From the IMG/VR virus record IMGVR_UViG_3300039412_000320: a DNA stretch of 64,000 nt, one strand, 5' to 3'. Position numbers and translations under genes: made by a program. The notes under the pieces were generated by a model that saw nothing but the letters and a program-made list of their open reading frames with translations, was not told the DNA's origin and ran no database searches. The number at the start of each line of letters is the position of its first letter. Position 1 is the first letter of the stretch. Below, piece after piece: positions 1 to 64,000 of the stretch. The stretch comes from a virus.

Positions 1-1916
1 TTATTTCTCTCAACGTTGGCTATAATGCGGGTGCAGGAGCGCAACTCTATGTGGACGGGGTTTTATGGGCTTCTATTGCCACGGGAACCCCTAATCCAAC
101 TTACAATACAGAATTCTCAGTAGGGCTTCAAGGCACAGACACTAACGGAGGTTTTGAAGCCTACTATGACGACATTCTGGTGGACAATGGTTCTGTGACC
201 TTGGGGCCGGGCGGTGCGGTCTTGCTGCCACCGATTGCTGACTCCTCCGTGGGTACTTGGACAGCGGGGGCAGGCGGGGCAACCAATCTCTATAACGCCC
301 TCAAGACCTCGCCGCCTGCGGGGCTTGCTGATGCCTCGGCCACCAACACCAGTCAAATTCACAATTCAAACGCCACGGGCAATCAGGATTACAAAGCGCA
401 GTGTATGTCCTACCGAGCCGCAGGCGTAGCCTCCAACGCTACGATAAATGCCGTCATGGCTGTGGTGAATGATGGTACACCGACGACCTCTGCCCGTGCT
501 GGTGGAGTGTGGATAGACTCGAACCCTGCACAAAGTGCAGGTGGGCAAAGCTTCGAGTATGGCTATAGTGGGGGATTGGGGGCAATTGGAACTTTCCCTA
601 CGGGATGGAATACGCATTACGGGCCGTGCATCCAATCCCCTAGTGTCACGCTTTCCACTGCTCCTGTTGTTGCGGTTCGTAAGACCGATGCGAATGCTCA
701 GGTGGTTGACGTGGACTTTCTCGGCATCTACGTCGATTTCCAGAATGGCCCGTCGCAGCATGTGGTGATTTCGGGCTTGGAGATGGGGTCGCTATACGAA
801 GCAAACTCCTACAGTGGGTCAGGAACCATTGAAGTCATACCCGCCGCTAAACGTACAGGCAATTATGGACTTCATGCTAAGGCTGCGGCAGGACAGACAC
901 CCTACATCACTTTTACATCCCTCGATGGAAACGGGTCAAATATCATCCAGTTGGGGAGTGCCCGCTTCTATATGAAGCTATTAAGTCTTCCCGGCACGAC
1001 TCTTGCTATGTTTGGTGAATTCGGAAATATTAATAGCTGGATTATTGGTATCAATCCCACTGGAACGATTTTCGCTGGCTCATCGGCTGGAGGGGTATCG
1101 CCCAATAGCACTAATGCTCTCTCCGTAGACGGCCTCTGGCATTGTATCGCTGCTAATGTAGGCTATAACAACGGTCAGGGAATCCAACTCTACGTCGATG
1201 GGGTTCTGTGGACTAGCAAAAACACCTTTCCTTTTCTCAGTGGGTTATACAACCTTTGTTTAGGGTGTAGGACTGTTGACACCGTAGGCGGTTTTGAAGC
1301 TTATTTTGATGATTTACTTGTAGACAATGGGTCAGTCTTACTTGGTTTTGGGCAATCGGTTCTGCTTCTTCCTACGGCAGACTCCGCTATCGGTTCATGG
1401 ACTACGGGTAATGGGGGAACGTCAAACTTATTCAATGCGGTCAAAACCATCCCTCCTGTGGGTGTGGCTGATGCTAGTGCTACCAATACCAGTCAAATTC
1501 ACAATGTCAACGCTTCCGGTAACCAAGACTACAAAGCTACTTGTCAGACTTATTCTTCTGTGGGAATAGACGGCAGTTGTATCATCAATGGAGTTATGGG
1601 ATTGACAAACTGGGGGGCGGGGGTCGCCGGGACAAAGGTCGTCTCGGTGTGGATAGACTCCAATCCACCGCAAATAGCGGGTGCTGTGACAGGGAGATAC
1701 GGCGGGGGTGGAGGCATTGGCACCTTTCCATCCAATTGGGTAACCTACAATGGTGTGATCGCAGCTTTACCATCGCTTACGTTAACTTCTGGCCCCGTGG
1801 CGGCGGTGCGTAAAGTGACTTCCACTGTTTCTGCTGTTGATGTGGATTTCCTCGGTGTATATGTGGACTTCCTTCCCGGCACACCGGGTGTATCCAGCGC
1901 CTATTTCCTTGACTAG
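1..1916 (+). CDS. 5'-partial structural (fibre/lectin-like) protein with two tandem ~300-aa concanavalin-A/LamG-like repeats
   Basis: The frame is open from nt 3. The protein repeats internally ('QLYVDGVLW...GGFEAY(Y/F)DD(I/L)LVDNGSV...ASATNTSQIHN..NA(T/S)GNQDYKA...VWIDSNP...AAVRK...VDVDFLG(I/V)YVDF' occurs twice), so the true start lies upstream of the window. It is rich in NxT/S and Gly/Thr. Confidence 0.6.
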   Translation, partial: ISLNVGYNAGAGAQLYVDGVLWASIATGTPNPTYNTEFSVGLQGTDTNGGFEAYYDDILVDNGSVTLGPGGAVLLPPIADSSVGTWTAGAGGATNLYNALKTSPPAGLADASATNTSQIHNSNATGNQDYKAQCMSYRAAGVASNATINAVMAVVNDGTPTTSARAGGVWIDSNPAQSAGGQSFEYGYSGGLGAIGTFPTGWNTHYGPCIQSPSVTLSTAPVVAVRKTDANAQVVDVDFLGIYVDFQNGPSQHVVISGLEMGSLYEANSYSGSGTIEVIPAAKRTGNYGLHAKAAAGQTPYITFTSLDGNGSNIIQLGSARFYMKLLSLPGTTLAMFGEFGNINSWIIGINPTGTIFAGSSAGGVSPNSTNALSVDGLWHCIAANVGYNNGQGIQLYVDGVLWTSKNTFPFLSGLYNLCLGCRTVDTVGGFEAYFDDLLVDNGSVLLGFGQSVLLLPTADSAIGSWTTGNGGTSNLFNAVKTIPPVGVADASATNTSQIHNVNASGNQDYKATCQTYSSVGIDGSCIINGVMGLTNWGAGVAGTKVVSVWIDSNPPQIAGAVTGRYGGGGGIGTFPSNWVTYNGVIAALPSLTLTSGPVAAVRKVTSTVSAVDVDFLGVYVDFLPGTPGVSSAYFLD

Positions 1917-1984
1917 GCTTTACTAAGAAGAAATATAGAATAATCCAAAATTTCAGTATTATTACTTAGCATTACTATAGCCAG

Positions 1985-2030
1985 TTATACGTGGTTACAT
2001 ATAGCTACTTATGGTTATATGTAGTTGTGA
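1985..2030. repeat. AT-rich intergenic region with two ~20-bp direct repeats (GTGGTTACATATAGCTAC / ATGGTTATATGTAGTTGT)
   Basis: Seen directly in the 200-bp untranslated gap 1917-2120; a class B -10-like 'CAGTATTATTAC' lies at 1954-1965. Confidence 0.4.
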
Positions 2031-2120
2031 CCGGTTAAGGGAGAATCATGGGTGTAAAGTTTTCGGTCCGTTTTTTGTCATATTTGAACTATCTAAAACA
2101 CTTGTAGGGAGATAGTTCAA

Positions 2121-2768
2121 ATGTTTGTGTATTTAATATTTAATCGAATAAGCCTTAAGCTATACATCGGTAAGACCACGACATCCAACCTGGGTTTGTA
2201 TCTAAAAAAGAAAATTAGAGACGCTCAAAGGGGAACTTATCCCGGTAGGTCACACCTCTTTTCTGCAATGGAAAAGTACCCATCTACAGCTTGGGGGATA
2301 ATCCCGCTTATCTCAAATCTTACCACTAACGAGGAGCTTTGTTATTGGGAAACGGTTTTAATTAAAGCATTTAATACCCGTTGCCCGGAAGTTGGATACA
2401 ATATCTGTAAAGGTGGAGAAGGATGGACAGGAAGACATTCCGAAGAATCACGAAGAAGGATTGGAGAAGCCACTAGGAATAGACCCGGTCCGTGGCATAA
2501 TAGGCCAATGTCCAAAGAACATAGAAGGAAGCTAGGAGCAACCCATAAAGGTCATCCCAGTGGGATGTTGAATAAACACCACTCCGAGGAATCCCGCAAA
2601 AAGATGAGCAATGCCAAAAAGGGTAAACCCAGCCCTTGGAGGGGGAAACACTTTTCTGCCGAATCCCGTAAAAAGTTAAGTATTTCCCTTAAGGGGAAAC
2701 CATGGACAGAAAGGCGGCGCAAGGCGCAGGAGTTGAAAAGGAGAGCAAGTGAGACCACCAAACTTTAG
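2121..2768 (+). CDS. GIY-YIG homing endonuclease-like protein with NUMOD3 repeats
   Basis: N-terminus 'VYLIFN...LYIGKT' and 'GYNICKGGEG'; C-terminal repeats 'SEESRRRIG', 'SKEHRRKLG', 'SEESRKKMS', 'SAESRKKLS' are NUMOD3-type. A class A-like upstream motif lies at 2087-2110. Confidence 0.75.
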   Translation: MFVYLIFNRISLKLYIGKTTTSNLGLYLKKKIRDAQRGTYPGRSHLFSAMEKYPSTAWGIIPLISNLTTNEELCYWETVLIKAFNTRCPEVGYNICKGGEGWTGRHSEESRRRIGEATRNRPGPWHNRPMSKEHRRKLGATHKGHPSGMLNKHHSEESRKKMSNAKKGKPSPWRGKHFSAESRKKLSISLKGKPWTERRRKAQELKRRASETTKL

Positions 2769-5700
2769 CGTTTGTTTGATTGCAAGAAACGAAGCTCCGA
2801 ACCTCTGGAGAATCCACAAATCACTCAAAGAATTTCAGAAACGTGACGGCGAGGTGGTCCTCGTGGACACTGAGTCTACTGACAACACTCCGGCTGTAGC
2901 TCGTGCTTTAGGCTTCACTGTTTTCGAGGTGGGGGAGAAGTTTATCTTCACCATCCCGGAGAACCTTGCCAAGGCCATCAACACTCAGTTTGTCGTACCG
3001 CCCGAAGCTCCCATTGTCGCCGCTGGCGATAAGCTCTTTGATTATGCCGCCGCCCGCAATTATTCCGCTACCATGGCGAGCAACGATGTGGTATCCATGC
3101 CGGACTGCGATGAGCAATATACCCATCTGGATATCGACGCCATTGAACGCACCATTGACCAAGGGTTCCAGCAGATGGAATTTCACTTCATCTTCTCCCA
3201 CTATCCCAACGGTCAACCCGCTGTTCAGTTCCGGCAATGCAAGATGTACGACCGGCGTATCATGCACTGGCAGGGCATCGTCCATGAGGTTCTGGCGGGA
3301 AACGCCAAGCGCACCTACCTACCGCCCAACGTGCTTCTCTTGGAACACTTCCAAGCCCCGCAGTCACACCGCACCCGGTATCTCGCCGGGCTGTCTCTCG
3401 ATTGCTACCTCAATCAGGACAACGACCGTAACAGCCACTACCTCGGACGAGAGCTTATCTGGAACGGTCATCCCCGGTCAGCCATCAAAGAACTCACTCG
3501 GCATGTCAACATGAACCGTTGGCAACAGGAGCGGGGGCAGTCCATGATTTTCATCGGGGACGCCCACATGCAACTGGGGGAGGATGACAAGGGCATCGAA
3601 TCTTGGCACAAAGCCATCCAAATAGATGATACCCGGCGTGAGCCGTGGCTTCGTCTGGCGGATTACTACTGGAAGAAGAACAATCCGCAGCGGGTAGCCT
3701 GCTATTGTATGGCTGCTTTGGAAATCCCACCTAACGATTGCTATTGTAACGTGGGAGCGCATTACACGTATGAGCCGCATGAAAAACTTTACTGGGCGCT
3801 CTGGTGGCTGGGCGACCGGGAGAGGTCGAAAGAACACTGGAGGAAGGCGTTCGCCTACGACCCGACTAACCCCAAGTATCTTGCCGACAAGCAGTTCTAC
3901 GAGCCGACTAAATATGATTATCAAATGCCCGGAGGAGGTCAAGCCGCAGACGGCGGGGGAATCCAAGGATGGATGACCCACGGCGAGCTTGAATGGTTGT
4001 ACCATCAGGCGCAACGGGAAGAAATCCAAACCATCCTCGAATTGGGTAGCTGGAAAGGCCGGTCCACCCATGCTTTGCTTTCCGGCTTGAACGGCAAGGG
4101 CCTGCTTACCGCCGTAGATACATGGAAAGGCTCGGTTGACCCCCGTGACCAAACCAACGCCATGGCAAAGCAGGAGGATGTCCTCGGCGAGTTCAAGAAA
4201 AACGTCGGGGAGTTCAAGAACCTCGAAATCTGTCAGATGGAGAGCGCAGCGGCAGCGGAGAAGTTCCGGGCCGAGGGACGCACGTTTGACATGGTGTTTA
4301 TCGACGCCGGTCACACTTATGAGGAAGTCAAGAGAGATATCGAACTCTGGCGTCCACTTGCCAAGGTCATTCTATCCGGGCATGATTATACTAATGTTTG
4401 GGAAACCGTTAGAAAAGCAGTCGATGAGCACTGTGGGCGGACCTACCATGCCGAGAGCATTTGGTATTTGCCCGTTGAACCATTTCCACAAATCAAAGGT
4501 ACTTATTTCAAATCCCACGCTGAGATGCAGGAGAAGATTGAGAAAGGTGAGCCATTCTCCTATGTCAAGTGGAATGACGGGGAACAGCAGTGTATCGAAG
4601 GCGTAGAGGGGGCAACGTGTGACGGGCAGGCGTATAGTTTCGAGCTTAACTTAGCACTTAGGAAAGCTTACAACTTTCTCACCACTCTCCAGAACGTATA
4701 CATTAGCAACTGGAAAGAGTGGTTAGATGATAACCTCAATGACGGCGGTATACTTCTGCATAGGGAGAAGCGAGACCTCCAGCCCCTACACGATTTCTAC
4801 AAGGCCATAAAGGAGAGCGGAGTACAGAAGTTCCTCATCGCCCCGGCGAAATTGCAGGGCGCTGCCGACATGCTCAACGCTGAACTTATTGAGGTTCCCG
4901 AGCATGATGCATGGAGCAAGTATAAGGAAATCAAGGATGCCATGCTATCCAAGGTTCATACCCATGGCATCTTTCTGTTCAGTTGCGGGCTGATAAGCAA
5001 GGTGCTCATCGCTGATGCCCTCACGGCGGAGAAGGACATTTGCTGTCTCGATACCGGCAGCAGCTTTGACCCTATTTTCCTCGGACAAACCCAGACTCTA
5101 CAGGCTCCGCAAAGAGAGCTTCTGGACCTGTATGCCGACCTGCTCCCCGAGCAAAAGCAGTATATTCCCAAGAGCATTTTCACCATCTGGTTGTCAGAGA
5201 AAGAAGGCTTGCCGCCGCTCGTGGAGAAGTGTGTCAAGAGCCAGCAGATTCCCGGCTACGAACACAAGGTCTTGGGCCTAACCGATTGCCCCAAGGGTAT
5301 CCCCTATCTGGATGCCGCACTAGCTGCCAAGAAGTGGGTCAAAGCAGCGGACTACCTGCGCATTTGGTGGTTGAAGGAGTACGGCGGCATCTATGTCGAT
5401 TCTGACATGGAAATCCTGCCGGACAGGAACTTCAACCGTTTGCTTGGCAACTCGTTTTTCGTCTGCCGGGAAGACAACGGTTTTATCGCCAATAGTCTCA
5501 TCGGGGCGAAGAGGGGTCATCCCATCCTTGCGGAACATCTCGCCGAAGTGGGGGCCAAGTTCAAGGGTGATGATGACTACATTTTCCAAGCAGCACAGGA
5601 AATCCTCACCCCGAGGATAAGCAGTGCAGCACCCTCAGACCTGACAGTCAAAACTCTTCCCGCTCATGTCTTCTGTCCCTATAACCACCAAAATGGGGAG

Positions 5701-6417
5701 ATTGATGTACGGGATGACACCGTGGCTTTCCACCACTTTGCCAAAGCGTGGATTAAGGAAGACTACACTCGGGACTTCCTTCCCCGTGTCGCCGTCCTAA
5801 TACCCTCGCTGGGACGCCCGGAGGGCCTCCAGAAGTGTTTGGAGTCCGTAGACCACCTCTACTACCCCAAGCACTTGATTAAGGCATTCGTGGACGAAGG
5901 CGAGGGCACGGTAAGCCAGAAGGTCAACCGGCTCGCCGCCGCCAACCCGGACTTTGACGCTTACGTGTATGCGGCCAATGATATGGAGTTCGACCCGTGG
6001 TGTGTGTACCGGGCAGTCAAAGAAGGTCAGGGCAACCCACCCAAGGCTCACCCCTTCGAGACCCCGCCGCATTATCCCTTCGTCAAGGGATTGGTATCCT
6101 TCAACGCCGGACCGGTGTACCCGGATGAGGGGAACATCTGCGAACATTTCCTCATCAGCCGGGACTTGTACTTGAAGCTGGGGGAAATTTTCTCCGAGAA
6201 GTTTCACCACGTTGGCGTGGATAACCTTCTGTGGGTAAAGGCCAAGAAGCTTGGTCAGGTACTTCACTCTGAAACGGCAAAGATAACCCACCACCATTTC
6301 AGCAAGACTCACGTGATGGATGCTATCTACGAGAAGGGTTGGTCACAGGTGGATTCCGACCGGGCTATCCTCGCTCAAGAACTCAAAAAATTGGAAGAAA
6401 CTCCCACTGCAACGTAA
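2749..6417 (+). CDS. 1222-aa multidomain glycosyltransferase/methyltransferase (GT2 - TPR - class I SAM MTase - GT32-like DXD - GT2)
   Basis: GTG start preceded by AAGGAGAG. Domains read in order: 'FSVCLIARNEAP...EVVLVDTESTDNT...DCDE' (GT2); TPR-like helices; 'ILELGSWKGRSTHALL...VFIDAGHTYEEV' (class I SAM MTase); 'IWLSEKEG...AADYLRIWWLKEYGGIYVDSDMEIL' (Gly_transf_sug/DXD); 'AVLIPSLGRPEGLQKCLESV...KAFVDEGEG' (second GT2). Confidence 0.75.
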   Translation: MRPPNFSVCLIARNEAPNLWRIHKSLKEFQKRDGEVVLVDTESTDNTPAVARALGFTVFEVGEKFIFTIPENLAKAINTQFVVPPEAPIVAAGDKLFDYAAARNYSATMASNDVVSMPDCDEQYTHLDIDAIERTIDQGFQQMEFHFIFSHYPNGQPAVQFRQCKMYDRRIMHWQGIVHEVLAGNAKRTYLPPNVLLLEHFQAPQSHRTRYLAGLSLDCYLNQDNDRNSHYLGRELIWNGHPRSAIKELTRHVNMNRWQQERGQSMIFIGDAHMQLGEDDKGIESWHKAIQIDDTRREPWLRLADYYWKKNNPQRVACYCMAALEIPPNDCYCNVGAHYTYEPHEKLYWALWWLGDRERSKEHWRKAFAYDPTNPKYLADKQFYEPTKYDYQMPGGGQAADGGGIQGWMTHGELEWLYHQAQREEIQTILELGSWKGRSTHALLSGLNGKGLLTAVDTWKGSVDPRDQTNAMAKQEDVLGEFKKNVGEFKNLEICQMESAAAAEKFRAEGRTFDMVFIDAGHTYEEVKRDIELWRPLAKVILSGHDYTNVWETVRKAVDEHCGRTYHAESIWYLPVEPFPQIKGTYFKSHAEMQEKIEKGEPFSYVKWNDGEQQCIEGVEGATCDGQAYSFELNLALRKAYNFLTTLQNVYISNWKEWLDDNLNDGGILLHREKRDLQPLHDFYKAIKESGVQKFLIAPAKLQGAADMLNAELIEVPEHDAWSKYKEIKDAMLSKVHTHGIFLFSCGLISKVLIADALTAEKDICCLDTGSSFDPIFLGQTQTLQAPQRELLDLYADLLPEQKQYIPKSIFTIWLSEKEGLPPLVEKCVKSQQIPGYEHKVLGLTDCPKGIPYLDAALAAKKWVKAADYLRIWWLKEYGGIYVDSDMEILPDRNFNRLLGNSFFVCREDNGFIANSLIGAKRGHPILAEHLAEVGAKFKGDDDYIFQAAQEILTPRISSAAPSDLTVKTLPAHVFCPYNHQNGEIDVRDDTVAFHHFAKAWIKEDYTRDFLPRVAVLIPSLGRPEGLQKCLESVDHLYYPKHLIKAFVDEGEGTVSQKVNRLAAANPDFDAYVYAANDMEFDPWCVYRAVKEGQGNPPKAHPFETPPHYPFVKGLVSFNAGPVYPDEGNICEHFLISRDLYLKLGEIFSEKFHHVGVDNLLWVKAKKLGQVLHSETAKITHHHFSKTHVMDAIYEKGWSQVDSDRAILAQELKKLEETPTAT

Positions 6418-6427
6418 AACCTGCCTA

Positions 6428-6449
6428 TAGCCCTCTTAATTGAGGGCTA
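6428..6449 (+). promoter_or_regulatory. Perfect 8-bp stem hairpin (TAGCCCTC-ttaatt-GAGGGCTA) whose 3' arm contains the SD (GAGGG) of the collagen-like gene
   Basis: Inverted repeat read directly; ATG of the next gene at 6454 is 7 nt after the stem; no T-run follows. Confidence 0.55.
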
Positions 6450-6453
6450 AGGC

Positions 6454-8748
6454 ATGGCACTTGTCTGTGTATTCAATCCGGTTTCCAAACTCATCGACTC
6501 TGTAGAGGGACTCGTCGTCACCTTCGTAGGGACGTGGAGTATCAATGCCGTCTATCTTGGGGGCAATGTTGCCAGTTACGGCGGCTCCCTCTGGATATCC
6601 CTCCTTGACAACAACTCAGGAAATCAGCCCGACATTTCTCCCACATGGTGGGCGCAGTATGCCTCCTCCGGTGCCACGGGACCAACAGGACCCGGAAATT
6701 TTACAGGCTATACCGGACCTACCGGACCCAGCGGATACACAGGTTATACCGGCCCCGGTAATTTCACGGGTTACTCAGGGTACACGGGACCAAGCGGTTA
6801 TACTGGACCCAGTGGATATACAGGCTACACTGGTCCCGGAAATTTTACTGGTTACTCTGGGTACACGGGATTTTCTGGTCCCACCGGTTACTCAGGATTC
6901 ACCGGGTACACCGGCCCCGGTAATTTCACGGGTTATACCGGACCCATAGGTCCCTCTGGTTACACCGGTTACTCTGGCTACACCGGCCCGACCGGGCCGG
7001 GTAATTTCACGGGTTTCTCAGGATATACAGGATACACCGGTTATACCGGAGAAGCGGGAACGGCGGCGGCTACCGGAGCTACAGGTTACAGCGGGTATTC
7101 CGGCTACACCGGCCCCACGGGGCCGACTGGACCGGGCAATTTTACCGGTTACACCGGATACACTGGACCCAGCCACACAGGCTACACTGGTTACACAGGA
7201 CCCACGGGTTCCACCGGGGCTACAGGTTACACAGGTTTTACAGGACCCGGTTCCTTTACAGGTTACACAGGTCCAACCGGCTATTTGGGCTACACTGGAC
7301 CTTCCGGTTACTCGGGTTACACGGGATATACAGGGCCAGTCGGTCCTGTTGCTTATGGTGAGATGAGCATTCAAACGAATGCCACTGCCACAACCCTCAC
7401 CACGCAAAACACTTGGTATCAAGTAGTCAACTGGACATTAGGCAGTCTTTTCCAGAACATGACGGGAAATACCTCGTCCCCCGCTACACTGACCTGCACC
7501 ACCGGTCTAGCAGCCTTAACTTGCAGGGTACATTTTACCGGCAGCGTAACCGTCTCCGCTGGTTCTCAGACTTATCAACTGTCTGTATACAAAAATGGTT
7601 CTCAGTTGGTTGACCAGACAGTTAACATTACCTCCAACGGTGGTGGTGCCCCTGCTCTGACTTACCCCGTCTCCTTGTCGGGACTCGATACTATGGCGAA
7701 CAACGATACGTTTGCTATCTTTGCTCGTTGCACCACGTCCAACGCCGTTTCTCTAACCGTCACTCAAGCCAACTTTAACATCGCTACCACTGGTATTGGA
7801 CCGAGTGGACCTACAGGCTACAGCGGTTACACCGGCTATACTGGTCCGGGTAATTTCACGGGTTATACTGGTTACACAGGTCCTAATATCACTGGTCCAA
7901 CCGGACCCACAGGCCCCGGAAATTTCACGGGTTATACCGGAGCCACGGGTTACTCAGGACCAACTGGTTACTCAGGATACACTGGACCCACGGGTTATAC
8001 CGGCTACACAGGTTACACGGGACCGCAGGGAGCTTCTGCTTATGGCGAAATGACCATCGCCAATGAGACTGTGGTTCTTACCAATCAGGGAACATGGTAT
8101 CAGCTAATCAACTGGACTACTGGACAGCTTTCCAACATGACTGGGAATACCAGCGGTACTCAAACTTTGACCTGTACCACGGGTCTGCCCGCTATCGGTT
8201 GCAATACTATCTTCACCGGCTCATTAATCATAAGTACTGCCAATCAGGCCTATCAACTGGCGGTGTTTAAGAATGGCTCTATCCTCACCGAGCACGAGAT
8301 TGATGTTCTCGAAGATAGCACCACGGAACAGGTAGCCTTTGCCATCTCCGGTATCGACAGCATGGCAGATGGAGACTACTTTGCTATCTTTGCTCGCTGT
8401 ACTACCATTGGCTCCGTTACTCTTACGATTAACCAAGGGAACTTCAACATCATCTCCATTGGACCGGGAGCTATCGGGCCTACGGGTCCAGTGGGACCTA
8501 CCGGACCAACGGGTCCCGGTAATTTTACGGGGTATACAGGCCCCCTTGGTGCGACCGGACCGGTCAGCGGCTCCCCCATTACTCCCGTGCCCTTTGCTTC
8601 CCTCGGGTCAGCGGTGGGACTGCCGGGGCGTATCGCAGCGGTCAACAACAGTGGTGTAAACACTTGGGGCGGCACTGCCAATGGCTCCGGTGGTTTCACC
8701 GTGTTGGTTTGGAGCAACGGCTCACTGTGGACCGTCATAGGTTCTTAG
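6454..8748 (+). CDS. Collagen-like repeat fibre protein with two C1q/TNF-like (BclA C-terminal-like) globular domains
   Basis: Long runs of G-Y-T/G-P-T/G-P-S triplets punctuated by a recurring 'PGNFTG'; the collagen run plus ~140-aa beta-rich head ('AYGEM(S/T)I...TWYQ(V/L)(V/I)NWT...LTCTTGL...YQL(S/A)V(Y/F)KNGS...FAIFARCTT') occurs twice; the C-terminus is Gly/Pro-rich. Confidence 0.75.
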
Positions 8749-8762
8749 TGACAGGAAAAATA

Positions 8763-8786
8763 AACTTTCTAAACCTTTTATAGGGG
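8763..8786 (+). promoter_or_regulatory. Class A upstream motif AACTTTCTAAACCTTTTATAGGGG (representative instance)
   Basis: Near-identical 22-25-mers end 8-10 nt before the ATG of many genes (see findings for the full list). Confidence 0.5.
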
Positions 8787-8793
8787 AAAGTTT

Positions 8794-9672
8794 ATGTTTA
8801 TCTATTTAATTGTCAACCGAGAGACTGGTAAATACTACATTGGTCAGCACAAGGGGAAAGACTTAAAAAAGTACTTTCAAACCAAGTTATCGGATGCTAA
8901 ACATAATCGGGGAGGAAAGTCTCACCTATATGCTTCTATGCGGAAATATCCCTTACCTTCCTCTTGGTCTATACATGCCCTCCGCTCCGATATCCAGACA
9001 AAAGAAGAGCTTGACCAAACCGAAAAAGATTTCATTAGGTTCCTGCGGTCACAGGACCCAGAATACGGTTATAACATCTGTCGTGGAGGGGAAGGACATA
9101 CCGGACCGCTTTCTCAAGAATCCGTCAAAAAAATATCGGCTTCTCTTAAAAAGTTATGGGGTGGTTCCAAGGGTAAAGAACTCCGAAGAATAAGCGGGGA
9201 AGCATCTGACAAAAGATGGGCGCAACCGGGAAAAAAGGAACGGGCATCAGAAACAATGAGGGAAATCTGGCAGCAGCTAAAACACAGAGAACATGTTTTA
9301 GGTAAACTCAGAAACTACTGGTCAGGGATATCCGATAGTAAAAAGGCTGAAATCAGCAGTAGAATTTCTGCTACCTTGATGGGTCACTTCGTATCCGAAA
9401 AATCCCGAGTTAAAATGTCTTTAGCTCTTAAGGGAAAGCCTAGTTGGAATAAAGATAAAAATTTATCTAGGGAAACAAAGAACAAAGTATCCGTCTCGAT
9501 AACCAAACTTTGGGAAGACCCGCTATATAGGGAGCACATGGTTATAGCCGCTTCTCATCCTAAGCCATATCTTAGAAAGAGATTTTGTAAACATGGACAT
9601 GATACAAATGTTTGTGGAAGATACCCTAATGGCAACTGTCGAGGCTGCCATTTGAGATTACCTCATCTTTAG
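8794..9672 (+). CDS. GIY-YIG homing endonuclease (paralog family A) with NUMOD repeats and C-terminal Cys/His cluster
   Basis: 'MFIYLIVNRETGKYYIGQHKG...YGYNICRGGEG'; C-terminus 'CKHGHDTNVCGRYPNGNCRGCH'. Confidence 0.8.
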   Translation: MFIYLIVNRETGKYYIGQHKGKDLKKYFQTKLSDAKHNRGGKSHLYASMRKYPLPSSWSIHALRSDIQTKEELDQTEKDFIRFLRSQDPEYGYNICRGGEGHTGPLSQESVKKISASLKKLWGGSKGKELRRISGEASDKRWAQPGKKERASETMREIWQQLKHREHVLGKLRNYWSGISDSKKAEISSRISATLMGHFVSEKSRVKMSLALKGKPSWNKDKNLSRETKNKVSVSITKLWEDPLYREHMVIAASHPKPYLRKRFCKHGHDTNVCGRYPNGNCRGCHLRLPHL

Positions 9673-9687
9673 AGGGTATTATATCCT

Positions 9688-10389
9688 ATGGAGTTCACTA
9701 TTTCCAGTCCGCTCAAAGTCGAAGTTGATACCGTCATCCCCTCCATGGATTTCAAGGAGGCGTTGCCGGGGCTTATCGCCTCGGGGAAGAAGTTCGACCG
9801 TCAGACTCTCCAGAAGATTCCCTACTGCCAACTCCACCTCTGCTGCATCGGTCCAGCCGGATTAGCCGCCTGCTCCCCGAGACTGGTCTTCAAGGAGAAG
9901 GAGCGCCGGTTGAGCCGGTACATCTCCTCCGCCCCGGAGGAGCTTGCCGCCAGTGAGCGCTGGATGAAGACCGAGGGCATGTACAGAGACGTAATGGCGG
10001 AGGTCGCCGCAAAGTCCGCCCCCTCGTGGGATACCCTCAAGCCCCGGCAGAAGGTCGTTGCCAAGCTATTCTGCCTCTACAACCACATAGACGACCCCGA
10101 GGAGAGGGTGGTGGAAGCCGTAGTGCTTCTCCGGGAGGCGGCGGGCAAGGGTATCGACCCCATGCTTTGCTCTGAGTGTTGCTCCCGACTGGTCAACATC
10201 ACCCGGCGTTATCTGGGCATCCAGATTGAGGAAAAGGACAAAATTGGTGCCTCGGAGTTCTGGGAGGGGATTTACCAGACCATGGAATCCGTTTTGGACG
10301 TTTTACCCAAGGAGGAACAGCTAGTTCTGGTGCGGGAAAGGATTAGGGGTTATTCATGTACTTCAGACTGCTTCCGCAGTTGTTTTTAA
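9688..10389 (+). CDS. hypothetical protein (C-terminal segment weakly sigma region-4-like)
   Basis: ORF directly preceded by 'GGTATTATATCCT' with no SD (leaderless-type arrangement); 'LPKEEQLVLVRERIRGYS' is helix-turn-helix-like. Confidence 0.45.
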   Translation: MEFTISSPLKVEVDTVIPSMDFKEALPGLIASGKKFDRQTLQKIPYCQLHLCCIGPAGLAACSPRLVFKEKERRLSRYISSAPEELAASERWMKTEGMYRDVMAEVAAKSAPSWDTLKPRQKVVAKLFCLYNHIDDPEERVVEAVVLLREAAGKGIDPMLCSECCSRLVNITRRYLGIQIEEKDKIGASEFWEGIYQTMESVLDVLPKEEQLVLVRERIRGYSCTSDCFRSCF

Positions 10390-10448
10390 GATACTATATT
10401 TCCCCACAGAAAAGAAACTTCCCATTGTATTGGTAGGGGGAAAATTAA

Positions 10449-11435
10449 ATGGGAAGTAAGGGTACTTGTGGTGTCTATGTAATATGGGTAAAGGACGATA
10501 ACGGAAATGAAAAGCCCTATATAGGCAGCAGCAAATGGATGGAACATAGAAGGAAACAACATCTTCAAGCACTAGCTGTTGGAAAGCACCGTAACTATAA
10601 ACTTCGGCGGGCGTGGCGGGAGTACGGACCGCAAGCGTTTAGGTTTGAGGTCCTGTTTCCTTGTGAAGAGAATGAGAGATTTGTCTGGGAAGAGTTGATG
10701 ATTCGCTTCCTTGATTCTTTTCACAATGGATACAATCTAACCCCCAATGTCATGGACCTGTCAGTGATTCCCCGCTGCAACAGACCCCTGTCTGACAAAA
10801 CCAAGAAAAAATTATCTGAATTGGCATATAAAAAGTATGAGGCCGCCTCGGAGCATGAAAAGACATCTAAGTCGTTAAAGGAGTTCTGGGGTAACGCAGA
10901 AAACCGAGAATGTCTGTTAGCACCGTACCGTACTCCCGAATATAGGGCCAAGTGTAGTTGTCTTACCACCTTGTCTTGGCAGGATGCGGTCATAAGGACA
11001 CGAAGAACGGACGGTCTCAAGAAAGTTATGGCTACGACAGCTTACCGCCATAATCTTTCAGCTTCCTTGACGGGAAAGAAGAAATCGGCACAACACGCCG
11101 AGAATATAGCATTGGGGGCCAAGAAAAAATATAGAAACCCTGCGGAGAGGAAAAAAACCAGCGACTCCCTCCATACTCCCGATGCGCACGCCAAGCTATC
11201 CGAGAAATCCTTTGTGGCTTGGCAAAACCCGATTTATAGAAACCACCTAAGCGAATGCCGTCGTCTCCAATGGCTTAAACCGGGCGTGCGGGAAACAATG
11301 GGGGAAAAAATAGCGGCTGGTTTGGCCAAGCCCGGAGTACTTGAAAAACGAAACCAAAAAATCAGTGAAGGATTAAAGCGGGCGTGGGCGAGAAAAAAAC
11401 TTCTAAGGGTTAAAAGTATAGAAAACTCCCCATGA
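10449..11435 (+). CDS. GIY-YIG homing endonuclease (I-TevI/Seg-like) with NUMOD repeats
   Basis: 'GVYVIWV...YIGSS...RRKQH...FEVLF...GYN'; a class A-like motif lies at 10416-10440. Confidence 0.8.
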   Translation: MGSKGTCGVYVIWVKDDNGNEKPYIGSSKWMEHRRKQHLQALAVGKHRNYKLRRAWREYGPQAFRFEVLFPCEENERFVWEELMIRFLDSFHNGYNLTPNVMDLSVIPRCNRPLSDKTKKKLSELAYKKYEAASEHEKTSKSLKEFWGNAENRECLLAPYRTPEYRAKCSCLTTLSWQDAVIRTRRTDGLKKVMATTAYRHNLSASLTGKKKSAQHAENIALGAKKKYRNPAERKKTSDSLHTPDAHAKLSEKSFVAWQNPIYRNHLSECRRLQWLKPGVRETMGEKIAAGLAKPGVLEKRNQKISEGLKRAWARKKLLRVKSIENSP

Positions 11436-11463
11436 AATCAAATTTAGGGCGTATTATACTTGT

Positions 11464-13281
11464 ATGGGCGACCCTTCTATTGTCATTGAGCAGAATAAGG
11501 AAAGAAGTCTTCCGTTCAAGGAACTCAATACAGAGGCATCCCCTCAAATCCGGGACCACTTCCCCTTTCCGACCATCCGGGCATCGCAGGAGGTAGCTCT
11601 TCAGGTGATAGAAAGGGCTATCAAGGAAGGCAAGAAATACATCATAATGGAACTCCCGTGCGGGGTCGGGAAATCCGGGATTAGTGTTGCGGCTGGCTCC
11701 CTTGCCAAGACCTTCAAAACGCCAGCAGGATACCAGCAGGGGGCATACGTGCTTTCCCCGCAAAAGGTCCTCACAGAACAGTATGTTAATGACTTCGGTG
11801 ATATGGGCCTTGTTGAGCTTAAAGGAAAGGCCAACTACACCTGCCCCGGATATACTTGGGAAGAGACGGGCGAGCTTATGAACTGCGAGGACGCCGCTTT
11901 TAACTACGAAGAGCAGCACAAGGAGGTAGGGGGATGCGGGGGATATAAGCCCGCCAAAGAGGCATTTGTCAACAGTCCACTCGGAGTCACCAACTTTGCC
12001 TATTACCTAAGCGAGACAGCCCACGCCAGTCAGCTTAAGCCCCGTACCATGTTAATTTTAGACGAAGCTCATAATACAGAACAGCACATTCTCTCCCTTG
12101 CCAGTATTGAGATAACCCGATATCGCTGTGAGGAAGCAAGTCTTGATTTTAGCTCCGTACCCTTTATCACGCCCGATGCCGTGGGCATAGGAGAAGCCCT
12201 TGACTGGCTTAACCAGACATTCCGTCCTGCCGCTACAGAAGCCATCCAAAGACTCAGCTTTAACGCCGAGGAACGCCGGGATATGGGAATGCAGAAGGAA
12301 GCTTCAAAGCTTAAGCGGCGGGCAAGCGGCATGGAGAGATTCATCGGACAGCTTGACTTGTTTCTTAAGTCGGAGAACCGCAAGGATTGGATGGTATGGT
12401 CGGAGTCGGAAATCGAGAGGTGCCCCCAGTGCTGTGTGAAGCAAAAATACTCAGGGAAGAAGGAGTGCTGGAAGTGCCACAGCAGGCTCCCCCTGACCCC
12501 GGCAAAGATGATTATCAAGCCACTGACGGCTACCTTGTTCGCCGAGCCGGCCTTGTTCAGCAAGGCGGACAAGGTTATAATGTTGTCCGCCACTATCCTT
12601 GACTTCAATACTTTTTTGCGTAACCTTGGAATCAACCGAAATGACGCTGTATGCGTGGCGGTCCCGAGTGAGTTCCCGGTATGCAACCGCCCCATTTACT
12701 ACCGCCCAGTAGGGAACATGAACTACGGAAACATTGAGGCAACTCTTCCCAAGATGGCGGAGGAAGTGGGTAGGATAATGCGGAAGTACCCCAACAACAA
12801 GGGTATCGTGCATTGCGTGAGCTTCCGAGTGACTAATTACCTTATAAAGTACTTGACAGAAGGAGGGCTTGGCGGACGCATCCTTACCCATTCGGGAGAA
12901 GATACTGGGTCAAGGGAAAGGGTGGTGGAGGAGCATATTGCTTCGTCTTCTCCCTCAGTACTCTTTAGCCCAAGTCTGTCAGAGGGGCTGGATCTCAAGG
13001 AGGACCTGTCAAGGTTCCAGGTTATAGTCAAGATTCCCTATAAGGCATTAGACGTGTATGTCAAGGCACGGATGGCGCTTGATATGGACTGGTATAACCT
13101 ACAGGCGGCAATCTCGCTTGTCCAAGCGACGGGAAGGTCGGTAAGGTCGATGACTGATAGGGCAGACACCTACATCCTTGATTCCGGGTTTGAATCATTC
13201 ATAAAGCGAGCGGGGCATATGCTGCCAGAATGGTGGGTGGAGGCAGTAAAATTTCCCGGTGAATATACGATTGATTGGTAG
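11464..13281 (+). CDS. Rad3/XPD/DinG-family DEAH-box DNA helicase
   Basis: 'RASQ', Walker A 'ELPCGVGKSG', 'LILDEAHN', CxxC...CxxC insert and motif VI 'QATGRSVRS'. Confidence 0.75.
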   Translation: MGDPSIVIEQNKERSLPFKELNTEASPQIRDHFPFPTIRASQEVALQVIERAIKEGKKYIIMELPCGVGKSGISVAAGSLAKTFKTPAGYQQGAYVLSPQKVLTEQYVNDFGDMGLVELKGKANYTCPGYTWEETGELMNCEDAAFNYEEQHKEVGGCGGYKPAKEAFVNSPLGVTNFAYYLSETAHASQLKPRTMLILDEAHNTEQHILSLASIEITRYRCEEASLDFSSVPFITPDAVGIGEALDWLNQTFRPAATEAIQRLSFNAEERRDMGMQKEASKLKRRASGMERFIGQLDLFLKSENRKDWMVWSESEIERCPQCCVKQKYSGKKECWKCHSRLPLTPAKMIIKPLTATLFAEPALFSKADKVIMLSATILDFNTFLRNLGINRNDAVCVAVPSEFPVCNRPIYYRPVGNMNYGNIEATLPKMAEEVGRIMRKYPNNKGIVHCVSFRVTNYLIKYLTEGGLGGRILTHSGEDTGSRERVVEEHIASSSPSVLFSPSLSEGLDLKEDLSRFQVIVKIPYKALDVYVKARMALDMDWYNLQAAISLVQATGRSVRSMTDRADTYILDSGFESFIKRAGHMLPEWWVEAVKFPGEYTIDW

Positions 13282-13290
13282 ATACCAATA

Positions 13291-13312
13291 AGGATATAAA
13301 TCTATCCTTGTA
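13291..13312 (+). terminator. 7-bp stem hairpin AAGGATA-taaatc-TATCCTT followed by a weak T-rich tract, then a class B-like promoter
   Basis: Read directly downstream of the helicase stop. Confidence 0.3.
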
Positions 13313-13339
13313 TTCAATTGTACTGGAGGAAGTCAAACC

Positions 13340-13798
13340 ATGAAAACCATCAAAATGACCCGCACCATCCGTAGAGAGATTAACGGGATGTTCATAACCA
13401 TAGGACCGGAGGGTCTCACCTTTCGGCAGAAGCGCCAGCCGAAAGAGGATACACTCCGTCTGACGTGGGAACAGGCACTTGCAAATGCGGTTGTCGAAGA
13501 ACAAAACAGACCTACCCCGCTTGTTGAAATCAAGCCGGTACCTGACGACCCGGCACAGGTTCCCATGTTCCCCGAGCTTTCTCAACCCCTGACGAATGCT
13601 CACTTGACAGGATTCAAGCGGCTCCTACCTGAGTACGACATCCCGGCTTGCGGCCCGGAGGTTGGGGTTCACATGACGCACTGCAACATGGGAGGGTATG
13701 TTGGGGTGTGTAAGTATGGCGAGCATGACACCTGTCCCGCTCTGGAGACCCCCAAAATCGACGTGGACGAGGTTCTCAGTACCGAAGGAGACGTATGA
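13340..13798 (+). CDS. hypothetical protein
   Basis: ORF with SD 'GGAGGAAG' upstream; its stop overlaps the next start. Confidence 0.5.
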   Translation: MKTIKMTRTIRREINGMFITIGPEGLTFRQKRQPKEDTLRLTWEQALANAVVEEQNRPTPLVEIKPVPDDPAQVPMFPELSQPLTNAHLTGFKRLLPEYDIPACGPEVGVHMTHCNMGGYVGVCKYGEHDTCPALETPKIDVDEVLSTEGDV

Positions 13799-14094
13799 AG
13801 GAAAAGACTCCACTAGAAAAAGCGCAGGAGAAGGTTGTCTATATCCATGTCGCCCTCACCCTCAACGTTGACGAGGGGTCCGAGGTCTACATGCGCCCAC
13901 ATAACCCCTTCTTCGAGTTCAGCAATGACTTCTTCAAGCGGCTCCAGAACCAAATGAAAACCCGTTTGAAGTTTGCAGAAATGGGGATAGAGGACTTCAC
14001 TGCCGTGGAGACATTCGTCATGATGGTCCTCGGAGAATCCGAAGTACGCAGTATTGGAATACCAGAGGGTAAACCATGTCCGAAGAAAAAATGA
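13795..14094 (+). CDS. hypothetical protein
   Basis: ATGA start/stop overlap with neighbours. Confidence 0.45.
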   Translation: MKEKTPLEKAQEKVVYIHVALTLNVDEGSEVYMRPHNPFFEFSNDFFKRLQNQMKTRLKFAEMGIEDFTAVETFVMMVLGESEVRSIGIPEGKPCPKKK

Positions 14095-14318
14095 CCGATT
14101 GCGTTGACATTGACCATCCCCTGCCATGGGAAACACACCCCTGCGGGTGTGTGGTGGACGGCAACTACCAGATTGTGCAGGAGTGCCCGGACCCCGGCTG
14201 CATGACGAAGGCATACCTCGTCAACGCCGGGGGTTGTCACGTGTGCGGAGCGGCGGATACACGGGCGGTACAGGCGAAGGCTCAGAGGGAGCCGGTGAAG
14301 AAAGAATACGTGAACTGA
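14076..14318 (+). CDS. hypothetical Cys-rich small protein
   Basis: 'CGCVVDGNYQIVQECPDPGC...CHVCG'. Confidence 0.45.
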   Translation: MSEEKMTDCVDIDHPLPWETHPCGCVVDGNYQIVQECPDPGCMTKAYLVNAGGCHVCGAADTRAVQAKAQREPVKKEYVN

Positions 14319-14611
14319 TGCGTAGGTCCCGCCCGAGGTATCCAAAGCCGCAGGAAGTGCTGTCCTACAAGACGGCTCTGGAGCAGACCATCCCCGTGGA
14401 TACGCCCATGGTGATGGGCTGGAGGGAAAGTGCCAAGCTTATCCCTAACTGGCGCTTTCAGGGCCTCACAGGGGGCGTAGAATGGGTTGTAGACGTATAC
14501 TGTGGAGGTTACTGCTACGTTTCCGTGGGTAGGTACAACGAACGGGTTAAGTCCATAATGGCCGCTTTGAAATTTCTGCGTGCCCACCTTGCGGCAAGGG
14601 GAGTATTGTGA
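14318..14611 (+). CDS. hypothetical protein
   Basis: ATG at 14318 overlaps the TGA of the upstream gene; the upstream part of the tracked ORF 14126-14611 overlaps another gene out of frame. Confidence 0.4.
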   Translation: MRRSRPRYPKPQEVLSYKTALEQTIPVDTPMVMGWRESAKLIPNWRFQGLTGGVEWVVDVYCGGYCYVSVGRYNERVKSIMAALKFLRAHLAARGVL

Positions 14612-14645
14612 TATCCAGTTTTGAAACTATAGCACTCTATAGTGA

Positions 14646-15215
14646 ATGGAAACAAAGGAGTGCTGTATGCGAACCTTGGCTAGTGAAAAAAAGATAATTT
14701 CTCCCGGCACAAAGATGGGAATGCTTACCGTTTTGGGCTTGGTTGAGGGGAAAACATCCTTTGGGTATAGGGTTTATCGCTGTCAATGTGATTGTGGAAA
14801 AATGGTAGAGAGGGGAAGCGGGAGGCTCCGTGATTTCCGGTGTCGTGTAAGTTGTGGAAATCACTGGCATAGACCTCTTGGTGCGGCTGCGGCTCACGTT
14901 GTTTATTTGAATTACCAAACGAATGCTAAGCGTAGGGGGCATGTATTTGAGTTATCGGAGGACGAGTTTTTAGCGGTCTGTGAGCAGGATTGTCACTATT
15001 GCGGGGCTAAACCCAAGAGCGGAAACTGGAAGCACTTTAAGCGGTGCTTCGGGGATTTTTCATATAATGGTATAGATAGGAAGGATAACTCTTTGGGGTA
15101 CATCATAGGAAATTGTCTTCCTTGCTGTGGGACGTGCAATTACTCCAAGAGGGGACTGTCTTATCAAGAATACATAAGTCAGTGTCAAAGGGTTGCAATC
15201 CTTCACCCTTGCTAG
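14646..15215 (+). CDS. HNH homing endonuclease
   Basis: 'CHYCGAKP...YNGIDRKDNSLGYIIGNCLPCCGTCNYSK'. Confidence 0.8.
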   Translation: METKECCMRTLASEKKIISPGTKMGMLTVLGLVEGKTSFGYRVYRCQCDCGKMVERGSGRLRDFRCRVSCGNHWHRPLGAAAAHVVYLNYQTNAKRRGHVFELSEDEFLAVCEQDCHYCGAKPKSGNWKHFKRCFGDFSYNGIDRKDNSLGYIIGNCLPCCGTCNYSKRGLSYQEYISQCQRVAILHPC

Positions 15216-15236
15216 TGGATTTTGGTATTATATAAT

Positions 15237-15968
15237 ATGATAAAAAGCTCAAATACAGCTAATGGCACCCCTCCAGTTTTAGTTCCTCTTTCCACGTTAG
15301 AAGACTTAAAGAGAGTACTCTTCGTGCAAAAAACTATTGCACAGGAATGTCGCCGGGAGTTGATAGCGACCGCCACGGCGAAAGAGATTGCCACGGGCGA
15401 GGTATCCGCCCCGGAGGAAATGCGCCGGATAATCAAGGCGCAGACCGCCCTGCTGGAGAAGTACGCCAAATATCCCACCCTGTCGGAGTTCATGTTCCAC
15501 CCCGACCTTGCCGGGTCCACCCGGTGGGGAGCGACCTTTGGGGTGACTATCCTCGTCCGGGCGCTCATCCTTGACCCCATCAAAGCAGCTATGCAGGCGT
15601 TTGCTCCCTTCATGCGGAGTATCTACCTTCTGCTCATTAAAGAGTTAGACAACCCTACCCACGAGTATCTTATCGAGCCATTGGAAGAGAACATCAAGTT
15701 CCGGGTAACTATGGGCGAGAACGGTGAGGAAATCACCGACGAGCGCAGCACTCTGCTCACCCGTAAGCTCCTTTACCAAGTCACGGAAAGCCTGTTGATG
15801 ATAAGTGCCCAGTACGGCATCATTGGAGCCACGCCGGGAGGGTTCCAGATAACTGATATGGGTCGCCGGGTTTTACTCCATCTTGTTGACTCTTCAGTTT
15901 TTTTAGAAGAACTTGTGGAGGCCCACAAACGTTTTCAATCTGAAAAGCCGAAACTTAATTTTATATGA
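15237..15968 (+). CDS. hypothetical protein
   Basis: ATG directly after 'GGTATTATATAAT' (class B -10-like, no SD). Confidence 0.45.
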   Translation: MIKSSNTANGTPPVLVPLSTLEDLKRVLFVQKTIAQECRRELIATATAKEIATGEVSAPEEMRRIIKAQTALLEKYAKYPTLSEFMFHPDLAGSTRWGATFGVTILVRALILDPIKAAMQAFAPFMRSIYLLLIKELDNPTHEYLIEPLEENIKFRVTMGENGEEITDERSTLLTRKLLYQVTESLLMISAQYGIIGATPGGFQITDMGRRVLLHLVDSSVFLEELVEAHKRFQSEKPKLNFI

Positions 15969-16012
15969 CGACTGGAAAAATGAACTTTCTAAATCCTTTA
16001 TAGGGATTATTC

Positions 16013-16780
16013 ATGTTTATTTATCTTATCGTCAACCATGTGACCGGCAAATACTATGTCGGTCAGCATAAGGGGAATAACCTTAAAAAGTATCTTCAAA
16101 CAAAAATGTCTTCTGCTAGGTATCGTCACAGGGGAAACTCTCATCTTTTCAATTCAATGCGTAAGTATCCTCAGTCTACTTTATGGTCCATCCATGCTCT
16201 TCGTTCCGATATACAGACTCGTGAGGAGCTTGACGAGACCGAAAAAGACTTCATCCGGTTCTTACGGTCGCAAAACCCTGAGTACGGCTACAACATATGC
16301 CGGGGAGGGGAGGGACGAACTGGACCACATTCTGAAATCTCTCGCAAGAAGACCTCTAATTCAATTAAAAAAGCATGGATGATACCAGAAATACGAGAGA
16401 GACTTATAAGTAATAGACGAGGTAAGACCCACAATCGAGGATGTCTTATTCCATATGAAGCACGGATTCGGGGTGGAAAAATTGGAGGAAGTATAAAAAG
16501 TGATGTAAAAATCCAGCATTGTAAAAATATCGCCCATTTAGGGGGGATTATTGGGGGACTTGCTACTAATGCTACCACTAATGGTCGTAAAAGTAGAGGG
16601 GGTCGTGCCAGCGTTCTTAAAATGACTACAGAAACAAGGATTCTCGCAGGTACCAATGGAGGTAAAGTGACCGCCAGTAAACCGGGATTTTTGATTGAAA
16701 TAGGACGGATTGCTCGGTGTAAACACTGGCAAATAGGCCGTGGTAAGCCGTGTATATGTGGTCATCACAACAGCCTTTAG
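16013..16780 (+). CDS. GIY-YIG homing endonuclease (paralog family A) with C-terminal C..W.I.RGKPC.CG.H module
   Basis: 'MFIYLIVNHVTGKYYVGQHKG'; 'CKHWQIGRGKPCICGHH'; class A motif at 15983-16005. Confidence 0.8.
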   Translation: MFIYLIVNHVTGKYYVGQHKGNNLKKYLQTKMSSARYRHRGNSHLFNSMRKYPQSTLWSIHALRSDIQTREELDETEKDFIRFLRSQNPEYGYNICRGGEGRTGPHSEISRKKTSNSIKKAWMIPEIRERLISNRRGKTHNRGCLIPYEARIRGGKIGGSIKSDVKIQHCKNIAHLGGIIGGLATNATTNGRKSRGGRASVLKMTTETRILAGTNGGKVTASKPGFLIEIGRIARCKHWQIGRGKPCICGHHNSL

Positions 16781-16791
16781 TTCTCTTTTGT

Positions 16792-16950
16792 ATGAAAGTT
16801 TTCCCCGCTCACGGTCCCCTCGTCGTCCTGCTGGTCCTTCTCCTCATGCTGACCGCTGACGACTTCATTTTTCCCTCCAGCACTGTCGTTGTATCTATAA
16901 TTGTTGTCTATGGTTTAATAAGATTCTTCCAGTGGCTCTGGAAGCTATAA
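16792..16950 (+). CDS. possible small hydrophobic membrane protein
   Basis: 52 aa with two hydrophobic stretches; no clear SD. Confidence 0.25.
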   Translation: MKVFPAHGPLVVLLVLLLMLTADDFIFPSSTVVVSIIVVYGLIRFFQWLWKL

Positions 16951-16973
16951 ATTTCTCCCAAAACGGCCATTTT

Positions 16974-16995
16974 CGTGGTATACTGTAGGTGGAAG
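16974..16995 (+). promoter_or_regulatory. Class B promoter-like motif CGTGGTATACTGTAGGTGGAAG (extended -10 TGGTATACT + SD-like)
   Basis: A near-identical copy lies at 17233-17255. Confidence 0.5.
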
Positions 16996-17014
16996 CTTGA
17001 CCCACGGGTCAAGT
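16996..17014. promoter_or_regulatory. Operator-like palindrome CTTGACCCACGGGTCAAG between the class B -10 and the SD of the next gene
   Basis: Read directly. Confidence 0.4.
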
Positions 17015-17225
17015 GGGGCAATTTAAGCAAGGGGACAATATGATTACAGCCAAGCGTTTGAAGAAGGCCGGTTTCTCCTATGTGGGAAGCCAGAAATGTG
17101 GCATGTACAAGAAGGTCTATTGGGTGGACCCGGTGGACCACGAGGTTATTCCTCAGTATCTCGCCGTCCTTTACCTGCAAGAGCGCAATCGAGCCGCCAA
17201 GCTCCAGAAAAACCTTCAAAAATGA
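17013..17225 (+). CDS. hypothetical small basic protein (alternative start 17040)
   Basis: SD 'GGGGA' before ATG 17040. Confidence 0.45.
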   Translation: MGQFKQGDNMITAKRLKKAGFSYVGSQKCGMYKKVYWVDPVDHEVIPQYLAVLYLQERNRAAKLQKNLQK

Positions 17226-17259
17226 CCGGTCACGTGGTATACTGAGAGTGGAGGGAAAC

Positions 17260-17508
17260 ATGGCAAATGCAATCACCCTTTACATTCCATCTGACGCCCT
17301 ACGGCTACCTGATAACGCCCAATGGGGCAACCGCTTCGAGATTCATTCCTCAAGCTCCGACCGTTGCTATACCATCGCACAGAACAAAGACAAGCGCCAT
17401 TGGGGTTGCTCCCGCCCCGGATGGAAGCGCTGGAGACGTTGTCACCATCTCAAGGAACTCGGCATCCCCGGCAACGAAATTCCCTTCGAGGCAAAACTCC
17501 ATGCCTAA
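17260..17508 (+). CDS. small Cys/His-rich protein, translationally coupled to the J-domain gene
   Basis: ATG 6 nt after 'GGAGGG'; 'CYTIAQNKDKRHWGCSRPGWKRWRRCHH'; its stop TAA overlaps the ATG of the next gene (ATGCCTAA). Confidence 0.5.
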   Translation: MANAITLYIPSDALRLPDNAQWGNRFEIHSSSSDRCYTIAQNKDKRHWGCSRPGWKRWRRCHHLKELGIPGNEIPFEAKLHA

Positions 17509-17854
17509 AGCCAAGAAAGGCTTTTTGGACGGCTATAAGACCTACGACCCCGACGCCGAGGGCTACGGCTCCCCGGCGCAGTGGCGGGCGGCGTTTGCCC
17601 ACCGGATGTCGCAGGAAGAGGCCGAGGAAGTGTTCGTGGGCAAGCAGTACGGCCCGTGGGCGGTCCTTGGCGTTCCCGAGGGAAGCCCATGGAGGGTCGT
17701 CAAGAGCGCCTTCCGCCGTCTGTCGATGGCTTGCCATCCTGACCGCTGCATCCTCAATAACATGACCAAGGCCGAGGCGGACGAAAAGTTCAAGGAACTG
17801 ACCGCTGCTTTCACCATAATTGACAACGAGTATACTCGAAAGGGGTTAAAATGA
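17501..17854 (+). CDS. J-domain (DnaJ-like) protein
   Basis: C-terminal 'WAVLGVPEGSPWRVVKSAFRRLSMACHPDR...KAEADEKFKELTAAFTII' carries the HPD motif and helices II/III. The track's longer ORF from 17267 has a low-complexity out-of-frame-looking N-terminus. Confidence 0.6.
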   Translation: MPKAKKGFLDGYKTYDPDAEGYGSPAQWRAAFAHRMSQEEAEEVFVGKQYGPWAVLGVPEGSPWRVVKSAFRRLSMACHPDRCILNNMTKAEADEKFKELTAAFTIIDNEYTRKGLK

Positions 17855-18132
17855 GCGACGAAACGCATCGGGTTACGGGCACGTTCATGACGAGGGACCT
17901 AGAAGCTGACACACAAAGCGGTCGGCCCGGTCATCGGCTCGTCATGGTGTACGGGGTCTTGAGCGTCCCCGAGGGTGCTCTCAAGGGCGAGCACCAGTAC
18001 GTTACCGTGGGCGATGCTCACGAGGGCGTGATGATGCTCAGCCTGCTGACTGACCGGGGAATTGACCGGTCGAATCTCAGCATCGGTAACTCCCCGAGTG
18101 GGATGTACCATGAGGCGATTTGGAGTGTGTAA
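17851..18132 (+). CDS. hypothetical protein
   Basis: ATGA overlap with upstream gene. Confidence 0.45.
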   Translation: MSDETHRVTGTFMTRDLEADTQSGRPGHRLVMVYGVLSVPEGALKGEHQYVTVGDAHEGVMMLSLLTDRGIDRSNLSIGNSPSGMYHEAIWSV

Positions 18133-18154
18133 AACGTTAATGAGGCGTTAGTTT

Positions 18155-19321
18155 ATGGAATTATCTCCGACTCCATATACCCCCGAAACACAAATTCCCG
18201 GAACGCAGCTTATATACCTGCGTGAAAGCAATAGAAGGTCCAATGCGGGAAAACGGATGGTATGGGTACGATGCATCCTTCACGGAAATGAGTTCGAGGT
18301 CGTCTTGTCTCACCTAAAGTCCGGGCACACAAAGGGTTGCTTTCAAAATGAAAAGTGTATTCTTCATGATTTCATTCCGGGAAACCTATACCCCGGAACA
18401 GAGATAACATGTGTTCGAGTGGTGGGAACAAGGAAAGGGCAGACCATCGTTGCTGTTTGTTGCAAACACAAAGAATTTGAGGTTGCTTTGAAAGACCTTA
18501 AAAGCGGAAACACGAAAAGGGGATGTTGGGAGTGCGGGGTAGCCAGCCGGGCGGACAAGCAACGTAAATCGTCGGAAAGCATCCTTGTCGAATTAAAAAG
18601 TAGGTGGGGCAGTGAAACCTATGACTACTCCAAGGCTATATTTTACGGAACCCATGTCCCCGTCACCGTCATCTGCCATAAAACCGATAATAACGGGGTG
18701 GAACACGGAGGGTGGTCTGTTACTCCTCACAATCACATGAAGACCGGTTGTCCCAAATGCGGGGATGATGTCGGGGCTGAAAAGCGTAAATTCACTGAAA
18801 AAGAGTTTAAGGATAAGGTCAAGGAAGTTTGGGGAGACCAATACGACCTAAGTGAGCTTGACTACATCACTGCTCAAGGGTGGATTTACCCCATTTGTCC
18901 TAAATCAGGGCACGGGAAGTGGATGACGAGGGCGTACAGCTTTTTACAAGGGCACGGGTGCCCTGTATGCAGTGAGTCTAAGGGAGAAAGGGCTATACGT
19001 GAATATCTTGAGAAGATGGGGATTGCTTTTTTCCAAGAACAAACTTTTGGTGGTTGCCGAAACCACCTGCCCTTACACTTTGACTTTTTCCTCCCGGATA
19101 TTAAGACTCTGATTGAATTTCAAGGGGTGCATCATTATTGTCCGACTCGATTTGGTGGAATAAATCAGCAAGTAGCGGAAGAAAACTTTTCCAAACAACA
19201 GGAGCGAGATGTACTTAAACGACAGTGGGTAGCTGACAACGGTTTCCGCTTGATTGAAATTCCACATACAATTCAATTTGATTCCATTCCTTCTTATCTT
19301 GAGAAACTTCTAGTCATCTAG
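18155..19321 (+). CDS. putative nuclease (PD-(D/E)XK/Vsr-like C-terminal domain) with tandem N-terminal Zn-ribbon/'KSGxTK' modules; homing-endonuclease-like
   Basis: Duplicated 'GNEFEVVLSHLKSGHTKGC' / 'HKEFEVALKDLKSGNTKRGCWEC'; 'GCPKCG', 'GHGCPVCS'; C-terminus 'EYLEKMGIAFFQEQTF...FDFFLPDIKTLIEFQGVHHY'. Confidence 0.45.
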   Translation: MELSPTPYTPETQIPGTQLIYLRESNRRSNAGKRMVWVRCILHGNEFEVVLSHLKSGHTKGCFQNEKCILHDFIPGNLYPGTEITCVRVVGTRKGQTIVAVCCKHKEFEVALKDLKSGNTKRGCWECGVASRADKQRKSSESILVELKSRWGSETYDYSKAIFYGTHVPVTVICHKTDNNGVEHGGWSVTPHNHMKTGCPKCGDDVGAEKRKFTEKEFKDKVKEVWGDQYDLSELDYITAQGWIYPICPKSGHGKWMTRAYSFLQGHGCPVCSESKGERAIREYLEKMGIAFFQEQTFGGCRNHLPLHFDFFLPDIKTLIEFQGVHHYCPTRFGGINQQVAEENFSKQQERDVLKRQWVADNGFRLIEIPHTIQFDSIPSYLEKLLVI

Positions 19322-19406
19322 TATTATCCAGTATGGACACGCAGTTTAGGCCGGGCATAACCCCATCCGAACATCTTCACAAATCAATCCTATCTGATTC
19401 ATTTAT

Positions 19407-20219
19407 ATGGTTCTAGTTCATCTATACCGGTATCCCCATCCGACTATCCCCAACCAGTGGCTTTATGTTGGTCAGGGAGTAAATCGGGATAAACAACACC
19501 GGTCCGGGGCATCATCCTTTGGTCGCCGATTTAGGAAGTTGTTTCCAGACACTCACCTCCCCGAGCCTGTTAGGTGGACTGAACCCGCCTCAAACCATCT
19601 TGAGGCCAATGAAGCAGAGACTATTGCTATGTTTAGATATCATACTTGGCGAGGGTATCAAGGAGGGATGAATCTGACATTACCCGGCACAAAAGATTAT
19701 GAACACTTAGGGAAAATTGGAGGAGCAGTAGTAGGTCGTATAACTAAGGAAAACGGTACTGGACTTTTCCGTCTTACATCGGAACAATTAAGCCAAGCGG
19801 GGCGTAAAGGTGGACTTATTGGAATTCGCAATATGCCCCGAGAAGCGAAGGTTCGTGGTGGTAAAACTTCGGGTCCAGATAACTTAAAAAAGATGACAAA
19901 AGAAGCAAAAATACGAGGTTGTTACCTTGGTGGTAAATCTTCCGGTTCAATTTCAGGTAAACGATGTAAAGAAAACGGTCATCTAGCAAAAATCTGTCAC
20001 CTTGGGGGGTTAATTCGGGGTCCTATTCAGGGTAGAAAGAATGTAGAAAGCGGACTTCTATCCCGTATTTGTGCGGATGGAGGAAGGATTAGTGGTAGAA
20101 AAATGGCGAAGGTTCCCGGCTATATGTCAGGACTTGGTCGTATTAGTGCTTGCTTACGTTGGAGGATTCCTCGTGGCAGACCTTGTACTTGTGGAAAACA
20201 CTTGCCGCCTGAAACCTAG
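19407..20219 (+). CDS. degenerate GIY-YIG-like protein sharing the C-terminal GG-repeat and RGRPCTCGKH module with the GIY-YIG paralogs
   Basis: 'LYRY...WLYVGQG...YQGGMN'; 'CLRWRIPRGRPCTCGKH'. Confidence 0.55.
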   Translation: MVLVHLYRYPHPTIPNQWLYVGQGVNRDKQHRSGASSFGRRFRKLFPDTHLPEPVRWTEPASNHLEANEAETIAMFRYHTWRGYQGGMNLTLPGTKDYEHLGKIGGAVVGRITKENGTGLFRLTSEQLSQAGRKGGLIGIRNMPREAKVRGGKTSGPDNLKKMTKEAKIRGCYLGGKSSGSISGKRCKENGHLAKICHLGGLIRGPIQGRKNVESGLLSRICADGGRISGRKMAKVPGYMSGLGRISACLRWRIPRGRPCTCGKHLPPET

Positions 20220-20230
20220 TATTATTCCTT

Positions 20231-21007
20231 ATGGGTGTTCGATTCAGGCCGGGAGTATCAATTAGTGGGTATCCTCCCATCACACAACTTCTCCTTAAAA
20301 AATCATCCAAACCCTTCAACATTCTTGTCGGTGAGGACCATTTTCAAATACGTTTCGCCGAACACATCCTTGACCTAAAACACCGTATTGTAGAGAGCGT
20401 TGTCGATGCGGACCTCTTAACGGGAGAACCCTGTCTTTTGTGTGTCACGACCATCCGGGTCGTGGACATTTCCGAAAAAGTCAAAGACAAAACAGCCATT
20501 TGGTCTATCGGACCTTTGGAAAAAGGGAGTCCGGGAGCAATGGCAATCGTGAAATATGCTGTTTCTATTTTGAAAAAGGAAGTGCCTGACAAAGATACCT
20601 TAAAGAAGATTGCTGATGCTCTTACCCAAGAGGGCATCGAAGACATCCCTATTGCCATCTGGAACGCCGTGGGGTTACTCTCAGGACCGGCCCCCGGCGA
20701 GTATGTACGCTGGCTGGAGCCGTGGGAAAGCCATCGAAGCTGGCTCCGCCCGGAGGTAGACCCCGGATACCGGCTAAACACCCTTTTCCGGGACCTGTCG
20801 GCTTATGCCTTCATTAGTGCAGGCGAGGAGGAGAGCCTCAAGAAGGCCGGGCTATTCCTGTCGCCCTCTAAGCTTAAGTACCTGTCAAACCTTAAGCTGG
20901 ATTCCGTGCGGGTGCATAATACGCTCCGGGAATTGTCCCAATGGCGTATCAAACGCCCGGACCCATATCCTTGTGTATTGAAGATTTCGGCCATATGGCA
21001 ACCGTGA
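20231..21007 (+). CDS. hypothetical protein
   Basis: ATG directly after 'TAGTATTATTCCTT'. Confidence 0.5.
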   Translation: MGVRFRPGVSISGYPPITQLLLKKSSKPFNILVGEDHFQIRFAEHILDLKHRIVESVVDADLLTGEPCLLCVTTIRVVDISEKVKDKTAIWSIGPLEKGSPGAMAIVKYAVSILKKEVPDKDTLKKIADALTQEGIEDIPIAIWNAVGLLSGPAPGEYVRWLEPWESHRSWLRPEVDPGYRLNTLFRDLSAYAFISAGEEESLKKAGLFLSPSKLKYLSNLKLDSVRVHNTLRELSQWRIKRPDPYPCVLKISAIWQP

Positions 21008-21046
21008 AAAAACAACTTTCTATCCCTTAATCAGGAGGAAGTTGTT

Positions 21047-21742
21047 ATGTTCATTTATCTGATTGTTAATCATGATATCGGCAAATATTATGCCGGTCAA
21101 CATAAGGGGAATAATCTTAAAAAGTATCTTCAACAGAAATTTAACCATGCTCAAAGGGGGATTTCTGGCCAATCTTACCTTTATAATTCAATGCGGGCAC
21201 ACCCAGACTCCAAGGTCTGGTCCATTCATGCCCTTCGTTCGGATATCCAAACAAAAGAAGAGCTTAACGAAACCGAGAGGGATTTTATCAAATTTCTGCG
21301 GTCACAAGACCCCGAGTATGGGTACAACATTTGTCGGGGCGGAGAAGGATTCACCGGACCGCATACGGAGGAGACTCGAAAAAGGATATCTCACATTGTT
21401 AAAAATGCATGGAAGACCCCGGAAAAGCGAAAAAATATGCAGTGTAATGGTAATCATCAGTCTCGTGAAGTTAGGGTTCGTAACGGTCAAAAATTAGGTA
21501 AGTGGGGTGTGGAAACCGGGCACCTATTAAAGATTTCTTCACTTGGTTCTCTCGCACAACCTCGTGAGGACAAAGTGAGGGCAGGAAAAATTGGTATTCA
21601 GAGAGGACTTTTGAAACGGACCAAAGAACAAATGACCCTTGATGGTAAGAAAGGGGGATTGTTGGGAGGAAAAATCTCTTGTTGCAAACGTTGGAATATT
21701 GACCGTGGGAAACCGTGTGTTTGTGGAAAGCACCTAAAATAG
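21047..21742 (+). CDS. GIY-YIG homing endonuclease (paralog family A)
   Basis: 'MFIYLIVNHDIGKYYAGQHKG'; 'CKRWNIDRGKPCVCGKH'; class A motif at 21014-21038. Confidence 0.8.
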   Translation: MFIYLIVNHDIGKYYAGQHKGNNLKKYLQQKFNHAQRGISGQSYLYNSMRAHPDSKVWSIHALRSDIQTKEELNETERDFIKFLRSQDPEYGYNICRGGEGFTGPHTEETRKRISHIVKNAWKTPEKRKNMQCNGNHQSREVRVRNGQKLGKWGVETGHLLKISSLGSLAQPREDKVRAGKIGIQRGLLKRTKEQMTLDGKKGGLLGGKISCCKRWNIDRGKPCVCGKHLK

Positions 21743-21756
21743 AATTTTATAAAAAA

Positions 21757-22140
21757 ATGAGTATTATATCTCGTGGAAAGGAAGTCATGGGAAGTTCTCG
21801 CATAGGGCTTGAAATCCTAATTGAAAAAGTCAGGCACTCTTTGGGTGTGAGGAAGAATAAAGCAAGGGAAATTGTCTTTGCCGTCGCCTCCTGCCTCGAA
21901 GAAACCCTTAAGGATAACCTCGGTACTGATGGGTTTTCCCTCAAGCTTCACAGTTTCGGAAAGTTCACCGTCCGGCATAGGGCGGCGAGCCTACGGAAAA
22001 TTCCCCTCACGGGGAAAGTCAGCATGACGAGTGAAAAACACAAAATCAAATTTGTCTCACTGGGAGAGTTGCGCAAGCTGGAGAAAGTCAAGCCCCTGCC
22101 CGCTGCCCCCCCGATTTCTTTACCAATGCAGACCGGTTAA
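21757..22140 (+). CDS. HU/IHF-like DNA-binding protein
   Basis: 'FGKFTVRHRAASLRKIPLTGKVSMTSEKHKIKFVSLGELRK' matches the HU arm/beta region. Confidence 0.6.
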   Translation: MSIISRGKEVMGSSRIGLEILIEKVRHSLGVRKNKAREIVFAVASCLEETLKDNLGTDGFSLKLHSFGKFTVRHRAASLRKIPLTGKVSMTSEKHKIKFVSLGELRKLEKVKPLPAAPPISLPMQTG

Positions 22141-22224
22141 TGTTCCAAGAGCCGGTTCAGTGGCTTGGTAACTGAAAGCTTTCTTTACCAACTCAAATCG
22201 TTTAATCTTTAGGAGGATTACAAC

Positions 22225-23199
22225 ATGAAGCAGTTCGCAGATGATGAATTGACCGACTTAGTACCACCCACTTCCCCCGTTCAACAAGCAGCAGCACCTC
22301 CCCCTCCCGCCGCTCCTGCTCCGCAGGCTCCGCCGCCCCCCGTGGCAACGGCAGCGCCAGCGCCCGTATTCACTGCACCAGCACCGGCACCTGTATTCAC
22401 CGCTCCCCTTCAAACCGCCAAAGTAAGTTCCATTGAAGACCTAGACCTTCCCGGCACCGCAGGGACAGCAATCGCCGCAGCGCCCACCTTTGCCGCCACA
22501 CCCGGCACGGAGTTGGTCGGACGGGCTATTGACTTTGACAACGCCGAACCGTTGAAGACGGGAGATGGATTGAGCCGCATCCGCCCGGCGAAGGGCAGTG
22601 GGAAGCCGTCTCGTTTCGCTTTAATCGGACCCCCGCCTTACGGCCCCGGTATCGCTCCTCGTGCCGCCCGCAGTCACTACGTTCCCACCAAAGATGGCAA
22701 GCGGAATTGCATTTGCCTCGCCGATGGCACTAATGACGTTGGACTCTGCTGCACCAAGTTGCAGGAAGAGGGCCGGACGCACATCATCCACCTCGCCCTC
22801 GAATACACCAACTGCAACCCCACCAACGGCAACTACCCGAAGGGGTACACTGGTCCAATCGAATGGAGGATTGGTTTCGTTGACCTCTCCCCCTCTCAGT
22901 TTAACACGTTGAAGGACAAGCCGCAAGAGGGTAAGTCCGTCTACGATTACGACTACGTGATGGTCATGAACGGCAACCGCTACGACTTCAACATCAAGTC
23001 GCCGGTCGCCCGCTGGAAGCTTGACCCCGAAGTGGTCAAGGCCGTTACCGAAGCGGTTCAACCCTTTGTCCGGGACGGCGGCGTGAAGCTTGCCAAGCGC
23101 CTCGGTACGAAGAAGTCTATTCTCGAATGGAAAGCGCTCCTCTCCGGTGTCGCCGTGGGAGCCGCTGAGGCCAGTCTGGACGATGTGGAAAGCATTTAA
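22225..23199 (+). CDS. hypothetical protein with Pro/Ala-rich N-terminus (possible virion protein)
   Basis: Strong SD AGGAGG; PPPP/APAP low-complexity region then a globular domain. Confidence 0.55.
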   Translation: MKQFADDELTDLVPPTSPVQQAAAPPPPAAPAPQAPPPPVATAAPAPVFTAPAPAPVFTAPLQTAKVSSIEDLDLPGTAGTAIAAAPTFAATPGTELVGRAIDFDNAEPLKTGDGLSRIRPAKGSGKPSRFALIGPPPYGPGIAPRAARSHYVPTKDGKRNCICLADGTNDVGLCCTKLQEEGRTHIIHLALEYTNCNPTNGNYPKGYTGPIEWRIGFVDLSPSQFNTLKDKPQEGKSVYDYDYVMVMNGNRYDFNIKSPVARWKLDPEVVKAVTEAVQPFVRDGGVKLAKRLGTKKSILEWKALLSGVAVGAAEASLDDVESI

Positions 23200-23337
23200 C
23201 AACCTGTTCGGTTGGGGGGAGCCAATCTCCCCCCAGCTAGAACAGCAAGATCTTGAACCCGAGGAGGAAAGCATGACGTATTCTGACCTTGAGCTTGGAG
23301 ATATCGTTTTTTGGAAAGCGGCGGACCGCCCAGGACG

Positions 23338-23451
23338 GTGACGAACATCTGCAATAACACTATTACAACGGCGTGGTTTGATGAAGAGTACACTCTCCAC
23401 ACCGTCATTGTCGTTGCCGAAGCTTTAACGTTCGATGACCCCAACGATTGA
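23338..23451 (+). CDS. possible 37-aa small ORF (GTG start) not in the ORF track
   Basis: Protein-like translation 'TNICNNTITTAWFDEEYTLHTVIVVAEALTFDDPND'; AGGA 4 nt upstream. Confidence 0.2.
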   Translation: MTNICNNTITTAWFDEEYTLHTVIVVAEALTFDDPND

Positions 23452-23475
23452 TTAAGTACCTCAAAGGAAGGACTT

Positions 23476-23754
23476 ATGGCTATCAAATATCTGGACCCCA
23501 AGCTCCTCGTGAGCGAGGGCTACTTACAGGAAGCCAACCGGCAGTTTTTCCACCCGCTTGGCATGGCTCTCGAAGTTAACCCGCAGACCGGAGAAATCAA
23601 GGTGTGGGATTACCGGGATGACCCTGAGGGTATCAACTTCTCCGAAAAGGTGGATTTGAAACCCAAGGCGGAAGCTGTTCTCAACCTCGAAGCCACCAAG
23701 TACGCCTCTCGCAAGAAGGCACTTGGTTATTGGGTGCAACCGGTGGTGTCGTGA
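23476..23754 (+). CDS. hypothetical protein
   Basis: SD 'AAGGAAGG' upstream. Confidence 0.5.
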   Translation: MAIKYLDPKLLVSEGYLQEANRQFFHPLGMALEVNPQTGEIKVWDYRDDPEGINFSEKVDLKPKAEAVLNLEATKYASRKKALGYWVQPVVS

Positions 23755-24695
23755 GGACTCCCAAGGAAATCATCTTGAGGTTCCCGGAAGCCTTGCCGGA
23801 CGTGGACCATTGGCTTGTCATGGGGTTGGACCCCAGCCTCTCCCGCACCGGGTATGCGATGATGCATGTCATCCTGCCCGAAGACCCCCACAAAGGCCAA
23901 CCCTGTAAGCATCCCGGATGTCTCAGCCATGTATCCCACCCTTGTGAGGAATGCGGACGCACGGCGGGCATGTTCGGTACCTACGCTGATTGGACACAGG
24001 TGGGCAGTGTCAAGCCGGATTCTTCCAAAGACCCCATTTGGATTCGCAGCAAGGGTATCTCCCTGTTCCTCAAGGAACGTCTCAGTGAAGCGGCCACAAC
24101 CATCAAGTTCGAGGATTTTCTTGCCATAAACAATGGGCAGCCCAGCGTCACTCCCATTCATACCATGGGTCTGCTCATTGCCACGGAGCATCCCACGCCG
24201 ACCAACGATTACCTTGTGGCATTGAACCGTATTATGCATCTTGTTCTGTTCGATGGAGACTTGTGGAAGAAGTTTGCCGTGGTAAAGATTCTCTCCATCA
24301 ATGCCAGCACCTTGCGTAGCCTCATGGGCCTGTCCCAGCGGGGAACTACCAATAAGAAAGAGAACATCCTCAAGGCTTACGAGTTTATTGACAAGACCCG
24401 GTTTCCGGCTCTGGACCCTGATTCCTGTGACGCCGTTCTGTTGGCGATGATGGGGCGGTATGTATCCAGCATATTGCTCGGTCGGCCTCGTGAAATCCCG
24501 GAGAGGGTCCTCCAGTCACTTTGCAACTCCGCCCAAATCTCCAAGGGCAAGGGGCGTAATCAACATTTCGTAACGGCAGGAGTTTTGCATCGTCCTGAGT
24601 ATTTCTATGAGTATCAAAAATTAACTTTCAAATTCTTGAGTAGGGATGCAAGCTCAACGGAACGAAAACTCGATGTGTGTGAGTACCAAATCTAA
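23751..24695 (+). CDS. RuvC-like Holliday junction resolvase with Zn-ribbon insertion
   Basis: 'LVMGLDPSLSRTGYAMM' and 'DSCDAVLLAMMG' are RuvC-like; inserted 'CKHPGCLSHVSHPCEECG'. Start uncertain (GTG 23751 or TTG 23730). Confidence 0.5.
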   Translation: MRTPKEIILRFPEALPDVDHWLVMGLDPSLSRTGYAMMHVILPEDPHKGQPCKHPGCLSHVSHPCEECGRTAGMFGTYADWTQVGSVKPDSSKDPIWIRSKGISLFLKERLSEAATTIKFEDFLAINNGQPSVTPIHTMGLLIATEHPTPTNDYLVALNRIMHLVLFDGDLWKKFAVVKILSINASTLRSLMGLSQRGTTNKKENILKAYEFIDKTRFPALDPDSCDAVLLAMMGRYVSSILLGRPREIPERVLQSLCNSAQISKGKGRNQHFVTAGVLHRPEYFYEYQKLTFKFLSRDASSTERKLDVCEYQI

Positions 24696-25410
24696 GGCCC
24701 GTCATTTGGTTGGGAAAACATTTGGGTTGTGGTTTGTCATATCTTACAAAGGTCGGGGAGTTTATCAATGCCGATGTAGATGTGGAACTGAGAAACCGGT
24801 ATACGGTTCCAATCTTACTCAAAAGAAAACTGGGAGTTGCGGGTGTGTACCTTTTCCCACCAGAAAAGCATGGAATTTCAAAGACCTTTCCGGTAAAAGG
24901 TTTGGTTTTTTGGAGGTACAAGAACTAGACCATGTTGAAAAAAACCGGGTTTTTTGGAAGTGCCTGTGTGTTTGTGGAAAGATTTTACCTGTAAGTACCA
25001 ATAATTTATCCCGCACTACTAGTTGTGGGTGTCGGCGCTATGCCAATCTTTTAGAACCCAAAGAGTTTCTGAGTGGACGGGTATACCGTGAGTATAAGAC
25101 CAGTGCTAAGTCTAGGGGATTGAAATGGGGGCTAGAGAAAGAATTATTCTTGAGTTTAATTTTTCAACCCTGCCATTATTGTGGAGCACCCCCCAGCAAT
25201 GAAGCGGTTACCCGTCGTCTTTACAATAATGGAAAGCTGCCCTACAATGGGATTGATAGGAAAGATATCCATAAGGGATATATTCCGGGCAATGTAGTTC
25301 CTTGTTGTCGTATATGTAATTGGGCAAAACAACAACTTTCCTATGAAGAGTTTTTGAATCATATAAGAAAAATGGCAGTTCATCTCAGTATTCTATCACA
25401 GGAGGAATAA
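24646..25410 (+). CDS. HNH homing endonuclease
   Basis: 'CHYCGAPPS...YNGIDRKDIHKGYIPGNVVPCCRICNWAK'; class A motif at 24623-24645. Confidence 0.8.
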   Translation: MQAQRNENSMCVSTKSKARHLVGKTFGLWFVISYKGRGVYQCRCRCGTEKPVYGSNLTQKKTGSCGCVPFPTRKAWNFKDLSGKRFGFLEVQELDHVEKNRVFWKCLCVCGKILPVSTNNLSRTTSCGCRRYANLLEPKEFLSGRVYREYKTSAKSRGLKWGLEKELFLSLIFQPCHYCGAPPSNEAVTRRLYNNGKLPYNGIDRKDIHKGYIPGNVVPCCRICNWAKQQLSYEEFLNHIRKMAVHLSILSQEE

Positions 25411-26747
25411 TGGCAAAGGCAGCCGCAAAGAAGAAGAAGGAAAAGGAACTCAATTTTGAAATGCCGACTGGCAGTCCCCGGACTTGGACGGTGGAACAGC
25501 GGCGTAATGCCCTTGCTTACTTGCGCAAGGATACGAAGTCCGACCATCGTATCTACGGCAAGGACTTTCAGGAAATCCTTGTTCCCTATGGTCACTTCGT
25601 CTTTGACAAGGTTCTACGGCTCGGCGGTATCGCCCGAGGCGGACGCATTACGCAGATACACGGCAATGAGGGCGCTGGCAAGACCACCACTGCCTTTGTA
25701 AACGCCGCCAATTACCAGCAAGCAACCGGTGAACCCATCGCTATCTTCGAGTACGAACCGGCCATTAGCGCCCAGTACGCTTACGCTCTCGGTGTTGACC
25801 CCGACCTCTGTTTCTTCGAGCAGCCGTCCAACTTGCAAGAGTCCATCAAGCGGCATATTCAGCTTCTCACCAAATATGGTATCCGCTACTTCGTGGATGA
25901 CTCCATCCCGTTCATGCAGATGAAGGTGGAGCTTAAGGATATTGAAAGCGGCAAAGCATTCCGGGCTAACTACGGAAGCCATGCTAAGGGCATCACCACG
26001 TTCTACAAGTTTCTCACTCCTCACCTTATGGAGCAGGATGCCCACCTGACCATCATTAACCAGACTCGTGCCCGTATGGACGACGATGCGGAGAACGCTT
26101 CCCACTGGAGTTACACTAACCGGGAATACAGCCTGCCGGGCGGATATATGGCGAGGTTTGCTCCCAGCGTGATGCTGGAACTCATTCTGGAAACGGAAAT
26201 CAAGCCGTGGAGTTGGGATAAGATGCCGGACAAAAAAGAACAGTGGCTTCTCATCCAGCCCATGGGTGAAGTGCTCAAAAACTACCCGACCGCTAACAAG
26301 GTCCGGGTTCGCTCCCTCAAGAACAAGGTGACGGGCGGCGGCTACCGGGAAGCCTTCGTCTACGTCAGGCCCAACTTCGGCATTGACGAGAACATGAGCA
26401 TCCGGGAGCTTGCCTGCGGGTATGGCTTCATTGAGTACGACAAAAAGAAGTGGTTTGTCGGCAAGTCCGCCGACGACGCCATCATCACCTATGCCAGCAA
26501 AACAGAGCTTGTCGAAGACCTCGTTATCAAGCAAAACCCGGAGGTTCTCGGGAAGCTCAAGGGCATGGTTTTGGATGCCGTGGAGCACGATGAAACCGAG
26601 CGCTTCAAGGGTGAAGGTCTCAGTGAAGCGGAAAAGGCATTCCTCGAAGAGCCAGCGGGGAGCTACCCCGATGAGGAAGATTTTGGTGAAGTCCCCACCG
26701 CAGAATCTCTTGAAAATGCAGTAACAGAGATAGACGAACTTAAGTGA
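25410..26747 (+). CDS. RecA/UvsX-like recombinase
   Basis: 'LGGIARGGRITQIHGNEGAGKTTTAF' is a RecA-type Walker A; SD GGAGG. Confidence 0.7.
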   Translation: MAKAAAKKKKEKELNFEMPTGSPRTWTVEQRRNALAYLRKDTKSDHRIYGKDFQEILVPYGHFVFDKVLRLGGIARGGRITQIHGNEGAGKTTTAFVNAANYQQATGEPIAIFEYEPAISAQYAYALGVDPDLCFFEQPSNLQESIKRHIQLLTKYGIRYFVDDSIPFMQMKVELKDIESGKAFRANYGSHAKGITTFYKFLTPHLMEQDAHLTIINQTRARMDDDAENASHWSYTNREYSLPGGYMARFAPSVMLELILETEIKPWSWDKMPDKKEQWLLIQPMGEVLKNYPTANKVRVRSLKNKVTGGGYREAFVYVRPNFGIDENMSIRELACGYGFIEYDKKKWFVGKSADDAIITYASKTELVEDLVIKQNPEVLGKLKGMVLDAVEHDETERFKGEGLSEAEKAFLEEPAGSYPDEEDFGEVPTAESLENAVTEIDELK

Positions 26748-26753
26748 GGTGGC

Positions 26754-27059
26754 GTGGCTCTTTTTATTTTACTGTTTTTGGTCCTTGTAGTTCTTAATAT
26801 CTCTGATGGGATAACTACCTATATGGGACTTAAGAAAACGGAAAATGAGGAGGTAAACCCCATTGCATCTTGGTTGATGTGTAAAATCGGCAGTATTCCT
26901 GGAATTATTGTGGTGAAGGTCTTAGCCTTAAGCACCATTGCGGCTGGGATTTTCATTGTCGGTGTGAGGGGTGCCCCAGGGGTGGATATCACACTTTCTA
27001 TCCTGATAGCAGTTTACATTTGGGTTGTCGTTCATAACATCAAGGTTATTTACAAATGA
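26754..27059 (+). CDS. small integral membrane protein (3 predicted TM helices)
   Basis: Hydrophobic segments; stop/start overlap (ATGA) with the next gene. Confidence 0.5.
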   Translation: MALFILLFLVLVVLNISDGITTYMGLKKTENEEVNPIASWLMCKIGSIPGIIVVKVLALSTIAAGIFIVGVRGAPGVDITLSILIAVYIWVVVHNIKVIYK

Positions 27060-29326
27060 AACTATCCGGTAAGAATTTTCAACCATGGAAAGATTTCTCC
27101 CTTATTGTGGACGGGTTGACATTGATTGTCGGACCGTCGAATAAGGGTAAGTGTCTTGCTCCAAATACTCCTGTTCTTATGTATGACGGGACAAATAAAT
27201 TAGCAAAGAACATAGGTGTAGGTGACTTTCTTATGGGGCCGGATAGCACGCCTCGCACCGTTCTTAGTATTTCCCACGGGTTTGATGATATGTATGAGGT
27301 TTTGCCCAATAAAGGGGGCTTCGATGGTTCTTGGGGGTGTAATCAGTATCACATTTTGTCCTTGATTTGCCGATTAGATGGAAAAAAACGTCGTCTCAGT
27401 CCCTTACAGTTAAGACAATGCAGGGTGGAGATTTCAGTTAAGGACTTTCTTTCCAAAAGTGCTACCTATAAACGGAATGCCCGTTTGCATCGTTCGGGAG
27501 GTATAGATTTTAAGTGCCGGGTAGATAAAAAATTTGAACCTTATTTGGTGGGCTATTGGCTTGGCGATGGTACCACCGATTTACATAAATTAGAAGTAAC
27601 AACCGCCGACCTTGAGGTTGTAAACTATTGTCGAAAACTTGCCACCAAGTATGGTCTCCATCTTATACCCAATGATGATGATTCCTACCGATTTTCTACT
27701 AAACATAAAGGAAGTCGAAGTAATGCCCTTCTTAACCGTTTCCGGTTGTTAAAGTTGGTGGATGCAGACGGAAAATGCATACCACATAGCTATCTGGTTG
27801 GCTCAAGGGAAGATAGACTTTTACTATTGGCTGGGTTGCTAGATTCTGATGCTGGATTAGAACCGTCTCAATTTGCCTTTTGTTCGCAGTTTGAGCGACT
27901 TGCTAAACAAGTGGCATTTTTAGCGAGGTCTCTCGGGTTTAGGGCATCTATTTCTCCTAAGTTAAACAAACGATACAATAAGATATACCATACGGTTTTA
28001 ATTTTCGGGAATTTGCCTAGTATTCCTACTATCATAAAGCGAAAAAAGGCATTATCGCAATCCAAAAAATCTTGTTTAACAACGGGGTTTAAAATAAAGC
28101 ATAAAGGGTGGGGAGAATATTTCGGATTTGAGTTGAGCGGGGATGGGCTTTTTCTTCTTGGTGATTTTACTATAACTCATAATAGCTCCATCTTCCGTGC
28201 CCTGCGGGGGGTATTCCGCAATGAACTCCCGCAGGATTTTGTCCGTAATGGACAGGATGAGAAGATGGAAGTGACTCTTGAGGTTGAGGGTGTCAACGAC
28301 CCCATCAGGGCCACCCGGACCCGCAAGGGTTCCACCAAGTACGCCATTGGTGAAGATGAAAAGGGTAAGCCGATAGAGTATAAGGCTCTCGGCGATAGTG
28401 TCCCCGAACCCATGAAGGTGCTCAAGTATGGCACCGTCAAAGTGGGGGACACAACCATAGACCCCATCTTTTCTCAACAGAACAAGGCACAATTCCTCAT
28501 TGACCCCGACGCATGGAAGCCCAACGACCTGAATGCCATCCTTGGGGCCTTTGCCTCTACCGAAAAATTGGATGCAGGGAAGAAGGAAGCCAACCGGCGC
28601 ATTACCGAAAAGAACGGGGAAGCCCGAACGCTCGCCGAAGAAATCCGTGAGGCAGAGGAACGCCGGGGTAAACTTGAGAGGTTTAATGCCTCGGCACAGG
28701 ACTCCGCCCACACCGTGTCTGGTTATGAGGCAAAGGTCAACAGCTATGAGTCATTGTTGGCCTCGCTGACCGAGACACTTACAAGGACGAATCGGATAGC
28801 GAAGATGCGGTCCTTCATCCTCAAGCTGTCTGTGCCGGATGTATCCCCCATTGAGAAACAGGAGCGCCTCGCCCGGATGTATGCCGAGGCGGTAAAAATC
28901 CTCCGTCGCCGGGAAGTCACGGGACAGGTGGTACATGGCATTGACAATACTATAGTCCAGTGGGACCTTGTGGCTAAGGGGTACAAACGCAAGCAGGCGG
29001 TTCTATCCCTGTTGGAAATTGTCGAAAGAAAGGGAGCAAGCCCCAAGGAGTGCGGGGAGAAGTTAGAGGGTGTGCTACAAGAAGCCAACTTCCTACTCGG
29101 AGTCATTGCTCACTACCTCTCGGCGCTTAAGAACATCAACTTGTTGGCAGAGGCATTGAAGCTCCCCAGCAAGAAGAGTGAGCTTAAGTTTACGGAAGAG
29201 GAACTGGACGCCGCTAACGCCAAGGTTAACTCTTTGACGTTGCTTCTGTCCAAGGAATCCAAACCGAAATGCCCGGACTGTGGTACGGAGCTATGCTGCC
29301 CGTCTTGTCAACCGGAATCGAGGTAG
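27056..29326 (+). CDS. SMC/SbcC/RecF-family P-loop ATPase N-terminal half + coiled coil, interrupted by an intein
   Basis: Extein 'MKLSGKNF..LTLIVGPSNKGK|SSIFRALRGVF' gives an SbcC/gp46-like N-terminus; long coiled coil; ends 'CPDCGTELCCPSCQ'; no signature/Walker B region. Confidence 0.55.
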   Translation: MKLSGKNFQPWKDFSLIVDGLTLIVGPSNKGKCLAPNTPVLMYDGTNKLAKNIGVGDFLMGPDSTPRTVLSISHGFDDMYEVLPNKGGFDGSWGCNQYHILSLICRLDGKKRRLSPLQLRQCRVEISVKDFLSKSATYKRNARLHRSGGIDFKCRVDKKFEPYLVGYWLGDGTTDLHKLEVTTADLEVVNYCRKLATKYGLHLIPNDDDSYRFSTKHKGSRSNALLNRFRLLKLVDADGKCIPHSYLVGSREDRLLLLAGLLDSDAGLEPSQFAFCSQFERLAKQVAFLARSLGFRASISPKLNKRYNKIYHTVLIFGNLPSIPTIIKRKKALSQSKKSCLTTGFKIKHKGWGEYFGFELSGDGLFLLGDFTITHNSSIFRALRGVFRNELPQDFVRNGQDEKMEVTLEVEGVNDPIRATRTRKGSTKYAIGEDEKGKPIEYKALGDSVPEPMKVLKYGTVKVGDTTIDPIFSQQNKAQFLIDPDAWKPNDLNAILGAFASTEKLDAGKKEANRRITEKNGEARTLAEEIREAEERRGKLERFNASAQDSAHTVSGYEAKVNSYESLLASLTETLTRTNRIAKMRSFILKLSVPDVSPIEKQERLARMYAEAVKILRRREVTGQVVHGIDNTIVQWDLVAKGYKRKQAVLSLLEIVERKGASPKECGEKLEGVLQEANFLLGVIAHYLSALKNINLLAEALKLPSKKSELKFTEEELDAANAKVNSLTLLLSKESKPKCPDCGTELCCPSCQPESR
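27152..28183 (+). mobile_element. Intein (344 aa) with LAGLIDADG homing endonuclease domain inserted in the Walker A P-loop
   Basis: Begins 'CLAPNTPVLMYDG', ends 'ITHN' followed by Ser; DOD motifs 'LVGYWLGDGT' and 'LLAGLLDSDAG'. Confidence 0.8.
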
Positions 29327-29328
29327 AT

Positions 29329-29925
29329 ATGGGAAAACTTGAGGGCGCTGATTTTCGGGATAAGGATTATGATGCATATGATAACCCCGGAAAATCTGCC
29401 TTAATTGAATTCCTGTCCCAACGGGAAATCTGGGCAAAAAAACTCCGTGAAGTTGGACTTGGCGATGTTCAGGTTTATCTAGGACCACGTCATCCCGAGG
29501 GTAAGTGGGTGACGGGGGATGTGGAAATTAGAGATGAAAAGCGGAGCGACAATCCGTGGGTGATGCACAACGGTCACCCTTGCTTCAAACACAACACAGT
29601 TTCCATATTTGACAGACGGAAAGACTCCCCGGCGCTCTTTCAGTTTAGTTTCTCTCTTGATGGTTTGAATGCATACACTGTCCTTACGGAGGATGTCCCA
29701 AAGGGGAAGTATTTTCTTGCAGATTTCAGTTATCGTAAGGAGGATGCTTCACGTCACATCTCCTTTAGGCTGGCCCTGATGTTTCATCGGGGTTCTCGCC
29801 AAGACCTTTGGAAGTTATGCGATGGTACATGCTGGGGGACCTTTTTATGCGAAGATGATATTGACCCCACCCCCCATCAAATTCGACTGTTGAATATACT
29901 CAAATTTGAGTGGATTAGACCTTAA
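29329..29925 (+). CDS. hypothetical protein
   Basis: ATG preceded by GAGGTAGAT; the track's earlier start overlaps the upstream gene. Confidence 0.5.
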   Translation: MGKLEGADFRDKDYDAYDNPGKSALIEFLSQREIWAKKLREVGLGDVQVYLGPRHPEGKWVTGDVEIRDEKRSDNPWVMHNGHPCFKHNTVSIFDRRKDSPALFQFSFSLDGLNAYTVLTEDVPKGKYFLADFSYRKEDASRHISFRLALMFHRGSRQDLWKLCDGTCWGTFLCEDDIDPTPHQIRLLNILKFEWIRP

Positions 29926-29964
29926 AGGTCCAGCCGGAATTAGTATTATAGTGAGGAGGATTAC

Positions 29965-30261
29965 ATGCCCGACATCCAAGAACAGTTGCGCACTGCTCAA
30001 GCAAGAGTGAAAACCTTGGCAGGCAAACGAGACCAGCTTAACCGGGAAGTGGGGGTTGAGGAGCAGAAGCTCAAGCAGGTCCATGATAACCTCCGGGCAC
30101 TTAACATCAGCAACCCCGAGCGTCTGTCGGTGGAGGAGCTTAAGAAGCTCGCCGAGGATACCCAGTTGGAGTTGGAAAAGAACCTGAGTAGCCTCATGGC
30201 CTCCCTTGAGAACGGTGAGTCTTTGCTCAAAGACTACGAACAATTTCAACAGGCACAGTAA
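29965..30261 (+). CDS. small coiled-coil protein
   Basis: Class B motif + SD GAGGAGG upstream; heptad-rich. Confidence 0.5.
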   Translation: MPDIQEQLRTAQARVKTLAGKRDQLNREVGVEEQKLKQVHDNLRALNISNPERLSVEELKKLAEDTQLELEKNLSSLMASLENGESLLKDYEQFQQAQ

Positions 30262-30941
30262 TGGAAAATGAACAGCTTCCGGCAATCGAAGAGCTTGTCG
30301 GGCAGGAGGTTAGTCTTGAGCGGGATGCCGTTCAAAACTTCTATCGTAGCTCATATGGGGGCATCAATCCTGACCGGTGGGAACGAGCCAACAACGAAAT
30401 CCCGTTTCAGGATGTCGTAGCGGAGCTTACCGGTCATCGTGATACGGTCATCCGCTGCCCCTTTCATGGTCGTGACCGCACGCCGTCTTTTACCCTCTAT
30501 TCCCGCACCAATGACGCTTATTGCTTTGGATGTCCGCCCGGCAGCATGTTGTATGACAATGTAACCTTTGTATCCAAGTATATGGAACTCAGCCGGGTGC
30601 AGGCTCTTTACTGGCTGGAAAAAACCTTCAACCTTCCCTCCATACCTAATATGCTGGTTGACGACGAGGAAGAAGAGGGTGGTGTTTTAAGCTTCTGGGA
30701 CCTTGCGGAGCACTTTATTTTGAAGGCGCAACGAGATGTTCAGGAAACCAAGGATGCGGAGCTTGCCGAAGACTACATCCGCATCTACTTCACTGGGTTG
30801 ACGCTGGAAAAGAGCGCCAAGGATGCGGAGAGGAGCGATGAGGTAGACCCACAGGAGTTGCACTTGCAAGCCACGGTAGGGCTTGCCGAAGTGCTGGGCA
30901 AGGAAGAGTTGACGGCAATCGCCGATGGAAAGGTAATTTAA
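30261..30941 (+). CDS. CHC2 zinc-finger protein (DnaG primase N-terminal-like), no TOPRIM domain
   Basis: 'CPFHGRDRTPSFTLYSRTNDAYCFGCPPGS'. Confidence 0.6.
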   Translation: MENEQLPAIEELVGQEVSLERDAVQNFYRSSYGGINPDRWERANNEIPFQDVVAELTGHRDTVIRCPFHGRDRTPSFTLYSRTNDAYCFGCPPGSMLYDNVTFVSKYMELSRVQALYWLEKTFNLPSIPNMLVDDEEEEGGVLSFWDLAEHFILKAQRDVQETKDAELAEDYIRIYFTGLTLEKSAKDAERSDEVDPQELHLQATVGLAEVLGKEELTAIADGKVI

Positions 30942-30958
30942 GGAGTACTATATAGAGC

Positions 30959-33900
30959 ATGGCAAAGGTTAAGAAAGAAAAAGTCACCACCGACGATTTG
31001 AAGAAGGTTAAGAAGAAGAAAGTCGTCAAGCTCCGGGACATTCGCACCATGTTCCGGGAGATTCTTGCCGAGCTTTCCGCTGGCGGTGGTGTAGCCAAAG
31101 TCAAAAAAGACTGGATGAGTAAGAAGGCGTTCGAGATTGTCGATACGCCCGAAGCCCTACAGAAGTGGGTTGACGAGGTTCTCACCAATGCTCCCCGCTT
31201 TGAGTTTTACGGGGTCACCGAACCAGTTGTGGCTTTGGATACGGAAGACGTGAGCCTTGACACCCGGCTCTTTATCAGGATGGTGAAGCTGCCTGATGGC
31301 TCCTACCACCAAGAGTATGAAATCAAGACCGATATTTCCGGCATCTGTCTCTCTGCCGATGGTGTCAAGGGCATATACATCCCCATCACCCATGAGTTTC
31401 AGGACCTTGCTCTCACCACCCCGGCCCGCAACATAGACCGCAGGATATGCGCTGAGATTCTCCAGCCGTTCTTCAATCAGGTACACCTTGTTTTTTACAA
31501 TGGGAAATTCGACCGGGAAGTCATGCGCCTCACCATGGGCATTGTCTTTCGTCCTTATCCTCACTTTGAAGATGTGCAGGTTTTGCAATACATTGATGAC
31601 CCCAAAGCTGACATGGAAGACAAGCAGTTCTATACGGGGGATAGCGGCGGCTTGAAGGCGTTGTCCAGCAACCTGCTGGGTATTGAGCAAATCGAGCTTG
31701 AGGAAATCGCCAAGGTCAAGGCGGATACTTGTCCCCACAATGGCTCTCCTTTCTGCTCCTGCACGTTGGAGCAGAAGAAAGAGAATAAGCACGGGCTTAA
31801 GCAGCACTTTGTTCCTTTCAGTTGGATACCCGTAGACATCGCTCTCTATTACGCCGCCTCTGATGCCATTTGTACTTGGCTTCTATGGGAAAAGCTCCAT
31901 CCCCTTGCCCGGACCCGCAAGACCGTGCATCGCATCGACCATGAGCTTGTTGACTCTATCACTTGGATTGAACGGCAGCGGTTCCTTATCGACACCGACC
32001 GTCATACTCGCACTGTCAAAGGGCACCAACGGGTTCTCGCTCAATTTCAGAAGAAACTGTATGACCTTGCCATAGCGGCTGGGTACAAAGAGAATGCCAC
32101 TGATGACGGTGTGGTGTTACCTCATGACCGTTTTAATCCCGATTCCAATGACGACCTGCGCATACTTTTCTTTGATGTCAAAGGATATGCTCCCCTCAAG
32201 ATGACGGATGGTGGGAAGAGCGGCGTGAAGAAAGCCTCGTGTGATGCCGAGGTGGTGGAAGACCTCCACAAGCTGCACCCGGAGGATGAGTTCCTCGAAG
32301 TATTCTCAGACTACAAGAGCTACATCTCCCTACACCCTTCCAGCCTCCACTATGACCCGAGTGATGGCACCGCCCGCATATACCTCAAGCAGAATGTGGT
32401 CTCCGGGGGACGCCTGTCTTCCGCTGGCGGTGACTTTTACAAGGATGGTGGGTTCGGTCTTAACAGCCAAGCTGTGAAAAAGGTGGAAGGTTATTTGATG
32501 TGGAAAGTGACGGGAAATGTCCTCATTCCCGATGAGATTCCCGAAGACCAGATAGAACCCCACACCGAGGAAGAGCTTCACCCTTCATGTTTCAGGGAGA
32601 TGGAAGAGAGTTACATCGTTGAAGAGCACGATGAGGAAGTAGCGGCGGAGCCAGCCGGGGATTGGGTTGATGGTAAGCCCCGTTCCACGATTAAACACGT
32701 CGTTACCATGGGCAAGCGCAAGGTCAAAAAGCGGGCTCCCGGTATTATCCATAATCATATGGGTCAGTACATGGGTTATACCGTTTGTCTGGTGCCGGGC
32801 TGTCAGACCTGCAAAGATAAGTTTGGCTTCCTTATTGAGAACGGTAAGATTGATGCCAACCAGAGAGTCAATCTCCGCTGCTTGTTCTACTCGCCGCCCG
32901 GATGGACATTCTTCACCGTTGACTACGGCAATATCGAAATGCGTGCCGCCGCCAACTGCTCGGGTGAGCCGGAATTCATCAATGAGTTTTTGCATGGCAA
33001 GGGTGACTTCCACTCCCTCACTGCTAGCAAGGTCTTCCCGGAGTTCTCCGACTCCAAGAGTCCTAACTACCGTGCTAAGCACCTGCGTGACTTGGCAAAA
33101 ATCATCAATTTTGCACTTTTATACGGCGGTATCGCCTACACCATTTACGAGAACATGAAGAAGCAGGACCCCAACATCACCTTCCAACGGTGCGAGGAAA
33201 TGGTGGAAAACTACTGGAAGGGCGTGCCGGTGTTCTTCGAGTTTTGCCAGCGCAAACAAGCAATTGCCCGAGACCAACTCATTTGCACCACCACTACGAA
33301 TCGAGTCATCAAGTTTGACTCCGCCATGAAGGCGCTACACATTCATGTCCCGAACGAGGAGGAAAAGAAGAACCTATGGCAGTATCGGGATTACATGAAA
33401 AAGTCGAAGGAGCTTAGGGAAGCTGATGACCCCCGGTGGAAAGAGTATCTCAACCTTGCCAACTCCATGTGGAAGAACCCCGACACTGGCGTTCGCAATA
33501 CCATGGACTACAGCAAGTTCATGGGCAAGATTCAGCGGGTCAGCGTTAATGCCCCCATTCAAGGACTCTGCGGGGATTTCATGCGGATGTCTCTCAACAA
33601 GATTCGCCAGTGGGTTGAAGCAGACCCGCTTATTGCAACCATCTTCATGTTGCATTGTTCGGTTCACGATGAAATCGACTTTTCCGTGAAGAATGAATAC
33701 GTGCCTTTCGTTCTCCCCCGTATCACTCGCATGATGAAGTTGCGCAAGCTGCACCAGATTATGAAGTGGCAGGTGCCCATCGAAGCGGATGCTGAATATG
33801 GATCCAGTTGGGACGTTGAACACCATGTGACCGGTGATGATGACCACATCCCCGCCGCTTGGACAAGGGTATCCGGTATGGACAGGTACCTCCCCGGCGA

Positions 33901-34654
33901 GTGGGATAGTGCGACTATCAAGAACCTGATAAAAGCCATCTCTTCGCAGGTGGAAGCTCGGGTCGAAAAGGCAAAAGCCTTCCTCAAGGAAAACCTGCAC
34001 GAGCGGGCCTTCCAAGCGGCTTGGTGGTGCTTCAACAAGAAGAAGGGGAAGAAAGAAGTCGTACTTCAGACCGACCCCAAGGAAATCCAGCGGGCGCTCA
34101 TAGCGGCTATTCAGCTTGATGAATTCTGGCGTATTGACAATATGCCCGACGAGGATGATGCGAAGTTGGAGACCTTGGAACAGTACGAAACTCGGATGGG
34201 CCTTGGACCGGCTGACCGTAACCCGGCAGCTTTGATATATGGACCTCTCGGTTCTCTGCCCTTAGACGCTCCGGTGAAACGCTATGTCCCCGAACCCCTG
34301 AAAGTGGAGATTTCGTGGAATTCACCACAGGAAGCGTCAGAAGGGGTTGGGGGTACCCAAGGTACCCTCAATCTGTTCGTCGCAGCGGAGAACCTCCCTG
34401 TAGCCCCGCCAGAACCCACTGTAGCTCCCCCCGTGGTAGATTCCACCCCCCAAGTACCGGAAACCAAGGGACCCCCTCCCGGTGTAACCGTGTACGATAT
34501 CTCCGGGGCCGACCAGCTTACCCTTATGCAAATCGACATCACTCTGGGTAAGGGGGACAAGTCCGTATGGGTGCTTCATGATGGCATACGGATGTGCCTT
34601 CATGACCGAGCCATGGACTCCGTTCCCGAACATTACCTCAAGAAACCTGCCTAA
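30959..34654 (+). CDS. Family A DNA polymerase with 3'-5' exonuclease domain and ~330-aa C-terminal extension
   Basis: Exo motifs 'ALDTEDVSLD', 'YNGKFD', 'YYAASDA'; motif A 'DYGNIEMRAAAN', motif B 'RAKHLRDLAKIINFALLYG', motif C 'HCSVHDEIDF'; Pro-rich tail. Confidence 0.85.
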   Translation: MAKVKKEKVTTDDLKKVKKKKVVKLRDIRTMFREILAELSAGGGVAKVKKDWMSKKAFEIVDTPEALQKWVDEVLTNAPRFEFYGVTEPVVALDTEDVSLDTRLFIRMVKLPDGSYHQEYEIKTDISGICLSADGVKGIYIPITHEFQDLALTTPARNIDRRICAEILQPFFNQVHLVFYNGKFDREVMRLTMGIVFRPYPHFEDVQVLQYIDDPKADMEDKQFYTGDSGGLKALSSNLLGIEQIELEEIAKVKADTCPHNGSPFCSCTLEQKKENKHGLKQHFVPFSWIPVDIALYYAASDAICTWLLWEKLHPLARTRKTVHRIDHELVDSITWIERQRFLIDTDRHTRTVKGHQRVLAQFQKKLYDLAIAAGYKENATDDGVVLPHDRFNPDSNDDLRILFFDVKGYAPLKMTDGGKSGVKKASCDAEVVEDLHKLHPEDEFLEVFSDYKSYISLHPSSLHYDPSDGTARIYLKQNVVSGGRLSSAGGDFYKDGGFGLNSQAVKKVEGYLMWKVTGNVLIPDEIPEDQIEPHTEEELHPSCFREMEESYIVEEHDEEVAAEPAGDWVDGKPRSTIKHVVTMGKRKVKKRAPGIIHNHMGQYMGYTVCLVPGCQTCKDKFGFLIENGKIDANQRVNLRCLFYSPPGWTFFTVDYGNIEMRAAANCSGEPEFINEFLHGKGDFHSLTASKVFPEFSDSKSPNYRAKHLRDLAKIINFALLYGGIAYTIYENMKKQDPNITFQRCEEMVENYWKGVPVFFEFCQRKQAIARDQLICTTTTNRVIKFDSAMKALHIHVPNEEEKKNLWQYRDYMKKSKELREADDPRWKEYLNLANSMWKNPDTGVRNTMDYSKFMGKIQRVSVNAPIQGLCGDFMRMSLNKIRQWVEADPLIATIFMLHCSVHDEIDFSVKNEYVPFVLPRITRMMKLRKLHQIMKWQVPIEADAEYGSSWDVEHHVTGDDDHIPAAWTRVSGMDRYLPGEWDSATIKNLIKAISSQVEARVEKAKAFLKENLHERAFQAAWWCFNKKKGKKEVVLQTDPKEIQRALIAAIQLDEFWRIDNMPDEDDAKLETLEQYETRMGLGPADRNPAALIYGPLGSLPLDAPVKRYVPEPLKVEISWNSPQEASEGVGGTQGTLNLFVAAENLPVAPPEPTVAPPVVDSTPQVPETKGPPPGVTVYDISGADQLTLMQIDITLGKGDKSVWVLHDGIRMCLHDRAMDSVPEHYLKKPA

Positions 34655-34690
34655 TAAACCACCTATCGTTCTCTTCTATAGGGGGAGACC

Positions 34691-35119
34691 ATGGGTAGAC
34701 TTCGATTATTCAATGATAAGGAAAAGTGGTGTTCCGCTTGTACATCATGGCTCCCATTGGATGCTTTTTCAAAATTGAAGAGAGAACCTTCCGGTAGAGC
34801 AACCTATTGTCGGCTCTGCAAAAAGAAAAAAAATCAAAAATGGGGGTATAAACATCAGAAAAAGTATACCCATAATCACCTCTATGGGATTACACTGGAA
34901 GAACGAGAAATCTTGTGGGAAAAACAAAATAGATGCTGCGGGATATGTAAAGAACCCATCCCCGTGCAAGGGAATAAAAGTCATTTAGACCATAACCACG
35001 ACACTGGAAAAGTTAGAGGACTTCTTTGCCCAACCTGCAATATGGGAATAGGTCTTTTAGGTGAAGGAAGGTTTCTTATTGCCGCTATCCAATACTTAGA
35101 GAAGGCAGAATGCACATGA
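34691..35119 (+). CDS. Endonuclease VII-family (T4 gp49-like) HNH nuclease
   Basis: 'HLDHNHDTGKVRGLLCPTCNMGIGLLGE'. Confidence 0.7.
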   Translation: MGRLRLFNDKEKWCSACTSWLPLDAFSKLKREPSGRATYCRLCKKKKNQKWGYKHQKKYTHNHLYGITLEEREILWEKQNRCCGICKEPIPVQGNKSHLDHNHDTGKVRGLLCPTCNMGIGLLGEGRFLIAAIQYLEKAECT

Positions 35120-35757
35120 CCAAGAAATGCACGAAATGCGGAAGCTCTTACTACGGCGACCATCACAGGTGCGCTCACTCTCCCGTCAGGACTTTTAAGA
35201 CCCGAAAACAGATGGGATTGAAGGAGGGGGAACTCCCCTTCAAATTCCGAGCAGAGTTGGATGTTAAGGAGGATGGTGAGACGGAAGTAGTTCAAAAGAG
35301 AGCACTTCTTCGGCTAAACTCCCAACGGGTCTATTCTCAGATGGGGTGTGCCGTGCAAGCGTTAAACTCCATGAAGGAGTCGGCGAAGTGGCTCTCCCGG
35401 CTGCTTGACAACATGGACGAGGAGGACAAAACTGACATTTCTCCCGTTCTCGCCATGGTGGGAACCTCCCTATATGGTCTGGAGCAGCTTTCCGCCCAGA
35501 AAGTCAAATATGCCGTGCAGATGGAGGAATTACTCGAAAAGGAGCGGCGTAAGGCTCGCACCGTGCGGATGAGGATAGCCAAGGAGTCTGTGGATAAACG
35601 TAAGAAAAATAATGAGTTTGGAATTCTAAGAGCCGGAAGTCCGACGTTGGAGATGTTGCCAGTTGGCCTCGATAACGAGGTCATTTTGGAGCATTTTAGG
35701 CTACTTCCCAGAAACAGCGAGGCGGTGGATAGACCCACGGAAGAGCCGAAATCGTAA
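35110..35757 (+). CDS. hypothetical protein
   Basis: Overlapping start; N-terminus 'CTKCGSSYYGDHHRC'. Confidence 0.45.
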   Translation: MHMTKKCTKCGSSYYGDHHRCAHSPVRTFKTRKQMGLKEGELPFKFRAELDVKEDGETEVVQKRALLRLNSQRVYSQMGCAVQALNSMKESAKWLSRLLDNMDEEDKTDISPVLAMVGTSLYGLEQLSAQKVKYAVQMEELLEKERRKARTVRMRIAKESVDKRKKNNEFGILRAGSPTLEMLPVGLDNEVILEHFRLLPRNSEAVDRPTEEPKS

Positions 35758-35791
35758 TTTTTCCGCTTTCTATCCCCTTTATTGAGGACTT

Positions 35792-37945
35792 ATGGTTGAA
35801 AAGAAAACTACGACGACCCCCAAGAGCGTGTTGGTTAAGAGGGAACGGGGAGCCAATTTGCGTGTGGGGACCACCGAAATAAAGCGAAAGGTTGCTGCCA
35901 GCAAGGGTGGTAAGCAATACGCCTCCGCAGGCCCCCGGACCAGTATGACGAACGACGGAATGATTGCCGACGTTCTGGTTAGCCGGGTCCGCCAGATGGC
36001 GACCCAAGGCTCTCCCTTTGGGGCGCAGGGATGGGGGATGTACGAACTTACCCGCAACAAGACCGCCGCTCTGTTCAGTGATGGCACCCTCGGCAATGCC
36101 GACATCGCCGACAGCAACAACATTGGTTACTACAGCTACGAGTTTCCCGTAGACGCCCTCGAACTGCCAGCCAGCCGGGCGGAAGAACTCCGGTTCTATC
36201 GGCTTGCCTATGACCGGGACCCCATCGTCGGACGTGCTATCGACATGCACACCGAGCTTCCCCTGTCCAAGTGGGCATTAGAAAAGCCCAAGTGTTCCAG
36301 TGATGACTTTGCCGACTACGTTTACGACTTCTATCAGGGACTCATCAGCGGCACCAAGTTCTTTCAGGTTTTGATTCAGGCAGTCCGGGAGTATTGGACT
36401 ATCGGAGAGGCTTTCATCTTTATTCAGGAAGCCGAACCCGTTGAACCTTCCAAGCTGGCAAAGGCTCAGTTAGAAAAAGCGAAGGCTAAGAATAAGCAGC
36501 ATTCTAATTCTCAGTCCACCGAGCCGGGCATGGAAGGTGAAGGCTCCATGATGGGCGGTACATCGGATGCCATCTTGGACTTCCTCCAGCCTGAGAAGCG
36601 TTCAAGTTGGCTTAGAAAGAAATCCGCTGTTATCTGTGAAATCAAGAAGGCAGGCATTAAGTTCAATCTCTTCGCCCCCGATGAAACCATTGCCAACGTC
36701 AAGAATGAAATCCGCAAGAAGAAAATCAGCTACACAAAGAAAGCGGTCAGCATTAAGAGCTTCATCAAGCTGGCTATGGACAATAAAGAATCTAAACTCA
36801 TCTCCCGTGATGATGCTGACGATGACTACCCTATTCAGGTAAAGGTCGCCGCTCCTCCTGATGCGGGCGCACCCCCACCCGCTGGTGGAGAGGGAGCGCC
36901 GATGGGAGACGCCGGGTTGGAAGGCGTTGCTGGTGTAGACCCCATGGGAGAACCCGGTGGAGACCTTCCTCCCGGTGACTTGGGTGGAGATTTAGGTGGA
37001 GATTTAGGTGGAGGCGGTGGGCTTCCCCCTATGGGAGGCGGTGGTGGAGGGGGAATGCCTCCCGAGCCGACGACCCCCGGCGACCAAGTGGGTGCGGTGC
37101 AGAATGCCATTGCCCAAGGGTCAACCCTCGCCAAGCAAAAGGAGCTTCTCGAACTCAAACGCATCATCAAACTGTTGGAGAAAAAGAAGCAGGTTTTGGA
37201 GGAGTTGCAGGAAATCCGTGAGAAGCGTAAGGAAGAAGAGGAGCTTTTCTCCCACTTGGAGAATAAAGACTACGAGGGCTTTGATGCCATCAATGTCCTT
37301 CCTCCCGAGCAGATAGAGCTTGAGGCCGGGGACAGCATGACAGCCGGGCCGACCGTATACTATAAACCGCTCGAAAAGCAGAAAACCGCATACCTTGAAG
37401 ACCCCGAGGTCGATTCCGAAGTCAAGGGTATGTTGGAAGCGGACGGCAAAGTTGCTTTGAACAAGGACCCCTTCGAGGGTTCTTACGTCATCCACTTCGC
37501 CCGCAAGAAGAGTGACTACGAGCTTCACGGTCGTTCTATCCTCCAGCGTTGTATCCGCACAGTCATCTACCGTGAAAAGCTGCGGCAAGTGCAGTCCACG
37601 TTGGCGTCTCGTAACATGACGCCCAAGACGTTAGTCATTGCTCCTGACATCCCGCCCGCCGAAGTTATGGCTCTTCGTGCGCACATTGACGAAGCCAAGG
37701 CCGACCCGGACTACAGCGTCGTGTTGAACTATGAGGCCCGGTGGGATGAAATTGGTTCAGATGGTAGGTTGCTATCTCTGGATGGAGAATGGCAGCACAC
37801 CAACTCTGACCTGTCTATTGGTCTTGGATTCAGCCCGGAAATCCTCATCGGTGAAGGACTCTATTCCGGCAACAAAGTCCAGTGGTCTCGCACAGTGTAC
37901 GTGGTTAATCGGGACGGAGACTTTGGACTAATTGAGTGCCCTTAA
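35792..37945 (+). CDS. putative portal or other virion structural protein with Gly/acidic-rich disordered segment
   Basis: 717 aa; 'FYRLAYDRDPIVGRAIDMHTELPLSKW'; '(GDLG)n GGGGG' tract; class A-like motif at 35766-35787. Confidence 0.35.
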   Translation: MVEKKTTTTPKSVLVKRERGANLRVGTTEIKRKVAASKGGKQYASAGPRTSMTNDGMIADVLVSRVRQMATQGSPFGAQGWGMYELTRNKTAALFSDGTLGNADIADSNNIGYYSYEFPVDALELPASRAEELRFYRLAYDRDPIVGRAIDMHTELPLSKWALEKPKCSSDDFADYVYDFYQGLISGTKFFQVLIQAVREYWTIGEAFIFIQEAEPVEPSKLAKAQLEKAKAKNKQHSNSQSTEPGMEGEGSMMGGTSDAILDFLQPEKRSSWLRKKSAVICEIKKAGIKFNLFAPDETIANVKNEIRKKKISYTKKAVSIKSFIKLAMDNKESKLISRDDADDDYPIQVKVAAPPDAGAPPPAGGEGAPMGDAGLEGVAGVDPMGEPGGDLPPGDLGGDLGGDLGGGGGLPPMGGGGGGGMPPEPTTPGDQVGAVQNAIAQGSTLAKQKELLELKRIIKLLEKKKQVLEELQEIREKRKEEEELFSHLENKDYEGFDAINVLPPEQIELEAGDSMTAGPTVYYKPLEKQKTAYLEDPEVDSEVKGMLEADGKVALNKDPFEGSYVIHFARKKSDYELHGRSILQRCIRTVIYREKLRQVQSTLASRNMTPKTLVIAPDIPPAEVMALRAHIDEAKADPDYSVVLNYEARWDEIGSDGRLLSLDGEWQHTNSDLSIGLGFSPEILIGEGLYSGNKVQWSRTVYVVNRDGDFGLIECP

Positions 37946-38023
37946 TGTCACCAGTTCCAGAGTCTCTATTTCCAAAGGGAGACTAGGGATTTCGATTGCT
38001 GTATCTGCGGTCTCCGCTTTGAT

Positions 38024-38296
38024 GTGTACTTGGAGGATGGGTTGGTAAAGATGCAAGACCATCGAGAAGGCAACATTCCCACCCCTGGTACGTGCGTGGA
38101 GGATAACACCGGCAGATGGCATATCGGCATAGCCAAGGATGCTCCATGGTGGTGGAAGCGCAAAGACATCCACCGGGACTTTAACCCCAAAACGGGCAGG
38201 GATGGTCATGACCATTATCCCTATGCCACGTTACCACCCCGTCCGCAACAGCCCGGTCCGGGAGAGTGCGAAATGGAGGCCCCCAATGTCAAATAG
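38024..38296 (+). CDS. hypothetical protein (frame stays open and protein-like back to the upstream stop at 37945)
   Basis: See findings. Confidence 0.35.
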   Translation: MYLEDGLVKMQDHREGNIPTPGTCVEDNTGRWHIGIAKDAPWWWKRKDIHRDFNPKTGRDGHDHYPYATLPPRPQQPGPGECEMEAPNVK

Positions 38297-38364
38297 CCTT
38301 TAGTGATTGGGTTGGTTATTTTCATTAAAATGACTATCAGCCCCTATATCAGAAAGAGAGGGGG

Positions 38365-38955
38365 TTGATTATGCCTACAGGGGTTTATGAGAGAACAGCA
38401 GAACAAAAACAGCGGTTAGCCCAATATGCTAACTGTAGAAAAGGTAAAAAGTATATAAATTCTCGGTTAACCTGCAAATATGGTCATCCGTTAACCGAAG
38501 ACAATTTAACGGGAGGAAAGAGAAGGCGGTGTAAGATATGTCGCCGAAATATTGTTGAAAAGTGGAGGCTTGCTAATCCTGAAAAGGTTGCAGCTAAAAC
38601 TCGTCGGTGGAGAAAAAATAACACAGAAAAAGACAAGCTTATACGCCGACGTTCCGTTTTAAAAAGGCAATATAAGTTAACTCCAGAAAAAGTAAAGGAA
38701 ATGTTTGAATTACAGGGAAGAAAATGTGCTAACTTAGGGTGTGGTTCTACTTCACCGGGGCGGAGGGGGTGGGATTGGTCAATAGACCATAATCACACTA
38801 CTTTGAAAGTGAGAGGAATCCTCTGTAATGGATGCAATGCTGCTTTGGGGTTTTTACACGAGAACAAGGAAAGAATTTTAGGATTGGCTGAATACCTTAA
38901 GAAATATGAGGAGGAAAAATGTTTGGACATTCTAACTGGGCTATCTTCGGCATAG
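38365..38955 (+). CDS. Endonuclease VII-family HNH nuclease
   Basis: 'WSIDHNHTTLKVRGILCNGCNAALGFL'. Confidence 0.7.
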   Translation: MIMPTGVYERTAEQKQRLAQYANCRKGKKYINSRLTCKYGHPLTEDNLTGGKRRRCKICRRNIVEKWRLANPEKVAAKTRRWRKNNTEKDKLIRRRSVLKRQYKLTPEKVKEMFELQGRKCANLGCGSTSPGRRGWDWSIDHNHTTLKVRGILCNGCNAALGFLHENKERILGLAEYLKKYEEEKCLDILTGLSSA

Positions 38956-40124
38956 AATCAGATTCTACAGTTTTTCAAAACAACCTTAATGGTGGTAATA
39001 TTCAGGAGTTTCTACAAGCTACGGTTTTGGCTGAAACTAAGGGAACCGAAACTGAAAGCATAGGCATAAATCCCTTCTTTAGCCCCCGCCTTGATGAGGA
39101 AAAGGAAGTTCCCCCCGCCTTAGACTTCTCATTGAGTAATGGATGTTATGGGTTTTGGCTAATAGTAAACGGGGGTAAAGACCTTCAAGACCCGATGTCA
39201 AAAAAGGAGGCACTCTCTTACCGAAATATGGGAAGACCCTTTAAGTTCCTCGCTAAAAAGGAAAAGGAGGTTATTGAAGAACAGGTCAATTCTTCTATTG
39301 TTACTTCTCGACAACAATTTCCCGTACTCTTGGATTTCCCACATGGGCAGGCGTTTATTGAGAATACTTCCAAAGATGTTATCCTTGCTCTACGGAACAT
39401 CCTTGAGGATTTAGGTGTAAAGACGTTCTCCCTCTGCTGGTCGTTCGGGGGGGCGGAATGGCCGTCTTTCTTTTTGAACAAAATCTACAACGGGACTCGC
39501 TATTCAGCGGAGATGAAATCCCGTGCGGACGAGCTTGCCAAATTCCGCCCGGATGAAGTAGAGAAGCTGGAAGACAAAGAGATGGAAAAGATTGTTTCCG
39601 CTTTCTTCGCTTTCACACCCTTGGAGAATGAGTTTGTCGCCTGCCTCGGATGCCCGTCACAGGTGCGCATCCATAAGGTCAGCGACCCTGTGGGGGTAAC
39701 AAGTCCTTCCGTGGCGTTCACTCTGATGGAGATGACCAATGACCCCGAGCTTGCCGGGGCGAATCTTACCCTCGTGCAGCCGGTTGTCAAGAAGGTCAAG
39801 GGTGGCGGGGAGAAGATTGTCAACAAGCCTATCTTGAGCGTAGATATCAACCCCAATGTCAACAACTTCGACGCCGGGGCGGCATTGCTCCGGGGGTTCG
39901 ACATGCCAGAATTCAGGAAGCATGTCAAGCTCGCCATCAAGGCGCAGGGCGGGTTGCAAATCAAGGATTTCTGGGCTATCTGGCTAACCGATATGCATGA
40001 TGCCACGCTCACCATCGTTGACAGCATTATCAACGCCTTGGCATTAGACGGTGCGGGAAATTATGGACTGGCGGTGATTGGCACCGAAGCGGATTCCAGC
40101 GAGGAGATTAAGGATGAGTCTTGA
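38919..40124 (+). CDS. hypothetical protein
   Basis: SD GAGGAGG 4 nt before ATG; overlaps the upstream gene's 3' end. Confidence 0.55.
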   Translation: MFGHSNWAIFGIESDSTVFQNNLNGGNIQEFLQATVLAETKGTETESIGINPFFSPRLDEEKEVPPALDFSLSNGCYGFWLIVNGGKDLQDPMSKKEALSYRNMGRPFKFLAKKEKEVIEEQVNSSIVTSRQQFPVLLDFPHGQAFIENTSKDVILALRNILEDLGVKTFSLCWSFGGAEWPSFFLNKIYNGTRYSAEMKSRADELAKFRPDEVEKLEDKEMEKIVSAFFAFTPLENEFVACLGCPSQVRIHKVSDPVGVTSPSVAFTLMEMTNDPELAGANLTLVQPVVKKVKGGGEKIVNKPILSVDINPNVNNFDAGAALLRGFDMPEFRKHVKLAIKAQGGLQIKDFWAIWLTDMHDATLTIVDSIINALALDGAGNYGLAVIGTEADSSEEIKDES

Positions 40125-40491
40125 TTTCTATCTTGAGTACCCGATAAACCGGCTGCGGAACTGCCCGGAGTGCGGGTCTACTCTCCCTGAGTTGGATGAA
40201 AGGGAGGTTGTGTATGATAGCAATATCACTCACAATCTTGGCAGGATGGCAGTGGAAGCGGGTATTTATAAGCACCTCTGGCGACCCGAGGAGATTGGTA
40301 TCACCAAGGCAGAGGGGCTTATTGAGCCGCTCACTAAGGCGATAGCTGAGATGAAGGCTGGCCCTGCCCGGTTTGAGAAATTCAATGCTTCCAACGGATG
40401 GGGATTGTACGTTCACTTTGTTCCCTTCGTGGAGGAAATTCTCGCAGCGTGTAAGAAACACCCGAAGGCTTGCCCTCGGGCGTCAAGATAA
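40114..40491 (+). CDS. hypothetical Zn-ribbon protein
   Basis: 'MSLDFYLEYPINRLRNCPECGS'; start overlaps the upstream stop. Confidence 0.45.
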   Translation: MSLDFYLEYPINRLRNCPECGSTLPELDEREVVYDSNITHNLGRMAVEAGIYKHLWRPEEIGITKAEGLIEPLTKAIAEMKAGPARFEKFNASNGWGLYVHFVPFVEEILAACKKHPKACPRASR

Positions 40492-40518
40492 CGCAGTATT
40501 ATACAAAGGAGGCCAGTC

Positions 40519-40995
40519 ATGGCAGTCGAAAAAGACTTTGATGAGGGGGAGACATATATCTCCCTGCCACAGGCAGAGGTAGCTGTAATCGTCATGGATG
40601 AACACGGGTTGGTGCTTCTCGGCAAAGCCAAGGAAGGCATCGACAAAGACCGGATAACCGTTCCCATCGGTCAAATCATGTCCTTCGAGTCGTTCTTTGA
40701 AACGTCCCGTCGTCTTGCTATCGAGTGGTCCGGGGTGGACATTGACCCTCAGCACGCCCTGTTTGTGTGCGAGGAAATTCGACAGGACCAACAGGTCCAT
40801 CGGCTGGTGGTGTTCGTGTTCGCCAAGCGCATGGGCAGGATTTCCGGTAACTCCGATGCTCTATGGGTTGATGTCCGGGACCTCGGTCAATATCAAGACG
40901 AGATGACTGACATCGCCGTGGAGGGATTCCAGAAGCTCAGCACCGTCCTGCAAAGGCAGGCGGCTCACGTTGCCTCTATTCCCAAACAAGCATAG
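40519..40995 (+). CDS. Nudix-like hydrolase (degenerate Nudix box)
   Basis: 'GQIMSFESFFETSRRLAIEWSG' approximates Gx5Ex7REUxEExGU; class B motif upstream. Confidence 0.35.
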   Translation: MAVEKDFDEGETYISLPQAEVAVIVMDEHGLVLLGKAKEGIDKDRITVPIGQIMSFESFFETSRRLAIEWSGVDIDPQHALFVCEEIRQDQQVHRLVVFVFAKRMGRISGNSDALWVDVRDLGQYQDEMTDIAVEGFQKLSTVLQRQAAHVASIPKQA

Positions 40996-41013
40996 GAGAG
41001 GTAACGTAACGCT

Positions 41014-42120
41014 ATGAATCTAATCTCCTTTCGTCCCACGGCTTGGAGCGAAGTCGTGGGACAAGACAGAGTCGTATCCTTACTCAAGAGTCTCCTGACT
41101 ACGGGAAAGTTTCTTCCTCGTGGTTTCATCCTCAAAGGTCCATGGGGCCTTGGGAAAACCTCTGTGGCCTACCTTCTTTCCCGTGCGCTCATGTGCGCCG
41201 GGAGTGACCCACTGGGTTGTGGAACGTGCCCCTCCTGTCGCTTCATCGACCAAGAGACAATTGAGCATGACGCCGACTTCTTTGAAACGGATGCTGCTGA
41301 ACACCCCGGCGTGCAAGATGCCCGCAATTTAATGGACTGCATGGCGCAGCCGCCCATCACTGGGAAGCGCCGGGTCGCTGTGATTGATGAAGCCCATCGG
41401 CTTTCTTCGGAAGCTTGGGATGTTTTCCTCAAGCCACTGGAGCGCCCCGACACTGACAGTATCTTCATGTTCGTTACCACCGATGACAACCGCATCCCCA
41501 AGACCATCCAGTCCCGCTGTTTGCCGCTGACTTTCTATCGTGCCACAGACGACGTGATTACCGGCCTGATGGCGAGCATAGCCTCCCGTAACGGCATTGA
41601 CTATGAACTTGATGCTATCAAGGACATCGCCAAACACTCCAAAGGCATCATAAGGGAGGCGGTCCGTTGGCTGGGATTCGCCGCCGCACTGGGCAAGGTG
41701 AACAGGGAGAACGTTGACAAGGTTCTGGATAATCCCCTAGAAAGCGTATGCTACAGCATCCTGCTGGCTATAAGCCATGGGGACCAAGCCGCTGCCGTCA
41801 AGCTTGCCGACGATGGCGCACGGGTAGCGCTTCCAACCAAGGTCATTGAAACTACCTTTTCCCTTTATGCCAAGTCCCCATGGTCGGAGCCAGCCTCGGA
41901 GCTTGCTCGTATTGCTGAGACGCTCCCCAACATTAAGGAGACTTCCGCTATATTTCTCAAATGGTTAGCGACCCCGTTCATTCCCGCTGATGCCCTCCCC
42001 CTTTTTGTGTACGAGCTTATGGCGGCGGCGAGAATCCTCAAATCAGTCAAGCCGCCGACCAATGCTCCAAGCAAGAATTTCTCTTCCAGCCAAGCCATCC
42101 TGAAAGGTGAAGTTTTGTAA
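41014..42120 (+). CDS. Clamp-loader AAA+ ATPase subunit (DnaX/gp44/RFC-like)
   Basis: 'GPWGLGKTS', Zn module 'CGTCPSCRF', 'VIDEAHRL', 'QSRC'. Confidence 0.75.
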   Translation: MNLISFRPTAWSEVVGQDRVVSLLKSLLTTGKFLPRGFILKGPWGLGKTSVAYLLSRALMCAGSDPLGCGTCPSCRFIDQETIEHDADFFETDAAEHPGVQDARNLMDCMAQPPITGKRRVAVIDEAHRLSSEAWDVFLKPLERPDTDSIFMFVTTDDNRIPKTIQSRCLPLTFYRATDDVITGLMASIASRNGIDYELDAIKDIAKHSKGIIREAVRWLGFAAALGKVNRENVDKVLDNPLESVCYSILLAISHGDQAAAVKLADDGARVALPTKVIETTFSLYAKSPWSEPASELARIAETLPNIKETSAIFLKWLATPFIPADALPLFVYELMAAARILKSVKPPTNAPSKNFSSSQAILKGEVL

Positions 42121-42155
42121 AAAACAACTTCCTAATCCTTAATCGGGAAGAAGTT

Positions 42156-42905
42156 ATGTTCATTTATCTCATTGTTAACCACGAGACCGGTAAGTACTAT
42201 GTCGGTCAGCATAAGGGGAACAATCTAAAGAAATATCTTCAGCAGAAGTTTCACCACGCCCAAAGAGGTATCTCAAACCAATCTCGCCTTTATCAGTCTA
42301 TGCGAGCACACTCAGACCCCTCTTCTTGGTCCATACACGCCCTCCGGGCCGACATCACTGACCGAGAAGAGCTTGACCAAACTGAACGGGATTTCATCAA
42401 GTTCCTGCGGTCGCAGGACCCTGAGTATGGGTACAATATATGCCGGGGTGGGGAGGGAAGAACCGGACCCCTTTCAGATGAAACTCGTAAGAAGATTGGA
42501 GAAGGTAATAAGGCTGCTTGGGCTAATCCAGAGACTAAACAGTCCCGCATTGACAGCATACGGAAATGTATGTGTAACCGAGAGGTGTCTCAGGAAACAA
42601 GACAAAAATTGAGCAATGCATTAACGGGCAGAGAAGTTCCAATTGAGGAAAGAATCAAGATGAGTAAAGTAGCGAAAGGAAGAAAGCAGGCTCCCGAATG
42701 CACTGCTAAAATATCCGCATCCAATCGTGGTAGAAAACGGTCGGAAGAATTCCGTGCTAAGTGCAGACAGAGGGTTGTGTCAGATGAGACTAGAGCCAAA
42801 CTTAGTAAAATAGCGAGTGCGAGACGGCTTTCTCCCGAGATACGTGCCAAAATCAGTAAAAGCACACAGGGAAGACAACGGGATAAGCTAGGACGTTTGC
42901 GCTAA
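42156..42905 (+). CDS. GIY-YIG homing endonuclease (paralog family A) with NUMOD repeats
   Basis: 'MFIYLIVNHETGKYYVGQHKG'; class A motif at 42126-42147. Confidence 0.8.
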   Translation: MFIYLIVNHETGKYYVGQHKGNNLKKYLQQKFHHAQRGISNQSRLYQSMRAHSDPSSWSIHALRADITDREELDQTERDFIKFLRSQDPEYGYNICRGGEGRTGPLSDETRKKIGEGNKAAWANPETKQSRIDSIRKCMCNREVSQETRQKLSNALTGREVPIEERIKMSKVAKGRKQAPECTAKISASNRGRKRSEEFRAKCRQRVVSDETRAKLSKIASARRLSPEIRAKISKSTQGRQRDKLGRLR

Positions 42906-42932
42906 ACAATCAGTATTATACTGTGGAGGACC

Positions 42933-44117
42933 ATGTTACTAACATATAGAGACTGCTCCAAGCTGAAAGGCAAGGAGTGGTGTATGCTGGAAGTTCGCAG
43001 CGAGAAGACCATCGAACCCACCCTACGCCGGATAGGCAAACAAATACCTCAGATTTTTCGAGAAGATGCTGTGGAATTGTTCATACCGGTAGGTCACCGG
43101 GACCTTGACGTTTTTGACCTCACGGCGGCGGCGTACCTCTTTGTCCGCAGTGATAGTTTCCAAGGGCTATTGCGGCTAAAGACCATCACGGGTGTGGTGT
43201 CTCTGGTCACTGAGGGAGATTCAAACCGGCCAAATAAGGTAATAAGAGTCTCCGACACGGAAGTTCAGAAGCTTATGTCCCCTGCCGAGAAGCAGTTCAG
43301 GGAACACTCCTCCGGGGTAGAGGTGGGGTCCTTTGTCCGGGTTCTTAACGGCGAGACCCGAGATTTCTGTGGGACGGTAACAGCTATTGGAGCCGGGCGG
43401 GCGGTCATTCGCATAACCTTGAAGACCAAGAGTATCATGCTGGAGACCCCTGTTCGGAACCTCCTCAACCTCTCCTATGTTCCCAAAGACATACGAACTT
43501 ACTACTATTGTCCCCTTGTTTCCACCCTCAAGGAAGATGACGAAAAGGAAGGAGAAAAGGCCCTCTCCGAACTTTATGCTGAGTTCGACGCCGAAGAGGC
43601 TGAGGCGCTCAAGGAAGCAACTACCGAAAAAGAGATTGGGGAAATCAAGGACTCCACTGTCCGCAGGAAGTTTGCCGCCGCCAGCCGGGCGAAGGATATC
43701 AAGGAGGCTTTAAGCCTCATCCGGGAAGACACCAAGCTGGGAGAGTCTCCCCTCGTTCCCACCGCCAAGCGGAAAGACCAGCACGAGCCGCTCAAGAAGT
43801 CCCGGCAGAAGACGGTCACAGCCCTTGTGCGCAAACTCATTCTCGTGGATGGCATCCACGTTCCCTCCACCATCGCTGCCAAAATTGTGGAGGCCATCAA
43901 GAAAGGGGAAGTCAAATCCCCTAAGAACTACTTCATTATTTACACAATAGTGAAGGATAACGTCATGAAGCACTGGGTGAAAAAGGAAAATCCAGCCTTC
44001 AAAAACTACCGGGAAGTGGTGAAGAAGTATGGAGATACCTATAAGTTTTCCGCTAAACAGATGGCAAAGGTGGACCCCTCACTACCAATTCCTTTAGGTA
44101 GCAGCAAAGAGGAGTAG
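42933..44117 (+). CDS. NusG-like (NGN + KOW) transcription factor with long Lys-rich C-terminal extension
   Basis: KOW-like 'EVGSFVRVLNGETRDFCGTVTAIGAGRAVIRITLKTKSIMLETPVRNL'; class B motif + GGAGG directly upstream. Confidence 0.45.
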   Translation: MLLTYRDCSKLKGKEWCMLEVRSEKTIEPTLRRIGKQIPQIFREDAVELFIPVGHRDLDVFDLTAAAYLFVRSDSFQGLLRLKTITGVVSLVTEGDSNRPNKVIRVSDTEVQKLMSPAEKQFREHSSGVEVGSFVRVLNGETRDFCGTVTAIGAGRAVIRITLKTKSIMLETPVRNLLNLSYVPKDIRTYYYCPLVSTLKEDDEKEGEKALSELYAEFDAEEAEALKEATTEKEIGEIKDSTVRRKFAAASRAKDIKEALSLIREDTKLGESPLVPTAKRKDQHEPLKKSRQKTVTALVRKLILVDGIHVPSTIAAKIVEAIKKGEVKSPKNYFIIYTIVKDNVMKHWVKKENPAFKNYREVVKKYGDTYKFSAKQMAKVDPSLPIPLGSSKEE

Positions 44118-44121
44118 AATC

Positions 44122-45027
44122 ATGAGTAATATCGCACCCACGGGAACCACGGGATATATGGGCAACACGGGATATACGGGTCCATTGTCGCCCCCGGCCC
44201 CGGTCGCCCCCACCGTAACTGTGCCGCAGGAAATTTTGAATAAGATGGTGAACCACCATATCACGCTCAACTATGTCATCGTTCTCATCCTGTTTTTTGT
44301 TCTCACCTGTGGCGGCGTAGGAGCGTACTACGGCCTTAAAGGATATGACAAACTCATGCAGCGGGCGGAGGCTTCTGAGAAGCTCATGGTTCAGTATGAG
44401 CAGTCGTGGAAGCAGGCCGACAGCCAGTATCAGAAGGAGGCGACGGAACATGCCGCTGACCGGGCGCAATGGGCCACACAGATTGCCGCCGCCAACGCCA
44501 AGGAAGCTGGCCTCATTCAGCAACTAAAAGACCTCAACACCAAGGTTGACCAGTCCATTACCGCCGTTCTCCAGCCGGGCAAGTCGGCACAGGAAGTATT
44601 CGGGGACTTGAAGGATTCTTACAAGAACACCCCGCTGCCGCTCACACTTAACGTATCCGCCGACCCGGCGACGAAAGAACAGTTGCTCACCTTCCCCATC
44701 ACCATCGTGCAGCAGTTTACCGCCACGAAACTGGACCGGGACCGGCTGGCAAGTAACGTGGACAACCTTAACCAACAGATAACAACCAAGAACCAGACCA
44801 TTGACGGTCTGACCAAGACCAACGCCAGCCTGACTACGGATTTCAATGCTCTTCGGGCCGATGATGACAAGCTTAAGCTCGCCAACGGGCAGTGCCAAGA
44901 CACTGTGAAGAAGTACAAGGCAGTATCCGTCAAGACGAGATGGCAGAAAATTTGGGCGGGCACCAAAAAGGGTGCGGAGATTGCCGGGGCGCTATTAGCC
45001 GGTTATGAACTGGGGAAACACTTATGA
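44122..45027 (+). CDS. membrane-anchored coiled-coil protein with N-terminal GYTGP mini-collagen-like tag
   Basis: 'TGTTGYMGNTGYTGP', one TM helix, then long coiled coil. Confidence 0.45.
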   Translation: MSNIAPTGTTGYMGNTGYTGPLSPPAPVAPTVTVPQEILNKMVNHHITLNYVIVLILFFVLTCGGVGAYYGLKGYDKLMQRAEASEKLMVQYEQSWKQADSQYQKEATEHAADRAQWATQIAAANAKEAGLIQQLKDLNTKVDQSITAVLQPGKSAQEVFGDLKDSYKNTPLPLTLNVSADPATKEQLLTFPITIVQQFTATKLDRDRLASNVDNLNQQITTKNQTIDGLTKTNASLTTDFNALRADDDKLKLANGQCQDTVKKYKAVSVKTRWQKIWAGTKKGAEIAGALLAGYELGKHL

Positions 45028-45227
45028 AATTAGAGATTTACAGTACTATCAATCAGAAGAAGTTCATCGCCAGTGACCCGGAAGATGACCACGCACCACT
45101 CCTCTCATTGGAGTTCTACAACGATATGTCCAGCGGCATCCTCTACGAGGATAAGCTTGAAATCGCCAAGAAGGTGCTGACCGACGCCTCTGAACTGTGC
45201 TTCAAAGCACTCATGAAGGGAGTTTAA
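45024..45227 (+). CDS. hypothetical small acidic protein
   Basis: ATGA overlap. Confidence 0.4.
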   Translation: MKLEIYSTINQKKFIASDPEDDHAPLLSLEFYNDMSSGILYEDKLEIAKKVLTDASELCFKALMKGV

Positions 45228-45228
45228 G

Positions 45229-45789
45229 ATGAAAGTAGAAAGCCTTAGTATTCATAGGATTAGCGTAAAGCTATCATGTGGCTGCGGGGTCATTGCCGAC
45301 TTCAAAGACAGGCTTTGCAAGGAGCCATTCGCTCCCTTACCCAACAAGGAGGGTGAGGAAGTGGTGGAAGCCAGCAAGGTCTATGACATCTGTAAGAAGC
45401 ACGCCAAGGACCCGCAGCGCTCCATGTTGGAGTTTATGATGGCGGAGCGTCTGGAAGAGGCCGTTGCGGAGGCGCAGAAGGCTCCAGCAGCGCCTCAGAG
45501 GCTTGTTGCCGGTGTACCCATGGCTCCGACCGAGAACTTTGATGGTGAGGCCGTACAGAAGGTTGCCGCCCTCGCCGGGCCGAAGCGCCCGCCCATCGTT
45601 AAGACCATCAAGCGGAATCAGGAGCAGCTTGCCGCAGCCGGGGCGGCGGTAGACCGGGAGTTGGCTGGTGTGGCGGCAGAAGAATCCGGGGTAGCTTTTG
45701 CTGCGGATGGACCAGCACAATCTTTGGACCAGTTGTTGGATGATAGTGACCCGACCGAAAACAAGAATTTGACGCAGGCCAAGGATTAG
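45229..45789 (+). CDS. hypothetical protein
   Basis: ORF with Ala-rich low-complexity centre. Confidence 0.45.
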   Translation: MKVESLSIHRISVKLSCGCGVIADFKDRLCKEPFAPLPNKEGEEVVEASKVYDICKKHAKDPQRSMLEFMMAERLEEAVAEAQKAPAAPQRLVAGVPMAPTENFDGEAVQKVAALAGPKRPPIVKTIKRNQEQLAAAGAAVDRELAGVAAEESGVAFAADGPAQSLDQLLDDSDPTENKNLTQAKD

Positions 45790-46006
45790 GGCATGATGTT
45801 TTGCGCCCGCCCAATCCCCATGAGGTAGGACTTGCTGTAGGACCTTGCCAGCACTCGAAGCCGGTAGAAGTTATTCTTAAGGGGCAGTTGGCCTTCCCGG
45901 AAGATGAAATACCCTTCTCCGCCCACCAAATAACTGAGGCACATCCTTGGCCCCCGGCGCTCGATTGCTCCTCGTGTCATCTTACCGGTGTTTCCTGCCA
46001 TAATAC

Positions 46007-46732
46007 CTACCTTATAGAATCTTCTAAGTATTGTGCCGCTTTCCTAAGTAGTTCAGGTTTATCTTTGAACATACCGAGACCGGGATTACATCTTGAGCAT
46101 AAAATACCACGAAATTTTCCTGTGATGTGGTCGTGGTCCGCTGCCCGTGTCCGATGACCCACTGCTTCCCCGCAGATAGCACAGAACCACCCATGAATTT
46201 CTATCCATTTGAAGACCTCTTTGGGGTCGAGTCCTAATTTTCTCCATTGCCGCCGCCATTGGGCTTTCTGTGCCTTGGCTGAGCGCACAGGGTCTTTCTT
46301 GCATCTTTCCAACGAGCGTTGTTTTATGTCCTTAGCTTTCTTCGGAAACTTGGAACGCCGTTCCTTTTGTTCGTCTGACTCGCACTTCTTGCAGCGGCTA
46401 CGTCGTTTATGTCCGCCCCTGCCATCAGGTCTGAGACTATATGCCTCAATTGGGAAAGGATTTCCACACCTGTTGCACCTTTTTTCTAATGGCTCTTTGC
46501 CCTTGCACACCGTGCATCTCAGTGCCCTCTTGTCCTTTGTAAGACCACAGGGGCAGAAGTCTCGTTTGTGGTTACAGTCCCGACACAAGGGTTTAGTTTT
46601 ATATTTAGGTTTACCGCATACGCAAGTATCCCTGCGGTTTTTCAAGTGGCATTGCTGGCATTCTACTGCGTAGCGGTTCTTAGGATTTCCGCAAGCGCAT
46701 AGGTCTTGCCATGAATGGACGAGTCGTGCCAT
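46007..46732 (-). CDS. Endonuclease VII-family HNH nuclease with N-terminal Cys-rich repeats
   Basis: 'ADHDHITGKFRGILCSRCNPGLGMF'; multiple CxxC pairs. Confidence 0.7.
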   Translation of the reverse strand: MARLVHSWQDLCACGNPKNRYAVECQQCHLKNRRDTCVCGKPKYKTKPLCRDCNHKRDFCPCGLTKDKRALRCTVCKGKEPLEKRCNRCGNPFPIEAYSLRPDGRGGHKRRSRCKKCESDEQKERRSKFPKKAKDIKQRSLERCKKDPVRSAKAQKAQWRRQWRKLGLDPKEVFKWIEIHGWFCAICGEAVGHRTRAADHDHITGKFRGILCSRCNPGLGMFKDKPELLRKAAQYLEDSIR

Positions 46733-46789
46733 ATGTTTCCTTCACTTATAGTTTTGTTAGGCAAGTTTTGCGCATTAGAGACCGATTCC

Positions 46790-47254
46790 TTACATTTTTG
46801 CAGCACAAATAGGGCCAATGCCGGTTAAGCATGACTCCGGGGTCGTAAGTGTTCTCCCACAAACTCCGCACCTTCCTTCGTGGTATATCTCCGTCATGGG
46901 AGGTTCTTGCTCGCAGGCAAGGTACTCTATTACCCAGCTTATTGCTATAACGCACGGGCTGTTGTAGTTAAACTTGGAACCCTTAGTGAGGTTGAAGGTG
47001 ACCTCGGTTGGGCGGTCAAAAATCATGCCGACATAAGTGTAGTCGTTCTCGTTGTCGGGTCCGCTCAAGACACTGACGAAATATGCCGGAGGCATCCCTT
47101 CCTTCTTGGACAAAGGTTTGATTTTGTAGGTGAAATGGTTGCCGGTCTTTTGGCTTCTGAAAGTAACTGTGGGGATATATTCTTTTTCACCAACCTTCCC
47201 ACTGAGCATGAACTTTAGGGCAGCCTCGGGGTCCGTAATCATTCCCTGCATCAT
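46790..47254 (-). CDS. hypothetical protein (start set at the Met pair preceded by a minus-strand class B motif)
   Basis: Reverse complement of 47255-47280 reads AGGTATACTGTAAGTGGAGGGAAAAC then ATGATG. Confidence 0.45.
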   Translation of the reverse strand: MMQGMITDPEAALKFMLSGKVGEKEYIPTVTFRSQKTGNHFTYKIKPLSKKEGMPPAYFVSVLSGPDNENDYTYVGMIFDRPTEVTFNLTKGSKFNYNSPCVIAISWVIEYLACEQEPPMTEIYHEGRCGVCGRTLTTPESCLTGIGPICAAKM

Positions 47255-47260
47255 GTTTTC

Positions 47261-47329
47261 CCTCCACTTACAGTATACCTCAATGTGACCGATTATTTCC
47301 GTTATTTTTTGGTATTTATACAGTGGAGG
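47261..47329. promoter_or_regulatory. Back-to-back divergent class B promoter-like motifs
   Basis: Minus: AGGTATACTGTAAGTGGAGGG; plus: GGTATTTATACAGTGGAGG, then ATG at 47334. Confidence 0.5.
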
Positions 47330-47333
47330 TTGT

Positions 47334-47714
47334 ATGAGCAAATTTGATAGCATTGCGGTTGGTCGGTACTTCAAGGCGGCTGGGGCGAGCTACAAGAAGA
47401 CCGCTCCCGGCATCTACGTGAGCTTGGAATCCCCCGACATTGAGATTTACTGGGACCCCATGTTTGATGCCAGAATCGAAGGAGTGGGTGCACCCTCGGA
47501 CGGGAAACCGGTCAATACCGAGGACAAGTTCATCACCAATCCTCAGACCCGGCTGGTTACCCCCAACCCCAATTACAAGTATCGGACCGCCGAGGCGGCT
47601 TTCGCCGAGCTTTGGGGTTCCGCTCTGTTCGACTGCGGCCCCGAGGATTACGAAATCATGGTGAAGAAGGCAATCGAAGCCGTCCGGTTCATGAAGGCCA
47701 AAGAACTGATGTAG
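47334..47714 (+). CDS. hypothetical protein
   Basis: Class B motif + SD directly upstream. Confidence 0.5.
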   Translation: MSKFDSIAVGRYFKAAGASYKKTAPGIYVSLESPDIEIYWDPMFDARIEGVGAPSDGKPVNTEDKFITNPQTRLVTPNPNYKYRTAEAAFAELWGSALFDCGPEDYEIMVKKAIEAVRFMKAKELM

Positions 47715-47753
47715 TCTCGATTTCTTTACAGAAAAATCCCAACAGGAGGAAGT

Positions 47754-48335
47754 GTGAGTAAATCATCCTTACAGCCCAAGCCCTTTGTATTGAAAAAGTC
47801 CACCGTCAAAAAGCAGTTCCTCAGTTCCCTGCAAAAGTACTGCAGACAACTCGAAGAAGAACTCCAGAAGATTTACAACAACCCGGATGAAATCGTTGGC
47901 AAACTGGCGACCGCCTATCAGGGAGCACAAGGCTCCGCCAAGAGGCTATCCGCTCTTGCCGCCACACTCCTCAAGCACGCCGGGGGCAGGGTGGAACTCA
48001 GCAAGGTGGAACTTGAACAGTTCAAGGGCATGGCAATCAACATCAAGTGGGAACTGCCGGAAGGAATCACCGACGCTGAGAAAGCCGAGTCCTACGTTTT
48101 CTCCTACGATGCCATTACAGAGGCCGAACTCGCCAAGATGCAGGCTCAGCCCGCCCCACCGCCCGCCCCTGCGCCGGGAGCGCCTCCTAGCGGGCCTGCG
48201 GGGCCTTCTACGTTCACCGCCGATGAAAATCCGGCTGATGTCGTGCCTCAAGGTACCGCCTTCCCGGATGCTGTGACCGGTCCTACGGGTCCCGCTGTGG
48301 AGGAGTCCACCCCCTCCGCCGACGCAACTGCGTAG
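47754..48335 (+). CDS. hypothetical protein with Pro/Ala-rich C-terminus
   Basis: SD 'AGGAGGAAG' upstream. Confidence 0.5.
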   Translation: MSKSSLQPKPFVLKKSTVKKQFLSSLQKYCRQLEEELQKIYNNPDEIVGKLATAYQGAQGSAKRLSALAATLLKHAGGRVELSKVELEQFKGMAINIKWELPEGITDAEKAESYVFSYDAITEAELAKMQAQPAPPPAPAPGAPPSGPAGPSTFTADENPADVVPQGTAFPDAVTGPTGPAVEESTPSADATA

Positions 48336-48388
48336 GGAAGTTCGACTATCATCCTCATAGTGAAAGCAAAAATTTCGGGGAGGAAACA

Positions 48389-49549
48389 ATGAGTGAGGGG
48401 TGCAGGAAAAAAGTGGCAGTTGCCCTATGCTACAAGGACTTTGCCTTTTGGACAGGGTACAGTTCGGTGGGTCTCGCCGTAGCAGCAAAGAAGACAGCGG
48501 AAGAACTTAACCAACATGGAATCAGGACTTACGTTATCGGCGTTAAAGATAACGTTGAGCTTCTCCAGTCCATTCTCTTTCACAATGGCAAGCGAGCGAA
48601 AGAAGGCAAGGGTCCATTGACCCACTGTGTCATCATGGCACCGTGGATTACGCCGCTGGATTTGAAGGCACTGGTCAACTACTTCCCCGACATGGAGTTC
48701 ACCGTAAAGTCGCATTGTAACGTGGCGGCTTTATATGGCGATTACCGGGGAATAGGAAACTTCCGCCAGTACGCCGACTTGATGAACGACCTTCCCAACC
48801 TTTCGGTATCCGGGAACTCTCGTTCATTCACCCAGTGGTTCAGTGAAGCCTATGGGGTCAATACCTTCCTGCTGCCTGACTTGTATTCCAGTCGGGGCCA
48901 TCACGAGGGCAAGGTACGGTTCTCATCTCAACCTCTACGTCTTGGTGCATTCGGCGCACTCCGCCCGGAGAAGAACATCCCCTCGGCGGTTGCTGCCGGT
49001 CTTCTCATTCAGAACCGCTTGCAGGTGCCCGTCTCTTTCCATATCAATCAGGGAGGGGAGTCTGAGGGCAAGGCCATTGTTAACACGATTGAACAGATGT
49101 CTCAGGCTATCCCCGGATTTGATGTAGTCAAGCACAGGTGGATGCCGTGGGAAAAGTTCTCCGAACTCGTGAGAACCATGGACCTCCTGTTTCAGCCGTC
49201 ATTCACCGAGTCGTTCAATATCGTGACGGCGGATGGTGTGGTCATGGGAGTTCCTACCGTGGTCTCTGACGCTGTGCGATGGGCACCCAAGCAGTGGAAG
49301 GCAAACCCCGATAGCCCGGAGAACATCGCCAACGTGGGCCTTCACCTTCTGGACGACCCACGGGCGTGGCTTGATGGTAAGGAAGCTCTCAACGAGCACA
49401 ACCACAAAGGTCTTCGTCTGTGGAAGAACTATCTCTACGATGAGGAACCAGAGGAGCCGGTCATCCCGGCTCCCGAGCCTGTCCCGGAAGTGGAAGAACC
49501 CGGTTGGGTAAGCCAGCTTATTCAGTTAGTCAAAGACCTCTGGTCATAA
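48389..49549 (+). CDS. GT1/GT4-type (GT-B) glycosyltransferase
   Basis: C-terminal 'SFTESFNIVTADGVVMGVPTVVSD' matches the Glycos_transf_1 EX7E region. Confidence 0.5.
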   Translation: MSEGCRKKVAVALCYKDFAFWTGYSSVGLAVAAKKTAEELNQHGIRTYVIGVKDNVELLQSILFHNGKRAKEGKGPLTHCVIMAPWITPLDLKALVNYFPDMEFTVKSHCNVAALYGDYRGIGNFRQYADLMNDLPNLSVSGNSRSFTQWFSEAYGVNTFLLPDLYSSRGHHEGKVRFSSQPLRLGAFGALRPEKNIPSAVAAGLLIQNRLQVPVSFHINQGGESEGKAIVNTIEQMSQAIPGFDVVKHRWMPWEKFSELVRTMDLLFQPSFTESFNIVTADGVVMGVPTVVSDAVRWAPKQWKANPDSPENIANVGLHLLDDPRAWLDGKEALNEHNHKGLRLWKNYLYDEEPEEPVIPAPEPVPEVEEPGWVSQLIQLVKDLWS

Positions 49550-49587
49550 TATGGATTATCATTTGCTTATTTGGGGATGTACATCAA

Positions 49588-50175
49588 ATGATGTTCAAAG
49601 ATTTGACGGGAATGCGTTTTGGTAGATTAACCATCCTTAAATTGTTTGGCAGGGATAAGTACCAAAAAATAAAGTGGTTGGCTCGTTGTGATTGTGGTGT
49701 AGAAAAACCCACTTTAGGAAGACACCTGATTAGTGGTGCTGTAAAGAGTTGTGGGTGTCTTCAAAGAGAAAATGCAAGAAAGTGTAGATTAGGCAAAGCA
49801 TCCGGGAATAAACTCCCTGCCGGTCAAAGTATGAGAAACCGGGTTCTCTCAATCTATAAAAACCAAGCAAAAAAACGTGGATACGAGTGGGCATTAAGCG
49901 ATGCCCAATTCGATACTCTTGTTTGTCAGCCTTGTCATTACTGTGGTAGACCCCCTGTTGGATGTGCAAAAACTAAAGCTAACAATGGGGCTTTTATATA
50001 CAACGGTCTGGACCGCATGAATAATGATTGCGGTTATACAGAGGGAAATACGGTGACTTGTTGCAAAATATGTAATCGTTGTAAAAGTAATATGTCTTAT
50101 ATGGAATTCATTGACTATTTGATTACAGCAAGCCATTATATAAAAAAGATGGGTTTACATGAATCTAAAACTTAA
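49588..50175 (+). CDS. HNH homing endonuclease
   Basis: 'CHYCGRPP...YNGLDRMNNDCGYTEGNTVTCCKICNRCK'. Confidence 0.75.
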   Translation: MMFKDLTGMRFGRLTILKLFGRDKYQKIKWLARCDCGVEKPTLGRHLISGAVKSCGCLQRENARKCRLGKASGNKLPAGQSMRNRVLSIYKNQAKKRGYEWALSDAQFDTLVCQPCHYCGRPPVGCAKTKANNGAFIYNGLDRMNNDCGYTEGNTVTCCKICNRCKSNMSYMEFIDYLITASHYIKKMGLHESKT

Positions 50176-50821
50176 GGCCGAAATTGATGCAATTAAGTGG
50201 TGGCACAGGATTGACCTTGGCGACGGGGTCATCACCCCCGGCACCACCGACAGCGAGGAGAAGCTTCGTCGTTTGCATCTCCCCGAGGACTTAACCGGCA
50301 AGAGCGTACTGGATGTAGGTGCGTGGGATGGCTGGTGGAGCTTCTTGTGCGAGCGCCGGGGGGCCTCTGCGGTGACTGCCGTGGATACGTGGTGCTTTGA
50401 CACCGGACGCCGGGGATTTGACCTCGCCACACGAGTGTTAAATTCCAAGGTGGTGGGGATAAAACTTGATGTTCATGACTTGGACCCGGACCTTCTTGGG
50501 AAGTATGACTTCGTTCTTTGCCTCGGGGCGCTCCACCACTTTCAAAACCCCCTTCTTGCCCTCCAGAAGCTTCACTCTGTCTGCAAGGGAAAGCTCATCT
50601 TGGAAACCCATTTGGATTGGATTTTCAAGGAAGAACCCATATGCAGTTTCTATGATAAAAACAAGCCTTACGGTGACCCCACATGCCTTTGGGGACCAAA
50701 TCCCCCATGCGTTGAATCTTGGCTAAAGTTCGCTGGTTTCAATGATGCCCACATGGTCAGCATTAAATACAAACCCGCTAACTGGAGTGGTGACCGAGGC
50801 GTGTTTCACGCCTTAGCATAA
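50159..50821 (+). CDS. Class I SAM-dependent methyltransferase
   Basis: Motif I 'VLDVGAWDGWWS'; 'FVLCLGALHH'. Confidence 0.6.
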   Translation: MNLKLKAEIDAIKWWHRIDLGDGVITPGTTDSEEKLRRLHLPEDLTGKSVLDVGAWDGWWSFLCERRGASAVTAVDTWCFDTGRRGFDLATRVLNSKVVGIKLDVHDLDPDLLGKYDFVLCLGALHHFQNPLLALQKLHSVCKGKLILETHLDWIFKEEPICSFYDKNKPYGDPTCLWGPNPPCVESWLKFAGFNDAHMVSIKYKPANWSGDRGVFHALA

Positions 50822-50885
50822 TCAAAACCACAACTATCACACCCTCTATTGTGGGGCTATTATGCCCCTAGTGTAGTCAAATTCA

Positions 50886-51524
50886 GTGCAGTACAGTGGG
50901 GGATATATGTCCGCAAAAAGAAAGATTCGTAAGACCCGTGTGTCTCCCGAGGGAATTCAAACGGAGACCGTCAAAGCCAAAACCACCAAACTCAGAGCCG
51001 AAATAGAAAGATTGGAGAAGGAGCTTACCGAAGCCGGTGCCGCCGATTTCTTTGATTATGGTGCCGACGTTCCCAAGCTCACCCCCAAGACGGCAGAGAC
51101 CTTGGTTGCTTCCCTTTTTCATGAGGGGAAGGATGGGGAACCACTGGTGGAAACACCCCCACCCCCGGAGAAGGTCAGCCGCCCCGTGCAGGCACTCGAA
51201 AACCTGATGGAAGCGGATGAAGAGAAGATGCATTGCGCCGTGGCAAATGCAGACGCCAAGGCAGAGGCCATCAAAACCGAGGTGGAGGTTTCGGAATTCA
51301 AACGATTCCCGCATCTAGCCGTTGATATTGTGCCTTCCCGTGTTTCCGGTTTGGACAAGAGTGCAAACCTCGGTTACTTCCGGTCATTGGAAGGCAGGGT
51401 GCTGACTATCCTTGACGCTTCTTCTTCCGACAGGACTCAAAGAGAGGCCCTTAAGACGTTGATACGGAAAGAGTTCAGGAGCACCATGACTTCGGTTGAG
51501 GTTGCTCTAACTCCACCAAGGTAG
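50886..51524 (+). CDS. hypothetical protein
   Basis: ORF. Confidence 0.45.
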   Translation: MQYSGGYMSAKRKIRKTRVSPEGIQTETVKAKTTKLRAEIERLEKELTEAGAADFFDYGADVPKLTPKTAETLVASLFHEGKDGEPLVETPPPPEKVSRPVQALENLMEADEEKMHCAVANADAKAEAIKTEVEVSEFKRFPHLAVDIVPSRVSGLDKSANLGYFRSLEGRVLTILDASSSDRTQREALKTLIRKEFRSTMTSVEVALTPPR

Positions 51525-51549
51525 CTATGAAAGCCTCTATTGAGGCCCC

Positions 51550-52056
51550 ATGAATCCGTTGCTCCGCCCCAAGCAGGCGATGCCCTTGACTCCCGAAGCG
51601 CAGAAGCGCTTTAAGGTAACGGGGGACCGTGTCTTGGATGAGGTACAGGTGGGGGACTACGAACTCTTTCTCACCGTAGACTCCCGCTTTGGATTTCATC
51701 AGATTGGTCTCCAGCGCCGGGGACAGGACTTCACCAGCGAAGAGCAGTTGGAACACATCGTCCCCAAGGTCTGGGGTAGCTTCGACCGCAAGGCGTTCAA
51801 GGAATCCATCACCCGCTGGCTCGCCCAATACCACATGCTGGTGGTTGCTTCCCATAGCGCCGTCAAGACCAAGATGTACGGGCTGGCTCTGCGGGCTATC
51901 GGGTTTAAGCTGACTCCGGTTCCTTCCACGGGCCTGTTCTCCTACATCGGCGACGGGAGGGAAGACCCTCGTAAGATAAAGATGCTTGAACAAATGGGGC
52001 AGTTCATGGAGCAAATGCAAAATCCCCTCGAAGAAGAGCCGGAAGAAGAGTACTAA
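51550..52056 (+). CDS. hypothetical protein
   Basis: ORF. Confidence 0.45.
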   Translation: MNPLLRPKQAMPLTPEAQKRFKVTGDRVLDEVQVGDYELFLTVDSRFGFHQIGLQRRGQDFTSEEQLEHIVPKVWGSFDRKAFKESITRWLAQYHMLVVASHSAVKTKMYGLALRAIGFKLTPVPSTGLFSYIGDGREDPRKIKMLEQMGQFMEQMQNPLEEEPEEEY

Positions 52057-52181
52057 ATTTCCCATAAAACTCAGTATTATAAATAAGCCAAAACGTAATA
52101 TTTTCTTTGCTTCATAGGTCCGATAATTAAATGGGTGTTTATAAAAGAACCAATATGATTTCCCTATGTGGGGAGTTATGA

Positions 52182-52913
52182 ATGTTAAATAATTTTTATG
52201 TGTACGTATTTCTACGAAAGGATGGTACCCCTTATTATGTTGGTAAGGGCCATGGCAAACGGGCGTTTAACGCCAGTCGGAGGTTTCACCCTCGTGATTT
52301 AACACGAATTCAAATAGTTAAAGATAATCTTGATGAACCAACTGCCTTTAATTTGGAAAAAAGCTTGGTGGCTAAATACGGTAGAAAAGATTTGGGTACC
52401 GGAATTCTCCATAATCACACAGATGGTGGAGAAGGCACCGCCGGATACACTCTAAATGAAAAACAAAGAAAAGTTCGGTCAATAATCTCTAAAAACCAGT
52501 CCGCCGTTACACGAGCTAAAATTTCGGCGACATTAAAAGGAAGGAAATTTTCAAAAAGTACTTTAATTAAAATGAAAAGGTCTGCGGTTATTCGGTCAGC
52601 AAGTGAAATATATCGCACTATGATGTCTAAAGCCAAGAAAGCTAGCATGACCACTGAAGTTAAAAAGAAAATCAGTCTAGGACTTAAAGGAAAAACGAAA
52701 TCAGAGACTCATCGAGAACATTTAAGAGAAGCGTGGAAGTTTCGGTTACGGGGTGAAAAAAGAAACGAGGAAAGTAAAAAACACAGTAAAGTCGCTCAAC
52801 AAAATTATTGGAGTACGGTTACTCGGTTTCAATGTCCCCACTGCGGTAAAACCGTAGTAGAGAGGTTCTATTATAAATGGCACGGGGAAAATTGCAAGAA
52901 AAACGTAAGATAA
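52182..52913 (+). CDS. GIY-YIG homing endonuclease (distinct subtype) with NUMOD repeats
   Basis: 'FYVYVFLRKDGTPYYVGKGHGKRAF'; NUMOD-like 'KQRKVRSIISKNQSAVTRAKISATLKG'. Confidence 0.7.
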   Translation: MLNNFYVYVFLRKDGTPYYVGKGHGKRAFNASRRFHPRDLTRIQIVKDNLDEPTAFNLEKSLVAKYGRKDLGTGILHNHTDGGEGTAGYTLNEKQRKVRSIISKNQSAVTRAKISATLKGRKFSKSTLIKMKRSAVIRSASEIYRTMMSKAKKASMTTEVKKKISLGLKGKTKSETHREHLREAWKFRLRGEKRNEESKKHSKVAQQNYWSTVTRFQCPHCGKTVVERFYYKWHGENCKKNVR

Positions 52914-53464
52914 CAGATGGTTTTGGGGCTTGGTGGTTTCTCTACTACCATCCTAAACTTAACTGTCGGGTGAGAACCCCGGAGTCTCCTGTGGATGCCG
53001 CCCGGTCCAAGCGGAAGGGATTCATCGTTACCAAAGACAGGGGTGGTCAGCACTGGCGGGAATGGCGGCACGAGTTCCATCGTGCTATTGAGGAAAACCT
53101 TAGCATCTTCTACACGCTCGTGGACGACAAGGGTGAAGTCAACGATGACAGAACCAAGAATGTCAACCCTGAGTGCTGGCTGGAACTGGGTCACTTGGAG
53201 TGGGGTTACATGTCGGAGTGGGATACCAGTACCGCCCTGATGCCCTTCCATGACGTGGAGCTTGACTGCGGCGGTCCCACTTTCGATGAAGCTCTTATCG
53301 AGCTTGCCAATTTGACGTTCAAACATTACGGAAACTATCGGCTCAAAAAGAACATGGTTCGAGAAGGGAAGTGCTCTCGCCCGTGCGCCGACTGCAAGTG
53401 GCTGAATGCCCTCAGCCGGAAGGTAATGAAGCGCATCAAGAAGGAAAAAGGGGATGCACATTGA
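52877..53464 (+). CDS. hypothetical protein
   Basis: Overlaps the 3' end of the upstream gene. Confidence 0.4.
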   Translation: MARGKLQEKRKITDGFGAWWFLYYHPKLNCRVRTPESPVDAARSKRKGFIVTKDRGGQHWREWRHEFHRAIEENLSIFYTLVDDKGEVNDDRTKNVNPECWLELGHLEWGYMSEWDTSTALMPFHDVELDCGGPTFDEALIELANLTFKHYGNYRLKKNMVREGKCSRPCADCKWLNALSRKVMKRIKKEKGDAH

Positions 53465-53581
53465 TTGGGGAGTTGTCGCATATTTCGCTTTTGGCGTAAT
53501 CTCTATTGGTGGTATTCTTCTCTGGTTTTGCCACAATAAGAACTCATTGTCATAAAAACAACAACTTTCGCTCCCCTTTAT

Positions 53582-54235
53582 ATGGATAAACTAACGGAGA
53601 GATTTCGTACCTGTATTTGTGGAAGAGAGTTTTCTTACCAAGTTGGTAGGGGTACAGACCGCAAATATTGCTCTGTTAAGTGTAGAACCGAGTATGAAAA
53701 GTCTACCTTAAAATCCAGAAGAAAAATTAAAAGAGCGTTAGTTTGTAATACACCAAATTGTGGTAAGCTGGTTGACCGCCCCACCTACGGTCTATGTGAG
53801 GCTTGTTATTATCAACAAAGAAGAACGGGCAGTGTGGTTAGACAAGGAGTTAAGTTTCGTGCCGTCAAGAAAGATGGGTATGTAAGACTAATCCTCCCTC
53901 AGCATCCTTTAGCGATTAGTGCGGGATACGTTTTAGAACACAGAAAAGTTTTATACGATAGGTATGGTCCCGGCGTTCACCCCTGTTTTTGGTGTGGAAA
54001 TACTCTTGAATGGAAGGATATTGTGGGTGACCACTTAAATGAAATTAAAGAGGATAATAGTCCAGAAAATCTAGTTATTTCATGTAATAAGTGTAATCGT
54101 TTGAGGGGTGGTATGATTGGGTTTTTCAAATGCTTAAGACCGGAAGCCCTGCCCATTTTTTTGAAATGCATGGAAGGGTGGATAATTCCTTTTGTGAAAG
54201 AACCACCCGTCTTTCAAACCTTGCCGTTTTCATGA
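53582..54235 (+). CDS. Zn-ribbon + HNH endonuclease
   Basis: 'CFWCGNTLEWKDIVGDHLNEIKEDNSPENLVISCNKCN'; class A-like motif at 53563-53581. Confidence 0.65.
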   Translation: MDKLTERFRTCICGREFSYQVGRGTDRKYCSVKCRTEYEKSTLKSRRKIKRALVCNTPNCGKLVDRPTYGLCEACYYQQRRTGSVVRQGVKFRAVKKDGYVRLILPQHPLAISAGYVLEHRKVLYDRYGPGVHPCFWCGNTLEWKDIVGDHLNEIKEDNSPENLVISCNKCNRLRGGMIGFFKCLRPEALPIFLKCMEGWIIPFVKEPPVFQTLPFS

Positions 54236-54569
54236 GTTTGGTCTTAACTTTATGAGACTCTAAACACATTGTTCGTAAGTTCTCCATCACTGTCTGCCCA
54301 CCGTCTTGCAACTCCACGATATGGTCAACTTCCAGCGAACCCGCCTCATGCTTATTGCGATGACAGAGGACACAGCGGTACTTGTCCCGGCGCTTTACTT
54401 TGTTGCGGATGAATGACCAGTCGCAGAGGAGGAGGACTTCGATGGTGCATTGTTTGCTGCACCATGAGGTCCGGCGACCGGTTAGAGCTTTGCCGCAGAA
54501 GCGGCAAAGGTTAAACCCTAATTCATCTTTACGTTTTGGAAAATCTTCCCAACTATGTGACATTCCTCT
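54126..54569 (-). CDS. HNH endonuclease
   Basis: 'YRCVLCHRNKHEAGSLEVDHIVELQDGG...NLRTMCLESH'; start moved to 'MAKERG'. Confidence 0.65.
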   Translation of the reverse strand, partial: RGMSHSWEDFPKRKDELGFNLCRFCGKALTGRRTSWCSKQCTIEVLLLCDWSFIRNKVKRRDKYRCVLCHRNKHEAGSLEVDHIVELQDGGQTVMENLRTMCLESHKVKTKLMKTARFERRVVLSQKELSTLPCISKKWAGLPVLSI

Positions 54570-54636
54570 TTCTTTAGCCATTTGATTAAGAAAATCAAAT
54601 ATGGAATATATTAGTAATGGGAGGAATATACAACGA

Positions 54637-55425
54637 ATGCACAAATTTATAGATATGAGAAATAGACCAGAGTTATTGCCCCAAGATTGTATATGGATTG
54701 TTTTAAGTGATTCACCTCAAGGTGGAGGGAAGAGGGGTAAGCCGTATAAGTGGTATTGTCAGTGTTCTGGGTGTGGGGTTAAACGCTGGATTGTGGGGTT
54801 GAATTTACGTTCTGGTAGAACACTAGGTTGTAGACGATGCTGGGGTAAGCGGATGTCTCAAAGGCAGCTTATTGATATGAGGATTCAGCCGTTACCCCCA
54901 GAGTGTCCTTGGGAAATTTTGGATGAACCTCCTAAAACTATCCAACAGCAACGAGGTAAGGCATATCTTTGGCACGCACGATGCCGCATTCATGGAGTGA
55001 AGTCTTGGATTCGTATAAGGAAAGACAGGAACAGCGGTTGTTACCTTTGCGGGCGGCATCTTCAATCTTTAGGTCGTCAGAAACGGCCCCTTGAGTGGAT
55101 GATAGCGCAAATTCGTAGAAGTAAAAAATGGGAGGGATTAACTTATGAGGAACTTGTTACTATAACCGAATCTAAAACATGCCACTATTGTGATGAACCC
55201 CTAATTTGGAATGCTTTATCCCATAAGGGATGTGGGGCGAACAATAGGACAAACCTTGATAGGAAAGACTCTTCAATTGGATATCGAAAAGATAACTTGG
55301 TTCCGTGCTGCCCTAAATGCAATTGCGGAAAATCAAACCGGTTTACATATGAACAGTGGGTAGAAATTGGACAACTCATAAAGGCAATGAGAGAACACCA
55401 CCCCTATACATTTACTCCCGCTTAG
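54637..55425 (+). CDS. HNH homing endonuclease with N-terminal repeated Cys modules
   Basis: 'CHYCDEPLIW...NNRTNLDRKDSSIGYRKDNLVPCCPKCNCGK'; SD GGGAGG before ATG 54637. Confidence 0.7.
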   Translation: MHKFIDMRNRPELLPQDCIWIVLSDSPQGGGKRGKPYKWYCQCSGCGVKRWIVGLNLRSGRTLGCRRCWGKRMSQRQLIDMRIQPLPPECPWEILDEPPKTIQQQRGKAYLWHARCRIHGVKSWIRIRKDRNSGCYLCGRHLQSLGRQKRPLEWMIAQIRRSKKWEGLTYEELVTITESKTCHYCDEPLIWNALSHKGCGANNRTNLDRKDSSIGYRKDNLVPCCPKCNCGKSNRFTYEQWVEIGQLIKAMREHHPYTFTPA

Positions 55426-55526
55426 GTGAAGAGGAGAACTGGTATTATCCCTCTTCACCTAAGCGGGTATATGTAACCCATAACTAGATGGATGAATGTC
55501 CACTTGAGCCTTTTTGAAAAACATAA

Positions 55527-56798
55527 TTACATGGGCGGCGTCCAAGCGACCCAATCGAACAGCTTGTGTTCCGGGTGAACAAGGAAGCTGACCTGCGATG
55601 GGCGGGCGTGCCGTCCACAGCCGTGGTCAAATTCCGATGTGCCGCTGAGACTTCCGTTGATGAGAATGTTGCCGGATACAATACCGGGGACATGCCAGTG
55701 ACCACAGGAGATATAGTCGAAGCCGAGCTTCGCCATGTCTTCCATTTCCTGCCGCCAAGCATCCAGCATTGCCTGCATCCGCTTGATGGCTTCCCGGCCC
55801 CGCTCACGTTCGAGGCCATAGAAGGGAATGCCCATCCATGCCTTTACGGTGTCGCCGTGTTCGATGAGGAACTTCACACCCACCATATCGACCACATGCT
55901 TCATGCCCTCGGTAGTGACGATGTCAATGTTCTCGTGATTCTGGAGATAGGCATTGGCGATTTCGTACACCACGTGGCTCATGGAGTTGCTGGACTTCTG
56001 CTTGGATTGCGGCTTCTGTAACAGCCGTCCGTGGTTGTCCGCCCCAATCTCCACAAGGGTTATCTTGTCGAAATGGGGAGCGAAAGTGGAGACGGTCTGT
56101 GCAAGCAGTTTGCCCGCTTGCGTTGCCTGTACGGGGAGGGGGAACTCATTCGTGCGGCGGAGTTCTTCGTGGATGTCGCCGGATACCCAGTCACCTTCTC
56201 CGAAGACATACAGGTTGGGGATGTTGAAGGTAGTTCGGTGTGTATCCACCCAGCCGAGGAACTTCTGCGCAATGTACTTCATACGTTCCTGTGCTATATC
56301 CCAGTTGTAAATACCGAATCCCTCGGTCTCCTCGGGCTTGATGATTTCCCCAATATGCCAGTCGGAGAGTTTGATGCACGCAGCCATGTCGCTGCCCGCA
56401 CCCATGGGTGATTCAAACTCCACGGGCGGTAACGGGTCCAAGCCAGTGATGGCGTCCACAATGGCGTCGGTCATCTCTTGCCAGTAGCCCTGCTCCTCAT
56501 GTGCTTTCCTGACTTCGTTTCTGAGACGGCTGTTGTCCCGGCGCAGATATACTTCCCTCGGCTCTTCCGGGGGTGGAGCAACTTTGGCGGCTTTGACGGC
56601 GGGTTGGGCAACCTTGCGGGCGTGCTTTATGTTGGCTGCATCAAGAAGGGCCTCGAAGGTGGGGAAATACGCAGCCCATCGGTCCTTAAGTGGGCTGTTG
56701 TTACGAAAGAAATCACGACTAACTGGCTGGCTTCCATTGTTGGATAGCCTCTGCGCCTCCAGAATAAAATCTTCCCTCGTAGGCTTCTCTGCACTCAT
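55527..56798 (-). CDS. SbcD/Mre11-like calcineurin-type phosphoesterase (nuclease)
   Basis: 'KLSDWHIG', 'GDWVSGD', 'GADNHG', 'CGHWH'; start set at ATG preceded by AGGAGG (reverse complement of 56799-56806). Confidence 0.55.
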   Translation of the reverse strand: MSAEKPTREDFILEAQRLSNNGSQPVSRDFFRNNSPLKDRWAAYFPTFEALLDAANIKHARKVAQPAVKAAKVAPPPEEPREVYLRRDNSRLRNEVRKAHEEQGYWQEMTDAIVDAITGLDPLPPVEFESPMGAGSDMAACIKLSDWHIGEIIKPEETEGFGIYNWDIAQERMKYIAQKFLGWVDTHRTTFNIPNLYVFGEGDWVSGDIHEELRRTNEFPLPVQATQAGKLLAQTVSTFAPHFDKITLVEIGADNHGRLLQKPQSKQKSSNSMSHVVYEIANAYLQNHENIDIVTTEGMKHVVDMVGVKFLIEHGDTVKAWMGIPFYGLERERGREAIKRMQAMLDAWRQEMEDMAKLGFDYISCGHWHVPGIVSGNILINGSLSGTSEFDHGCGRHARPSQVSFLVHPEHKLFDWVAWTPPM

Positions 56799-56945
56799 AA
56801 TCCTCCTGTGGCGGTGTTTGTTGGCGTTATCACTACTGATGGGGGTGATAGTTGGCGTTTTGGGTACATTCCATGCACTCGCCGTTACATCCCCTTGATG
56901 GAGCATTCTCTGCGCATGATGTCTAATACTACAATTTCCCGATTC

Positions 56946-58103
56946 TTATTGTTCTTCTTTTTGATTTATAATACCACTAATTTGGTGGTCCCATCTAGTC
57001 TGGGGCCATCGTAAGCGTTTAGCCCTTGCCATAGAAGAACATTTTCTGCAAACGCTCCCCCGCTCCTCCATTTGTTTGCATAACCAAGCATATTTATAGT
57101 GCAAAGAAACACCACAAACCGGGCAGTGGCGTTCCGTTTTAGTATATAAGGGGGCACATCTATTCTTTGCCGCACAACTACCACACAGCCCGTTAGTCTT
57201 ATCAGCTATTTTACAGTGGTACTTATTCTTATAGATTAGTCTTTTTTTACATTGGGGACAAAGGCGGGATTTTATGTTTGGCGATACCGGGCTACCATCT
57301 GGCGAATATCCGGTACGGGCATGAATCAAGTCCCCATTTTGGTACGCCGGGTCTGTCACTCTTACTCGTTTGTAGACACCATCTTTATCTATTGTTAGAA
57401 CATATCCTTTGTTTACATGGGTGAGTTCCCCGGTTATCAGCCGTGGGTCATCACAGGTGGTATCAATCACAATCCCAGCCTTGTCCTTCGTTGTTATTCT
57501 GCCCTTTCGTACATGCACTAACTCCCCGGACAAATATCGAGGGTCATCTTTTCTTACTTTGAAGCGGTTTCCGAGAGAGTCTTTAACATTGACCGTGTAT
57601 CTCGCAAAGTGCGTTAGGCTACCGTCTTTAAGGCGGGGGTCATTTGTTTCTACATGGTATATATCCCCATTTTTATCCTTTGCGGCAACCTTTCCTCTCA
57701 TTGTTTTACCGCACTGGTCCTTAACCACACTAACCGCCCTTTCGTACTCTTGAAGATATTCGTCTTCTATTTTAATCTTTCCCATTTTGCTCATCATTTT
57801 CCATGCATAGGCGGTAGCTTGGCATTTGACGGCCCTGAATAAAAGGTAGTGAGCCTTGAAGTGGTCAAATGGGCTTATTTTAACTGAATTCCACGGATGA
57901 CCGACTCTACTCTTGTATTCCGGGAACATAGATTTAGGGAGGATGTGGTGCCAGTTTCCTTTTTCTCTTTCTGGTAGTTTTGACTTTTGGATGTGGTCTA
58001 AGTATGCCCAAAAGGCGTCTCGGTCAACCATCGGATATCGTTCTATAAATATGTCTATGAGTTCCTTCATTGGGAATCCTCTAATAAGGAGTTCGGTAAT
58101 CAT
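56946..58103 (-). CDS. HNH-like homing endonuclease with four tandem 'DPRLxxGxLxH' repeats and C-terminal Zn fingers
   Basis: 'NWHHILPKS...N...FDHFKAH'; repeats 'DPRLKDGSLTHFARYT', 'DPRYLSGELVHVRKG', 'DPRLITGELTHVNKG', 'DPAYQNGDLIHARTG'; 'CPQCKK...CGSC', 'CPVCG...CRKC'. Confidence 0.45.
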   Translation of the reverse strand: MITELLIRGFPMKELIDIFIERYPMVDRDAFWAYLDHIQKSKLPEREKGNWHHILPKSMFPEYKSRVGHPWNSVKISPFDHFKAHYLLFRAVKCQATAYAWKMMSKMGKIKIEDEYLQEYERAVSVVKDQCGKTMRGKVAAKDKNGDIYHVETNDPRLKDGSLTHFARYTVNVKDSLGNRFKVRKDDPRYLSGELVHVRKGRITTKDKAGIVIDTTCDDPRLITGELTHVNKGYVLTIDKDGVYKRVRVTDPAYQNGDLIHARTGYSPDGSPVSPNIKSRLCPQCKKRLIYKNKYHCKIADKTNGLCGSCAAKNRCAPLYTKTERHCPVCGVSLHYKYAWLCKQMEERGSVCRKCSSMARAKRLRWPQTRWDHQISGIINQKEEQ

Positions 58104-58130
58104 TTAATACCCGTTTACCGCAAGTTGCTC

Positions 58131-59279
58131 ATGGAATCTGAAAAGAAATTAATTCAAGCCAAGCTTTCGCAGATGCATACTACCGAATTTCGGGGTATGC
58201 CCATTCTGATTGAGTGGCCAGCGGGGTTGGAGCGTGTCGGTACTGATGAAGACGGCAAGACGTGGCGAAGGAAAATGCACTTCGATTATGGGCATTTTAT
58301 CGGTGTAAATGGTAAAGATGATGAAGGATTGGACTGCTATATAGGCCCCTACCCTCACTCTGATAAAGTTTATATAGTAGAACAATTGAAGGCTAATGGG
58401 GAGACCCCGGATGAATTTAAAGTGATGCTGGGATTTGATACATTAGAACATGCTCAGCAGGCGTATCTTGTCCACTACCCTAAAGGATGGGAAGAAGAAA
58501 GGCTGGGGGACGTGTTTGAGACAGACCTTGGTTCTCTCCGCACTAAAGTGGAGGAGCATCAAGAAGGGGATGAGGACAGGAAAAAGACAGCAACACTTAA
58601 AAAGTTTGATACTGGGGAAGTTGCATTCGAGGAGCAAGGAGTTGAGATATACATTTTACCCTTAAACCCTAAGAAGTTACGTCGGGGTGAACCTCATGCT
58701 ATGTGGACGGTACAGGTTTTGGATGAGGAGAATCGTTTTGCTATGACTTATCGGTCGAACATAATCGACCCCGAAGATATCATCAAGCGTCAGTTGAAGA
58801 ATTATCTGCCTATACGGGGGACAGTGACAAGCTGGACCAAGGATGATGTTTGGCTCCGTGAATGGAAATCTACACACAAGGAGAATAAAATGGGTAGTTT
58901 GAACAAGACAGAGGGACTTTTGGAGAAAATAAAAGGGACAGAATATGACATGGCAGGGTCAAAGCTTTCAGGTTTCTGGCATGACGGCCCAGCGACCTGC
59001 ATGGACTGCCGCCACAGGACACCCCACTCCAAGAATGCCGAGGGGGTAGAAGTAGACTCCTGTAAGCATCCCGTGGTCATGGTAGACCCGGAGCTACAAG
59101 AAAAAAAGCTCCCGGACGGCACCATTGAGGTGGACGCCGACGACTGGTGCCGGTTTGCCCAGAAGCCGGTAAAAAAGGAAGAAAAGTCCGAACCGGCCAA
59201 ACCAGAAACCCCAGAAAAGCTTGAGAAAAAGCCAATGACCGGCTCCATCTACTTTAAGGTGCTGAACTCAATGAGATAA
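58131..59279 (+). CDS. hypothetical protein
   Basis: ATG 58131 (the track used an upstream TTG). Confidence 0.45.
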   Translation: MESEKKLIQAKLSQMHTTEFRGMPILIEWPAGLERVGTDEDGKTWRRKMHFDYGHFIGVNGKDDEGLDCYIGPYPHSDKVYIVEQLKANGETPDEFKVMLGFDTLEHAQQAYLVHYPKGWEEERLGDVFETDLGSLRTKVEEHQEGDEDRKKTATLKKFDTGEVAFEEQGVEIYILPLNPKKLRRGEPHAMWTVQVLDEENRFAMTYRSNIIDPEDIIKRQLKNYLPIRGTVTSWTKDDVWLREWKSTHKENKMGSLNKTEGLLEKIKGTEYDMAGSKLSGFWHDGPATCMDCRHRTPHSKNAEGVEVDSCKHPVVMVDPELQEKKLPDGTIEVDADDWCRFAQKPVKKEEKSEPAKPETPEKLEKKPMTGSIYFKVLNSMR

Positions 59280-59336
59280 AGAAAACTTCCGGGCGCATGG
59301 TTGAAGGACCCCAAATCCGGTAATATTCATAGGTAG

Positions 59337-59618
59337 GTGACCATGAAGCCGAAGGGAGTAATAATCAAAGGTGTGCGATTCCGCCCCGGCGAGGTGGACT
59401 GGGAAGATGCTTATTCGGAAGGCAGAAAACCCCTCCCCGATTTTGAGAAGGTTAAGCTGGGCGGGGACTTTATCGGTTCCAAGATTACCGCAGTCGGTCT
59501 TATCGCCAAGATAGGACACTACTTAGTCATCATAACGGAGAAGAATGAGGAAGCGGACGAGTACGATTACACCGTCATTCCCCTTCACGCTAAGACCACT
59601 ATTAGGTTTCACAGGTAA
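59337..59618 (+). CDS. hypothetical protein
   Basis: ORF. Confidence 0.4.
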   Translation: MTMKPKGVIIKGVRFRPGEVDWEDAYSEGRKPLPDFEKVKLGGDFIGSKITAVGLIAKIGHYLVIITEKNEEADEYDYTVIPLHAKTTIRFHR

Positions 59619-59651
59619 CTGAACTATGGGTTCCTTTATAGGGGGCTTATT

Positions 59652-60503
59652 ATGTTCATATACCTTATCGCTAATCACATCACAGGAAAATACTACATCG
59701 GTCAGCATAAGGGTAGAGACCTCCGCAAATATCTTCACAAAAAATTTTGGGAAGCGGAACATGGTTTAGGCGGGTCCTCCCATCTTTACGCCGCTATAAG
59801 AAAATATGGAAGAAGTAGTTTCAGCATTCATGCTCTCCGTTCGGATATCCAAACAAAAGAAGAGTTAGACCAAGTCGAAAAGGATTTTATTATTTTTCTA
59901 AAAGCCCAAGACCCTGAATATGGTTACAACATCCGTCGAGGAGGAGAGGGATTTACCTCAGAAGAAGCAAAGGAAATTGCCAAAAATCGACTAGCCGACC
60001 CCACATTTATTACCAGATTAACTATGGCGTTGAAAGAAGCATGGAAAGACCCTGAAACTCAAGCCAAACATTCCGAGTCTATCAAAAAATTATGGCAAGA
60101 TTCGGAGTTCCGTGACAAAGTTGTTAAAAAACTGAGGAGCCCAGAAGTAAGAGATAGAAAATCTAAGGCTAATAGGAAAAGATTTTCTACTTATGAGGCT
60201 CGTACTAAACAAGCCAAAGCAGTAAATGCGGGGTGGTCTGATTTAGAGCTTCGCACCAGACAATCTGAGTTAGTTAAGAAGCTATGGTCAGACCCCCAAA
60301 CTCGATATAAAATGATGGAGGGGGTTAAGAAACGAGCAGCTACCATAAGTTTGAATGGTAAAAAAACTATGTCCAAGCCAGGACACCTGTCTTATATGAC
60401 TAAAAAAGGGCATTGCCAACGCTGGAACATCAACCGTGGCAAACCTTGTACCTGCGGATATCATCCTTTGCTTATGCTCAAGGTAAATGAGAGAACCACT
60501 TAA
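59652..60503 (+). CDS. GIY-YIG homing endonuclease (paralog family A) with C-terminal C..W.I.RGKPC.CG.H module
   Basis: 'MFIYLIANHITGKYYIGQHKG'; 'CQRWNINRGKPCTCGYH'; class A motif at 59631-59646. Confidence 0.8.
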   Translation: MFIYLIANHITGKYYIGQHKGRDLRKYLHKKFWEAEHGLGGSSHLYAAIRKYGRSSFSIHALRSDIQTKEELDQVEKDFIIFLKAQDPEYGYNIRRGGEGFTSEEAKEIAKNRLADPTFITRLTMALKEAWKDPETQAKHSESIKKLWQDSEFRDKVVKKLRSPEVRDRKSKANRKRFSTYEARTKQAKAVNAGWSDLELRTRQSELVKKLWSDPQTRYKMMEGVKKRAATISLNGKKTMSKPGHLSYMTKKGHCQRWNINRGKPCTCGYHPLLMLKVNERTT

Positions 60504-60581
60504 CCCTACTGAAAACAACCCGACTTCCTATTTCTCAATCAGGGGGAAACTTGTCCCCGGACTTGAAAAACCAAGGGTTAT

Positions 60582-63500
60582 ATGAGTTCACTCAATCCAT
60601 TGCTTCAACCGACAGCCGGGGCATCCGGGGAAGCGCCCCCCATGACAGTTCGTTTGGAAATCCATGATTCCCACCGAGGAGAGCTTTCCGGCAGGGTAGA
60701 AGCTTGGCTGGAGGGTGGCGGGGTATGGGCGACCGGTCCAGACGGCAAGGAGACCCAACAGGGAACACGTATTGGCTACGTGGACTTTTCGGAGTACGAT
60801 AACGAAATTTGGATAAAGTACGTTCATGTTCAGCCGGAATACCGTCGCCGTGGTGTGGCGACCGCCATGTACGAGAAGCTCAAGGCAGAGTTTCCCGGTG
60901 AGCAAATTGTTAGCAGCGGCACCACGGGAGAGGGTGGGGAACTTAGGAAGTCTTTGAAGGAGCGGGGAGTCATTGCCGCCGATGAGGCTTTGGACTACGG
61001 AGAGGTCATCAATGTGCTTCACAGCCTCATGCCGGATGTGGACCCCAGCCTCCCGGAGCCACAAATCAGGATTGCCGACTATACCCGCTCCAAGTGGCTA
61101 GGCCGGACCGAGTGGCGGCACGGGGAACCCAATACCACTATCGTCCTTCAAAAAGCCATTTGTCATGATGAGGAGACCCTCCGCCGTATCATTGCCCACG
61201 AGCTTGTACACCACGAACAGATGCTTAAGGTGTGGTCAACCTACCCCGGAGGAAAGGTCTTCGATAGGATAGTGAGAATCGAAGGTGGGCATGGTGGGGT
61301 CTTTAAGGAGATAGCCAACCGTTGGAACGCCAAACACGGCAAAGACTTCATCACAAATAAATCTGATGAGAGTTACGAGAAACAGTTTACCGAGCGTCCC
61401 TTCTTTGTTTTAGTCTCTCGTACTAGCTGGGGTTCTCCCCGTTGGCAGGCGTCTATCCGCATTTCTGGCAAACAGAAAATATGGATGAGCGGCAAGAACA
61501 TGGAAGAGTACCGGCTGACTCAGACCACCGACCAAGATTTCGTTGATGCCCCTAATATTGGTTCTAGGCATTGGGAGTACCCCCACAAGGATAACCATGG
61601 TTTGATTCTCGCTGCCGAGGCATTGATGAAAATGCCAGACCTCCGTTTGCAATGGGATGAAAAGCCCCCGGCAAGTGTTGCCGAGGAGCGTGCCAAGAGG
61701 CAGGAGATTTATGAGAAAATGAGGGAGTGGTCTCGGTCCCGGCGACAGAAGAAAACCGAGAAGTGGTTTCAAGACCTCAAAGACAGGTCGGATGCTTACC
61801 AGCAAAGTAAGGCATCCGCTGTGAATACTCAGCCCACTCCCGAGGTCTTGGATGAGGCTCGTGCTCTGCGCACGGAGTTGCGCATGGGGGATACCACCGC
61901 CGTGAGGGGTCAGGGTAACTGCGGATTCATTGCTGACTCCGCTTCTAAAAAGTATGGTTGGGATGTTTATGCCGGGCTGTACTTGGAAGACAACGGCAAG
62001 CAAATCGACCATGTTTGGAACGTCTCGGAAGACGGAACCATCATAGACATCACCCATGACCAGTTTGGACCACCCGATATCAACGTGGTCAAGCCCGGTC
62101 AGCCGGGGTACGATGACTACCACGCTTACTGCTGGCAGTATCTCCCAGAGGATGAAGCGAACGCCTGTCCCATCTGTGGTAATGGAGTAGTGAACGAGGA
62201 GTCCCAGCCTGATGAAGATATGGAAGAACTGAAAAAGACTTCCTCTCAGAAGGTGGGGTTGGATGCTATCAGGAAACAGGCAAGGGTGAGTCAAAATCTC
62301 ACTTGGCTAGTCAACTATCTCACCATGAGCAGGCGGGATATGGGTGAGGGATATTCACTATCGGATGAGTATGTCAGGCGGTATGATGAGCTTAATGACC
62401 GCTATGGGATAACATGGAAAGACAGCTTTCGATATATGGAAACGGTAAGACAGAAACAGCCGATAAGCGTCAACCAAATTGAGAAGATTGACATAGTAGA
62501 CAAGTCTATAAAAACAGCAGACTCCCACAAGCAGACGCCCCATAGGGAGAATGACTTCGAGAGCTTGAGTGAAGGCGAGGGGCTAGAGGGATACGCTAAC
62601 CAACCGGAATGCGAGGGTGGTAATAAGGCGATTATTCCTATGAACGTTCTGGAGGAGCAGGCCAAGCTTACGATGACCGCCTCTCCTGTTGCTCACTTCC
62701 CGTCGTGGGATGAGTTCGTTAAGAAAGAAGGCGGGATTGAGAAGATTGTCAATGGGTTTGGCTCCAGTTGGGACCAGTGGGAACCCTATGACCGGGCGGA
62801 GACGGAAGCTTTCGATGCTCTGGAGCAGAAGGAGCAACAGGAATATCTGGAGCGTCGGGCCTATGAAGATTTGGAGAACCGGTACTATGATGTTCTTGGC
62901 GACCACTCCATGTGGTCCTTCCCATTGGATGTCTACCGGGTAGTTACCCTCAAAGACATCAGGGGATTAAAGCGCCGGGGTATCGGGGTTTTCTGGTCAC
63001 GGGATGAAAATGCCGCCGAAGCACACTGGGGAAACTTTGGACCGGGGTATCAGAAATACATCATTCATGCACAAGTGCAGGAGCAGGATGTTGACTGGGA
63101 GGCAACCGTCTGGGTGAACCTTGACCCCTCCCTTGGAGAAGAGGAAAAGGAGATACGCTTAAAGGAGGGAACACACCCGCAGATACTCGGTTGGAAGGGA
63201 ACCAGTGAAAATTCATGGCATCAACCCCCGGCAGCTTGGAAGAATGTAACCGCTTCTTCCTCGTGGGTTATCCCCAAGGAAGCCGCCACGGTGGGGTATG
63301 TCTATCATGTGACCTATGCCAACCGACTTGAGGATATCATCTGGCAGGGGTTGGAACCCGGTCATCCCCCGGTCATCGGTGAGAATTACGGTTGGCACAC
63401 TGAGGGGCGTATTTTCTTCTCTGACCCACGGGGCGTGGGGTTCTGGGTCAGTAGAGTGGAGGAGTGGGCTTACCACAACTCAGATAGCCCCGTTTCTGAT

Positions 63501-63839
63501 GGCATGATTCCCGTAGTCTTGCGCATCAAGGAGTACAAACGTTACGGGTTTGAGGAAGATGAATATGGAACGGGTGATGCTGGTGCCGAAGCCTTCTTTA
63601 CCCAAAAGACCATCCCCGCCAGTCGGATAGAGATGTGGGATGGAAAGGTCTGGCGCAAACTCAATGAGGATTTGCTTGAGGAACTTGGCCTTGTACGCTT
63701 TGGCATGAATGAACCTGACCCATCTTGGGACCTTAACGGAACATTGAGGGAAAAGCAGGAAGAGAAGGCAGAGAAAGAGGGGTACTTGGATGAGCAATTT
63801 GGTCCTTTAATGAATCCTAGGTTTTCTAATGAAAGTTAA
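60582..63839 (+). CDS. 1085-aa polyvalent protein: GNAT acetyltransferase-like N-domain + HExxH metallopeptidase-like + Cys-protease/transglutaminase-like segment + large C-terminal region
   Basis: 'IWIKYVHVQPEYRRRGVATAMYEKL' (GNAT motif A); 'RRIIAHELVHHEQ'; 'GQGNCGFIADSA...DHVWN'. Confidence 0.45.
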   Translation: MSSLNPLLQPTAGASGEAPPMTVRLEIHDSHRGELSGRVEAWLEGGGVWATGPDGKETQQGTRIGYVDFSEYDNEIWIKYVHVQPEYRRRGVATAMYEKLKAEFPGEQIVSSGTTGEGGELRKSLKERGVIAADEALDYGEVINVLHSLMPDVDPSLPEPQIRIADYTRSKWLGRTEWRHGEPNTTIVLQKAICHDEETLRRIIAHELVHHEQMLKVWSTYPGGKVFDRIVRIEGGHGGVFKEIANRWNAKHGKDFITNKSDESYEKQFTERPFFVLVSRTSWGSPRWQASIRISGKQKIWMSGKNMEEYRLTQTTDQDFVDAPNIGSRHWEYPHKDNHGLILAAEALMKMPDLRLQWDEKPPASVAEERAKRQEIYEKMREWSRSRRQKKTEKWFQDLKDRSDAYQQSKASAVNTQPTPEVLDEARALRTELRMGDTTAVRGQGNCGFIADSASKKYGWDVYAGLYLEDNGKQIDHVWNVSEDGTIIDITHDQFGPPDINVVKPGQPGYDDYHAYCWQYLPEDEANACPICGNGVVNEESQPDEDMEELKKTSSQKVGLDAIRKQARVSQNLTWLVNYLTMSRRDMGEGYSLSDEYVRRYDELNDRYGITWKDSFRYMETVRQKQPISVNQIEKIDIVDKSIKTADSHKQTPHRENDFESLSEGEGLEGYANQPECEGGNKAIIPMNVLEEQAKLTMTASPVAHFPSWDEFVKKEGGIEKIVNGFGSSWDQWEPYDRAETEAFDALEQKEQQEYLERRAYEDLENRYYDVLGDHSMWSFPLDVYRVVTLKDIRGLKRRGIGVFWSRDENAAEAHWGNFGPGYQKYIIHAQVQEQDVDWEATVWVNLDPSLGEEEKEIRLKEGTHPQILGWKGTSENSWHQPPAAWKNVTASSSWVIPKEAATVGYVYHVTYANRLEDIIWQGLEPGHPPVIGENYGWHTEGRIFFSDPRGVGFWVSRVEEWAYHNSDSPVSDGMIPVVLRIKEYKRYGFEEDEYGTGDAGAEAFFTQKTIPASRIEMWDGKVWRKLNEDLLEELGLVRFGMNEPDPSWDLNGTLREKQEEKAEKEGYLDEQFGPLMNPRFSNES

Positions 63840-63868
63840 CTTTTCAACCCATCTATAGGAGGATATGG

Positions 63869-64000
63869 ATGGGCAGAAAATACGAAAAGGGTAACATTCC
63901 TTGGAATAAGGGGTCAGAGCTTTCTAGTGACCACCGAAGAAAAATTAGTGAATCCCATAAGGGAATCAAGGTAATTCGGGGACACTCAAAGGAGGAAGAG
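63869..64000 (+). CDS. 3'-truncated ORF with NUMOD3-type motif (homing-endonuclease-associated DNA-binding module)
   Basis: SD TAGGAGGA; 'NIPWNKGSELSSDHRRKISESHKGIK'; class A-like motif at 63838-63862. Confidence 0.45.
   Translation, partial: MGRKYEKGNIPWNKGSELSSDHRRKISESHKGIKVIRGHSKEEE

Follow-up and report, generated by a model that had tools for sequence, protein, structure and literature searches.

A single gene in a 64,000-nucleotide viral window (IMG/VR record IMGVR_UViG_3300039412_000320) encodes a 1085-aa protein that we read, by analogy with known systems, as a modular polyvalent effector of an uncultured jumbo phage, one that would act early, probably after packaging and injection, and be cleaved at TA|S sites. 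The domain identities (with graded confidence), the intact catalytic signatures and the phage origin are established here, and the protein is part of an extensive network whose members are giant, modular and rich in NAD+/ADP-ribose chemistry. Packaging and injection we infer from the protein class alone, not from evidence at the locus. The window encodes portal, terminase-like, DNA polymerase, UvsX and tail-fibre genes, and two IMG/VR contigs, 237 and 317 kb long, carry orthologs of the gene. The best cultured relative of the terminase-like protein shares at most 35% identity with it.

The ORF listing of the window gives an ATG-started frame of 1085 aa plus stop, whose coordinates and length match exactly those of a preliminary description of this DNA (Table 1). 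An identical protein (cluster P0001, 100% identity) is encoded on an independent JGI contig, where one pipeline placed the start 20 codons downstream of the first ATG. The first ATG is probably the true start, because the N-terminal M-S-S-L-N-P-L-L-Q-P is also present in P0002 and P0004. As a general terminal signal the NPLLxP peptide was rejected, since it is found in few proteins only. Relatives carry long alleles of 1935-2053 aa. According to blastp against P0003, P0006 and P0015, about 750-840 aa of these are missing from our protein at a junction in aa 555-644, the first ~35 aa of this segment matching the start of another module seen in the long alleles. In locus L001 the gene is split, which is explained by a 262-nt direct repeat (99% identity) instead of a group I intron, for which Rfam gave no match.

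Table 1. Features of the polyvalent gene and of its surroundings in the window
Feature	Position	Strand	Basis
Polyvalent multi-enzyme protein, short allele; complete ORF, 1085 aa + stop	60582..63839	+	ORF listing
Conserved N-terminal peptide LNPLLQP	60591..60611	+	N-termini of P0002 and P0004 share LNPLLQP
GNAT acetyltransferase module, aa 21-135	60642..60986	+	Pfam PF00583, aa 60-107
Acetyl-CoA motif RRRGVA, aa 88-93	60843-60860	+	within GNAT module
SprT-like zincin metallopeptidase module, aa 137-345	60990..61616	+	Pfam PF10263, homolog alignment
HELVH, aa 206-210	61197-61211	+	zinc site in zincin module
EGGHGG with His237 as third ligand	61281-61298	+	zincin module
Charged spacer, probably helical, aa 346-420	61617..61841	+	sequence composition only
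Cys-His-Asp module and C-terminal Zn-knuckle-like H/C cluster, aa 421-545	61842..62216	+	residues invariant in 3 homologs
Short helical segment and deletion junction, aa 555-644	62244..62513	+	blastp vs P0003, P0006, P0015
Single-copy signature cassette, aa 642-703, KTA-DSHKQTPHREN...EGYANQPECEGG...LTMTA-S	62505..62690	+	iterative HMM search
M5, aa 699-895: helical subdomain and R-S-ExE ADP-ribosyltransferase-fold core	62676..63266	+	structure model, conservation
M6, aa 899-1038, probable ART-superfamily module, H-x-T type	63276..63695	+	profile search, residue conservation
Acidic C-terminal tail with conserved ...P-L-x-x-P... end, aa 1039-1085	63696..63836	+	stand-alone M6 proteins
InPase-domain protein, conserved neighbour, polyvalent-protein-associated domain	58125..59279	+	Pfam PF18823, E 1.1e-34
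Tail-fibre gene of the window	6454-8745		window annotation

The motifs named in the preliminary description are all present (RRRGVA, HELVH, GNCGF at aa 445-449 and DHVWN at aa 476-480) and exceed chance: Pfam Acetyltransf_1 (PF00583) reaches 29.3 bits (cut-off 20.7), which confirms the GNAT assignment; all 16 homologous modules, including that of gp321 from Tunturiibacter phage Tunturi_5, retain the zincin residues H206, E207, H210 and H237; and Cys447, His477 and Asp489 are invariant in the three available homologs. In the GNAT module, motif A (Q/R-x-x-G-x-G/A) corresponds to R88-R-R-G-V-A93 and is kept in P0002-P0005. RimI is the nearest NCBIfam model, and weak PDB sequence matches were obtained to RibT and AAC(3)-I. 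The zincin-like site proposed earlier is supported as an SprT-like zincin. When PF10263 is applied with its cut-off of 25.6 bits, our protein (18.2), P0002 (18.7) and P0003 (24.8) remain below, while P0004 (27.7) lies above; SprT-like matches at E <= 0.001 occur in 7 of 29 giant relatives. SprT-like peptidases have been noted in jumbo phages (PMC7824862). The following spacer has no family match.

The third module is characterized by Cys447 (GNCGF), His477 (DHVWN) and Asp489 (IIDIT), followed by YHAYCW ... CPICG. In the papain/transglutaminase arrangement the Cys lies at a helix N-cap, the His on a strand and the Asp on the next strand. An AF2 model agrees in placing C447 as capping a helix and H477 and D489 on the next two strands, albeit with low confidence (pLDDT 55.8). 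Word-indexed homolog searches gave two hits from the C-terminal half and none from the Cys-module alignment, so that the module had to be modelled from just three sequences. The Cys-protease-like fold claimed earlier gained no support from the searches: Pfam YunG matches the same region in our protein, P0002 and P0004 with 15.5, 21.3 and 24.0 bits, all below the cut-off of 27; Foldseek with the pLDDT-56 model returned noise; and a profile search of PDB sequences yielded unrelated matches and no peptidase. A possible alternative, to which we give roughly one chance in three, is that the module binds zinc and has a structural or adaptor role, with Cys447 and His477 serving as metal ligands together with the H/C cluster at aa 514-532. 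Six Cys/His residues are invariant within ~90 aa, neither profile nor fold gives a significant peptidase match, and the module is limited to one small clade. However, the Cys-His-Asp order and its spacings (30 and 12 residues) are those of papain and transglutaminase, and YunG is matched in the same region by three relatives, with a best E of 4.5e-5.

About 500 aa of the C-terminal part had been regarded as unassigned. Indeed, Pfam, PHROGs and NCBIfam give no matches over aa ~520-1085, but this region contains two ADP-ribosyltransferase-like modules. It was these modules, the principal content of the C-terminal half, that the preliminary description overlooked; with them the predicted chemistry shifts toward NAD+-dependent modification. 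They are preceded by a signature cassette that occurs once per protein in 31 proteins, at times at the extreme C-terminus, and has no Pfam match. According to its structure model, M5 is an R-S-ExE ADP-ribosyltransferase (ART)-fold domain and a putative NAD+-dependent enzyme. The model has the split beta-sheet of the ART fold, and Arg786, Ser806, Glu855 and Glu857 (Glu855-x-Glu857) are located on strands that match the R-S-E pattern. R786 and E855 are conserved in 95/95 sequences and E857 in 92/95, while at position 806, 70/95 have S/T and 24/95 have Ala; the module closes with a conserved ...W-K-N-V-T-A|S tail. No Pfam or PHROG family was found for 39 M5 members. This ART type has not been listed in polyvalent proteins before.

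M6 is a probable ART-superfamily domain of the Tpt1/DarT-like kind, as judged from its sequence. Its key residues are His909, Thr911, Phe945, Asp968, Asp993 and Asp999, with H909 and F945 (Phe, not Tyr) conserved in 100/102 instances, D993 in 101/102 and D999 in 96/102. Against PDB, the M6 profile weakly matches only Tpt1/KptA (E 0.0073-0.041, ~30 aa, beta1-alpha1), followed by DarT1 (0.63). Weak sub-threshold Pfam matches among 46 members are to DUF7002 (10), PTS_2-RNA (9) and PARP (2), and further to Tox-ART-HYE1, DarT and ART-PolyVal. Stand-alone M6 proteins share the acidic tail, in which the Pro is nearly invariant, and 7 of 67 small proteins have the P-L-x-x-P motif in their last 30 aa, compared with 0.06 expected. 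In hhalign comparisons with an ART-PolyVal profile from the same protein set, M5 (6% probability) and M6 (7%) gave no significant match, nor did M5 with M6 (0.1%). We handle M5, M6 and ART-PolyVal as three separate families.

The designation as a polyvalent multi-domain phage protein holds. At least two effector-type domains reside on one chain (GNAT, SprT-like zincin, ART-fold M5 and ART-like M6), ART-PolyVal is present in 16 of 29 giant relatives (38.8 bits in P0005), and the InPase neighbour is conserved in four loci, including L001, L002 and the distant L006. Our protein itself lacks ART-PolyVal, MuF and ArdC-N domains, and both of its ART-type modules come from families outside Pfam. Representative relatives of the M5 and M6 families number more than a thousand, and those tested are all of uncultured origin. 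A tblastn search of 50,697 GenBank phages with M5+M6 of our protein, one stand-alone M5 and one stand-alone M6 returned nothing, so that annotation from a cultured model or a virion could not be borrowed. The nearest cultured example found is Tunturi_5 gp321 (PP885688.1), a distant relative.

In the reading we prefer, the chain is composed of a RimI-like minimal GNAT, an SprT-like zinc metallopeptidase, the Cys-His-Asp/Zn-knuckle module, the cassette, M5 and M6, in this order. Judging by T4 Alt and the polyvalent-protein model (Iyer et al. 2017), its action would fall in an early stage of infection and probably follow packaging and injection. With acetyl-CoA and NAD+ as substrates, it would modify host macromolecules by acetylation and ADP-ribosylation, and the chain may be cut at conserved [V/I]-T-A|S boundaries by the zincin or by a phage maturation protease, which would free the modules. 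We consider it rather unlikely, at about one chance in four, that the same domains are not packaged and constitute an early cytoplasmic polyprotein or host-takeover enzyme working where it is made. The gene is surrounded by homing-endonuclease-like genes and small genes of undefined function, far from the terminase gene and 22.6 kb away from the portal gene; neither MuF nor a portal fusion was found; and M6 and M5 are common as small stand-alone proteins (71 M6-only, 15 M5-only), so that a giant carrier is not needed. On the other hand, repeated effector domains in a giant modular chain are a hallmark of the injected class, the InPase-domain protein has been described as likely virion-packaged (both PMC5512222), and Tunturi_5 gp321 is located between connector and tail genes, inside the structural module.

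It is still less likely that the NAD+-using modules are devoted to counter-defence or to RNA repair rather than to an attack on host proteins; M6 would then act in the manner of KptA/Tpt1 or DarT on the ends or bases of nucleic acids and, together with partners of the 2H, NUDIX or Acb1 type, oppose defences based on nucleotide signalling or tRNA cleavage. Tpt1/KptA and DarT are the sole detectable relatives of M6, 2_5_RNA_ligase2/LigT, NUDIX and Acb1 co-occur with relatives, and KptA-2H systems have been described in jumbo phages (PMC9503650). Yet M6 matches Tpt1 only in the NAD-binding beta1-alpha1 and not in the N-terminal lobe, our protein has no 2H, NUDIX or ligase module itself, and the nearest structures of M5 are protein-targeting toxins. 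A virion structural protein (tape measure, tail or fibre) with incidental enzyme motifs is highly improbable and effectively refuted: only the large size argues for it, whereas PHROGs over the GNAT region are acetyltransferase and unknown-function families with no structural one among them, the catalytic signatures are invariant in up to 102 instances, the tail-fibre gene lies elsewhere, and nothing resembling tape-measure or tail proteins, an identity raised in the preliminary description, was found.

Multi-enzyme proteins delivered by phages are believed to disarm their host, or to reprogram it, during the opening minutes of infection, and most of their domains are uncharacterised. Here, two ART-type modules with intact catalytic signatures reside in a stretch invisible to Pfam, PHROGs and NCBIfam, which makes the M5 and M6 families candidates for new NAD+-dependent host-modifying or counter-defence enzymes. 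The [V/I]-T-A|S boundaries provide a specific, testable hypothesis on how such polyproteins are cut. Speculatively, M5 and M6 could be two abundant ART families, known here from metagenomes only, that build giant 'ART-array' effectors of uncultured jumbo phages. In this reading, these effectors would carry a dedicated maturation or packaging code consisting of the ~60-aa SHK-TP...NAYAxIPE cassette, once per protein, and [V/I]-T-A|S boundaries cut after delivery. If true, the polyvalent concept would extend to an ART clade said to be absent from it, and a testable processing rule would be at hand.

Individual modules can be compared with known systems. The GNAT module shares motif A with RimI-like GNATs, its closest model, but is very short (~115 aa) and matches only the central part of the profile. 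A phage GNAT, phiKMV Rac, acetylates the RNA polymerase alpha subunit, and host-protein modification has likewise been proposed for polyvalent GNATs. As in SprT/Spartan/Wss1 zincins, HExxH is followed ~27 residues on by a conserved His in G-H-G-x-x-F/W; in contrast to them, the PF10263 score is under the Pfam cut-off and the module forms part of a giant effector protein. Tunturi_5 gp321 has this module in common with our protein at 37% identity. The best structural matches of M5 are cholera toxin-group toxins (CARDS toxin 4tlv, pertussis toxin S1, heat-labile enterotoxin A, ArtA and the Rhs toxin TreX), and in M5 as in these, Arg is located on beta1, beta2 ends with Ser/Thr, and beta5 begins with E-x-E following a loop. 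Phage T4 Alt, a head-packaged and injected ART with an Arg/Ser/Glu active site, has been proposed to target host proteins at the start of infection (PMC5512222). M5 is likewise a phage ART of the R-S-E type; however, Alt is a single-domain protein of the Alt/VIP2 clade without detected sequence similarity to M5, whose nearest structures are cholera/pertussis/CARDS-type toxins. With Tpt1/KptA and DarT, M6 shares the beta1-alpha1 NAD-binding signature L-Y-H-x-T...L-x-S-I...G-L-x-P, but the match to Tpt1/KptA spans ~30 residues at E ~0.01 with the Tpt1 N-terminal lobe unmatched, and the aromatic position is Phe instead of the Tyr of His-type ARTs.

The claim that the combination had not been described is weak, because combinatorial architecture defines polyvalent proteins, and GNAT, zincin and ART combinations are known from phage and conjugative-element representatives (Iyer et al. 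2017, PMC5512222), whose domain network includes ART-PolyVal, MPTase, InPase and others. Our protein differs from them in having no ART-PolyVal, MuF or ArdC-N and in a zincin that scores as SprT-like. As in the polyvalent proteins (PMC5512222), a zincin-like peptidase, a GNAT and ART-type modules are found on one large phage-encoded chain, an InPase protein is the neighbour, and modules are shuffled and repeated between relatives. Since the class is already known, our protein represents an extension of it, not a new principle.

The preliminary description placed the 1085-aa ORF correctly, as its start, stop and strand agree with the ORF listing, and all of the quoted motifs were found: RRRGVA (aa 88-93), HELVH (aa 206-210), GNCGF (aa 445-449) and DHVWN (aa 476-480). 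Since the near-identical protein P0001 is encoded by an independent JGI contig, the gene is no assembly accident. The homologues P0002 and P0004 share the N-terminal peptide MSSLNPLLQP, which supports initiation at the first ATG. Judged by its gene content, the window is phage DNA; besides a portal and a terminase-like protein, PHROGs matches include a DNA polymerase, a helicase, a UvsX-like recombinase and a tail fibre. Because relatives of the ORF reside on 219-kb contigs and in IMG/VR genomes of 237 and 317 kb, the lineage is that of a jumbo phage. Among cultured phages no close relative was found, the terminase-like protein matching at 35% identity or less. The phage encodes another large fusion protein of 1222 aa, with a beta-1,4-glycosyltransferase-like part (PHROG E 3e-55) and a DNA methyltransferase-like region (E 6e-18).

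Features of the window and of the 1085-aa protein
Feature	Window (nt)	Protein (aa)	Match or motif
Large fusion ORF	2749-6417
Terminase-like protein	27056-29323		PHROGs
Portal	35792-37942		PHROGs
Probable homing-endonuclease gene	54601-55425
Probable homing-endonuclease gene	56946-58103
InPase-domain protein	58125-59279		PF18823, E 1.1e-34
Probable homing-endonuclease gene	59652-60503
1085-aa ORF, + strand	60582-63839		ATG 60582, stop ends 63839
Cys module		421-545
Cassette, between modules	62505-62690	642-703	KTA-DSHKQTPHREN...GYANQPEC...TMTA-S
M5		699-895
End of M5	63243-63260	888-893	NVTASS
M6		899-1038

The GNAT assignment holds, with 29.3 bits for Acetyltransf_1 (cut-off 20.7) and RimI as the closest NCBIfam model. 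The HExxH module, previously called zincin-like, is a SprT-like zincin by its homologues and invariant residues, although the query itself scores 18.2 bits against a cut-off of 25.6; the homologous module of P0004 reaches 27.7 bits. H206, E207, H210 and a third histidine, H237 (in G-H-G), are kept in 16 of 16 homologous modules, among them that of gp321 from Tunturi_5, a cultured jumbo phage. SprT-like peptidases have already been noted in jumbo phages (PMC7824862).

The Cys module is conserved only within a small clade. Cys447, His477 and Asp489 are invariant, as is an H/C cluster resembling a zinc knuckle (YHxYCW...CPxC). In papain/transglutaminase order, the cysteine sits at a helix N-terminus and the histidine and aspartate lie on the next two strands; the low-confidence secondary structure of an AF2 model built from three sequences (pLDDT 55.8) has this arrangement. 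Over the same region, three relatives match Pfam YunG at 15.5, 21.3 and 24.0, all below the cut-off of 27. Since the fold search with this model gave only noise and the PDB profile search with the module no relevant match, the proposed Cys-protease function is plausible but unproven. A purely zinc-binding module is a live rival. This thiol/Zn module is new relative to Iyer et al. 2017 (PMC5512222), where it is not listed and the words papain, cysteine and transglutaminase are absent.

Exhaustive searching by HMMER retrieved 1144 representative proteins for aa 545-1085 at E <= 0.001, which separate into two modules, M5 and M6. M5, for which the lines of evidence for an R-S-ExE ADP-ribosyltransferase (ART) fold agree but do not score strongly, is found in up to four copies per protein among those of 1,000-5,000 aa, as well as in stand-alone form (~160-240 aa). 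M6 is present in giant proteins and in many stand-alone proteins of ~160-200 aa. The only matches of M6 profiles (41 and 46 sequences) were to Tpt1/KptA, with seven distinct PDB sequences and a best E of 0.0073, and then to DarT1; the similarity is restricted to the beta1-alpha1 L-Y-H-x-T...G-L-x-P region. Sub-threshold Pfam matches of M6 members are to DUF7002, PTS_2-RNA, PARP, Tox-ART-HYE1, DarT and ART-PolyVal; His909, Thr911, Phe945, Asp993 and Asp999 are near-invariant. We regard M6 as a probable His-type module of the ART superfamily. The relative P0011, a 482-aa protein with M6 and M5 on a 2-kb contig, is labelled at NCBI as from a Thermoplasmata archaeon MAG; more probably than an archaeal gene, it is a piece of viral DNA that was binned with an archaeal genome.

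As 0 of 53 ART-PolyVal segments from this protein set overlap M5 or M6 and hhalign assigns a probability of only 6-7%, both modules are, by these comparisons, distinct from ART-PolyVal. They have no representation in Pfam, PHROGs or NCBIfam, and tblastn with three probes against 50,697 GenBank phages gave no M5/M6 match. Against the literature consulted, M6 probably makes up a further, so far undescribed ART-like family of the His type. Among 29 giant relatives, the accompanying Pfam domains are ART-PolyVal (16), GNAT (13), SprT-like (7), 2'-5' RNA ligase/LigT (6), NUDIX (3), and ADPrib_exo_Tox, PARP, PTS_2-RNA, ParB_N and Acb1 (2 each), a repertoire that by annotation centres on NAD+/ADP-ribose and nucleotide chemistry.

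Compared with the 1935-aa P0006 and an ORF of 2053 aa found in two IMG/VR genomes, the query represents a short allele. The long alleles match aa 1-589 at 79-92% and aa ~598/645-1082 at 82-85% identity, and in between they add ~750-840 residues comprising an additional M5 and a further module in duplicate; all catalytic signatures of the short allele are intact. The further module, without a copy in the query, lies at aa ~640-840 and ~1000-1200 of P0006, at aa ~640-800 of P0003 and at 12838-15795 (aa ~60-250) of the 219-kb relative L001. Its pattern, W-L-V-H-x-T-D ... G-L-T-T-Y-F ... Y-H-S-G-D-E-x-x-Q-V-I-F-W-G, suggests from the H-x-T start yet another ART-like domain. In L001 the orthologue appears split into ORFs of 700 and 986 aa. 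On either side of the break lies one copy of a direct repeat of 262 nt (11823-12084 and 12641-12902; 99% identical, 818 nt apart), which may reflect a duplication of recent date or an artefact of assembly; an Rfam search found no intron.

The ~60-aa cassette was found by iterative HMM search in exactly one copy per protein in 31 giant proteins (the query, P0003 845-906, P0004 926-987, P0005 291-352, and 27 others), at times at the very C-terminus. Its consensus is TA-[SD]-SHK-x-TP ... N-A/G-Y-A-x-I/Q-P-E-x-V-x-G ... TA-S, a Pfam search gave no match, and the cassette might serve as a signal for processing or packaging. The end of M5 is almost always W-x-x-[V/I]-T-A-[S/A]; where M5 is the last domain, the protein ends 0-5 residues later, and stand-alone M5 likewise stops directly after this tail. 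In 57 giant proteins [VILM]TA[SA] occurs 92 times, compared with 10.4 +/- 3.2 in shuffles, and in query and relatives the strings sit at module boundaries. Together with the M5 tail, unstructured in the predicted model, this suggests, but does not prove, proteolytic processing at T-A↓S. The strings resemble the (V/L/I)-x-A↓S sites of assemblin-type proteases. Such processing would fit maturation-protease cleavage or the proposal that zincins process polyvalent proteins (Iyer et al., PMC5512222).

Two genes upstream of the ORF lies an InPase-domain protein, whose ~240-aa C-terminal extension has several Cys/His clusters (CMDCRH...SCKH...DDWCRF) and no family match. The order InPase, then giant protein, recurs in the related loci L001, L002 and the distant L006, where ART-PolyVal, NUDIX, 2'-5' RNA ligase-like and GNAT domain proteins come next. 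In L002, past the window end and two genes after this phage's copy, a 463-aa protein (9237-10628) carries a paralogous M6 (HMM E 2.6e-14). Farther downstream come a GNAT-like protein of 346 aa and one of >1500 aa that matches NTP_transf_2 weakly, so that the ORF stands first in a series of effector-like genes. Probable homing-endonuclease genes are grouped directly upstream: a 283-aa ORF starts with a GIY-YIG-like motif, its positional equivalent in L001 matching PF01541, and two others have Cys-rich C-termini that are HNH-like by eye. The window copies have no significant Pfam match.

Domain content, conserved active-site residues, phage origin and membership in a network of giant modular proteins are established at the sequence level, where the query is a polyvalent protein. 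A new combination of domains alone is unremarkable for this class. The protein would act early in infection, the GNAT domain with acetyl-CoA and M5 and M6 with NAD+ modifying host proteins or nucleic acids, while the SprT-like zincin would either free modules or attack host proteins. M6 may instead have a counter-defence or RNA-repair role. Delivery would be by packaging and injection, to which the InPase neighbour and gp321, placed between connector and tail genes in Tunturi_5, point indirectly; the protein may also be a non-packaged early enzyme. The proposals on cleavage and packaging draw on motif statistics and on analogy. Iyer et al. 2017 (PMC5512222) regard the InPase domain as characteristic of polyvalent proteins in phages and as probably packaged in the virion. 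Packaging and injection is the class model, represented by T4 Alt (PMC5512222); the query would share this mode of delivery.
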